A DNA stretch of 64,000 nt from Lingula anatina (Eukaryota > Animalia > Brachiopoda), in NCBI GenBank assembly GCA_051362555.1, contig CM120641.1, positions 13,826,001 to 13,890,000 on the forward strand, written 5' to 3'. The notes under the pieces are model-generated. The model worked only from the letters and a program-made list of their open reading frames with translations, did not search any database and was not told the origin of the DNA. Positions 1 through 64,000 of this stretch are shown one piece after another. The position numbers were made by a program, and so were the translations under genes. Numbering within the stretch: position 1 is the first letter of the stretch; every line of letters begins with the position of its first letter.

Positions 1-3000
1 TGAAATGTTGGAGATCTTTTTCCTTGGTTTTTGACAATGAAGGGCTTTCTCAGTGTGTTAGAATCAATATTGCTTATCCTCAATTGAAAGTAGCCTAACA
101 AAGTGGGTAGTACTTTCGAAACTAAAGAAGGACCTGACCCGTGTGACAGATGACCAGTAGTTTCCATTATTGAGGAGCAGCTAGTTGCAATCGTGAATTA
201 CTGGTAAAGTCAGCCTCAAGCGGGGGAAAATTAGGTTTAGGGAGTTGCAATCAATGCAAAATTCGATACTTCGCAAAAAGGTCTCCCTTTTCGTATCTCC
301 AGGTTCCACAGACAACTGTCCTAGAAATACTGGCACATAAAATAAATGACTTAAGTGTCTTCTCGTATAACCTTTAGAGAATTATCAATCTTGCTGTAGT
401 TAACTTCTGTCGCGTTTAGCATCGATTGCCAAACAACGAATCTGTTTCATGACGGGCAGTTCCAGACTCGAAATCTGACACTGGTGTCACATATGTACGT
501 GGTAATCTCAGATTATTGTTTACGTCGTATCCAAGTTAGTCATTACCTAACAACGTAAGCAAAAATAAAAACTGTCAAGACTTTGTTGACAAAATCACAT
601 TGAATTCAGATTGTATGGTCCTCTTTGTTTTTTTTCCAAGGAAAACGACTCGTGTTTTCTTCATGTTTCAGCTTTTAATCTCAGGTATTGAAGGCAAAGG
701 TTCATTTTGCCAGATTTATAATTGAAATAGGTTGAAAACAGCAGCATAATTTTGATGAGCATTATTCAGAATACCTAGACACCTAAATGATTTCGGTAGA
801 TGTTCAATGCGCATTTTTTCTCTATCTTGTACGTCAAAACCGACTTACAATCATCAAGAAAGAATCAAATGGACAAGTTAATTCCATCAAAATACGATTT
901 ACGACCGTTCACTTTCCGTATTCCTGGAACGTTATTTACACTGGTTGCATTAATACCTATTAATATCAACCATGTGTATAGGTTAGGCCTCATTTGACTG
1001 CGCATTTGGTCCTGGCTAGGGGAGCAATAAAAATTGGCAACATTAAGAAGCAAAATTACAAAATGTTAATGTTTAACTAATATCGCTAAGAACCGCTCCA
1101 AATTTTTATCCCAGACATCTTCATTAGTTTCACAGAATTTAGTGTTTCGTCTAACTTGGGCAGGACTCATTACACTGTAGAATCACTCCTTTTCTAACAA
1201 CATATTTGCAATATTCTAAGGCTAAATGTTATCATAATAGAATTTATTTGATAAATCTAAATATTCTGATTAGTTTCACATGTAACAACTTTATATTCTC
1301 GTCTTAGTGTTGAAATTACTTCCAGGGCCTGCGTTCAAACACATTTGTCCTTGAAAACGGAGCGTCTGCCTGGAAAGCCATTCGGCAGTATGATGTTTGA
1401 ATGATTTACAAAATGAGCCAATTATCAATAAGGATAAAACTAAATACTCTTCAATATCGACGCAGTTATCCCCAGGCAGCAATCACATGCACTTAAACCT
1501 GGACATCAGTTGGAGTTGGTCTCTTTGGCAGGTTATTGACACGCTAAAAAAAAAAAAAAAAACAGCCTTTGCCAAGAAATTGCACTTTATCAATGAAGGC
1601 AATTATATTGGCTTTGGTTCCGTGGTACGTCCTTTTCATCTTTTTAATCAACCTTCATCATATGGGATTTACTGACAGATGTATCGGAATTTCGTCCTAC
1701 CGACCATGGCATGTTTGTGCCTGCACGTGAAATATTTTCTACGAAAATTTGCGCCACAAAGATATGAGTAAATAAGTAATTACTCCATATTACTATACAT
1801 CCAATAAACTACTGGTTTCTACGATCTAAATGTTGCCAAGTAATTCGAGTTTATGGGGTAAGCAATGAATATGAATTCTAACACAAAATGGGTTTATACA
1901 AATGAAGGCAACCCTTTAAAACAGCTGTTGTCCAAAGGTCAAAGCGCTGAGCTAAGACGAATCACGATTTCTACACGTATGGAAATGTACAGTACAGAAA
2001 TTCACTGACAAAATGATGGACAGAATCTTTGGAAGAACCTTCGTTTTGTTTATAAAGATATTCGTTTTACGTCTATACATGCGGACAGAGAGCATAACTG
2101 TGCCCAAGCGGTCAGACCGGTTCTCGTTTTCACAAAATTGAACATTTTTGTGGATAAATAAGAGGTAACTCGTTCTAAACGTACATACATGGTATTGTAG
2201 GCGCAATCATATGACAAAATACCAAGTATTTTCCCCGTAAGAGCTTCTCCCAATTCATTTTTGGAACACGTCAATAGCAGTTTTTTCAAACTACAGGCTG
2301 TTCATTATAGTATGACTGCAGCTCGTATTGAACTCCACTTGCGGGAAAGAAGTGGGCGACCTGTGGTTTCACCATCATGACGAAGGCCAGGCTTGAAAAT
2401 GACATTTAACAAAAAGGTGTAATTTTATACTTCCGCTATTTTTTTTAAGTCAATGCATATACGGCAACAGATAAACAAGTCTAATGAAGATAATATTCGA
2501 GTATTAAAGGAGAAAACGTACTGCTAGAAATTAACATCAGGGTGTCTTTTCTTCATATTTTTGGGGAAAACTAGTTCTTCCGTGTTGAAAATAAAACAAA
2601 ACTGGAACAGCATTTTAGTTTAAAAAGGTTTATTTTCTACATTAGACAATGAACACTTGAACTTTCGAATATCCCTCAACTTCTCTCCATATCCCATAAA
2701 ATATTTACACTTTCACACTAACCTATATTTTGAACGCGCAGGCTTGAAAGAAATTACAAATTGTTATTCTGTAAAAGTAAGGTACAGGCTTCAAAATGTT
2801 AAAATAAGTAATATGTGGTGGAATGCACGTGCAGAGCAGTCACAAATGTTAGAGGTCTCTACAACTTTCCTTATGATTCTTTGTCCTATGAATCCACATA
2901 CAGACCAGTTAAATTTGTTGGAGGTTTCTACAACTCCATGATTCTTTGTCTTATTTCAAATTATCTCCCTCTTTTTCATGGAAACACAGTGTACATAATA

Positions 3001-3044
3001 TGATTACAGTCCTTCACTTCTTCATTGCATAGTATCTAAGTACT

Positions 3045-6031
3045 TTATCTCCTTCTCTTATTCTTCCCATGCATAAAGCCTGAAAAAAATTTAAATTGTG
3101 AATACAAAATTTAATTTTTAATATAAACAACTACCTGTATGCATATATTTTATTGCAATAAAATGCCCTGGTGCAAGTTATGAAGAAATAATGTTTGATT
3201 ATTCTAAAAATCAAACAACAATTCATATGCCTACACAATTTGCTTCTTCCGAGTGGTTAATCTGGATGATCAATAATGCCGTTATATGTGTGCACATGGT
3301 AACCCGATTTCTCAGACTCCTCACTTTCTTGCATGCAATAAGCTGGGGGTTAAGTAAAACAACACCTCACCTTGACCTTGGCGTTTTCTGTTCCAGTTGT
3401 TATCTCCAGGCATGTAGGGATCATCTACAGAGTTGTCATAGTAACCGCCATGATAAGACTGGAAAATAATCCAATAATGATGTGATATTTTCAATGTTTA
3501 AAATTTTCACTTGGACAATGCTAAATCATCATTATGAGTCTGCTGAAATTAGTGGATACTGCATTAAAAGGTTCCATCATTTCTTTAAAATGACATTACA
3601 GTCTTAGTTTCTATAATTAACATTTCAATTTCTCCACAAAGACATCCATGGTGGTAATTTATAGTATACATTTTTGACATTTTGGAAAAAAAATCACTCT
3701 TCTATGAAAAATTATTTCCTGCTTGCTGGGACAGACATAAAAAATAATACAAAATTATTGTTTTACTTACATCAAATTTATTATAGTCACTTTGAACACC
3801 ATAATCATCTCTGCCGCCTCCAGCTCCAGCTCTTCCACCAGAGCCAAATTCGCCTCCCATTCCACTTCCCATGCCTCCACCCATTCTGCCTCCCATGCCA
3901 CTGCCCATTCCTCCTCCCATGCCACTGCCCATTCCTCCTCCCATGCCACTGCCCATTCCTCCTCCCATGCTACTGCCCATTCCCCCTCTCATACCACTAC
4001 CAAGCCCTCCTCCCATACCACTACCCATGCCTCCTCCCAATCCACTGCCCATTCCTCCTCCCATGCCACTGCCAATTCCTCCTCCCATACCACTGCCCAT
4101 TCTGCCTCCCATTCCACTGCCCATTCTCCCTCCCATTCCACTGCCCATGCTTCCCACCCCATTGCCCATGCCCTCTCTCATCCCTCCTCCCATTCCACCA
4201 CCCATACCACTGTCCATTCTGCCACCCATACCACTGTCCATTCTGCCACCCATACCACTGTCCATTCTGCCACCCATACCACTGTCCATTCTGCCACCCA
4301 TTCTTCCGCCTGCACCACTTCCCATGCCACTTCCCATTCCACTGGACCTGTTCATTCTACCATCCATTTCATTTCCCATTCCTCCACCCATTCCATCACC
4401 CATATTTCTACCACTTCTGCCTTGGTTCTGCATCTGTTGACTGAAAAGAAAATTACCACATGAGAGTACTAAAAAAATGCAACTCTAACAGGAGTTAACT
4501 TGAACAATTTATTGGTTCATTTATGAGGTCCTAACGTGTTGTTTAGAAGCATAAATTATACAAATTATTTCTGAGATGTGTGCCATAAATGCTATGCACC
4601 TAATTTGACATAATGACATTTATTTCACTCCAAATTTTCACATCACGAGAGTTGTACTTTTTTACTGCACACCAATGAATATAATCAACTTTCAACAATG
4701 GCTAAAACATTTAAAGGAGAGAAAAAAACTCACTTCAACATTCTACTGAGGCCCACCAAGATATTGGCAGCTACATTTCCAGATTCTCCACCAGCTGGCC
4801 CAGGCCCAGTATCAGGAGGCATGTTGTGCATGAGAGACTGCACAGGTGCTCTTTGGGGATTAAAACGATTAGGCCTTTGTTCATCCCTCTGTCCCATTGG
4901 TCTTTGCCCCATTGGTCTTTGTGCCATTGGTCTTTGTGCCATTGGCCTTTGTCCCATTGGTTTTTGTCCCATTGGTCTCTGCCCCATGGTTCCAGGACTC
5001 TTCACTTCTTGCCAGTTGTTTTGACGACCTTGCATCTGAAAACCTTTACGCTGCTGTTGCTGTGTTCTCGGAGACTGAAACTGCTGTTCTAGTTGTTGTC
5101 GACGTTGCATCATCTTTCCCCTTGGAGTTCCTTTCAGTTGTTCCAACTCAAATTTCAATTTTTGAATTGACTGTAATAGTAAAAATGTAACATTTTTGAG
5201 GAAAAAATTTAAGTGCTTTAACAATTTCATAATAATCTTAACTTTTATACAATGTATATCCAAGAAGGTGAATGCCCCTTAAACATATCATGCACTTTCT
5301 CATATGATTTTTTTATTTTCAGTTTAGTATTATGTCTGTGTCCAGGTGTGGGGGTGGGGGTGGGGGGGGCGTAGCAGTGGTCCAAGGGTTCAATAGTCTG
5401 AAGGTTCATTGCTCCTAATGTTCACTATAGAACCTTCGGACCAATGAACCCTTGATTAAAAAACCGATGAAAATGTTACCATTTTTCGGACCAATGAACC
5501 TTCAGACCAGTGACACTTTGGGCTATCGAGACGCCCCCATCCAGGGCATATAATCTTTCACTGGCTTTAACAACTGAACCTGTAGAGACATTTCAGAGCT
5601 ATGATTTGACTTTATGAGGGGGCACCACCCACCTTGGACTGTCCTTGTATCTGCTTGGCCATTTTCTCCTTTTCTGTTGTTGGATCTCGATTCTTGGAGG
5701 CCTTGGCATTAAATGGCTTCTTCATCTTAGGGTCAACTAACAATAAAAGGTGTAAAATACTTTCAGACAAAATCAAATTTCAGTTGAAACTCAAGTAAAT
5801 TTTCACTAAGGAAAAGGGCATCTCAAAGCATACATAACATGCACAAATTAAATGTGAATACATAGTAGGGCTTTTCACCCAATTCTATAATTAAAGTTCT
5901 AGAATTCACTTCTAATTTCAAACTTTAATCCATTCCATTTGCATTACTCTCAGGATTCAGGCTATGATATTTGCATGTACATTTACCAATCCATCCATTT
6001 TTCCATTTTCATAAACAAATGGCAGTTTGTT

Positions 6032-6069
<38 letters not shown>

Positions 6070-9000
6070 ATTGTTTTGACCACCTTGCAGTAGTGAATAC
6101 TATTTAGCAGAGACACAACCCAAATAACACAACATTCTTACTTTCAACACCATGGACTGTGACATCTTTTCCATTTATCTTGTACTTTTTTCCCATACCC
6201 TCATCTTCTAACACGCACTGCGCCTCGGCCTCAGAATCAAATGCCATATACAGGTACCTGTTAAGATGAAACAAAATATTTACTTACCATCACCATACTT
6301 ACATACAACTTTATTCTTCATGTTTTAGCTTTAACTAGACAATTGAAACTATTTTTGTTTTTACCCAACAGATCATGAAACATGTACTTGTATCTGTACT
6401 GCAGGGTTTTCACAAATGATGGGTTAAATTGCTTTGCATACTTGTATAGATCTATATAATAATAATATGGAAACATGCAACATAATCACTTTGCACACAT
6501 TAAGAAAATAAAATTAACTGCAGGGAATATAATTTTGTACCTCAGACAAGTGTTTATTGAGAAAGTATAATGCAACACATTTGTGGCAATTATTTTCCAT
6601 ATACCAGAATGGTTTCCTATAGACCCTTTATCACTAGCTGCAGGAGTACTCCTTATCTTCTGGAGCTTTTGCAGCTTATGTTGTGATTTCCTTGGCCATT
6701 ATTAATCAGGTTTACAAGTGTCCATTGTGGTGCTGACAAAACTTAGTCATGTGCAGTTCAAAGAATTTTCACAATCTCAAATCGAGTCAAACTGCTAGCT
6801 TGGTCAAATACCTAAAAAGTCTGCTTTTAAAATGTCCACTACTTTTGGTGTGACATGCAAGACCAACTTTTGTTAACTTACAGTGACTGTCATACTTACA
6901 ACACCTTTCAGTCCCATGGGCATGCTTAGTAGTCAAAGCCCAACATTACACAATGTCAGAGAGACATTGGTCAATGCTCTCAAGTTTAGGAATTCTTTGG
7001 CCAAGGCCACAACCACAGAATTCCAACATCCGAACCAATGGCTTGGAAACCAAATATGGTCAATGAATTCAGGTGCCTAAACAATGAATTTATTTGCTCT
7101 CACAGGATCTGTACTCACACAAAGTGGTACAGACTTGCTGTATATTTCTTTTAATTACCCTTTCTGTGTTCCTTTGTTGTCTACAGGTATGATGACCTGC
7201 AATACATTGCTGAATGCTTCTCGCACCTGCTCTTCTGTACTATCCAATGGGCTGTCGTGAACATAAATCATCTGAGGCGTAAGTTTCATACTAACATCTG
7301 TAAGAAATCACATGGTAGCTCAGAGACAATTATTGACAATGACCTTTCAGCTAACAGCTAATAAGGCCATTCAGCCTGGCTACCTTGTTTTACATTTTGG
7401 CTGTTGAATTCCCAGGATTGCCTGTAAACATAATTTATACAGATCATGTGAGACTAGGCTGACTTTATAAAAGTTGTTGCTTCTACCTCAAGAGGTAAAC
7501 ATGGGTAAACTCCAAACAGAGTTGCTTTTCCTAACAATACAATGAATAGCAATTGGTTTGTACCCAAAAGCTTACCCAAGGCATTGTTGGAAGTGTGCTT
7601 TCTTGAGGGTTTACACAGGCATAATAAAAAACATGACTACCCTCACTTGATAAGCGTTTACCTCAACAGGCTTCAGATTTCAGTCTTTAGGAAGCTTATA
7701 CAGGACGATCTTATCTCAACCAGTTTCAGTGGTAGAGTATTCTTTTTTTTTTCTACTGAAAACAGCCATTCTTTTTCTGATCTAGATCACCATACAGCAA
7801 CATGCCTGTATATTTCTGGCATGGGTCTTTGTATGTTTCTTGTATAATCTACTTATACAAGCTGTGAATTACCATGTCAGCTTAGGGCAAACAGCTGAAG
7901 TGAAACCTAGATATTCATTAGTTCACAATTGGTAAAATAATCCTTGATGAAGCTTGCATAAGTTTCATCTTTGGTCACATACTGTGTACCTCATACTGAT
8001 ATGGAAATGACGATAATAAAATCCAGCAGAAAATCTGTTCATTCAACAATTATATAATCAAATAAAAACATCATGATCAAAACAAACAAGATTTTTCTAT
8101 TGTTTAGTTCTATAATTTTCTCATCAACTGATTCAAAATATAAATAAATAGGTAAAAATGTGTTTCACATAATGAAACTACACAAATCTCATTTTAAAGT
8201 CAAAGAGCTGACATATCAAGCTAAAGGTGATTAGTCATTTGCAAAATAACATGCAGAGTGAGTGCTGATGTTTTACACTGATCATATCTTCAATGTTAGA
8301 AACAACAGCAAACCAATCACTGGAAAACTGTCCCAATTCAACAGGGTGCCAAGTTAACAAGTTGTCAACTAAATTTCTTTGGTCTTCCAAAGCATTCTGT
8401 CCTTACGGTGTCCAGTCGACATTAAAGGGGGAAAAAACTAAGAAGGGGTGTTAAAAAAGTTTCATCTGTTTTTACTACTGAGAAGAGGTGCATAATTTTC
8501 ATGGGTAAAAAAAGAACACAATAATGTACAACTGGTGTCTCCTTGCAAATATTTGTCTTTTTTTAGCGATGTAGCCTTTCTTTCAACATCAGCAAAATAC
8601 TAATGCCTCAAATTACAGTACTTACCATGCAGCTGCATTTGGTTGGCTTTCAACTTAGTCAAAGGCTGCAGGTGCTTGTTGACAAATGCTGGAAATAGCA
8701 AAAGCATCAATCTAGATTGAACAGCAAAAGATATAACTATTTACAAATTAATATAATGAAATGCGCAAAATCCAAGTACTCATATTTACATTGTTGCAAT
8801 AAGTTGTATCACATAATATCGATTATCAAGTATAAAAAACAATGCCACAAAACTCCTTAATGTTCACAAAAGACATTTTTGAAAAGCACCTAATTAATTT
8901 CTATATATCATCTCTGAACTTAGTGAAGTAAGCATATTTTATGGATCTTTAATAAGACTTTGTGTGAAAGCATTGCATCTTTAAAGACACAAAGGCAGTC

Positions 9001-12000
9001 ATGATGCTCTCTATACTCCAAGTCCCTATAATTGATGTTCTGTCCTGCATGTCAATCTGAAAATGGCATAAAGAGTTGATACCTACCATTAGGCCAAGGA
9101 ATATCATGGAAAGGGTCTTTTGGGTTCCCGGTGGTATGTTCTGCAGCATGCTGAACCTCACAGGTATCTTCATCCCAACTCAACTCACTGAACTTCTCTA
9201 CATATTCTGCTGCCTCCGCAAAGGATTTGTATATGCACTCAATAACCCTGACATTAAGAAATCGTAATAAGCTTTTTTAAGTATTTTCTATTCTTAATGG
9301 AGACCCCAAGTTTTCTAAAGGCTCTGGCCAACATTTAAGACTTTAAATATGTGATAAAATTACTGTTTATAAAATATTTCATTTAAATACTGTAGTCCTC
9401 ATATCTTAATCATATACTTTATAATCATTCTCAGAGTGGAAAAAAGACCATGATGATATTGTAATCATGGCCACTCGTAAATGTTTCTGCTATTATTGGC
9501 ATTTCTATTATAAAATACTCCATCCTGACATCAGTATAAACCAATCAACAATGCAAGTGAGTTATCAATAAAATTTACCCTAAATCTTTTCCGTCTATTT
9601 TGTAGAACCTGTTCACAGAGAGTTGTGCATCCTTCATCAGTGATAACACTTCTGGCTTAGCCATTTCCTCAATCAGCACTGGGCCTACCAGGACAGTGCA
9701 CATTCGGCGATGTTCACGCAGATCTAGGTTATGAAAATGTTGCATATATATATATATACACAAATGCATACACACCTAAACATCAGTAATGGTAATAAGA
9801 TACAAAGAAGAACCAACACATAAAAAAATCCAGAAACAAGAAAAATCTTTAATATAAAATGTTACCAAAAAAAAAAAAGAATTATGGAAACAAGAAAAAC
9901 TCTTTAAGTTAAGAAGTTGACAGTCACCCTCAGTGAACAGTTCCAGAATGGGAAATGGGCATGATAAATACTTTTTAATTCTAGGGCTTTTCACAGCTAG
10001 TAAGACTTGAACAGCCACAAAGTCCCACAAAAAGACAAAATATTGACAAGACACACCACAAGCAGTGACATCAGTGAGTTTTATTAATAGTTTTACCTAA
10101 ATTCATTGTCCTCCTTGTTGGAGTCACTATATCTGAAATAATAAGCAAATTTGTAGAACTGATAATATAAATACAATACAATTCAAGGTAAATAAGTATA
10201 TCATACAAATAAATAAGTACCAAATCCATACTTATGTTACATATTGATACCATATGGATTAAGTTTTTTTCAGAATCTCTTGCCTATAAAAATTTATTAT
10301 GATAAACTGCTAACCACACTGGAAGTACCATATAATAAGGCCATCGATGAAATGCTTTGATTAATTTCAAAGCAAAAATAGCATTTCAGAAAAATATATT
10401 CAAATCATCAACTGTATCAAATATTTAAAAAATTGAAGAATTAAAAAACTGCAAAGTACAATATGAATACCTGGTTTTTCCTCATCTTTTTCTTTCTTCT
10501 GATCTGCTGCCTTTTTAGCAGAATTGGCCTTTTCTGTCTCAGCTTTTTCTTTTTCTGTTGGCACTTCATCGGATCCTTTTTCTTCAGCCTCTTTTGTTCC
10601 CTACAAGTTTAATGTCATAAAATACTGGAATTAATCATAAATTCACATATACAGCAATGTCTGTAATTACTATTTGATTAGTGCCCCTCATAACATTCAC
10701 TTAGGAGGGCAGAGAATGTAACTTTTTTGTGATCATTCACTCAAAGCCAGCAACAGAAAAACTAAGAGTGTGCTGTAAATTAGTTTTAGACCAAATTGGA
10801 TAATTTCCTTAAGGATATTGTAACTCTTTATTATCATCCAAATACAAGCAATGAGGTTTTTCTTGCATCTAATTATTCAATAATGTGTCTATCTTTGTGC
10901 TGATTTAAAACAATAAAAAACCCTCAAAAATATAAAATATTGGTGTTTATATTTCTTGTTGCAATGTATAAACATAGGCAACTCAAAGCAAATTAAAAAC
11001 CTTTCTATTTTCAGGTGAGATAGCAATTGATATGGGGCATAACTTCATCCCTGAACAACATTTTATCTTGAAAATCGGCAGAGTTGACCAATAGTGTATG
11101 GGCTACAATACTGTGTCGTCATGTTGGCTTAAATGTTTTTGTTATGGAGTTATTAGCCCCTAATTACAGATTTTCATTAAACAAAGGCATTATTTTATTT
11201 TTTCAACCATAAAATCTGAACAAAGACTGTAAATAAAAATCGCTGGCAGGATTTTGGAGTACTAAATGGTTCCATTAAATTGTCATTGATATGGGGATCG
11301 TGAGTGCTTGGGTAAAGTAGAAATTTTATAAACCAATTTTTCAGTTTTTATCCCAAAATCGCCATTATGATGTCACCTGTAAGATGACATATGTGTAAAT
11401 GATTAATTTAGTCACTGAACACTCAAGATTTATCTATTACCCAAAAGAATGTATGTAAGGCAGTAAATAAGGAGTTTGGGGCGAAGGGTGACAATATCCT
11501 TAACCAGTTGAACCAATAAACCAGGACTGAGTCAATTATATAGACACTGATACAAACAGTTGACTGGCTGACATCACCTCATATTACCTCCCAACCCCTA
11601 GTTCCTATGTTTGGGGCCAACTTGAAATGTACCCGACAATGAAATTCTTCTTGTAGGCATTTTATACCAAATGACCACTTATCATTTAAATAAAAAGCAA
11701 TCTATGGTCAACAGTAGAGATAGTTTTCATCCATAAACATTAACTTCATGAAAAGACTTACATTTTCGGTAGTATCCATTTTTTCATCTTCCTCTTTCGC
11801 TGGCTCTCCTTTAGCTGAATCCTTAGCTTCTGTTTCTTTCTCTCCCTCATGATCAGATTCATTCAGCACGTCATCTGTGACTGGTGACATATCACCTCCA
11901 GCTTTATCCTCTCCTAGCAGCTGCTCTTCAGACACCTCTTCTGCAGCTGAGGCATCTTCTGTAATGTTTTCTTCCTCAGTTTTCAAAACCTACAAAGAGT

Positions 12001-12730
12001 TCATGCTGTGTTAAAGAGAAAATAAATTGCAAAAACATTTTAAATATGACAATAGAAATTAGGACAGGAAGACATTCCCTCCTGCAAAAGATCTACCCAA
12101 CTAAAAGTTGCTCAAACAGAAGCATTACTTGAGCTCTTTGCCCATGAAAGTTAATGACTTGAAAATTTGTTATCAACTTATGCAGTTATAACTTTGCATA
12201 CATGCAAAGGTCGAGTAAGACGATATTCATCATTTTCAGATAATACCAAATCTGGTCAACACGATTTATTGGAGAAAAATGATCAGTTATAAAATGTTTA
12301 GTTAGGATCGAGGAGCCTAGATCTTCATCTGAGATATCAGGTTATACTTAATTGTCAATATAATTGTCATCAACTTTAAGAAGTTAAAGAAGCCAAGGAA
12401 TAAAAACATTCCAAAATTAATTTCCTCCGCATCAAAATCAAAGCATTTGTATTTATTTTAATCTGTGTGAATTTATCTGTGAATAAGCCACTTGAATAGA
12501 TCCGCCAAGGCACCCCCACTAAGCTACTAGTATGCCGAACAAAGAAATTAACAATCAACCTTCTGGCGACATAACATCAATCATACCTCACTCAATCTTT
12601 GGATCAACTTTGCCTTGGTTCCACCCTTGGGGAGCTTTCTTTTTTCTAGTTCTTTTCGGAGCTCTGTAACGCTCAGTTCTGATAAATTTGTCGAAGAGGA
12701 AATAACGGCGTGCTTTCCCTTGTCAGCCAT
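3045..12730 (-). CDS. SAP-domain / RRM-containing nuclear RNA-binding protein with Gln/Met/Gly-rich low-complexity tail (~819 aa, 13 coding exons)
   Basis: Hand-spliced exons (GT-AG, phases consistent): 12730-12587, 11989-11762, 10600-10471, 9723-9579, 9247-9087, 8688-8626, 7297-7159, 6257-6142, 5736-5633, 5170-4734, 4440-3771, 3458-3371, 3079-3045. The N-terminus ...LSELSVTELRKELEKRKLPKGGTKAKLIQRLSE fits the SAP motif and is followed by an acidic linker. RRM: IYVHDSPLDSTEEQVREAFSNVLQVIIPVDNKGTQKGYLYMAFDSEAEA...INGKDVTV, preceded by a more degenerate RRM-like unit. Then MGQRP repeats, MGGG/MGSG repeats and a C-terminal KNKRRR*. Confidence 0.85.
3844..4400 (-). repeat. Coding low-complexity repeat (12/24-nt units encoding MGGG/MGSG/MGGRMDSG)
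   Basis: Tandem CCCATTCCTCCT/CCCATGCCACTG-type units lie inside exon 4440-3771; minus-strand ORF 3702..4433. Confidence 0.95.
4886..4990 (-). repeat. Coding 15-nt tandem repeat (MGQRP/MAQRP x7)
   Basis: CCCATTGGTCTTTGT-like units inside exon 5170-4734. Confidence 0.9.
5365..5538. mobile_element. Decayed MITE with inverted arrays of a 16-bp unit
   Basis: Termini GGGGGCGT ... ACGCCCCC. Left-arm units (TGGTCCAAGGGTTCA-like) are inverted relative to right-arm units (TGAACCTTCGGACCA). Confidence 0.55.
6033..6069. repeat. Poly-C (37 nt); G37 on the transcribed strand
   Basis: Direct reading. Confidence 0.95.
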
Positions 12731-14223
12731 CTTGTTTGGTCTGCCGGCAAAGCAGTCTCAGCTCGTCTTGGACTCGAGTTGTCAAATTTCTCTATCTTGT
12801 TTATGATGGTAGACTAGACAAACACTAATAAGTTTATAATTTGATTTATATATTTTTCGTGATTGTTGAATATGATAGTGCTTCACGCAGATATTTTTAA
12901 AATCAAAATTCAAAATGAGATACATCTCAGCCCGTGACAGCTCGAGACCGTCACGTACCAAAATTTTGCGTAGTCGTATTTTGTCGAATGTGTTAGGTGA
13001 GTTTAGCCGATCTGCTACAATGTGTTAATTGTTCCCTCAACCGACGAAATGGATTTCTTGAAGGGGGGGGGGGGGGGGGAGTAGAGAGGGTTCTGAGGGT
13101 TTGCTTCAACCAAGTTTCTTTAGGATGCAATGAGCGGATTATTTACCCTCTCACCTTTTGCAAGATCCCGAGATGTCTGTGTATACCACCCCTTTATTCT
13201 CTAGTCCCTTACATACTTCTTTCACCAAATGCAGGGAATTATCTCAAACACATTTCTTTCCATACAGTGTCTGCAGAGAAGCTCTCGTAAGAGCATAACT
13301 TTTTAGATAATCATAATGTATCACTGTTTATAAAACTAAATGCTGCTCCCAATTGAAACAATTCCCTTTTTCCCATATGAAGCAGTATCTTTAAGGATCA
13401 ACAAACCACAATTAAAGAAATCACACCCTTTTGAAAAAAAAAAAAGAGAGGAGGAAGAGTGGAGATCCTGGCCACCACAGTCAAGTTCAGCACTCAAAAA
13501 TACCAAACAGAAAAATATATCAAGTTCCCTTGTTCCAGATTAGCAAATGATCATCTACACTGCTCTCACAAATTACTTTCATATTTTGCAATCACAGTTA
13601 AATTCACTTGAATGACAACCCTGTTGATCTATTCACTTTTTTGTTGGGTTTCTTTCTTTTCACACCAAAATCAATCCAAACTTCAGTTAACTGGAAACAA
13701 ACCTTCACTGTCAGAATGTCTCTGTAGTTTCTTACACTTTATGGAAATAGCGGAGGCATACGAATAGTAAATGTAAAACTATAATTGATGCAGGGGGTTA
13801 AGGCAAGTGGTGGGACTATAAAAGGTAAGAAAACCTATAACAAATGTCATTAACATTTATAGAACACTGACTGGAAGATACAAGGTTGGCAATCTATTAA
13901 AGCAAATCATCAAAGGCACATTTTCAGATACACTGAATGAGAACCATGTTCATGGCCCACTTCAAAATCTACATGAAAGGTTGTGAGGGTGCAAATGCAC
14001 AAGGCCTGTATAGCAATTGTTGCCAGCTTTTTTTTCATGTTCATTAAATACATGTTGCAGATTTTAGCAATTTTCTCTGATTTGGTTCCACAAATTTTCC
14101 ATAATATCTTCAGCTGGCATGCAAGTTGACACTTAATAAAGATTGAAGGTTTCAAGACAACACGTTGATTCTGTGTACAAATAATCAGTTATTTATTCAT
14201 CCCCCTTGTTATTTTACAAAATG

Positions 14224-16048
14224 TCACTTCTTAGCAGCCTGCTGGGCCTTGAGAACACGAACAACAATCTTCTGTTCTTCAATTAAGAAAGCACGAACTA
14301 TCCTGAAATGAAGAAAATAACAAACATTGCAATCTCATACATTATTCGCTTCCATTTTTTTTTCTTAAAAGATTGAAGTCACAGTTTCTGCTTTAAAATG
14401 TCATAGTCAATGCTGTCATATTTACATTGGAGTTATCTAGGACAGCTTAATTTTCAAAGAGATATTTTATATCTGAAACTATACCTGCTTCTCACACACT
14501 TGTGGCATCTAGATCCACCATATGTTCTGGTGACATGTTTCAGACGTTTGGACATGGCCATCAGTTTCAGGGGGCGTGCAGGGGTGATCTGGAAATAATG
14601 ATCAAATATTCAGGCTACATTATTATTTATGTTACAGTATACTCTGCATAATTTCTAGTTGCTTTACTCAAATTAGCATATATCTTATTTATCTCTTGGA
14701 AAGAATATTTCTTTGGTAATATCTGGGACTTGTATATATTGCCAAATTCAAATCATTGTACAAATTTCCCAGTCTCAAAATGTCCAATTTATGCAGACTT
14801 TACAGTGTACTTTTCATGCTGAAGTAAATGTATGCTTTGGATGCAGTTATACAAGCTACCAATTTATTTTCCAAGACATCAGAAAATGACTCAAACAAGA
14901 CCATGTTATTAATACTATGATATCCTTGGTCATAATTATACCTAAAATCAAACTCCCTTCAAATACCCACTTTTGCAAATATTGCCATGAAAATAATGCA
15001 TTTCTGTCAAAAATGTACTAAAAATCTTTTCACATCAGCATTAGAAAATGTTTCAATAAAATAAACACCAGTCACGTAGAAAATGCAAACACAGACAACT
15101 ACCCAAGCCATAACTTCAAAACTGTTCAGTAAGTGCAGGAGTGCCTTACCCTAAAATATCAAACACATTTTGGCTTGTGCAACAGTAATTACCTACCCCG
15201 TGTAGTTTGACTTTGCAATCACCACATTTTGGAATAGTACCAGGCTTCTTTTTGTAAAGGTATACCAGTTTACCACCTAGAAACATTAATAAACCAGGTG
15301 AAATTTTTGAATAACAGGAAATGAAAGTTGATCAGAAACTACTGCTCTTAAAATGTATGAAATTCTAAATTGTAAGATTTAAAGAAACAATAAAATGTAA
15401 TATATATTATTTACAATTATAACTCAAAAGATATGTTTAGCATGAAAATGACTTACCCGGTGTCTTGGAGCTATAAAAAAAGAAAAAGAAATAAATATTA
15501 TAATTAGTGTTAATGTTGACAAATATTATTGTGAAAGTCACTGATAACTACTGCACACATAATACCAATGTTATTGTCAGTTTCAATAAATAATTTAAAT
15601 TTACAAGAGAAAGTTGTATCGTTTGGACATATTATTACTGGGGGTCAACAGAATGCTGCTGTCGTTTTACGACCTTTAATACATAATTTAACAATATTGA
15701 GTTACAATGGATAGACGAGCAGAATTACTGCATCTACTTATTTCTGAACTACACATGTTTAACAACCGGCTCTTCTGACTGGGATATCATGATCTTTTTA
15801 GTTTTACTCTGTTAATTCTAGTTCTTCACACGATCAGTGTCACTGCAGAAGGTCCAGTCCCATCGGCTACGATGTCTTATTTTCTGCCACATTGTCGCTC
15901 ATTCCCACGATCCTAGATCTAACATAGTTTTGTATCTAAGCCTAATAAGTTTGAGCAGGAGACCATAAATGCAATGTACTTACATCTTTCTCTGGTTAGA
16001 CCTTGTGTTGTAGGACAGGCGACGTCTGTATGTGAGTCGCTGCACCAT
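14224..16048 (-). CDS. rpl34: 60S ribosomal protein L34 (eL34), 113 aa
   Basis: Exons 16048-15984, 15470-15457, 15276-15197, 14588-14485 and 14302-14224 give [59 protein letters not shown]...[48 protein letters not shown] at 14197-14192. Confidence 0.98.
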
Positions 16049-16214
16049 TTTGCTAAATAAAAACGAAGGGGAGATAAAAGAGTGTTCAAACTCTTTAGAA
16101 ATTAGGCTGAAAGATATATTCTTTCCTTAAAACGTTTCATGCTCTATCACCAACGAGTAAATTAGGCTGATGAACGGGGATTTTTATTTGCTTGTTACAA
16201 GCTCATACCCTCAC

Positions 16215-16240
16215 CTTGATGGCGACTATTAAAGAGGAAG
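16215..16240 (-). promoter_or_regulatory. rpl34 non-coding first exon with 5'TOP/TCT initiator
   Basis: Minus strand reads CTTCCTCTTTAATAGTCGCCATCAAG|GTGAGG. The acceptor TTTAG|CAAAATG lies at 16053-16054, just before the ATG. A pyrimidine start is typical of ribosomal protein genes. Confidence 0.8.
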
Positions 16241-16282
16241 TATATACGGTGCATTGCATGCTGGGATAGCTCATTGATCAAC

Positions 16283-19200
16283 ATGGATTCTTTGATGGAA
16301 TCATATGAGCAGCAGTTTGGAAGTTTAACAGCAGATATAACCTCAAAGATTGGGAAAATCCCAAATGTTTCTGGTAGTAAGTTATCACTTACCAATTTGA
16401 TTTTTCAGGCGGCTTGAACTTGCTTTTCAGTGACAATTTACATCTATATGCAGGGGGTATCCACCTCGGACTGTCAAGAAACGCACAAAATGTGTTTTGT
16501 CAGTGTCACTAACTTTTTGACAGAATTGCTAAATGATAGTTAAAAGTGATATAGCACCCAAGTTTAGAAATTCTCTCTCTTTCTCTTTCTCTCTCTCTCA
16601 AGATCATTGAAAAGGAGGGGGGGTCATTTCTACTGTAGAACATGCATGTCTTGGATTGTAAAACCACATTAAATAAGTAAATAGCTTAATAAATAGGCTG
16701 AGGTTGAAAATAAGGAAGCATGTACCTACATGTAGTATGGGCCACAACAGTACACACGAAATTCACAACACAAAATTCACAATACACGCAAAATGTTGTA
16801 GGTTTGCGCTTGTGTGTTTTGGGGTTGTGAAATACAGTATGTTTTGTGAGTTTTGTGTGTTGTTTTGTTGTGACTTTTGCGTTGTTGCCCTTACACTATT
16901 TTGTATAAAACAACAACACAACATAACTTCATAATGAATCCATAGTTAGTTTAAGTTATAACATTTTGTATGATAACTTATACTATCTAGGCACTGCAAT
17001 TATCTGTAGAGTTAATTTTTTATTGTAGAAGAAAAGGTGACAATTATTGAAAATGTGGAAAAGCTCATGGATGAAACCAGAGAATTGGTAAGTTCTGTGG
17101 TTTGCCTGTATTGTATTTTTGTGTCAGTTAATATAAATACAAATTTTATGTTTTGATAAAATGAGCCTGCTCAAGTCAAAATTGTAAACACATTTTAAGT
17201 GGAAGACAATTAAGGTATCATATGCCTGCCCTCACCTAGTAGTAATACTGTAAATCTACTTATGAGGAATGAATAAGTACATACTACTTGTTTATGATTG
17301 TTTTGAGAAATCCTCTCCATGTTTTGTTTTGCTTCTCACTTGCTAACTTACACCAGATGTGTTTTTTTTTTCCTTTCAGCTAGAACAGATGGATTTGGAA
17401 GTTCGTAGCTTGCCTGTAACAGAAAGGCAAAAGTACCAAATTCGACTGAAGAGCTATAAATCAGAATTAACCCAGCTTGAAAAAAACCTGGTAAATGACA
17501 TTCAGTAAATGTCTTTGGTGCTGAGAATCAAAATAATAATAAGATAATAATAACAAAATAATAATAAGAAAAAAACAGCTATGTGTTATCAGGCTGAATG
17601 CCCACAGGGTATAGGGTGTTGGTTGGTCCGAGAGTGATTCACACTAAAGGTAGTATTTGTTGGAATAAGCTGACTATACATATGTAGAAGGGGGACAGCT
17701 GGATCAGGAGAGGTCACTGATATGTTATAGAATAAGTCAGAAAAGTTCTACAAATTTTCACATACATTTATTCACATCTTTATGAGCAAATTCAGAACAG
17801 ATGATCTGCAGACTAACTGATCTGCCGACTAAATATGGCCTATCCCATTAAAAAGTGATGCCACTAAAAAAGGTCTCCCAGCCTCCACATATGACATCGC
17901 TGCAGAGGCCTAGCAGTTAAACTTGGAGCCAAGATTTTATCTGTTTAATGGCATGTATGGAGGTAAGGAGACCATCAGGGAATTTTTTGCGTCGCTTTTT
18001 AAGTGGGGTCAGCCATATTTAGTTGGCAGATCAGTTAGTCTGTGAATCATCTGTTCCAATTACACTCTATGGTGATTAAATGATGTGCAGTTTGTATCTT
18101 TTAAAAACATTAGGTTGGTTTAAATGTGTTATTGTGTCATTTAGTCACTAACTAGGATTTTCAATCTCTTTTAAGAAAAAATCGAAAATAGCATTTAGTG
18201 ATCATGTCCATGCTAGAGAAGAACTTCTTGGGGATGAAACACAGAATTCAGAAGACCAGGTAATTCTTTTTAATCCAGATTAAGTGACAATGTAGTAGTA
18301 GGTACTTGTTTTGAGGTATGAATTAAATAAGCTTTGACATAAACAGTAATTTTGTTCTTACCATATGAGTTGTGGTACCAAATTGCCTAAGTACTTATAC
18401 TACTGAAGTTGAATGCTTAACTTGTTAATAATCTTGTCCAAAACTGTTTTTATTGCTCACTGTCTCAAATGACCATTTGTTTTAAGTGGAAAATTTCTCG
18501 CAGTTTTCATTTTAAATTCATGAAATGCTGCCTTGGTTATTTAGGACCTCTGCAAGATTAATATTACACTTTCTTATTCCAGAGAACTAGGTTGCTTGAT
18601 AATACAGAAAGGTTAGAGAGGTCCAGTAAAAGATTAGAACATGGTTATCAAACAGTTTTAGAAACAGGTAAGTGGATTTCTTTTTTTTTTTTTTTTTTTT
18701 TTTTTGTAGTTTCAGAAGGTAGAGGTGTACTTCATACTGATAACCCCCCTTCTTTACTGCTGCAATGTCAGAGATCTGAAGGTACCATTGGTAGTATTAA
18801 AGGGATAACAATTGTTTGTGTATGATTCTTATTTCACAGTAGCAACATTGTAAAAAACCCATAGAAATATAACACATTCCATTTTACCACCAAAACAACA
18901 ATTATCGCAATTTTTATGGAACCTGGGCTGGCCATCAGACCATGTGGACCTTTATAGATGGCTAAACCTATTTAATAATGTCTTAAGAGATAATTACAAA
19001 AATACTTACTTTGAATGTTGGAATGGATTCATGAACCATTTGTACCAAATATATGGGAAAATCATCATTTACCCCAGGAAAATTGTTTTTTTTTTTTGGC
19101 CAAAACAAATAGTTGTTATCCCTGTAAGTTTTCTGGAGAATATTTAACTAAACTTAGTCCACAGAAGTTTCTTTTTTCCTCCTTTATCAGAAACATTGTA

Positions 19201-22200
19201 CCATCCCACACCTAACATTTTGACTAAAATTTGAAATCAGTCAAATATGGATTTTAACAAATTAATCATATAAATTCACATTGATTTCAAATAGACATTG
19301 AAGACCTTAGTTAATTGATATTTTTTCTTATGATTTTGATTGCATAATCAAATACTTTACATTTGTATTGTGAATTTGTATTGTAAAGAATTTTCAGTAT
19401 GCTAATTAACTCATTCCTGCATATACTGGTGCCCCTATTTATTTGGTTTATATGATAAACTAGAATGAATTTTTATTACAGTTGATAACACATTTACTTA
19501 TAAATGGTCTATTTTTTAATTAAAATATAAAAGAAGAGAGAGATGGAAAGAAATATTATTACTTTCAATTACTTTCCAGAACAGATAGGTGCTGCTGTGT
19601 TAGATGATCTTCATTCTCAACGACAAACCATACAAAGATCAAGAGAAAGAGTAAGACTTAAAATCAGTTGTCAAATGATTATCCAGATTTTTTTAAATTA
19701 TAAAATCCCATTGTTCTTGTAATTTTGATAACATGATCAGCAATAACTCTACTATTTTTTAGTACTGACACACTAAATATATAATAATTGGTTATCCTGA
19801 TGATATTGTAATATACATTTCAAAAGAAATAGTATAAGAGTCAAAGGGAAAAAATTGATAAATTTGGTAAATTTATTTTCAATTACTATTATTGTACCAC
19901 CAGCGTTAGCGCTGGCGGTACACATGGTTTTAGTCCCGTCCGGTCCGTTCCGCCGGCTCCGCCGGCTCCTGCGGCTCCGCCGGCTCCGCCGGCCCCGCCG
20001 GCTCCGCCGCCATGTTACCGTTACCGCTTCTCCTCCTAGACGGTAAGGGCCCCCATACCCATCTCTTGGATTTAGGTCACCTATAATCTCAACTCGTTCC
20101 ACGTAAAATTTGGGCTTTGTCGGTATTGGGGTCTAGGTGTGGCACTCATTGCAATGCACCCTTGTCCAAAAATGGCAAAATTAAATGCTAATTATCTACC
20201 CTACGGAAGGAATTATGGGAAAAATTTCTACAGACGGCTTTCCAAAAGTCATATGTGTAGATTTCAAATATGCCCTTGGATTTGACCTTTGACCTTTATT
20301 TCAAGGTCAAACGGGCAAAAATTTTCAAAAAAATGAATTTTTTTACGAAAAAAAAATTATTTGCGCTGTTATTCAGACACCACACAGACTTAACCAATAA
20401 TATTATTGGAAAATGTTACCCTTCAGGTCATCTTTCATCTGTGTGAATTTGGGGTCAATCGGTGCATTTTCACGGGTGTAGCGGCCATAAGATACCGAAA
20501 CTGAAAACTGTCTCTAATTCGGGAACCGTTAATGCTAGAGACCCATTCTTTCTTGCATTTTGTAGAGTATGTAAAGCCCAACACTGGAGGTGGTCTCCGT
20601 TTTTTTGTATTCCATACGGTTTTCGAGTTACGCTGTATCAAAAAGTACATATTGGTGGTGAAAGCAAAATGTGCAGTACGGTAATGGATAATAAATTTTG
20701 AACTCTGGAAAAATAAAACATAAGGCTTGGCAAAGCAGACAACTTGTGGTCAAAAATGACATTATTTCATCAAATTTGAACTTCTGGAACTTCAGAGCAC
20801 CTCCCATTTCAAGAATTTTTACCAAAATGACCTTTTCTTTATTTTAATTAATTTTTTCTGTAGGAAATTTATGGCACATTAAGGTAACTCCGAAATTATA
20901 ACATTTAGTCCCTTATATCTCCAAAACTGGCAGAGATAGGTCCATAGTTACTATTGAAGTTGAATAGGAAGTCATATACTGGCAATCTTACTGTGACCTT
21001 GAAATTGACCTTTGACCTACTTTTCACCATAAATTGAACTTTGCAAATTTTGCTACCCTTTTATCTCCAAAACTGGCAGAGATAGGTCCATAGTTACTAT
21101 TGAAGTTGAATAGGAAGTCATATACTGGCAATCTAAATGTGATCTTAAAATTGACCTTTGACCTACTTTTCACCATGAACTGAACTTTGCAAATTTTGCC
21201 TCCCTTTTATCTCCAAAACTGGCAGAGATAGGTCCATAGTTTCTATTGAACTCGAATATGAAGTCATATACTGGCAATCTAAATGTGACCTTGAAATTGA
21301 CCTTTGACCTACTTTTCACCATGAACTGAACTTTGGAAATTTTGCTTCCCTTTTATCTCCAAAACTAGCAGAGATAGGTCCATAGTCACTATTGAAGTTG
21401 AATAGGAAGTCATATACTGGCAATCTAAATGTGACCTTAAAATTGACCTTTGATCTACTTTTCACCATGAACTGAACTCTGCTAATTTCTTTCTCTTTTA
21501 ACTCCAAACCTGGCAGAGATAGGTCCATAGTTTCTATTGAAGTTGAATAGGAAGTCATATACTGGCAATCTAAATGTGACCTTGAAATTGACCTTTGACC
21601 TACTTTTTATCATGAATTGAACTTTGCAAATTTTGGTTCCCTTTTATCTCCAAAACTGGCAGAGATAGGTCCATAGTTACTATTGAACTTGAATAGGAAG
21701 TCATATACTGGCAATCTTTCTGTGACCTTGAAATTGACCTTTGACCTACTTTTCATCATGAACTGAACTTTGCAAATTTTGCTTCCCTTTTATCTCCAAA
21801 GTTACGCTGTATCAAAAAGTACATTTTGGTGGTTAAAGCAAAATGTGCTGAACGGTAATGGATAATAAATTTTGAACTCCGGAAAAATAAAACATAAGGC
21901 TTGGCAAAGCAGGCAACTTGTGGTCGAAAATGACATTATTTCATCAAATTTGAACATCTGGAAATTCAGAGCACCTCCCATTTCAAGAATTTTTACCAAA
22001 ATGACCTTTTCTTTATTTTAATTAATTTTTTCCATAGGAAATTTATGGCACATTATGGTAACTCCAAAATTATAACATTTAGTCCCTTATATCTCCAAAA
22101 CTGGCAGAGATAAGTCCATAGTTACTATTGAAGTTGAATAGGAAGTCATGTACTGGCAATCTTACTGTGACCTTGAAATTGACCTTTGACCTACTTTTCA

Positions 22201-25200
22201 CCATGAACTGAACTTTGCAAATTTTGCTTCCCTTTTATCTCCAAAACTGGCAGAGATAGGTCCATAGTTACTATTGAAGTTGAATAGGAAGTCATATACT
22301 GGCAATCTAAATGTGACTCTAAAATTGACCTTTGGCCTACTTTTCACCATGAACTGAACTTTGCAAATTTTGCTTCCCTTTTATCTCCAAAGTTACGCTG
22401 TATCAAAAAGTACATATTGGTGGTTAAAGCAAAATGTGCAGTACAGTAATGGATAATAAATTTTGAACTCCGGAATAAGGCTTGGCAAAGCAGACAACTT
22501 GTGGTCAAAAATGACATTATTTCATCAAATTAGAACATCTGGAACTTCAGAGCACCTCCCATTTCAAGAATTTTGACCAAAATGACCTTTTCTTTATTTT
22601 TATTAATTTTTTCCGTAGGAAATTTATGGCACATTATGGTAACTCCAAAATTATAACATTTAGTCCCTTATATCTCCAAAACTGGCAGAGATAGATCCAT
22701 AGTTACTATTGAAGTTGAATAGGAAGTCATATACTGGCAATCTAAATGTGACTTTGAAATTGACCTTTGACCTACTTTTCACCATGAGTTGAACTTTGCA
22801 AATTTTGGTTCCCTTTTATCTCCAAAACTGGCAGAGATAGGTCCATAGTTACTTTTGAACTTGAATAGGAAGTCATATACTGGCAATCTAAATGTGACCT
22901 TGAAATTGACCTTTGACCTACTTTTTATCATGAATTGAACTTTGCAAATTTTGGTTCCCTTTTATTTCCAAAACTGGCAGAGATAGGTCCATAGTTACTA
23001 TTGAACTTGAATAGGAAGTCATATACTGGCAATCTAAGTGTGACCTTGAAATTGACCTTTGACCTACTTATAATCATGAACTGAACTCTGCTAATTTCTT
23101 TCTCTTTTAACTCCAAACCTGGCAGAGATAGGTCCATAGTTACTATTGAAGTTGAATAGGAAGTCATATACTGGCAATTTACTGTGACCTTGAAATTGAC
23201 CTTTGACCTACCTTACGATGAACTTAATTTTGATTGTACCATTTTAAGTTATATATATTTTTTGCGTATTTTGAAAATTCTTGTTGATTGCATTTTTTAT
23301 GTACAGACACAGATGTGTCTGTACATATTGCCATCACCTGCGTCTGTCGTCGCCGTCGTCGCCGATGCCGATGGCGTCGCCGATGCCGTCGCCGATGCCG
23401 TCGCCGATGCCGGCGCCGTGCACTTTCCTTGTTAACACGATAAGTGGAGGGCAGTTTTACTTTTTGGCTTTATATTTACAGAGCTGATGAATATTCATAA
23501 AACACAGGTCAAGTTCGAAAATCAGCATGATCGGGCCATTATTGTAGAAGTTATGCTGTTTTTTCACTTTTCAGCATATATGCAACCCTGTTAACACATT
23601 TTAAGGAAAACCGATAGGCCTGTTGTCATGAAACTCACAGGAGTAATCAATCTTACTAAAACGCAGGTCAAGTTCGAAAATCGGCATGATCGGGCCACTA
23701 TTTTAGTAGTTATGCTGTTTTTTCACTTTTTAGCATATATGCAACATTGTTAACACATTTCAAGGAAAACCCATAGGCCTGTTGTCATGAAACTCACATT
23801 AGTAATCAATCTTACTAAAACGCAGGTCAAGTTCGAAAATCAGCATAATGGGGCCATTATTTTAGAAGTTATGCTGTTTTTTCACATTTCCTCAGATTCA
23901 ATTCTTAGACATGTTAACAGTTTCATTATTTAATTAATAAGATACGTAAAAGTGTTTGTTTGACATTTCCTGCATCTTTACAACATTGTTAGTTGATTTT
24001 GTAAAAATGATGGTAAACTTGTTATCATGTATTGTGTAATAAAGTTTCAAAAATGGAAATAAACTCATATCATTGCAGTTTGTCAGGTTCAATCATTCAC
24101 TATGTTCAGAATCTCAGAATGGAAGAAATTGGACATTTAACACTGCTCTATTGATATTTTTCCCATCTCATCAATTTTCTTAGTTGATCATATAAAAATG
24201 GCAGTAAACTGTTAATTTTGTTTTATGTTAAAAATTGTTAAAAATGGAAATAAAACATTTCAGAACAGTGCTGTCTTGTTTACATTTTGGCATTTTCAAG
24301 TTGTGACTTTGAAGTTCCATGGGCCTGAAGACCTTTGCTAGTCACAGTTTCTGAATATCCATGATACTAATATTTTATTATTAAAAATTGATGGTCATTA
24401 TGCTGTTAAACATTATGTAATATTGCATCAAAATTTGAAAAAAACCTATTTTGGGCATTGCTCCCATGATGACCATTTAAGAAAAACCATGTCACTTACT
24501 GTTCTCAAACAGTACAGTAAATATGTACAGATGTGTCTGTACATATTGCCATCACCTACGCCTGTCGTCGCTGTCGCCGGCGCTGTGCACTTTCATTATA
24601 AACACGATAAGTGGAAGGCAGTTTTACTTTTTGGCTGCTTGGTAATTCTTACTGCCAGTTAAACAGTTTTTTTGTGAAAATTTAATTTTTCACATATTGG
24701 CATTTTCAAGGTGTGAGTTTGAAGTTCCACGGGCTTGAAGACCCATGCTAGTCACATTTTCTGAAAATCCATGATACGTATATTTTATTATTAAAAATTG
24801 ACGGTCATTAGGCTGTTAACCATTATGTAATATTGCATCAGAATAGAAGAAAACACAATTTTGGGTGCTGCTGCCATGATGACCATTATGGGAAAACCAT
24901 GTTACTTATAATTGCCAAACTTTCAAAAAAGAAATACAGGACTAAAATGCAGCCTGAGTTGGAAAAGTAGTCTAATTGGCTTCTTTTTCTGGAAGTTATA
25001 CATTTTCAAAGTGTGAACTTGAACTCCCATGGGCCTGAAGCCTTATGCTTGTTACACATTTTACTTACATTGGTATTACCTGTTGAGCATAATTAAAATT
25101 TGATGTTGAATTTGCAGTTTAACATAATGTACTTTTGCATCAGAATTGACAGTAGCCTATTTTGTGCATAATTATTTCCTGTTTTTTGTCTGTACATTTG

Positions 25201-25855
25201 ACAGCTTTGCTGCCTTGTATAGCTTGTCAAGCATAAGACTGGTGGCTGTGTCTCTTATTTTGTGTATGTGGGGGTCTATACGAATGCGCTTGCTCCAGCT
25301 GGTGGTACAATATTCGGAGGCGGTATCGCCTCTCTGATCCTCTAGTTTATTTATTTACTTATGTGAAAGTAAAAATAATATTTATTTGCAACCAAAAGTT
25401 GGATGGTACATTTATGATATTAAAAATGGTAATTTTAAGAAATTCCATATTTGATATTAAAATATTTTCTAAAATACATTTTCAAGAACTGCATTAGAAT
25501 TAATTTTTTTTATCCGTTTGGTAAAATCATAAAATAACTTAAAAGGTACAATGTCCACTGAATTTAAGTTCTTGAGGCCCTTGCTGTTCTTAGTTTTGGC
25601 ACTTTAAATATCAGGGCACTTCGTAGCTTGCATTGCAAATGATCTTCTTCAAAATCTTTTTATTGAATAGAGAATTTGTCTTTTCTCACTATGTTTTCAG
25701 TTACGTGAAACTGATGCTGCTCTAGGAAAAAGCTCAAGGATATTATCAGGGATGATGAGAAGGTGAGACTAACATGTATACCCAAACATGCACACATAGA
25801 TAAATTATTCAAATAGATATGGCAAAACTGACTGATTGCCAAAAGCACATAATTA

Positions 25856-25931
<76 letters not shown>

Positions 25932-26183
25932 TTAAGCAGAGTTAACAACAACTCCATCATACTGTATTTATTTAAAGATTTGAACTGCATTTATAAATGC
26001 ATATGACTAATAACTTTTAAACAATTCCTTATACTAATTATTTTAAATACTCTAATTATATTAATTTAAATATTTCTATTTCTTCTTTTCAGAATTATTC
26101 AAAACAGAGCAGTCCTAGTGGTTGTTGGAATTATTATATTGATTGTTATTATAGTAGGAATATACTTTGCTGCCAAGAAGTGA
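16283..26183 (+). CDS. vti1a: Vesicle transport through interaction with t-SNAREs 1A (Qb-SNARE), 218 aa
   Basis: Exons 16283-16376, 17029-17087, 17380-17490, 18176-18259, 18583-18667, 19580-19650, 25701-25762, 26093-26183. Translation: MDSLMESYEQQFGSLTADITSKIGKIP...LEQMDLEVRSLP...QRTRLLDNTERLERSSKRLEHGYQTVLETEQIG...LRETDAALGKSSRILSGMMRRIIQNR plus a C-terminal TM helix. Candidate AATAAA at 27408. Confidence 0.96.
16735..16894. mobile_element. Small fold-back/MITE-like element in vti1a intron 1
   Basis: GTATGGGCCACAAC versus GTTGTTGCCCTTAC (12/14 inverted match). The left arm is CA-rich and the right arm GT-rich. Confidence 0.5.
17795..18056. mobile_element. ~260-bp near-full-length inverted repeat (MITE/fold-back) in vti1a intron 3
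   Basis: GAACAGATGATCTGCAGACTAACTGATCTGCCGACTAAATATGGC pairs with GCCATATTTAGTTGGCAGATCAGTTAGTCTGTGAATCATCTGTTC. The inner GGTCTCC..CCTCCA pairs with TGGAGG..GGAGACC. Confidence 0.8.
20627..23212. repeat. 146-bp satellite array with higher-order structure
   Basis: The unit anchor (CCAAAACTGG or a close variant) recurs at 20921, 21067, 21213, 21359, 21504 and 21650 (period 145-146). A ~290-bp spacer block starting GTTACGCTGTATCAAAAAG occurs at 20627, 21801 and 22392, followed by 6, 2 and ~4 units respectively. Confidence 0.95.
23293..25218 (+). mobile_element. Second HINE nested inside the first
   Basis: 5' hairpin TATGTACAGACAC-AGAT-GTGTCTGTACATA (23298-23327), a (GCCGAT/GCCGTC)n microsatellite, and 159-bp repeats (CAGGTCAAGTTCGAAAATC at 23505, 23664, 23823). 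The 3' end has the subTIR TGTCTGTACAT (25187-25197), the hairpin GACAGC-TTT-GCTGCC and a CTTGT end. A partial second head sits at ~24521-24636. Confidence 0.8.
25859..25927. repeat. (AT)n microsatellite
   Basis: Direct reading. Confidence 0.95.
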
Positions 26184-27445
26184 CAGTATTAAATTGACAT
26201 GAAGAAATGTGCTGTTAATCATATTAGTGTTGCACAGAAAAATGAAAGGGACCCTTATATGAAACATTGCAGATATCATGATCTATGAAATTCTTCTGAA
26301 TTCAATTATCTATATAGGACAGTGTGCTTTCACTCATGTTGTTCATGACATAAATTGGAAATGAGGGCTGTACATGACATGACATCAATTGGAATAAAGG
26401 GGAAATGTGTTAGGGGTTTACAATTTTACTTGAAAACGGTTCAAGAGATCGTTTGCAATTTATAGGCATATCCAGGTATTTAAATTTATCCATGAATATG
26501 TGCAAGGATATACACTAGAAAAGTACAAGCTCATTTCCTAAGATTACAAGGCAGTGACAAACGGAGGAAGGCAGATTAATGAGCAGGATATGTTGTATCA
26601 AGGATGGTCTGTAGGTCCTATAAACCATCCTACTGTTTCTTCTATTTCATAAGAAAATTTTCTTGAAAAAAGTGCAAATGTTCCTGCGAATATATTCTTG
26701 AAAAAGTGCAAAAAGGTATAGAAGTTATCAAGGATAGAAAATTTAAAATTTAATTACAAACAAATAAATGCAAAAGCAACTACTTTTAGGGCATTTCAGG
26801 TATTGTGAAATTAAATGTTGTGCAATTTTAGTGTTGCAAGTTTAAATTATTCTTCAAGTTCCAAGAAGAATCTCACTTTGTGGAGTTAAAATGAAAAAGT
26901 TATTATTTGCTAACTAGATCAAGAAATTTATTTCAATAATTTTAATGTAAACATTATTATACAAGTACAGTAGAATGTATGAAATGTGATGTTGAAAATA
27001 TATACTTCTAATATTTGAAAAGTGCAACGAACAAAATGTTTTTTCACTTTAAACTTCCTGTTGAAATAGATACAACAAAGAAATGATTTGCAAACAATGA
27101 AAAGAAAAATGCTGGTACATGTATATGATTGACTCCAATTTTTACATTGTATGATGTTGGTGCCATCAGTGTTCTACCAGTACACACTTTGTTCATTAGC
27201 TTAGTTTTTTTTATTTAAATATTTCAACACTATTAAGGGTTAAGTATGGTGGCAGGCCCACATACATGTATAAAAGTGCACTGGTGTATATGTATGTCTT
27301 CTAACATTATATGGATGTTTTAAACTGATTTATACATCCATTCCCATGGTGTTTAGGGTGTCTGTTAAGTTTTTATGGTTATTGTCATAGGATCATAAGA
27401 GAAGTGAAATAAATGTTTCATTTTTTGTATTTTATGTATTAAAAC

Positions 27446-28260
27446 TTTATATACAGACACCGTAAGTGTCTGTATATATTCTGATTGGTCTGTCTGTCCC
27501 CGCTACTGTCATCACTGTTGCCATTGCTGTCGCTGTATGACACATGACGTTTGCCCCTTAACTTCCAAACTGTATTACTTTAAATTTACTGAGTGGCTTT
27601 GTTTGGCAAAGAAAGAGGTTACTTTTGAAAACCTGCATGATCGGTTTTCATTTACGGTAATTATTCTGTTTTTTATTTTGCACAATTTTGGTTGGTGACA
27701 TTAGCCCCATAACAGCCAAACCATATTTTGGTTTTACTCAAAATTTACTGAGTTGCTTTGCAGGTTGCTTTCGAAAATTGGCATAATTACTTTTATGGTA
27801 ATAATTGTTTCTTTTTTCACAATTTTAGTGACATCTCCCCGTAACTTCAAAACCATATTTTGGTTTTACTCTAAATTTACTGAGTTGCTTTGCTTGGTAA
27901 AGAGGTAGGTTGCTTTTGAAAATTGGCATGATCGGTTTACATTTATTTTACGGTATTTTTTTTTTTTTTCACAATTTTGTTGACATTCACCCCATATTTC
28001 CCAAATCATATTTTGGTTTTGCTACTGAGTTGCTTTGCTTGGTTAAGATGCTGACTGCTTTAGAAAATCGGCATGATCTGTTTACATTTATGGTAATTAT
28101 TCGTTTTTTGCACACTTTTGGTGATGTTCGCTCCATAACTGAAAAACCTTATTTGGGTTTTACTTTAAAATAACTGAGTTGACTTGCTTGGTAAAGAGGC
28201 AGTTTGCTTTCGAAAATCAGCATTATCAGTTTACATTTGCTGTATTTATTCTGTTGTTTT
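27446..28260 (+). mobile_element. Older HINE related to the nested element, with ~5 diverged ~146-bp units
   Basis: Hairpin TATATACAGACAC-CGTAA-GTGTCTGTATATA (27448-27478) and a decayed microsatellite. A GAAAATYRGCATGATCGG-like motif recurs near 27623, 27770, 27914, 28060 and 28209. The 3' end is not resolved. Confidence 0.7.
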
Positions 28261-30665
28261 ATGTGTTAAAAAGCCTTTTCTGGTCTTACATGTGGAATAA
28301 TTTTGCATGGCAAAATATGAAAAATCCTATATAAGACAATTTGCAATATGATCAACATTGAAGAAATGTTAGCTGGGAAATGGTGTTCACTTAAAATGCA
28401 TGTTGAAGGCGTGTTACACCTATGAACATTTTACAGGTGCACTTGGTCATACAGGTAAGAAGATTACATACAATCATGACAAAGGCAGACATAGATATGC
28501 AATGTTTCAAACAAACCTGCTCATCAATTCACAAGTGCAATCTAAACTTGGGCTTTGAAGCGACTATGACCTACAGGCCTGATTACATAAACAAATCGAT
28601 ATTCAATTAAAACTAAAACTGATTTATTCTTTAGTTATTTTTAATTATTATCTATATTTTCAGTTCATGAGCATATAATTTTATTCTCATAAATCCTGTT
28701 TGTACAGTGAAAAAAAAATAAGCTGTATACAGTTGATCTTGAATTATAAGCATTTGGAAGGTCGTCTACAACTTAAGGAAAGCAATCAATAAAGCGCTGT
28801 TAGTTTACCGCTAAGTTTTCAAATAGTCATCATCTTGAGAACAAAATGACGCCGAGAAAAATCTGCATTGCAACTGAAAAATGCATTTTGTTAAAACTTT
28901 CAATACAAATAGGATTTTTATGGAAAATACGACCACTGTAACATGACCGTAATAAAGACGCATTGAATAAATATACTTTTTTAAAGTTGAAAAACGTGAT
29001 GCTAGCATTACATTAAAAGCCTTGCAGATATCCAATTTTCAGAATATTGTCCAGTCTATAAAAATAAACTTTTTTATTAAAAAGACAACTGAAATAATTA
29101 CAAAAACCCTGAAACAGTAGATGAAAGCTAGCATATGAAGACAATTGCGTTAGAGAATCCATTTCTAATCTCAACTGTGCACGAAGACGCTTCATACCCA
29201 AGTGTTCGTTGGCATCGTATTATTGTACAAAAATACAAAACAAATGTTATATCTAAAATGGAACAATGGACCCGCATAATTATGGTGAAAAGTGTGGTAA
29301 ACGTTATTTCTTCACACCCATGAATGCAGGCCTGGGGCAGTCCAAACACAGGTGAAATTTTTCAAATCAATTTCCGAGAAGAGAGTACTAAGCGTGCTCA
29401 TCGGGGGGTTTCCAACACGTATCTACAAGACCAATTATCTCATACGAGAATAAGATGAGATCTTCAAGATACTAAGGGAGGTGGCAAGTGAAATTATACA
29501 ACCCGGGGCAGTTTTTTTTTTTTTTTGTTTTCATTTTTCACACTTTTGTTTTTTGTTCATAAGACATTTTCTTTCCGTTTTATATATATGTACATTAAAA
29601 CGAAATTACCAAACCTTTCAATAATCTATATATACTGGTATATACAGGGTATACATATATACCAAGCATTTAAAATAGTTTATTGAACACGATTTCTGTT
29701 TATCCCATCTATGGAAAAAGCGTTCCGGAGAATTTGTGTAGTTTTTCATTTTTATCATTCACTGTAAAGAACGATTTTACAATCTATCATCATTATCAAT
29801 CTATCATCGACAGTAAAATGGGGACAGACATTTTTTTCGGTAACGAAAGTCATTTCTCTCTTTCTCTCTCTCTTTCTTAATAAAATTATACATATGCAGA
29901 AAAGGACAGTCAATATAGCAGTTTAAATAAAAAGCATTAGATGGTTACAGAAGTAAAAAAAACGAATAACAAAAAACGAGTAACATGCCATTTCAAAGGA
30001 TAATGGTATCTCTGCTGCAAGTTTGAGACTTTTCCACGACGGTGAAAAAGTGTTGCGATGTCACGATTAAATGAAACTAGGACATAAAATATATATATAA
30101 TTTATCTTCCTATAATGAAATAAAAAGATTAATATGAAAATTGGTGAAATAAATGGATTAATTTGAGTAATTCCAAGAATGCCCGACAAATGTGATATCT
30201 TACAGTTCTCACGTTTTGCTTTCTTACTTGAGAGTTTGTTTTTAAACTGGAAATGATTTTAGGCATATTTTGTGAATTACTCTCCGGGTTGGTTTAAGTC
30301 CGTACTTCACAGGTGTTGCTAAGGTCAGCATGTAGTCCTCTTCGTACACAAGGTTGGGTGAAAGGGTTCGTTGCTGTGAAAGAATGATTTGGTAAACTAC
30401 TTTCCGGAAGATTTTTAGATAGGACGTTTATCTGGGTTCATCTCAAGCGTGCAATTTAAAGTTAAACGCTCATTTTCTTCCTACATTTAATTTGTCTATT
30501 CATCCAACACGATGTAATTACCACGTGTCGAACATAATTGTTACGATTCTAAAGAGGTACAAATTGCAAGGATGCTCCTCGTGAAAAATTCAGGTGTTGT
30601 CTCCCTCCAGAGGTCGCTGTTGTTTAATAACCCAGGTCGCGATTAATGATATCCATATATGGTAC

Positions 30666-30932
30666 TACAAAGGGAGCCGCCAGAGATCAAAGGGAGCCGC
30701 CAAAATGTGGATTGTCACTATATACGCTCTTCCGCTGTTAGAGCAAGAGCAAAATCATATCCATAATTTAAATGCTGCTTCTGCACGTTTGTGATTGGAA
30801 TTAATCTCCTGGGCTCTCAGGCTCGGATTTTAAGAGAATGAAATGTCTATAGAAAAAAAGCTGAGCGTGGTAAATAGCTAGCTTTCTGCACGGCAGAAGC
30901 CGCGAAGAAACAGGATGGCGGCGAGATCAAAG
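30666..30932. promoter_or_regulatory. Candidate Wnt-response element: three TCF HMG sites, each paired with a Helper site
   Basis: TACAAAGG-GA-GCCGCCA (30666-30682), AGATCAAAGG-GA-GCCGCCA (30684-30702) and TGGCGGC-G-AGATCAAAG (30916-30932). Confidence 0.7.
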
Positions 30933-31699
30933 ACTCGCTTAAATGCCCTCGGAAAACATTCGCACTGTGTTTGTTTGCAATGGCCACATTCCTTTTGTAT
31001 TTTAACATTGAGGTGGAAGAATGAAGTGAATATTGAAGAATAAGTCAGGGGAGCATCCTCTTGCATCTGGGATGACAATGTGTTAATATATAGTCTGTGT
31101 AAATTTACTAAAACATTTATAGCTAATACACAACTTGTGTTTCTTAAAAAAAAAATTATAAACGGTGCTTTTGAAATACTATATTTACCCCTGCCGTTTG
31201 GTTGTTTCACGTATGTTCTTTATATAGGAGACATGAATACCTTTTTCTTATTTATTTCTTGGATATAAATTTATTCAGGTTCCATTCAAACGCTATGGTT
31301 TTCTGTTTACACACACACACACACAAACACACACACACTGATGATTTGTAACCACTGCCGTGTGTGTGCTTGTGTGCACTTTTTTTTTCAAATACCATGG
31401 AACCTGCTAACAATTCTTTTACATAATTGCGGGGACACAAAAACGAATACCGGTTATTCTACATTTACTGAAATTTCCTTATTCGTATTAAAAAATAACT
31501 GTCAAGTTTGTATAAATTTCGTTTACAAAATTTTGGTTCACGGAATTAATTTTTGTTTTAGATAGAAAAAAAAATTCCAAAAACTAATAAATATTTTTTA
31601 CTAGATGCAATTGTTTAAAAACAGAATGTATGCTTTTGATTTCCGTGAAAGTTAATCATTGATTGTCAATATAGAAGTATGATTTAATGCAGGGGTAAT

Positions 31700-31977
31700 T
31701 GTAATAAAATGCGCTGAAATAATGAGTGAATGAACAAGACGCTCTCCGTGTGTCAACTACTTAAACCGAAGGAATTTATACACCTTTAATGCCTCTGTCT
31801 TTCTCGGGCTCTGATTGGCTAGTTTTGAACGACATCAGCGACCCCTTTACGGCCTTTGTAAGGTGCCCTAGTTAGTGCCATTAATCATTACCGACTTTCA
31901 TGGCGGACTTCAAAGGAAGTACCGAAAGAAGTGTGAACTGGCTCAAAAATTTAGTGTTGTAGTAAAAACTCTTGGCC
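31700..31977 (+). promoter_or_regulatory. TCF proximal promoter/5'UTR (CpG-rich; reverse CCAAT box; TCF sites)
   Basis: CTGATTGGCT at 31811-31820, CCTTTGTA at 31853-31860 and TGGCGG-ACTTCAAAGG at 31901-31916. CpG is retained here, unlike in the gene body. Confidence 0.55.
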
Positions 31978-34900
31978 ATGCCGCATGTTAGTTCTAGCGG
32001 CGGAGATGACTTAGCTTCCTCGGACGAAGTAAAAGTGTACAAAGATGAGGGAGAAGAGGGCGAACCATCGTCCGAAAACTTGTCCGAAGATAAACTCGGA
32101 TTAGTCACTGAGACAGAAGAGGTATGGTGGTATTTTCGAAATGATGATAGATATATTTCTTGCGTTCGGATGAACTTTGAGGCTGCTATGGTTTAAATTT
32201 GACTAGTCAGCCAGAAGTAGAGCAGGTATCTTATTATTATACTGTTTTCCAGGGCAAGAGTTCAACCATTCCATCAGAAAACTATTCAAGAAACGTAAAG
32301 GAAGGGCCTCCACCAGAACACAACGGTAAGGTGTTTTAAAATTCTAAAAAGTTAATGCAAAAAGTTAATTTATGAAATAAATAAAGAACGTATGTAAGTT
32401 TTTTATGCATGTAACACTTAATGATTTAGAGCACAGAACACAGAGATTAAATATTTAGTAAAGTTAAAACTTGACAGTTGCAAAGTTTCATTTGTATTTT
32501 GACAGATTATGGCATTGGTATCTAGACACATTGAGTTGTAAGCAGAAATGTTCCCTGTCAATATTTCTTGAAACATTTAAATGAATAGGTATATGATATA
32601 TTTTTCATGGCAAAGCAAAACTTAGTTTGTCTTAATTCCCTAATAGAAATTCATTTGAATTTTTATTTTTTAATTTCAAGGTATAAAACACACAGGAGTG
32701 TCACTTATTGATCCCTATCACCCTACACCCATAGGTTATGTGGTTACCCCTTATCCCTATCCAAATGGTGCTACAAGTTTGGTAAGTACTGGTCCTTCCA
32801 TTTTAGTCATCTCATTTTTCAAATACAAGATTATTTTCACAGGCTAACAAAGGCGAGCAGATCTGTTGAAATAGGTAGGCTTGAATAGCATATAATTGCC
32901 CCGTTATTGTTGGCAAGCAAATTTCTATACAGGCGGATCTATTATATTTCTGGTTTCTTATCCTCCCAGGCGAAAGAAAGAAAAACAGACCGTATACCTC
33001 CAGGTTTTAATCTTTTTTTAACTGACCTACTGGGTGATTTGTTAACAGTTTCAAGTAACATATTATATAAAAGATGACAGAAAAGATGAAGCCTTAATTT
33101 TCTGGATTAACTGCATATTTTGATACGGCTACATACTAGTGACCAAGCTGAGGCGATTAATGCAGTGTTTGATTTATGATAACAACAGATTGGGTCCAGT
33201 ATTAAGATTAGTCAGATATATTGCACTGAAACTTACCCCTGTGTAATATATATGTACACTCCACAGAAAGCTCTGTGCAAATACCACTATTTACCGAGGA
33301 GTGAAACAAAGGGATGTGGCATATGCTGGTTAGCTTCAAGGTTGAGGCTTTGCGAAAACAATACCCCAGTATGTTAGAGGCAGCAAAATATTCTGAGGGA
33401 TACATTAATTTTATTTCAGCAGACCCCCAGTTGAAGTTTAGTAGTTTTGAAACAGGAAATTGAGTCTATTTTGCCAGAATCTTGTTTGCAGCTGGACTGG
33501 TTAAAGAAACATTTGAAATGTCAATCATAATTATGTGACATTTTAACCCTGACAAATGCAGATGCTCCCTCTTTTCACTCTTGGTTTGTATTTAGCAATC
33601 GGAATAAAGCCTCTGGTAGACCTGGAAGCCCTTTAATTTTGTTGCGAAATAATCTTGTGCAACGCTAGTTTGTTTCTTCTAGGGCTTAACTCTAGGGTCT
33701 CCCTACCCTGGTTGGAATATTGAACTGACAAGTAGGGTTTACACCCAGAGGCAATAATGAAAATGATCAGAAAGCGAAATAACACAGAGAAATAGCCCAA
33801 ATTGCTTGAAGATCTATTATCATCCTGAAGAATAATTGTATTGAAATGAGACAACCCAATATCTACCTGGCAGTAATTCAATAGAACTATCTGAGACTCA
33901 CAATGGATACTGGCAATATTGCTTCAGCAATCATTTCTGCAAATCCTTAGTTTTGTTTTAATAATGCAGACTATTCATTAAAGAAAGTATGCGTGAAAGT
34001 ATTTTTTTTTTTTCAGTGGAGCCATTTTCATTTTTACTCCTAGTCACATTGCAGAGTTTTACATTTAACGTCAAATTTATTTGTAACTTCTTAAAATTGT
34101 CATTAAAATACGCTGTATATATCTCAGTGGAAAAATGTAACAATATATAATTGCTAATTTAAAGAACATAAAAAAGGGAACATTTTGTGGAGCAATTTGT
34201 TAAAGACTATAACATTTGTTGCTATGGATTTTTTTTTTTGAGTGATTGACGTGAAACCTGTTGGCTTACATGAAAAAAGGTTGAGACTGTAGCAGCAAAA
34301 TCTCTTGTTCAAACAAGTTCTTTGAATCCCCAAAGCCCTTCCAAATAATGTCTGAAAAGTCACCTTGTTATTGTTATGCTTTGTTATGTCTGGGAAATCT
34401 TGTTTTGAAAGAATATAGATGACGACAATGGACTTGCCATTTTCTATGTGAAATCTGGAACTTTTTAAGACACCTGAAAAAATTTAAACAAAAGAACATT
34501 GCCAGTTTTCAGTTAATATTCTTGACCACGAGGCAAGTGAAGAGTGTTAAAAGATACAAAATCTGTAACCTGAGTATTTGTCATTTTTATGGTTACTTAT
34601 TTGCGACAAGTTTTCTTTTCCTCAGAGCAAAGTGCAAGTTGTCAGTTAAATTTTATTCCCCCTAAGGTTGTCTGGTTCACAACAAAGCTCCATGTTAAAC
34701 TGTACATATTAAAAATCCATCACAGGATTGTAGTTCAGCATATAATAATACATGCTCCTGCTATGCTGGCATTTACATCCTTTAACTTAGTGTAGACAGT
34801 ATGGTAGTTAATGAAGTAAAGCAATGTGGTCCCCAGCCAGCTATGAAAATGATGGGCATGTCCATTTCTTTTGTGCTTGGAGTGCGGTTCTTTTGTGCAC

Positions 34901-37900
34901 CACTGTATCCTTGGAATCTGGGCCACCATTGGGGCTGGCTGAGCTGTTGGCATCAATTGAGACAGAGAATGATTGACATTTTGGCATGTGTCTGTGTACA
35001 TAACCTGCCCATGTTTAGATAAAAGGGGTCTACCTTGCCTGCATGGAGCCCATTCAGTGAGGATTAGTGGGAGATGGCCTTTGATAAGGCAAAAAAGACA
35101 TAAATTAATAATGTGGCAGTGATCTTCCACCCTTCCTTTCTTTTATGAATAAATAGACAATGAGAAAAAATATGTAGATGCCTTTCCGAGGACCTGTGTT
35201 AATTGTAGAATATGGTTGAAATTTATGCAAGGACAAGCACCTGTTGACCTTCAGTGCCTCAAAAATTAAATTCACCTAAGACACTTAATTAGGTGGGTCA
35301 TCCAAGGTACATGTAGGCTGTTCACACTTGCCCTGAGTTACATAACTGCCCTTTCAAGTGGCAGCAGTAGTTAAGTGCAATGGCTATTCCTTGCTGTGTC
35401 ACTTTTAGATTATCAGCTAAGGAAAAAAAATCATGACCACGTCAGGAAGGCAGTTGTCCATACATTTCACCATAGTCTGAGAATGAAATAAAAAAAAAAA
35501 AAAACATTTTAAAATTGCATAGGCAAAGAGGAAAAGGATGACTTTGTAGGCAATGACTTTGATGGATTGATCTCCCTATAGCCTAGGGAAAGTAAAAGGT
35601 AACAAATAACTGTTCAGCAGTGTATAATTTTGTATGAGTAATCCTCTGATGTGAATGTCTGTGACTGCCCTTCAGTGATAACTCATTGTTACAGAAAGAA
35701 TGAAGTGTCATCAGGATGATGGAAGGCCCACTTAACAGCTGTGAAGGGCCAGGTAGATTTGGCACTGTGGGGCTGCCTAGCTTTACACATTGGCTGTGGT
35801 GGTGATGGTGTGTTTAATATGAACTGGGCTAGCAACAAGGTTTAAGACAAGGGTAAAGACACTGTGTCAAAAGTGTTGGTGGTTCCGGTGAAAATTAAGT
35901 AAAAATGTCTTCTCCTATCAACCCCAATCCCACCTCCACTAAAAGCAATGTCCCAGCTGATGTCTTATGTTATAAAGTTGAGCTTTATTAATGAAAAGTA
36001 AGATAAAATGATTTTGTCCAGATTAATGCAAAAACCAATTGACTTCTCAATTTGAAAGCTTATCAACAGATGTACTGTATGCTGTGCAAGACACTTCACA
36101 GATAAATACGAATTTTGCAACTTCGAACCAAAATCTTCTCTCTACTTTTCACACAAAAAAGACTTTGAGTGAATAGGTGAAAATGAATTGAAGTTGTCAA
36201 ACTCAGTGCTTCTCAAGCATTGAGAAACAGTTTTTCTGTGCACCTGAGCTGTGAGCAACTCTTTGTTACTTAACCCCCACCCCACTTGGAGCTGAAGTAT
36301 TTGTTCACAGTGTTGCCATCAATGATACCTTGTTGAGGATCAAGTGTGCAAGGCACCAGATACAAAACACTGTGTCAATTGACTTATCACGTGCTATTCA
36401 AGGATGAGAAAAAAGATTGTATTGTAGAGGCGGAAAAGAAAATATGTGCTAAAAGACCTAGGGAATTGCTTCTCTAGTTGTGTAACTAATTGGAAATGCT
36501 GGGAGCAATAATTTTTTTTCTGGTGCAAAATTCATAAATTACGATTCAGATAAATTCTGAATGATATTCTTGTGAATATAATAAGCAGTGTAATAGAAAT
36601 TACATTAAAGTGGTTATTTTGCCCAGTCTGTTTTTTCCCTCAAACACCTGTCTCTTAGTAGATATAAAAGTTCACACCTAACGGTGTAGATACAGGCATT
36701 TTCAACACAGTGATAATTGCTGAAACTGGATGATAAGTATCTAATGTTTCCATGTAAATAGCTGTCATGTATGGGGTAAGATTAGCAGTAACTAGCATCT
36801 TTGTGCTCTTAAAGTCCTTGCAGCTTAAAGGGGATGGGACTTCCCTTCATAAAAGTTTTTGTTATTTGGAGCTCATTTAGCTGACAATTGCATGTGACAT
36901 GATGCAAAAATGCATGAAAAGTGATTCAGCACTCTACATATCTTAATTTTCGTAATTTGTCTAAAAAACTCTCTCTCTCAGTTCATCATTTCAGCTAGAT
37001 CATGTTGCCCTTTCATTGTTTAAAATATGAGGACAACCAGAAGAAAATAAAAATGAATAAAATGTAGTCATGATTCAAAAGGTTGGAAGGGGGTTCTTGT
37101 TTTGCCTCAACTCAAGTAATAGCAGCTTTGGCTAAGTTTTTTTTTATTCTATATTCTATTTGTGGCAGGTTTTGAGTGATTGATAGGGCCCAATGTTCTT
37201 CACATTCTATGTAGTTCATAGGTACAGAATTAGTCAGCATTCTGAACAGCAAAGACCCATGTGAAACTCATTATAAATAAGAGAAGAAATGAAAAATGGA
37301 ACATGTGTTTGAACCCTAACAGCCATCCTAGCTGTGGATTTATTTGTGGTTTTTGCTCTAGTTATCCAGCTTGGTAGCTCTGCTTTGAACGGCAAATAAA
37401 AAATTTGGTTTGATATTATCTTGGTCCCTTTTTTTCATTCTTTTGAAATTTATTTTATCTAGTGATGTACGAGCATCATTGTTTCATCAAAGAGACACCA
37501 TTGCTTCTGCACTTTTTCCTACTTTATATTATAATGTAATAATTTGACACACCAAAGAAAACCAAGATCAATCAATTTATTAAAAAAAAAAAAAAAGAAA
37601 TTTGAGAACATATTCAATTTTGATGGATAGCGGTGTTCCAATCTGTAGTGATTAAGAGAGGGTATGTCCGCTGATTAAGTAGAGAATGAACTTCCAGAAG
37701 GGGAAATTGACAGAGGACAGGTTGGTGAACATCGAACTCTTGATAGCCTTGAAACTATAGCCAGCACTTAGCTGGTGTAGACATTTTTTCCATCATTCTG
37801 TTTCCTGTGAGCCTCACTGCCCAAGGGCGCTGAATACATGGGATTTGTAGCGCGAAAGACAAGCTATCTGATCAAAGTGTATGGTATGAAGAGCCTCTCT

Positions 37901-40900
37901 GCTTAACACTCAGGAAGAGACTAGACTCTTGATAGGTGAGAAGTTATTTTTTTTCTTCTTCATTAAAAATTAAAGTTTTAAAGTTATTTTTCTCCAATGT
38001 AATATTTTGTACAAACTGTCAAACAGCCTTCAAACAGAGACTGGTTTATTGCTTTCAATTTTACCTAATTCATAACATTTTAAATTACAGATGTGGCATA
38101 GAAAGTGCTAGCCATTGGCTACCAGGATGGTAAAGTAGTATACCATCAATGCTCCTTGAAAAAAATACTACTTGTAAATGATGACACATTCCATTTGAAG
38201 TCATGTTTTCAAAATCTGTTTATTTGACAACAAACAAATTCAATAGTGAAAAAAAAAAAAGATTGTTGAGAATATGATAAACAACAAATGCATGCTGTGT
38301 TTGAGTTAAATGTCAACTCATTGGCATATGTGGGGCTTTGCATTTTAGCCGTGTCAGCCATTGTTTTGATAAGTTTTCCACTTGTTGAAGTCCTATGAAA
38401 GTAGTGTAAGTTATTGATTACCAGTGTAGTTTTAAGGGCTGATTTCAATGGTCCTGCACCTGCAGAGGAGGGGGTCCTGTTTGTTTAATCAATAGGCCTC
38501 TGAAGAACAACAATAACAAACACCTCTGTGGAAATATTTTCATAATTGGTCATAATTGAAATAATACTGAAAAGTAGCAACAGGTATTAGGAGCTATATG
38601 GGTCTACAGTAAGTAAGGGGAGGGGGAAAGTGGGGGCGTAGTAGAAAGGATTAAAATGGACTACCTTTACTCCACCCAAATAATTTTTGTTTGCCAGACA
38701 GTTATTTGGAATATGTGTGGAAATGCTTTTGTGATTAGACATTTTTCTTGTGTATTCATGTTTACTCAAGATCCAGCTCTATTTTGACACTCTGCCATCA
38801 ATTAATGCTTGAACTACTGTTTTTATCCAATGAATTGATATTTATTTTTTACTACATAACATACAGCAAAGTCCCTCTTTGACAAGTAGAGAGATTAGAG
38901 ATTTTGATGGGAATACCTTTTCGGTTCCAAGGTATTTTGGCATCTTTGTTTTGTTCATTTATTTTAGATTAAGGTGACTCTTAGAGATGTTTATATTGTC
39001 TTAGTCATATTTTACCTGTGTTAAAGATTATTTGTCTCTCTTTTAAGAATGGTCGTGACCCCATTTACATAGACAAACTTTTTCAATTGAGGGACGATCC
39101 AGTGACATTAATAGTGCTGGTCGTACTTGTCTCATTCTTACAATAACTTGACTGCTCACAAGAAAATGTTCCGCTTAAATTCATTAAATAATTGAGATGC
39201 TGTTCTATTTTGATTTAAGAAAGGCTTTTTTTTACTCCCATAGAAGCTTGCCTAGTCATCAGTTGTCATGTTGAAAGGAAAATTGGATTGAATGCATCAG
39301 TGTTAAAAAGCAGAGGTCACATCATGGCTGACAGTTTGATTTGGCTGACAAAAGGAACAACAGAGTTTTCATTCTATCAATCATTCTGCAGCAGTTATTG
39401 CCCTAGCTGCAGAGTATAGTTATGTGAGAATTTTTATACTTATTATAGCGAAAAAAGAAAAAAAGAATTGTGTTATTTTGTTGGTCATAGATGGTGTTTT
39501 ATGAGATAATTTCAGTTTGGAAAATTTTTACAGGGGTATGACAGAGCCTTCCATAGATCTTGTATTGTGAAGGAATCACGAAGGAAGTAAGGGGAGGGGT
39601 GCGAAGAAGTCTTTTGTCTAGACTGGTTGATGTATCTGAAAAATACATGAAATAAACCACATAATATAACAGTAAACTACCACGATACAAAGAAAAAAGT
39701 ATTTCAATACAGTTACATGTCATGCTCACTGTGAATAGGGGCCTAATATTCTTCCAGTTGCTGAAAATTTGCAGGGAGTGATCTCATGTCATTTTCGTGA
39801 AAACCAACTATTCATAGGGCCCAAAATGTAAGGTAATAAAGTTATCAATTTATGACACAAATTATCAGAAATAAATGTTTCATTTTTATGGGGGGAGGGG
39901 GAGAGTAAGTGGCAAGGGTAATAATTAAATAAAAAATATATAAAAGTCAATCGCAAGTAATGATAGTATATCATAATGACTTCTTCTAGGTCTTGACAAG
40001 TGACCATCTTTAAACAACAATCAGCATTGTGAATTGGTAAACTTAAAAAAGTGATTAAGAAGTATAAAAGATGGAATTCATCTGATGTCAATATACATAT
40101 CTTAATAGAAGACCTCCATTGCCAAGACCATCTTAAAAATACCAAACAGGTTATTATCATGTTTTCCTACATTACGTTAGTTTGTTATATGATAAGGGTA
40201 GATGCGGGTTGTTTTTAAATTCATCAGCAAATGAACATGAAGACTGATTGTACCTAGGGGAAACAGAATGTTATTTTGTTTTTCCCTGTCACAAAATTCA
40301 GCATATGCAACCTTACGATTACGTGTCAGAAAAATCCTTACTTTTTGCAATTAATTTTTCTCCAGAAATTAGTTGGATTGCAGAGTTGACATTCTATTGT
40401 TGTTGTAGACAGCTAATTAATTTTGAAGAAAACTGGTGTAATCTTTGATTGTCATCTCTCCAACTGCATCTCTTATAATATTGTGACAAAGAACTCTGAC
40501 AATGTCTTTTGTGAAACATGGAATCTTCTCGTTGTCCAATGAATTTTCACCAATAAATTATTTTTGGTAGAACTCATTTTTTTAGGCATTTAATGTCATA
40601 GTCTGGAGATTTTTAGGAGGTGAATGTTAGATTATATTGTTTAGATGCACAGAGCTGATCCAGATACAAAATGTATTTGATGAATAGTTTGTCCTCTTCT
40701 TCTGATATGGGTAAGGTGTGATATTTGAAATTGATCAGTTTTGAATGTTGCATATAGGCAAGGAAATGTTTCGTATTCCTTGCCTGAGATGGAGGTGGTT
40801 TCAGGGAAGGCTACTGCTTATATTGCCACATTTAACGTAGGCAAGACTAATTTATATCACCATCCAACAATAGAAAGTTGTAAATCTGTGAAATATGAAC

Positions 40901-41909
40901 TTGTACATTCATGAGTAGATGAAGTCTTCCATCTTTATCATATCATCTGATAGATGGCTGTATACGCGGGTAGTAGTATCTGATATAGGGCTGTGGTTTT
41001 CAATCCTTATAGAGGAACTTTGAGGCAGGTACAAAGAATGATACAATGATAACAGGAGGGGTTCTTTTATGGGGAGGGGGGTGCATTACATCTCCATTAG
41101 GCCCCAAGAATGGATAATGTTCTTTTTGTATGTAGTAATGATGTTTATTACTAGACAGATTATGTTTAAGCATACATTTTTTCCCTTCCTATTTTGACTT
41201 CTTATTGTGGAAGTTGTCCTGGTCTAGCGGAGTAAGATAAGACATCAGTATTGTTTATGTTGGTACCCGCCCTTCCTTGGCAAGACCTCCGTTTCCCCTT
41301 AACACTCACACACAATGTGTGGCTTATAGGGATGGGGAAAGTAATGAAGTTGTTCACCATGAAACTGCCTCTGACATGCTAGCCAATACAGATATGAGGC
41401 TGTCAGTGCATAAAATATATCATAATATAGACTGGATTGACTGCCATATATGTCGACCAGGCACCTTATGCCCAAATGTCCTGTCTAAAATAAAGTTGGG
41501 ATATGTCTTCTCTCTGTACAGCCTGACTGGTCTTGTTTCTTTTGTATTTCTTTGTCTGTGTAGACACTCAGTTTTAGGGTTTATTAGAATGGTGGTCATG
41601 CTTTTTCAATTGGGTTGTATAGCAGTGCAGTGTTTTACACATCTTTTTTCTTTTGTCATGGCCAGATGATTACTGTGTATTTCTAGACATCAAAGGCACC
41701 GCGCCAGCCTAGTTAAACCAATAGAAGCACTAGGCAAGGATCATATTACATTGGAAGCTTCATGCTTAACATGTTGCTCTAGTTTGTTTACTAGTGTATG
41801 GGTTTGGTACATGCGTATGGCAGGAGGGGGGACTGCCTTTCACTTCCCATTTAGACCTGGAAAATGATGTACTTTTTAAAAAGGCAGACAAACCATTAAG
41901 AAACCTACT

Positions 41910-41946
<37 letters not shown>

Positions 41947-44900
41947 AGTTAACCGTATAGAGTTTTTGTTTTCATTTTTTGCAAAAAAAAAAAATATCAG
42001 CATTAATTTTAATAAACAAAAACCTTTGTCTGAACTGAAACATTTAACATCTATTTTACCTCAGCAAAAAATGCTGTTGAAGCTACCACTTCAACAACAC
42101 TTCAATCAATTACATCATTTAAACATAGACTAATTAAATCATTTAAACTAGTATAATTGATTTTATGGAATAAGTATGGAGGCAGTAAATTTTGCCATGT
42201 CTGTATTAATCACTTAATCTTAAATAGATTTTATTCAGCCCTCCCAACACTTGTAGAAATATGGTGAGTGGATATTGCATTGAGTCTTTCGGCCCAAGCC
42301 TAGAAGCTTGGGGACCAGTGAAGACTTGCAGGTCAGGGAAACAAAAGGTCACTTGCCTTCAGCGGTGCTTTTGATCTTTTTCCCCCTTCCCAATGTTGAG
42401 GCAGTCTCCACATTACTAATGCCTATAATCACTGATAGACTGACTTGATTATCTGATCACTACTGAGATTTCTTAAATGATTTTCTTGTTGTTCTGTCAG
42501 CCTGTGTTTTTTATTTAGCTACAGTCTAGTTAGATTAATTCTCAAAACACCCTGCCTGTGAAAGATGATCGATAATTGATTATTATCTGCCAGAGGAATT
42601 GTTAACAAGACAATGATCAGTGTTAAGTGCCAAGATGAGTTTGATATATTATAGCTGTGGTGAAGGGGGATTCTTACACAGAGTTTTGTATTTAATGTTG
42701 TTTAAGGCAGGCCTGTTTTAATGGCCTTAAAAAATATAATGTATTGAGTTAATCATATTACTTTGATGTCCTTTCATTACGTAGAAGGTTTAGAGTATGC
42801 TGCCAAATGAACTAATGTGTAGTTCTTCAGCATATTTATTTTTTGTCTTACTATTAAAGTCATAATAACTCTTCGTTTTGGCCAAAAATTTAATTTTCCT
42901 GGAAAAAACGGCAATTTTCCCGTACTTACCAATGGCCAACGACCCCATTCCTGCATTCAAAGTTAATCCAGGGTTTTTTTCCTAAACGTACGGTTTTTTG
43001 TTAAAATCTCTTAAGAGATTTTAACTGACGAAGCTCTCTCTGACATTGCAAAGTCACTGGTGACCTACTTAAAACCGTGGGAAATGCAGACAACAACAAC
43101 ACTATATAAGACTCGTGAGATATATTCGTCTTTTTGTTAAAAATGCATTTATATCCACAATGTGTGCCATTCTGGGCTTTTCGTTATCCGACGCACTATA
43201 CAAAAACTCGCAACTTACGTCTGAGGGTTTCCCGCCATGTTATTTTGGTCTCGAATGAACGCGAGAATCCGCGTGACACCATTACGTCATTAGCAACGAA
43301 TGCACTTGTCGACCGGAAAAAAGGGATCGAAAGCCCTATTGACAAGCACAGATTTTAGTTTTCCTACAATAACGGCCGTTTTAGTGGTAAAATACAATAG
43401 AATATATTTCTCTGCGTTGTTTACAATGTATTTCATGCGGATTTTTGAATCTGAAAGGAAGAGTTATTATTGCTTTAACTATTTATATGTCTCCAATATT
43501 TTTTCTTTTAGTCTAATCAATAATCTGCACTACGTATGAAGAATAATATTCAGTTCTTAATTTTTATATATGCATCTATCTATATGCAAACTATTGCCAC
43601 TTTAAATTGATACAGTTTTGAATAAGCAGATGTTTAAATTCACCTGCTTCCTTTGTGTTAATTTCAGGCTAGCAGTAAAATGCCCATGGTGCAGTCCCAC
43701 CATGCTGGTGCCCTGGGGCCTCTCATGGTGTACAGCAATGACCACCCATTTTCCACCCCACCACCAGCTCACCTAGGCTACTCACCTGTCTCAATAGACC
43801 CTAAAACAGGTAAGTACTAACCGTGCTTGATGGTTAAGCTTGCTTATAGTGCCACGTGTGTAATGCTTTGAAACTGGAAAATTTTGCGAATGGATGTATC
43901 ATTGAAATTGTAAACTGCCCATTATGCATATTTTGTTAGTTGGTTAAATGGTGGGTTTATAATGAATACAGCTGGGTAAATACTGAGATTAAAAAACATT
44001 AATTTGTGATTTAAAAAAAAATGCACTTTGGTTCGTGACCAAAAGTACATGATAACTGACTGTTAAAGTTCAAATTGTGACCAATGAAATGATACCATAA
44101 GAATGGACAGTGACAGGTTTTAAGAAAAAAATTATAGTGACAAGGTGAGAACCTGGAATTACCAGGCTCAGGGATAATTGCTGATAGAAAACCTCTAATT
44201 GGAATAGGGCAGTAAACTGCGACTGTCAACATGGTAGGAGGTGTCAGTGGACATAGTTAATAGATTAAGCTGACCACTCTCCAGAAAATTATATTTCCCA
44301 AGCTATTTAACTGTCACTAAGAACTTTTCAAAAGAAATCATCGTGATAGATTTGTTGCGAATGCTAAGGATATTTTGAGGTAAGATGTAAAACATTTCTG
44401 TGCCATTGCCTCACTTAGAAGTGAAAGCTGTCAAGTGATGGTAATATTATGGCACATTTTGATATTTTGTCTCTCTGTCACGACATGCCCTAGAGAGAGA
44501 AAGAGAAAAAAAAAGCAGACAACTGAGACTAGTGAAATCATTACCCGTCTTCACTGGGTGGCAGTTGATCAACTTTCCTGCCACATATGTATGTTTTAAC
44601 AGTGATGTAATACATGACAGATCTAGGTGTGAATCGAGTGTCAACATTTACTGTAGTAGCCTGTTTCACATCACAAAAAATTACAATGAAAATGTCTCCC
44701 TGCAGACTCAAATATGTCTGTTATCAATTTGAGGTGATTTATTTGCTGAAAATACACATACTTGTTGATGTAAAATATTCATCTCTTTGCCTGGATTATT
44801 GACCATCACCTCAGAGGAAATGATATGATGTTATTGGATTTATGGGCCCTTTTAATGTTCAGCAAACAAAAAGGGTATAATTCATTGGGAGAAAGGAGTT

Positions 44901-47900
44901 GTACACTAGTCTGCATACAGTCTGCACATAATGTATTGGCCTAGTTTGCAGCTTTCAATAATAGTCAAGGAATCATTATGGCTTGAGAGAAGCCATAAAT
45001 CCTGGCTGCTGGCATTTTGACAGGCAATATCACTGACAGACTGGCTTTTGAAGCACACCTACTATTCAGGGGAAAACCTTCTGTATTGTGTTCAGGTTTG
45101 ACTATATAGAGGTGTTCCGCATACATTTTTTTTGGCAAATATCAATGTTTTGGCATATGTCGGTCTCCTCTTTTGTTTTTCCTTTCTAACACCACAAATC
45201 CAAGTGCCCTTTGGGATTTATGATGCGAACACTTCTTTTTTTGTCAAGCCTTAATGGTGGTGTTATAAATAAAAATGGTGTTTGAAATACATTATATGTT
45301 ACTCAAAATTGCATGTTGAACTGTCAGTGAAATCAGTAGCTCTGCATTTACAGGTGCAACCATCAATAAAATCAATTATTCAAGTGAAAGAATCATTGAT
45401 TTTGCTACCTGTCGAACTATTGAATGCCACTACTTGTATTTGACAGCCTGGAAAAAATGAATTCAATACTAACCCTTTGTATGTAATACCAGACATGATA
45501 CTTTGGTATATGTGGTTCTCAGCTGCTCATTTTGTATGTTGTCTTTATTTAAATCCCAACCTTCACAGCACACATTTTGGATTTTTATATCATTTCTATT
45601 ATGGTTCATGAAATTTACATTGAACTGAGATTGTTAATATGAAATGACAGTTATAACTGGTGTTGCGTGGAAAGCTCATCATTTTGAAACGAGTGACAAT
45701 TTGGAAATGTAATTAACCTTAGTGTCAATTTTTGATAACTACAATGACAGTTTAACTACATGTAAAGTAATTTGGCTTCCTATTGGTTTTTGTAACCTAT
45801 TTACTTGGGTAATTGAAGGTCTTAATTATGGTTTTACGTATATTGCTGATATTAAGACACGCATTTTGATGTGTTCTAATTTTTTTTTTTGTTAATCATT
45901 TCTAACTCAACATATTTTTTGCGTGAATAATAAAATGTGACTCATATTACCCCAAAAACATAAATGTAATAATAAATTGATAAATCCCAACCATAATATG
46001 AATATATTATTAATTTACTGTAATTTAAATGGCAGTCATGGTTTCCTAAGATATGCATAGGCCATATATGATATTTGTACAATTTTTGATTGTTCCAGGT
46101 TTGCCAAGGCATCCTATGTATGCACTCCCCCCACCACCAGGGCAGTTCCCACTCTATAGGCCAGATATATCTCAAGTGCAATGGTAAGAGTTTGCCCTGT
46201 CATGTTTTTTAAAATTAAAGCACAATAACATGATGTCATATAATAAAGTATATTTATCAAGAGAAGTGGCAAGATCCTAGTGGTGCTGCTAAGGATGTCA
46301 TGTATTTTAGATCTGTATATAAGCAGATTTTATAAGACATGAAAATAGAATGCTTGTGTTCAATATGATCATGTTTGAAAGTTTGTGTGTGTGTGCGTAT
46401 GTATGTATGTATGTATGTATGTATGTATGTATGTATGTGTGCACCCAAATGCGTAATGGTATGATAATAATTTTTTGACTCTTCCTAGATAAGACTTGCA
46501 TGTATGAAGAATATCAATAAAGTAATTTTTTTTTGGGAGGTTATGAAAAGATCATTTATTTATGTATTGCATGTACACGTTTTATGTTTACCAGCACATA
46601 AATGTCCAAGTTACGGAAGTAAACATGCAATGATATGAATAGAACAAATAGCTTAACCAAGGAATATATTTAAATAGATTGAGGGAATACATGTTTTGTG
46701 CAACATGTCATGTGGAATATTTTCGAGTTTAATTTGCTGTGGGGGGACAAAATAGCAAGTAGAAGAATTTTACTGGTGATGTTGTTTTTCCTCTAAGGCA
46801 AGGAACTTTTGACAGCAAATGTTAAATACACAGTTTGCAATTCAATTGACCTTTGGCTGTGTCCTTGCCGGGCTGCCCAACCTAAAACAGACCTAGATTA
46901 CACGTGTTCTTCTGGCCGCAATTCAGAGTACATGGTACCGCAAGGCGGCCGTGTTCTTTTTCATTTTTTACGCAACTGGTCTGCATTAGATGCAGCAGAC
47001 CTCTACTGCTGTGTAAAGTTCAAATGCAAAATCCTATTGGAAGTACAAACAAATGCCAAAACAAGCTAAATTTTTAACACTAGAATGAGGTGAACATTTT
47101 AACTTCTTCTAGCAAGGATTTGTAAAGTAACAATGAAAACTTGGCCACACATCTTCTGCAGAAAAGAGTTTAAAAAAGCAGGAGGCTGGTTGTTAGAAGT
47201 GGTGTATGTTTGCCATGTTAAACACGTGTTGAGCCCCAACGTGAACAAAGCACTGCAAATCCCTGGAGGGATATGAAGAGGAGAACTTGTTTCTGACAAC
47301 ACACCTTTATTTGTAAGCACTGTGTGTTGATATCCACTTTAGGAATAATACATTATTTGCAGAAAAAAGTTTTTACATGGCAATTTTGGGACTTAACAGG
47401 GAAGTGGGATCGTAAGTTAGTAAAGTGAGAAGGCTTCTCACTGAAAACCCTGCTTCAAAAAGATGAGTTTTATACCCCTGAGAAAAGACTTTCAAGAACT
47501 GATTAATGTTACTAATTCTATGTAATTACACAAATTTGTCGTGTTAATTTCTCTGTTACTGTCTGAAGCTTATCTTGAATATAATGAGGTTAATAGTTTT
47601 AAATCTGAAAACAAAAGAGAGGAGGCACAAGTCATTTACATCACAAATCATTTCCACACCTGCATAGTAATGCACACATGCAGCTAAGAAAGAACAAAGA
47701 GGAACATCAGGTGACAGACAAAACACTGAGTCCTCTCTTCCACCAGATATAATATACCAGCATGAACTGGATAATGTTCAGTCAATTTGTCAGTTTTGTA
47801 TCGGTAAGGTTAATATATACTTTTTTTACATAAATAAAATAAAAATATGGGCAATATGGGAGAAGGAAAGTCATAGCAACAGAAGTTTATTTTTATTGAA

Positions 47901-47987
47901 ATTTGTGACAAAACAGTGTGGCAAAGGTTTCCATTTCATAAATGAACTCCAATGTGTGGTTTTCTAAGTTGTTCATTCTAACAACAG

Positions 47988-48034
<47 letters not shown>

Positions 48035-51000
48035 TGTTATTCTTTTATGTTCTAAGAATTCTTATTTGAAAACAGAAAAATTCTAGCCATAGAGGCATAT
48101 CATTTTGCTTAAAAATGTCTATTCTCACAAAAGATGGGATCACTCCCAAAAGAAATAAAGAAATAAAATGTTCTCTTGTTGTCTTAGGAGCCCTCCAGGC
48201 TATCCCATCACCACAGCAGCCTTTGGTGGCCATTACCCGCCATCACTCAGTACTGCAGGGACTTTCTCAAGATTTACACATCCAGGCTTCATGCCGCCCC
48301 ACCCTGGGTTCCACCCAGGTTTAACACCTCCGCCCCTCCTTACTACGGGACCAAAACAGGAGCACCCACCACAATCACAATCACAAGAGAACCACAGGTA
48401 AGAAATATCTGCCTCATTTCCATGTGTGTTTTCCTCTAATTGGTACTATTTGTATACCTGAATTTTTTTTTAAATAGATAGATGATGTTTTGGTTCCCAG
48501 TATTGATCTGTATAATTCATAATACATCAGGTAAGATGAAGAGATAGTGCCTGGATCTGTTTTTCTTTTCATTGTGTCCTTTTTGTCTAGAAAAAAAAAC
48601 AGAATTAGAAATATACGGGTTCAGTAAGAAAGGGCAAGTTATTAAAATGAAGACTTTTCAGCCATTGGTAATTTAAATCATAGGGGAGGTGTTTAACATT
48701 ATGCTGTCAATTAACCTGTTTTGCTTGCTTTTTTGTAATTCAACAAAGACAAGCTAAAAACACAGCTTTCATCTGATATGGCACTTGAGATTAATGAGAA
48801 ATATTTTACATTTGTACATATATTTTAAAATATAAGCACTCTAATGGCCTTTAGTTGGGAATAAATTGACTCTGGGATTTTGACGAATATATTTTTGCTG
48901 TTTGGCATGAGGGTGTGCTGACGTTTCTTGGCCCAGTATATGTGTGTTTGACATAGCCAGCACAGGTGCTGGGTTCAGTAATTCTTCCATCTGCTTAAAG
49001 TTGAGATCTGGGAATGCCTGCTCCAATCCCTCTTCATTTCCCATACTCACACTAAACAAGCTCTGGTTGATACCCCAGTAGGCTGATACTGCACAGTGTA
49101 ATTCATTGGAGAAAAATACACTGATGATGTATTTGTAATAGCTGATAAGTTTATGAACTTTTCATTGTCATTTCCCTCTCAAGATGGCTACAGACAGTAG
49201 AACACATTGTCATGTAGCATTGTTGTTAAATGGAGTGTCACGTACAGGTGATGAACCAATGCTGGCTATACCAAAACTGCTGCAGAAAGATACAGGCAGG
49301 TATTAGATAGAATGATGGGTGTCAAACCATTTATGTTGACAGGAAGCAGAAAACCAATCTTATGATAATGATGGTGATTCTAGTTGAGAGAAAGCAATAA
49401 ATGCAAAAAAATTCAGGCACACGTGTAATATCATTCATTTCACATTGGAAAGGCGGACCGAGTGATTATAGCCACATCATCATTATCTCCACAGCTGAAA
49501 TATTCTGAATATTGTGTTGGTGGTCTAGTTTTCACTACAATCCCCCCAGTCATGTCTCTTGGTCATTACACCTGTCGGAGAACCCACTGATCAGATAACA
49601 TGCAAATGAGCCTCATATCATTACATTTATCTTGTTTCAATGCCCATTCTGCAGTGCCCTCATGAATCTATGCTGTCTTGGGCTTTGGCAGATGGGTTTT
49701 GTACCAGTGTCATCAGTTTAATGTTTTGGGTGCTGCTGTCATTAGGGAGGAAATTTCATTAATAATTCCTGCTGCCAACTGCACAACTATTAATCTTTTT
49801 TTCGTCAAAGCTAAAGCAATAAGGGAAAATGAATGCTTTGCTGGGGTGGTAGATATTGATGTTGTATGGAACTGGAGAACTAAAGACAGGCGATTATCAC
49901 TTCTCACTTAATTACCTGAAAGAAATAAACCACCTTATTTGCATTTATGTAGTTCAAACAGTTCACAGGGTGTTATTTATGATGGCCTTTTGAAAGGTGG
50001 AATTTCGTATGCTTCTCTTTGGTCCATATCATTCCATGAATTTAATAACATGTTGCTTTCGGGTAGTTGATGAGGAGGTGTCAAAAGTCTCTTTGGTTTC
50101 TAAAGTATATTCAGAGGATGATATGTATGAAGGGGAAAATATAGGAATACTGTTGAATTTAGCAGTCCAATCTTTAGAGCAAGCAAGCAAAAGGGTTTTT
50201 TTTACCAGTAGGTGTTCAGTTTTATTTATGTTTTGTTTATCTAAGGTAAGTAATGTCTTGTTAAGAATCCTCTTAAATTCTTTTCAAATTTATGAAAAAA
50301 TAAAGCAGTTTTCCCCACTTGATGAATTCCTATCACCAATTACTGTTTGCTATTGGGTATAGAGTTCAGTATGTAAAATGATAAGTCTCTTTCACTGAGT
50401 GTCACACAGAAAAATGCTGTAGCTGTGCCACAGAGCTACTTACCAATTATGCTTGACCTTGGGCTCCTTGAATTCAAAGTGATCTTGTTTTGAAGAATTT
50501 TGTTTTAAACCATAAGCAAGACATTGTGCATTGTAAAATAATCTAGTTTTCTTATTTTTTTCCTTTTGATAATAGGTTTTCTACATTTTTAGAGTCAGTG
50601 GTGACTAATCTTTTTGTAGGGTGTTTTCCTGCAAAAATAACTAATAAACACTTATGAAAACCAAATTAAGATACGGAAAAAAAGATTAAAGTAAAAGGTT
50701 AACATACACCCCACCCATCCACAGAGTGCTTGTTATAAAGTAACAGAGGCTTAAGTAAAGCTAAGGAGGCTTAAACAAAATCTATTAGAATCAAAATTGA
50801 GTAATCTTCACCAAAGTCTTGATGTTGACCCAGGAGTCAGATCTGGTAACTTAGTTTTCTGCTGTTGTGTTTCAGGCACCAGAGCTTACATGAGCAAGGC
50901 AAGAGCAGTCCAGATGCAAACGAAGCCCAAGAAAAGAAGAAACCACATATCAAAAAACCTCTCAATGCATTTATGCTTTTCATGAAAGAACAGAGGGCCA

Positions 51001-54000
51001 AAGTAGTGGCAGAGTGCACATTAAAAGAATCTGCAGCAATTAATCAAATTTTAGGTAGAAAGGTAGGTGACGCATAAGCTGATATATATATATTTTTTTA
51101 CAAGGGGGGAAATAACTCATCCGAAGATGAAAGTCTGTTCTGTAATTTTAAGTGATTACTTTGTGATGATCTTCTGTTATGATTGTGTGATAAATGATCG
51201 ATTTGAAAGTCGTTCGGTGAAGGGATCATATGGCCCTAGTATTCTTTGTGTGACAAGGAAGACACTCACATGCATGGCAATATCCATGATGACCTTACAT
51301 TTGGCATCTGTGTATGGTGAAAAAACCACTTTGGAAGATTAACGTGAAATACTAGATGTTCAGTTAATAGATTTGATTCACCTTTGTTACTTTGTATGTT
51401 GCCTTTTGACATTGCAGAGACCCTACAACCTTACAGTGATCTTTTATCTTTTGTCATGGAAAACATGCAAGATTTATGGGCATGAGGAAAGGGGGGGGGG
51501 GGGAACAGATGCAACTTTATTTTAAAAAAAAGATGAAAAAATTATTTACTATTGAAGAGCAACAGTGACAAAGCTAACATTTATTGAATGGGGAAGATGT
51601 TTACCTTGTCATGTGCAGATTATTTATATCCACTGAATTGTTATCATAAGTATAGCAGTGGTTACTAATCCACTTTTCCTTTCAATATTTCACCCCTCTG
51701 GTGGCATAGATTGGATAGATCTGAGCTACAAAATTACTTGATAGCTGTCTGATTTAGAATTTTTTCTTGAACATTTATGTCTCTTTTCTTCCAGTGGCAT
51801 GCACTTGATAGATCTGAACAGCAAAAATACTATGAAATGGCCCGCAAAGAGAAGGAGCTGCACATGCAGCTGTACCCTGGCTGGTCAGCACGAGATAACT
51901 ACGCCTGCCACACGAAAAGGAAAAAGAGGAAACGTCAGGAATGTCAGGGAGAAAAAGGTAAGGTGTTGTTAAACTGACCAGATATTAATTCAGTAACAGT
52001 CCGGTATTATTCCATATTTATCTTATTGGGCTAACTGGTGTTCAATCATAGGGTAAAGGTGATGGAATTGGGGTTCATGCTCTTGAAGGACCTTGAGAGG
52101 GGGATAGAGATTGGGTTGTAGCTGGCACAGGATAACAAGAATGTGTGGCACAACATTGCTCCCCCCCCCTTTCCCCTTTTCACATGCATGAGATATTACC
52201 CTATGTTGTAAATAAATTGAAGTTTGCATGTTCTGTGGATTCTTTATTTTAAAAAAAGTAATGGTTTATTGCTGGTCTCGTAGGTAGTGTTTCAGGGGTT
52301 TATATACTAGTTCAGGCCTGGGCTGGCTGAATTGCCTTTTTTAGCATGAGGCCTAGAGCAAGTAAAAAAAAAAAAACATTCTTATGACATGCATTTCAGA
52401 TTGCAATAACCCAAAGAAGTGCAGGGCGCGGTTTGGAGTGGACCAGCAGCATCAGTGGTGCAAGCCATGCCGGTAAGTGCCCTGGCTCTGCATGCCAGTC
52501 TGGTAGCGGAGGCTGATGCAGAAAAGTTGCAATGACGGCACTTCCGAGCTCTGTCCACCACCCACACTCTTATGTACATCTCTGTTTATTAAGTGGAATG
52601 ATTGTTGTGCTTCTCATTTCCCATGTACTGAATTGATAAAACACCTTTTCAGTATCCACTTCCAATCTTTGAAAGATAACTTGAATGAGACTTATTTATT
52701 TTCGTATTATTCATTTGTTTATTTTTTGCAAAAGCAAAATAAATTTCTTCCAAAAACATAAATTTACTTATTAAAGTGGAAATATAGAAATACACTGACA
52801 GTTGCCATATCTGTGCTGTGATTGGTGGACAGTGCTAGGGGACTCCATGATGGCTGCCCAGACCATGCAGGCCTGTTTGTCATGCTGTATTCACAAACTG
52901 GATCATGTCAGTCATGCTTGTGGCCCCTCTGATCCCACCATGCCTCTAAACTTCATCTTCATGTTTTAACTGTCACCAGACAGGCAAATTGTGTGGTGGC
53001 TCTCGTGTTATCCTCTTTTCTGTGTAGTAGGCAAAAAAAAAAAATGAGAGGAAATCAATCGGTACTTGACAACAACGTGGATTGACAACATGACTAATAA
53101 ACAACAACTACTACTACAACTTCCAAATCATCAGTCAATCAATCAATCAATCACTCAATCAACTTCGACTTTTCTGCAATAGCCTTCTCGTTTCAGAGAT
53201 GTGCATGACAAAGAGAGCGAACAATGTCCAACTCAGGTCTCAGATGCGAGCAATCCTTCGACCACTGACATATCTTATAGTCAGGTATAGCGAATGGTTC
53301 CACAGCATGCTGCATGTCAGCTCCACCATATCTTACTGTATTATTATTATTATTATTATTACCAAATGGTGCTTGTGTCCGTTATTTTAAGTTGGAGGTG
53401 TTTGATCTCTTCTTTCTTGCATGCACAGGTCTGGCCCAGCATGATGGAGGCTGCCTTGCAGTGGGCGAATATTATGTATGCATTTTGTGTCATGAATGCA
53501 GCCGCAATTACAGGAACGTACTTTAGTACTACAAGTAGTTGTGACTTTGATTTGATTGTATTTTTGGATGTCATATTTGACATGTTGTACTCGAGTATTT
53601 GCATGACAGCTGCAAAATGTATGATTTTTTACATTTGTTTATTTTTTTAATTTAATTTTTATTTATTACTTGCTTTCCGTGGCATTCATACCAACCAACT
53701 GCATATCCATATACAAAGTAGACCTTCATCATGTGTTCTTGGGGCTGTGAAGCCTTCTCTGTTACCAAATTTTATTTCAGAATGGATAAAAAAAACTTCA
53801 TAACTACAGGAAGCCCTTCTGTATCTACTAACTCATAAAAAAGAAAAAAAAATACTTGCCCCGTATTGGTCGTCGCCAATCCATAGTTGCTGCTGGTGCT
53901 TGTTTTTCCTCTACTTTGCATGGTGTTAAGTTGTCACTAATTGGGACACAGGCCAGTAGAGCTTGGCTGTAGATCTCTTACTTTATTTAATTTTGCAACA

Positions 54001-54867
54001 GTATTTTAGGGGGATGACACACAACATAGTGTGGACTTACGGTGCATGGTGAAGAGTGAGATTAGATTATTTTAATGCTAAGTTTCATAATATGTACATA
54101 TTATATCCTTGTACATACTAGTTGAATTATCATTATTATATTCTTATTTTAAAATGGGTTTTGTACTACTTTCTTCAATTTTGCCACGTGCAAGGCATGG
54201 GCAATGCTCTCTTCATTTTAAAATGGTGATCTTTTTCTTCACTATTGAGAAGTTCTTATTACATGTATTTCTTTTTACAATGTGCATTCTATTTTCACAA
54301 GACTGGATACTGAGAAACAGGCAAGTAAATGAGAAAGTTGATGTGGTTTCATAAATGAATCAGTTTTTCTTTTAGTTGTACAACACTAACATATGTTTTT
54401 TAAATACCACTGCAGAGAAACTGGGTATGTTGTGCTTTGGCGCCTTGTGAATGGAAGGCATAAGGCAGGCTGTACATGCATATAATATCACTTAATACTT
54501 ATTGTTTAATTACAGCCGAAAGAAGAAGTGCATCCGCTTCCTGATGGGAGATGATGAAGATGAAGATGATGATGATGATGAGAATGCTAGTGATGCAGAG
54601 GATCAAGCAGGAAGCGTGCCTCACGTGGACTCCACAAATGATCCAGAGAATACCAACAGTCCAGATCAGTATGGACATCACTCAGACAATAACTCAGACA
54701 GTGACCAGGAGATTTTAAAACACAACAGTGGAGACAATGAATGCTCTAGTACAAACACCCTAGTGTCCCACCACCATCATCACCAAGATGCCCTGCCAAG
54801 TACTACAACTCCACAAGTTCCTTCCTCCTCCACTTCTTCGTCAACGAGTGAAGCCATAGCCACATAA
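31978..54867 (+). CDS. tcf: TCF/LEF transcription factor (pangolin/TCF7L2-like), C-clamp isoform, ~509 aa
   Basis: Exons 31978-32121, 32253-32325, 32681-32781, 43668-43809, 46099-46183, 48188-48397, 50876-51062, 51795-51957, 52400-52472, 54516-54867. Domains: beta-catenin-binding [27 protein letters not shown]; PPPAHLG..IDPKTG motif; HMG box [45 protein letters not shown]...[10 protein letters not shown]; basic tail KRKKRKR; C-clamp [28 protein letters not shown]. Candidate AATAAA at 56780. Confidence 0.97.
42858..43474. mobile_element. Non-autonomous DNA transposon with TTAA target duplication (Kolobok-like) in TCF intron 3
   Basis: TTAA|AGTCATAATAACTCTTC ... GAAGAGTTATTATTGCT|TTAA (15/17 TIR match, AG termini). 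The interior is CpG-rich against a CpG-poor intron and contains a 26-bp perfect palindrome at 43000-43025. Confidence 0.75.
46398..46437. repeat. (TATG)n microsatellite
   Basis: Direct reading. Confidence 0.95.
47991..48030. repeat. (CT)n microsatellite
   Basis: Direct reading. Confidence 0.95.
54416..54424 (+). CDS. Candidate 9-nt microexon of TCF (AGAAACTGG)
   Basis: Branch point CACTAAC at 54384-54390, acceptor CACTGCAG, donor GG|GTATGT. It preserves frame and leaves a 91-nt downstream intron. Confidence 0.55.
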
Positions 54868-57800
54868 CACTTACATGCGTATTACGTACATTTACTACAG
54901 CATGGACATCATGTGAGCTGTGCTCACAGACTTGATCATCATGTGGAACATGGTGGAGTGTTGTATTTATCACTTTGGCCTGGAGACTGAGGTCAGTCAG
55001 AGTGAAACACAGATGCATCTGAAAGAATCTCTTGTTCCGTGTACAGGTGAATCAATATTATTCCACAGAGGCCCGAAGAACCACAAGGAAAAATGAAAAT
55101 TTGGGATATGTAACATTTATGATGAAACGGAATTTTCATATTCACTGTGGTGAAAAATACTGTTTGTCAGGTTTACTGGATTCCAGAATGAAATGCCGGA
55201 ATGAAAAAAAAGAAAACTGATGTGTTATCCCATCTTGTAGGAGCACCTGTATGTGTTGGGGGTTTTGCAGTTAGTTCCATCTGGGAACATAGATTTGAAC
55301 TTTTTGCAGACTAGACTGGCAAGTTGCCCTGGAAATTGAACAGTTGCTTGGCTCATAGTGGAACATTTATTTTTGCCAATGGGTTTAACGAATTTGAAAA
55401 AAAGTTATCATTCTTTTCACTAAATTGTCATCGATATATACTTTTTTTTTCATTTTTGATGAAAAAGATGGTAAAAAAATTACTTTTTATTTGTAACCAG
55501 TGTAAAACATGAATGCACCGACAGTTGTATTTTCAAGTTGATCTCAGGTGCCTATGTTTAAAAGTTCTTCAGTTTGGTCCTCTGTGGTTTTGGTTCCACA
55601 CCAAAGATGTGCAACTTGTCATGCAGAAATTTAGATTTATTATTGTTGTACAGTGTAATATAAAATGTATTCTTTTAAGAAAGAATCTTTTCCTACTCAA
55701 TCAGTGTAAAATTATTTATGCATGTGTCATAAAATTTATTGAAGCTAGAAGTAAAAGTTAAGTACCCTAGACAAATTCTTTTAAACAGTTGTACATTTTA
55801 AGGAGAAATTTATCATTTTGTATAAAAGCATTGTAAATATCATTATTTGAAAGTTTGCTGTCTTCAGAGAAGTAAAATAGCATCAAACTTGTTCACTGTT
55901 GCTGAGATAATAGACAAAGCAATTTTGTCAATGAATTTCAAAATAATTTTTGTAGTAAAGCATGCTACCACCAACTCTTTATCTTGTCACATTTCTGTTT
56001 AGAAATATAGGTGCTAATTAAGCAGTATGTTTGCCTTGAAACCTGCTGTGTGCAGATTATGGAGATGAATGGTTACTTTATGCAGAGTTCATTGAAATGA
56101 TAATCAAATTAAGATGTTAGACATCTTTTATTGTTGTTTTATTTGTTGTATATGGAATGAAATTATACAAGTATCTTTACAGTCTGAGAAACAAATTGAT
56201 GATTAAGAAGGTTTTTAGAGTTACTTTTTTAATAATCAGCAATGTTTTATAATCAGAACTGCATTTTAAATGGTCAACATTTAGATTTTTAACTTTTCTT
56301 GGTTAACTGCTTCATGGAACAATGAATGTCAGTGTTTTAGAAGATGTATTTTAGTAATTATTGGTGGCTTAAATTAATTTGATACGGATTTGATAAAGCA
56401 TACACTTCTGTGATGGTATCACAGGACACTTGCACAGCTAGATTACTAGTGCCTTTGGTAAAGCAAATTTTCAGCTATAAAATGATTTTTAGTAAAAAAA
56501 AAAAAACTATTTTCAGCTTCTGCATTTTTATTGTGAATACAAAGTAGAAGTGCCTTAGCGGCGCTTTTTTTAATTTTTGGAATTTTTTCTCCACCTCTTA
56601 GTTTGCATCAAAAGGGTAATAATGATATTTTTCTGTGATGTCTCTAGTATGTGTATAGCTAGAGTTAGTGCGTCGTAAACCTCGTCGAAGCATATCATTA
56701 GCAGTGGTTAGAGAGAAAAAAGTCCTGTTGCCTTGGCAGAATTTTCAATATTTTTATTGCCTGTACAGACTGTCTCTGTAATAAAACAATCAAAGATCTG
56801 ATTATATTAAGTTACTAACGTGTTTAGTTGTTTTTCTGTTCATCATCATGTAAATACATAATTACAAATTTACAGAACGTGATATAGCAGAAATTAAAAC
56901 GAGCAGACCAATATACTTGGCGTTTTTTTCGCAAGTAATAAATTTGTAAGAGCTTTGGCAATTTATTATTGATAATTGCGTCTAAGCTAAAATGGATTTT
57001 AAACAATATCAACCATTAACATAATTGTCCTTGTTATGAAGTTATTTTTGGTTTGAAGCGAAGCACGCTGCGCCATACAAAATACGAAATATGGACTTCG
57101 ATGTGTTAGATGAGAATTGCTTATCAAAACCAATGGCAAAGCTATCGTTTTTTCTACGATATGAGTTCCATCCCTCAAAAAATCTCTACAGCTATTATTA
57201 TGGGAAAGAAATATTTTACAAATTATTTACTATAAACTTGAAATTCCAGAAGTTTTCAGATTTGGTTATTTCTATTTGATTCAAATGATTGTAGTGTTAC
57301 ATATTGCAGTCTCAGAAAACACCGCAAATAGATAAGAGCTGTATAAAAACTGTTTGAAATTACTACTGCAATAAAAATCAAACACTGTTCAAAGTTTCTC
57401 AAATTTCTTCTGTAGAAAATAGAGGGTCATTTACAACGTTTTATACTAAAGGCCTACTCTTTATTTTTTACAAGCCTTCATGATTTGAAAATCAACACAA
57501 TAATAATAATAATAATAATAATAAATACGCCACAATAAATATCAATCCTGCAAGTGTGCTAAGAGCAAATTTCTGCGAGATAGATAATATTAGTATATAT
57601 GCTAATATAACTTTTATTTCAATTTACCATTTTTAGATAGTAACTAAAACGCACACTCTTAATTGTTGCCCAAAATATATCTCAATTCTACAATAATAAA
57701 AGTGCCTTTTTCAAGTGTTTGATTAATTTATTTGAATTCTTTGACTCATTTACAAGTAATTTCCATATGCCATCGGTTGTAAAACTGATTTTGCAAAATT

Positions 57801-58065
57801 AAATATTTCTATTTTAATAGAATAACTTATTTTCATTACGATAATAATTCTGGTATGAAAGAGAACCGTGTTGACGAAACGACGATGGAAACACGCCCCT
57901 CAATAAAAATGAAGGAATATTCAGTATCTGAAAATAAACGTCGCTTGTGCATTTAGAAAATTCTTTGAAAATCGCAATTAAAAACTAATAAGGTCTACAG
58001 TAAAGGTGGGAGATCTACGTTGTCTGACGTATTAGAGGACTTGTGTGGCATGTACACGTACAGTA

Positions 58066-59455
58066 GGGGAGACCGGGGCACGTTCGGCCCCGGGGCACGT
58101 TCGGCTTTCACTCGTATTTTCCACAATTAACACTTTTGGTCCAGCAGCGACCCCTTTACGTGTCACTTGATCTATTTATCAGGTCCTACAAAAATAAGGC
58201 TTCTGTGGTGCACTCCGTTCGGAAGATATGATTGAAAAACTTATTTTTCACGTGTTAAATTTTTTACGGGTTTTTTTAATTTGGGTCTACTTTAGCATTA
58301 ATTAGTTGACTTACTGTCACCAATGCATTATAATATAAGAGCATATAGGAAGCCAATTTAAATGAGGTATGGCACCACACTGTCGTCTTCTTAATTATGT
58401 TGCTATGGTAACATACATTCGGAATGCAGGCTTGGGGCAAGTTCGGCCCCTCAAGGTGGGGCACATTCGGCCCCTGGGTTGTGTACGTTCGGCCTGGGGC
58501 CGAACGTGCCCCGTGGCTTTGGCGAAAGACTTGATCTAAAAATTATTATTTTTAAGCCCAAAAAGTTTGTTATATGCTAACATTTCAGCGCCATTAATGG
58601 GGTTAAAACTTAAGCTTGTATCTTCACATTTTAATTGTCGCGTTTTTTCAACCACGCATGAAGCTTTTAATTCAAATATTTAATACATGTACATATCATT
58701 AACTTATATTTTCCAGAGAAACACTATGGCATCTGGCCGGAAATATTAACATTGTTTAAAGATCACTGGAGTTGTTATCTAGTTTTTTTTTTAATATTTC
58801 CTTAATGTGACATTATTTCAAACAAATTGTGTATGTTAATATGTTCTTTGTGATTAAAGTTGATGTTTTGCGTTTGAATGCTTTGTTGGGTTTCAAATAT
58901 TAGAAAGTTTTCCCGTTGGATTAAATGTGGGGTTTCAAAACTGGCGTAGGTTGGTTCCTTCATATTCTGTAATTGATATACATGAGAAGTATAAAGACCT
59001 ATGCATTAAAAAATAGAAGTTCAATATATGTAGTTCCAGGACAAACATGTACCAAACAAACAATTTCAATTAGGCCTACATATCTTTCTAAAACCTAACT
59101 ATATTATTTATTTCAAGTATATCGTCACTGTTTAGCACCAAAACACATATTTTTAAGGTATTCATGTGAAATGGAAATAAAAGAAATCGGTAGGAAAGTA
59201 TTTGAATTTGCAGGCCGAACGTGCTCCATCGAGAGGCCGAACGTGCCCCAGGCCGGGGCACGTTCGGCCACGTGTTGGAAATTTATTTCATGTTAAATTT
59301 CTTAAAAACGCAAGGTCTTCTTTACATTTGACCAATGTATAAAAAAAGGAAATTTAGCAGTCTATCTACTCAAAACACATCATTGAGATTCGTCGTCAAA
59401 CAGCTGAACTACAACCGATCAAAGGAAAAGGGGCCGAACGTGCCCCGGTCTCCCC
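58066..59455. mobile_element. 1390-bp non-autonomous DNA transposon, TA target duplication (Tc1/mariner-pogo-like MITE)
   Basis: TA|GGGGAGACCGGGGCACGTTCGGCCCC ... GGGGCCGAACGTGCCCCGGTCTCCCC|TA, a perfect 26-bp TIR. About 10 copies of GGGGCACGTTCGGCC occur in both orientations. No transposase ORF. Confidence 0.9.
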
Positions 59456-61295
59456 TATATTTCATTTTTTCAAATAGACATTTCAGGGGATTTGATCGTG
59501 GATTTAAAAAAATTTCCATTTTCTTTTGATCTTAAGCAAATGTCTCGAGAGGATATTGCAGGAATTATTACAGGAATCCATACATCAAGATTCGTGGAAA
59601 TCATCCAAGATAGGCCAAAGTCTCGCAAATTTACATGCATGGCAGATATCTTGGGATTAGGAGGAGAGTGAGATCAGACTAACTAGAATTTATGAATTTT
59701 TGTGATTGTTTTTCCCCTAACTTCCAAACATCAAATTTGTCTATCGCAAAAAAGTACGAAGTCAGCATGTTTTGCATCTTATTTCTTGTATCAGTAATTG
59801 TTTTCTTAGACGACATTTCCGGCGCTGAAGTTAACCGCACCTCATGCGCACGTTTTCCAGTCTTGTATGACGTCATGTAAAATAAAGTTCAGAGATAAAA
59901 AAATGGTAAAAGACTGTACTCATAATTGATCTTGGAAATGCTATTTAGCTGATACCGCCCTCGCGTCACACATTCCTTGGTACAAATAATAGGCCTACTG
60001 CTTGGCAACATTGCGCACATATGGAATTTGTAGATATGAATCTATTTGAATACTGGTCACTAAATGTGCGGTCGTCTGGCTTGTTTTGCAAGTTAATACG
60101 GGATTCTTTTTCAAGACTGGCACTTCTCAAAATTTTAGAGATTTCAGGATTAGCTTATTTCAAAATGTAAAATCGTTCCTTTTTTTAAGGATGATATCAG
60201 ATCAATATGTGTCCCCACTAACCCTACCTTGCGTATGTTCAAGATAATCAAATTGTGATACAGTAGTGCTTCCAAGCATCGTACCTGACTTTGGTACACG
60301 TTCTTTAAATAAAGATTTCCTCAACTTGACAGCGAGGGTTCAACATTAATTCTCCCGGCATGCTAAATATATGAGAGCCACCGCAAGTTCGGCAACTTTT
60401 AAGAGGGGTAATTCTCGACTTTTAACCACGATCTCTTAGCTAGAGCTTGCTCCATTACGAGCAGCATTTCATTTGTCAACAATTTACAAATAAATAAAAA
60501 AATAACAAAAATAAAAGTGCTTTTAAGTAACGAGTTTATTCACAACAGCAATCTAAGAGCCCCAATTTTCAAGCACATTCTATTTCATCATTTGGTATAA
60601 GATACACCCCCGTATTTCAGAGTATAGATACTCTTACCAACATAATTTACCTCCAAATTGTTAATTATGCTAAACATCTACACTGGATTATCCTTAATTT
60701 CAAACGAGACACAATTTAAAGTTGATTTTAATAATAGAATGACCTGATTAATTTATAATTATGTCTGTCACATGAATACAGAAATATGTAGGCAAAAATA
60801 AAGTTTTTGTCCAAATACCGAATCCATGCTTGGCATTTGGAGATCACAAAATCCAATCATAGTTTCCTGTTGTCGTGTATACAACAGCTTTTCATGACAG
60901 ACGACCAAATTGTTACAGCACTCAATACAACAGCCTGGTATAGAAAAGACATCAGTTTTCACAAGTCAGTGACAGAGGTCCTAAATTGTCAGATAATCTT
61001 TACTTCACCCCAGTGATACTTAAACTTAAGACTTCCTATTATGTAAGTTAAAGAGATGTACTGAAAGTGATTTTGTGCACAAGGAGAATCCAAACAGAGA
61101 GCAAAAGAGAACAGACCCAAAACTAAAAAAGGTTAATACTTCAAAATCACCAAACTTTTTTTCAGCCACTGAATGTTGTCAGCAGTAGTTGTACACAAAA
61201 TTGACTTTTTCATTAAAATATCCAGATGCTGCCTATTCAAAATCATTTCAATCTACTTTCACAAAAGTCTACAATTTGGCCGTCTCTGCGCACCT

Positions 61296-63572
61296 TCACA
61301 ATTTCACAAAGTGCCACTTGTCGACTGAAAAGAAGAAAGGACATTATTAAATATAGCAGCATACTACTATCAGACTTAGAATCCATACAAATGTGTATGT
61401 GTGTGTGTGCACACACATGAAGTCCATGAAATAAAAAGTAGTTAAATAATAGAAAGTTTATATGTAATTCATTTGTGTGAACATAACTTCAAAACTGATG
61501 CACCTGAACCCAAAGTCATATTTTAACAAATGAGAAAGTTAATTAAAATGAGGTGTTTATTTCTATGGATATGTAGAAAATTCCTTAAATATTCATCATT
61601 CCACCTAATGATCTTTACTTTACATGAAATTGGTCACCTTACCTTCAGGAGAAATAGGCTGAGCTGGCTGCTGAGGAGGGCACTACAAAATCATAATAAT
61701 AATAATTCAATTAATTTCTGTTCTGGATTCATTTTATTTAGCATTTTATTGAAACTTAACAAAAAGAGTACACAAAATCTATTAATCTTTAAAATATCAC
61801 CAATCAATTAAAAGCAAGGCTATTTAAAAACAAATCCACAAACTGTTTGGCATAAATAACTGTCTGCTGTAGAAAGTGGTGAATTATTTTTACTTACTGC
61901 CTCCAGTACTTTGTTTGCAGCATCTTGTGTCATAAGAAACGGACTTCCGGCAACAGTTGTATTTTCACTAGAATAAATGCATGTAGTAAGAAATCATTTC
62001 ACCATTTAACCCTTGCTGACATTTTCAGGAGCACAGCACTGCAACGTTTCAAAAAATCTCTTTTGTTATTTATTTGACTGTGTGTGTGTTTATTATAATT
62101 GTTTTTGGAAGGGATGCCTTATGGCTACATATGTTTATAGCACAACCACATTGTTAACGTGAAATACAAAATCAGAACTTGATTATGGCTTCTCATGGAA
62201 AAAGTAACATACATTTGAAAACCTACCCCAATCTTTTAAATAGGAACACTTACCAAGTCAGTTCCCCTGAATCTGTCTGTTTGGCTACCATTTCCTTCCA
62301 ATGTTTATTTGTGTCTTCTATAACCTTTAAGGCAAACTCCTAGAAAATAAAGTCAAGGCATGCTGATAACATTTTGACATATCTACTGCATTCTAAATTT
62401 GCATCACTGACATTATGTGTTCATACTGAACTTATGTAAGATCTTTTCTTAAAAAGCTGTTACTTGATACATAGAATTTTTAACTCTGAGAAACAAGTTT
62501 AAATATGTTGTTGCATAAATTGTCATATTGTGCAAATCTTTTACAGTCATTGAAATTGATTTAAATTTCTAAATCCTTTTCTGAATTTTGGCAAGAAATA
62601 TTTTCTGTGAAATCTAATTTTTCAGTACTTTGATTGTTTCATACTTTGTTCTTGGCTGCTCCATTGAATGCAAACTGGTTCTCTGGTTTTCCATCAGGGA
62701 TTTTGTAAATTCTAAACCATTCAGTGGTAGCCTATAAAACAAAGACTGGGGTTACAACAGCAAGAAAAGCAACATTAAGAAATGATTTCCTCACACCACA
62801 GTGTAATATGACAACTACCACTTACAAAATAGTAACAAAACAACTAGAAAATAATAACTACACAAAAACCAACGTTAATATTACTGATAGAAACAGAGAG
62901 ATTTATTTTAAATAAATGCAAAGTTACAAACCTTAAGTAGTCCTGGCAAGTGAGTTTCAACATCATTTATATCTGTAAAAGAAGACAAGACACCATTTGT
63001 CAACAATCAATATGCATTTTGGATGTGTGACATTCAAGATAAGACTGTGATAATATTTTAATGTCATGCTTTGTAAAGTTAAGGTGTACAGTACACATGT
63101 CATTGATTTCCAACTTGTTTAAAAAAAGTTTGTCGAATATTAATTCTGTTACGTTGTAGCAGACAAAGAAATCACATTGGACAAAACAATCACCATTCAA
63201 CTTGTCGGCAAGTGGGTCATTCACATCAATTGCCATCAACTTCCAATCAGTCTCTCCTGAAAAATAGCAAAAAAGTTCACAATGTGCTTATTAGCTGGAG
63301 CCCCTAGAAGGGGGGGGGAGTAAGAGATGGAGGGAGGGTGCTTGTGAGGTACTATAACAGTTGAAAATACTTAAATGTTGCAGACAGAAATAATAGAAAT
63401 TATTTTGGCAAGCAGCAAAGAAAATGTTGGATCTGTAAATTAGTCTTAAACAAGTAAAAGGTATTAGAAAGATGAACTAGCAAAATAGCCAATGAAATAT
63501 TCAAATACCTTCATCAATCAGAGCAAATGTGCCTAAGACCTTCACTTGCACCACTGCCCCTCTTTTGTGGAC
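61296..63572 (-). CDS. ppa: Soluble inorganic pyrophosphatase (family I, PPA1/PPA2-like), 3' portion; 5' exons lie beyond the window
   Basis: Exons 63572-63509, 63256-63194, 62972-62932, 62731-62645, 62339-62254, 61967-61898, 61682-61643, 61324-61296. Translation: [93 protein letters not shown]...VDKWHFVKL*. Confidence 0.96.
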
Positions 63573-63575
63573 CTG

Positions 63576-63620
<45 letters not shown>

Positions 63621-63795
63621 ATCAAGTCAACAAACTTCATTCCACTAATTCAGAAATTATGGAATTGATAAAGCAGGCTGGTTGGGTGTTAAAGTAATTA
63701 AATTTTTAATAAATTTATCACACATAATCATATGATGACAATCAAACGGAGTATTGAATAAATTCAGAAGTGAAAAGCAGAGCAATGCAAATCAG

Positions 63796-64000
63796 GGCCA
63801 AGTTTCATAAAGGATCGTTTATTTAATTAGCACTAACCAGTGTATAAGCCTAACCAGTGGATACATTCTCCTAACACCCATTAACTAAAAGATGGTTAAA
63901 ATTGTGTTTCATAAACAGCGTTTAAACAGCCGGTTAGTTAATTGTTTAGTGCTTAACTGGATAAAATATTTAAAGGTCATTTAACGAACTGGCTGTTTAA
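63796..64000. mobile_element. Possible start of a PIF/Harbinger-like MITE (truncated by window end)
   Basis: CAG|GGCCAAGTTTCATAAAG terminus followed by repeated TTAAC/GTTAA/AACCAGT motifs. The other end is not visible. Confidence 0.3.

What the first reader, a model, noticed from the sequence alone, without database searches (positions are those of the whole stretch)
30666..30932. TCF gene preceded by its own bipartite HMG+Helper binding elements (autoregulatory Wnt-response element)
Seen in sequence: 1.0-1.3 kb upstream of the TCF ATG is a 20-bp-period tandem, TACAAAGGGAGCCGCCA GAGATCAAAGGGAGCCGCCA. About 215 bp later comes TGGCGGC-G-AGATCAAAG, with the Helper in the opposite orientation. 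Established: AGATCAAAGG is the optimal TCF HMG site, and GCCGCCR is the Helper site bound by the C-clamp. Three closely spaced pairs of a GC-rich 7-mer and a TCF site in AT-rich DNA are unlikely to be chance. Inference: C-clamp-containing TCF regulates its own transcription, and the 20-bp spacing (about two helical turns) would phase two TCF molecules on one DNA face.
Basis: partly seen in the sequence, partly recalled or inferred. Interest (0 to 1): 0.85.

Follow-up and report, generated by a model that had tools for sequence, protein, structure and literature searches.

The report
Conserved self-feedback module upstream of TCF
About 1 kb in front of a brachiopod's TCF gene lies a 480-base non-coding block, almost unchanged in a related species, that carries three matches to TCF's own two-part binding site, so Wnt signalling likely boosts its own transcription factor through this block.

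Summary
Observation confirmed. The gene is Lingula anatina TCF with an intact C-clamp. In the published fly nomenclature the pairs are AK2, AK2 (also KK0) and FF0; FF0 is one of the two best-bound layouts. They are the only such pairs in 64 kb; 0 of 20,000 shuffles gave two. The first two pairs look like one 20-bp duplication, so there are two independent events.

New evidence: the sites lie in a 481-nt block that a relative keeps at 95% without gaps, while flanks do not align and synonymous sites differ by 33%. Changes hit 0 of 42 core motif bases but 5 of 12 degenerate edge bases. The block looks single-copy in the relative, and 0 of 91 RNA reads fall on it.

Best reading: a Wnt-activated, C-clamp-dependent autoregulatory enhancer (0.65). 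Binding, activity and target are untested, and the helical-phasing idea is unsupported. The kind is known (LEF1; hints in Hydra and Platynereis); my searches found no mapped element for an invertebrate TCF gene. This scan earlier noted TCF-site satellites in other genomes, not this element.

The parts
30552..31032 (.). Conserved non-coding block (candidate Wnt-responsive enhancer)
   Evidence: Run X11 (organism B) aligns over 481 nt with 23 differences and 0 gaps; flanks 30328-30551 and 31033-31798 do not align at 80%; no Pfam hit in overlapping frames; 0 of 91 RNA reads lie on it
30663..30673 (-). HMG site 1 (CCTTTGTAGTA), weaker match; AK2 with Helper 1
   Evidence: unchanged in X11
30676..30682 (+). 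Helper 1 (GCCGCCA); AK2 to HMG 1 and KK0 to HMG 2
   Evidence: layout names from probe sequences in PMC4154663 supplement; unchanged in X11
30683..30693 (-). HMG site 2 (CCTTTGATCTC), near-optimal; AK2 with Helper 2
   Evidence: X11 differs only at edge positions 1 and 11
30696..30702 (+). Helper 2 (GCCGCCA)
   Evidence: X11 differs only at the R position and still fits GCCGCCR
30916..30922 (-). Helper 3 (GCCGCCA); FF0 with HMG 3
   Evidence: unchanged in X11; overlaps a one-mismatch YY1-like string (motif recalled)
30923..30933 (-). HMG site 3 (TCTTTGATCTC); FF0 layout
   Evidence: the two X11 edge changes make the pair identical to one half of the FF0 probe
30653..30662 (.). Perfect CArG box (SRF-type, motif recalled) abutting HMG 1; candidate co-input
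   Evidence: unchanged in X11; post hoc and not tested for significance
30968..30993 (+). Fox-like (30968-30978) and TEAD-like (30986-30993) matches (motifs recalled); candidate co-inputs
   Evidence: no listed X11 change
31799..31977 (+). Conserved proximal promoter and 5' leader of TCF: CCAAT-box string at 31814-31818, transcript 5' ends about 31840-31900, further HMG matches at 31853-31860 (+) and 31908-31916 (-)
   Evidence: X11 aligns from 31799; X9 spliced contig starts at 31866; raw RNA reads start in bins from 31786-31846 on
31978..32121 (+). TCF coding exon 1 (beta-catenin-binding N-terminus)
   Evidence: 100% identical to P0001
50874..51956 (+). HMG-box and basic-tail exons of TCF (50874-51062, 51792-51956)
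52399..54864 (+). C-clamp exons (52399-52473 and 54517-54864), C-X12-C-X2-C-X5-C intact
   Evidence: spacing rule from PMC4999783 passages

Best explanation
The three HMG+Helper pairs sit in a conserved 481-nt non-coding block about 1 kb before the TCF start and likely form a Wnt-responsive enhancer through which TCF, with beta-catenin, would raise its own transcription. Shown: the motifs and their layouts (AK2, AK2/KK0, FF0), the intact HMG box and C-clamp in the gene's product, constraint on the block, and changes confined to degenerate motif positions. Inferred from fly, worm and human work: (1) one TCF binds each pair, HMG box on CTTTGWWS and C-clamp on GCCGCC, with FF0 the strongest site; (2) without signal TCF would repress through the HMG sites alone; (3) with nuclear beta-catenin the Helper contacts become necessary and the block would activate the nearest promoter, that of TCF; (4) other conserved sites in the block (CArG, TEAD-like, Fox-like, E-box, CCAAT) would limit the feedback to certain tissues.
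For: Only pairs in 64 kb; 0 of 20,000 shuffles give two. Layouts match tested probes: FF0 IC50 9.4 nM, KK0 in the middle group, AK0-6 enriched in fly ChIP data, AK2-9 preferred by human TCF1E (PMC4154663 sections 7, 14, 16). Block differs at 23 of 481 positions against 10 of about 31 synonymous sites in exon 1 (Fisher p=5e-6). 0 of 42 core versus 5 of 12 edge positions changed (p=2.5e-4); edge versus rest of block 5 of 12 against 11 of 353 (p=5e-5). 4 of the 5 edge changes keep or improve the fly consensus. The change at 30702 breaks an overlapping E2F-like match but keeps GCCGCCR. TCF is the nearest promoter; the upstream v-SNARE gene's last coding exon is near 26.1 kb. HMG sites are enriched within 700 nt upstream of other animal TCF starts: 6 of 15 locus groups against 1.6 expected (p=0.003). 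Helper sites are needed for activation, not basal repression (PMC3916239 abstract).
Against: No binding, chromatin, perturbation or reporter data. Only one relative was aligned, and 7 of its 23 differences near the block's ends were not listed. Core invariance alone does not exceed the block's own conservation (0 of 42 versus 11 of 353, p=0.62); the longest invariant run (30748-30859, 112 nt) holds no TCF pair, so other factors drive much of the constraint. One edge change (30693) loses the S of HMG 2. The block has no clear counterpart in 80 other TCF loci (best hit 21 of 23 letters, E=0.11). GCCGC-type pairs are not enriched upstream of other TCF genes (1 of 15 groups, p=0.28; 0 of 13 at -2000 to -701). 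The one matching unit (L053/L054) is degraded in the aligned locus L030. AK2 itself was not among the fly EMSA probes (0 and 6 bp only).
Confidence: 0.65

Rival explanations
1. TCF binds the pairs, but the main effect is to hold the TCF gene down (default repression or negative feedback) rather than to amplify it.
For: In Platynereis, Tcf rose with Wnt activation in the gut but rose with inhibitors elsewhere, a single unquantified observation (PMC5996498 passages). Sequence alone cannot give the sign of regulation.
Against: Helper sites are dispensable for basal repression in fly and worm (PMC3916239 abstract), yet all three Helper cores are kept in the relative.
Confidence: 0.12
2. The block is a real enhancer read mainly by other factors (SRF, TEAD, Fox, NF-Y, YY1, Sox); the TCF pairs are passengers or are read by other proteins.
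For: Most of the 481 nt are as conserved as the TCF cores. CArG, TEAD-like, Fox-like, E-box and CCAAT matches carry no listed change. Helper 3 overlaps a one-mismatch YY1-like string, and HMG cores resemble Sox sites (motifs recalled).
Against: Changes fall exactly on the positions that the TCF consensus leaves free (5 of 12 versus 0 of 42). The E2F-like match is broken in the relative. Chance pairing is rare.
Confidence: 0.11
3. The block is a TCF-bound module that acts on another gene (the upstream v-SNARE gene or a distant one), or it is an alternative promoter or non-coding exon used at stages not sampled.
For: The block holds CCAAT and TATA-like strings. A low-depth contig of the RNA-like run X9 (depth 2.2) covers 30282-30585, touching the block's left edge. 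Only 6 to 25 in 100 of each RNA run was read.
Against: 0 of 91 raw RNA reads from 3 runs lie on 30200-31785, and no joint links the block to exon 1. No credible Rfam match. Differences show no codon phase (6/4/6). TCF's start is about 0.85 kb away.
Confidence: 0.08
4. The pairs are a chance product or a fragment of a repeat family with TCF-like units.
For: Units 1 and 2 are a tandem duplicate. Notes from this scan describe satellites made of TCF-like units in other animals (unchecked). No whole genome was available to count copies in this species.
Against: Only one contig covers each position of the block in X11, at depth 25.4 against 27 for the exon contig. No second copy was laid at 80% from X11 or X7, and none lies in the window. 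Constraint is about seven-fold above synonymous sites.
Confidence: 0.04

Closest known systems
Drosophila HMG-Helper Wnt-responsive modules, e.g. nkdIntE (Archbold et al. 2014, PMC4154663; abstract, sections 6, 7, 14, 16 and supplement rows read)
   Same: Same two motifs in close pairs, clustered in a few hundred bases. The FF0 and KK0 pairs match the paper's probe layouts exactly. Two clusters lie 213 nt apart (101 bp in nkdIntE).
   Different: The target here is the TCF gene itself. The AK spacing is 2, not the optimal 6. Function is untested.
Human LEF1 regulatory DNA activated by E-tail TCF1E/TCF4E (PMC4999783 and PMC4267635 passages; the primary paper PMC2169181 was not held)
   Same: A TCF-family gene carrying HMG and Helper-like sites that need the C-clamp for Wnt activation.
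   Different: LEF1 is driven by a paralogue's C-clamp isoform through short RCCG motifs. Here the C-clamp gene would act on itself through full GCCGCCR Helpers.
Reported TCF feedback in invertebrates: Hydra tcf (PMC8049744 passages) and Platynereis Tcf (PMC5996498 passages)
   Same: TCF transcript levels depend on TCF/beta-catenin activity.
   Different: The passages read give expression evidence only and map no cis-element. Here there is a conserved element but no expression test.
C. elegans POP-1 response elements (PMC3916239 abstract; PMC4154663 section 16)
   Same: FF0-2 and AK pairs; Helper needed for activation.
   Different: POP-1 is a divergent TCF, and the targets listed are not pop-1.

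Membership tests
HMG-Helper Wnt-responsive cis-regulatory module | HMG site matching CTTTGWWS / SCTTTGWWS | tested here: met
   Three CTTTGWWS cores; sites 1 and 2 also have the leading S, site 3 lacks it
HMG-Helper Wnt-responsive cis-regulatory module | Helper GCCGCCR within about 10 bp in a described layout | tested here: met
   AK2, AK2, KK0, FF0
HMG-Helper Wnt-responsive cis-regulatory module | Host TCF has an intact C-clamp (C-X12-C-X2-C-X5-C with basic stretches) | tested here: met
HMG-Helper Wnt-responsive cis-regulatory module | Sites under evolutionary constraint | tested here: met
   One relative: 0 of 42 core and 5 of 12 edge changes; block 95% versus 67% at synonymous sites
HMG-Helper Wnt-responsive cis-regulatory module | Bound by TCF, with binding helped by the Helper | not testable with these tools
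   needs EMSA, ChIP or CUT&RUN
HMG-Helper Wnt-responsive cis-regulatory module | Wnt/beta-catenin-dependent activity lost on HMG or Helper mutation | not testable with these tools
   needs reporters
TCF/LEF autoregulatory element | Lies at the TCF gene's own regulatory region | tested here: met
   0.85-1.3 kb before the transcript start; the upstream gene's coding end is near 26.1 kb
TCF/LEF autoregulatory element | TCF transcription depends on the element and on TCF activity | not testable with these tools
   no perturbation data; run labels are coded
Interspersed or satellite repeat | Many copies in the genome | tested here: not met
   One covering contig per position and depth equal to the exon contig in X11; no second copy in the window. 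The own genome could not be searched, and the lay tool's filter can drop contigs.
Exon or structured RNA gene | RNA coverage, splice joints, coding signature or Rfam match | tested here: not met
   0 of 91 reads, no joint; no codon phase; Rfam hits only on a nearby CA repeat, far below threshold; stages sampled are unknown

The most novel reading that the evidence does not exclude
Direct self-activation of TCF through sites at its own promoter is an ancestral spiralian, perhaps bilaterian, circuit: this block is its best-preserved form, the near-identical AK2 unit 135 nt before the start of another syntenic TCF gene (L053/L054) descends from the same element, and the conserved HMG islands in bivalve-like and annelid-like TCF promoters are its turned-over equivalents. 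The vertebrate LEF1/TCF7 feed-forward loop would then predate the TCF gene duplications.
Probability: 0.3. Interest if true: 0.7.

Novelty: new member of a known kind. Interest (0 to 1): 0.5.

Why it matters
Invertebrate TCF is often treated as a constitutive DNA-binding platform, with beta-catenin as the regulated part (own knowledge). Expression hints from Hydra and Platynereis suggest feedback on TCF itself, but my searches listed no paper mapping the cis-element in an invertebrate TCF gene. A compact conserved block with six discrete, mutable sites makes the question directly testable. It also offers a natural test of whether the fly HMG-Helper grammar holds in spiralians. The mechanism class is established, so the surprise for a specialist is moderate.

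Tried and rejected
No whole genome was held, so no genome-wide copy count or background rate of pairs could be made. No RNA holder was listed among indexed runs. X8 gave no laid contig, which can be a filter effect. The high depth of X7 over the block (145-187 against 39-58) looked like open chromatin or extra copies; rejected as evidence because its contigs break at GATC sites with 4 extra letters, as restriction-ligation libraries do (inference). Holes in X11 and X7 cover are not proof of absence, but X11's own contigs run on with unlike sequence at 31032 and 31799 and bridge 30328-30551 with 245 other letters. Helical phasing was rejected as unsupported. A fourth pair at 31901-31916 was considered: its Helper-like TCCGCCA overlaps the HMG 11-mer and coincides with a conserved upstream ATG, so it was not counted. 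Low-stringency blastn of the block against 80 loci gave no significant match. Rfam gave only below-threshold mir-3149 hits on a CA repeat. PMC3531958 and PMC11414264 passages gave nothing on regulation of TCF itself. PMC2169181 was not held. Paper searches for Lingula ATAC-seq and for VTI1A-TCF synteny gave nothing usable. No structure or complex prediction was run, as none can model DNA.

Full report
1. The gene. The ATG at 31978 opens a TCF gene. Exon 1 is 100% identical to P0001, which its sources name as Lingula anatina transcription factor 7-like 2, and all ten coding exons of P0001 map to the window with mismatches only at exon edges. The product has the beta-catenin-binding N-terminus, HMG box, basic tail and a C-clamp with C-X12-C-X2-C-X5-C spacing split over two exons (spacing rule from PMC4999783 passages). 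No whole genome was held.

2. The observation. The quoted strings are present. Using the probe sequences in the supplement of Archbold et al. 2014 (PMC4154663) to fix the names, the pairs are: HMG 30663-73 with Helper 30676-82, AK2; HMG 30683-93 with Helper 30696-702, AK2; Helper 30676-82 with HMG 30683-93, KK0; Helper 30916-22 with HMG 30923-33, FF0. These four relations are the only ones in 64 kb, and 3 of the window's 4 GCCGCCR lie here. In dinucleotide shuffles of the 2 kb upstream, 67 of 20,000 had one paired Helper and none had two. Units 1 and 2 share 16 of 20 letters, so I count two independent events. In the fly, FF0 and AK6 bind best, KK0 and AK0 moderately; AK0-6 is enriched in bound chromatin; human TCF1E prefers AK2-9 or FF0-11 (sections 7, 14, 16).

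3. Conservation. A search of public runs listed one small-share holder from another organism, X11. Its contigs align only in islands: 30292-30327, 30552-31032 (481 nt, 23 differences, no gap) and 31799-32318 (promoter to exon 2; 51 differences, 2 gaps). The same contigs run on with unlike sequence outside these islands. All 10 differences in exon 1 are synonymous, about 33% of synonymous sites, against 4.8% in the block (Fisher p=5e-6). Sixteen of the block's 23 differences are listed; the other 7 lie near its ends. Taking CTTTGWWS and RCCGCC as cores (PMC4267635 abstract start), 0 of 42 core bases changed, 5 of 12 edge bases changed, and 11 of 353 other bases changed (core versus edge p=2.5e-4; edge versus rest p=5e-5). 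Four of the five edge changes keep or improve the fly consensus, and the relative's third pair reads like one half of the FF0 probe. One change loses the S of HMG 2. Against over-reading: the cores are not more conserved than the rest of the block (p=0.62), this test was framed after seeing the data, one edge change is at a CpG, and only one relative was available.

4. Not a repeat, not an exon. X11 depth is 25.4 on the block and 27 on the exon contig, with one contig per position; the window holds no second copy. X7's higher depth is discounted because its contigs break at GATC sites. Three RNA runs (6 to 25 in 100 read) gave 91 reads on 30200-32000, none on 30200-31785 and no joint to the block. 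A spliced contig of X9 starts at 31866. The transcript start is thus near 31840-31900, and the block ends about 0.85 kb before it. A depth-2.2 X9 contig at 30282-30585 is unexplained. Differences show no codon phase, 0 of the overlapping frames hit Pfam (147 frames scanned), and Rfam gave nothing credible. The upstream neighbour is a v-SNARE gene whose last coding exon is near 26.1 kb.

5. Other TCF loci. 80 of 160 confirmed exon-1 loci from metagenome contigs were returned. The block has no significant match among them; its best hit is the AK2 unit itself, 21 of 23 letters, 135 nt before the ATG of L053/L054 (E=0.11), a locus that also keeps the v-SNARE neighbour. In L030, whose promoter aligns with L053, both halves of that unit are degraded. 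I grouped the 80 loci into 15 sets, partly by hand after clustering, and took the member with most upstream DNA. Within 700 nt upstream, CTTTGAWS occurred in 6 of 15 against 1.6 expected (p=0.003); RCCG-type pairs in 3 of 15 (p=0.03); GCCGC-type pairs in 1 of 15 (p=0.28). At -2000 to -701 nothing was enriched (13 sets). At +150 to +850, GCCGC-type pairs occurred in 2 of 13 (p=0.006). These are 15 uncorrected tests. So HMG sites near TCF starts look widespread, while full Helper pairs are patchy.

6. Mechanism. Most likely each pair binds one TCF through HMG box and C-clamp; HMG sites alone would allow repression without signal, and Helper contacts would be needed for beta-catenin-driven activation (PMC3916239 abstract). 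The nearest promoter is TCF's own, giving positive feedback. All of these steps are inferred. The 20-bp period equals the length of one AK2 unit and is about 34 degrees from two full turns, so phasing is not needed to explain it. The rest of the block holds CArG, TEAD-like, Fox-like, E-box and CCAAT matches with no listed change in the relative (motifs recalled, found post hoc), which suggests combinatorial, tissue-limited control. An E2F-like match over Helper 2 is broken in the relative; a YY1-like match over Helper 3 is not excluded.

7. Comparison and novelty. It works like a fly HMG-Helper module and meets every sequence-level feature tested; binding and activity could not be tested. C-clamp-dependent activation of LEF1 is known (PMC4999783, PMC4267635 passages). 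Vertebrate TCF autoregulation and a tentative loop in Platynereis are discussed in PMC5996498 (passages), and Hydra tcf depends on TCF activity (PMC8049744 passages). Searches listed no paper mapping such an element in an invertebrate TCF gene; subscription papers and bioRxiv supplements were not searchable, so this is weak. Earlier notes of this scan concern TCF-site satellites in other genomes and nothing on this protein.

8. Verdict. Real, conserved and well matched to a known grammar: a new member of a known kind. Confidence in positive autoregulation 0.65; interest 0.5.

Noticed in passing
window 31900-31962 (+); L001-L008, L056, L061, L062, L070 at -75 to -80; L053/L054 at -102: A short upstream ORF in the TCF 5' leader (20 codons here, ending 15 nt before the main ATG). 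An ATG in a similar context lies 75-80 nt before the TCF start in annelid-like and bivalve-like loci and always stops before the main ATG (14 of 80 loci carry the motif). Its frame and length vary, so this may be conserved translational control of TCF, or a DNA motif near the transcript start.
   Followed up: partly
window about 16200-26200 (+); L053 780-3601, L054 542-3363: A Vti1a-like v-SNARE gene lies directly upstream of TCF on the same strand, here and in L053/L054. Human VTI1A also precedes TCF7L2 (recalled; not confirmed), which would be ancient microsynteny.
   Followed up: partly
L061 1469-2168 and L070 9301-10000: In two bivalve-like TCF promoters three HMG sites (about -675, -452, -227) are kept at the same places, the first as an island in poorly aligned DNA; the -452 site keeps a GCCG core at AK6 spacing.
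   Followed up: partly
L063 +155 and L002 +192 from the ATG: HMG+Helper pairs at the start of TCF intron 1 (FF1 and AK6); 2 of 13 groups against 0.08 expected (uncorrected for 15 tests).
   Followed up: partly
window 30292-30327: A second small island (36 nt, 4 differences) aligned in X11; it holds a CAGGTGTTG string also present at 30591.
   Followed up: no
window 52474-52476: Reading past the donor of the first C-clamp exon meets a stop at once, so intron retention or another last exon would give a truncated C-clamp, like vertebrate S isoforms. No RNA was checked.
   Followed up: no
window 20909-23232, 23498-23890, 27787-28260: Tandem repeats of 146, 159 and 145-149 nt; the 146-nt unit has look-alikes in L075 and L077.
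   Followed up: no
window 3665-5800, 12584-12757 (-), 15149-15331 (-): A proline-rich repeat ORF that looks formin-like (impression only), a SAP-domain frame and an RPL34 exon.
   Followed up: no
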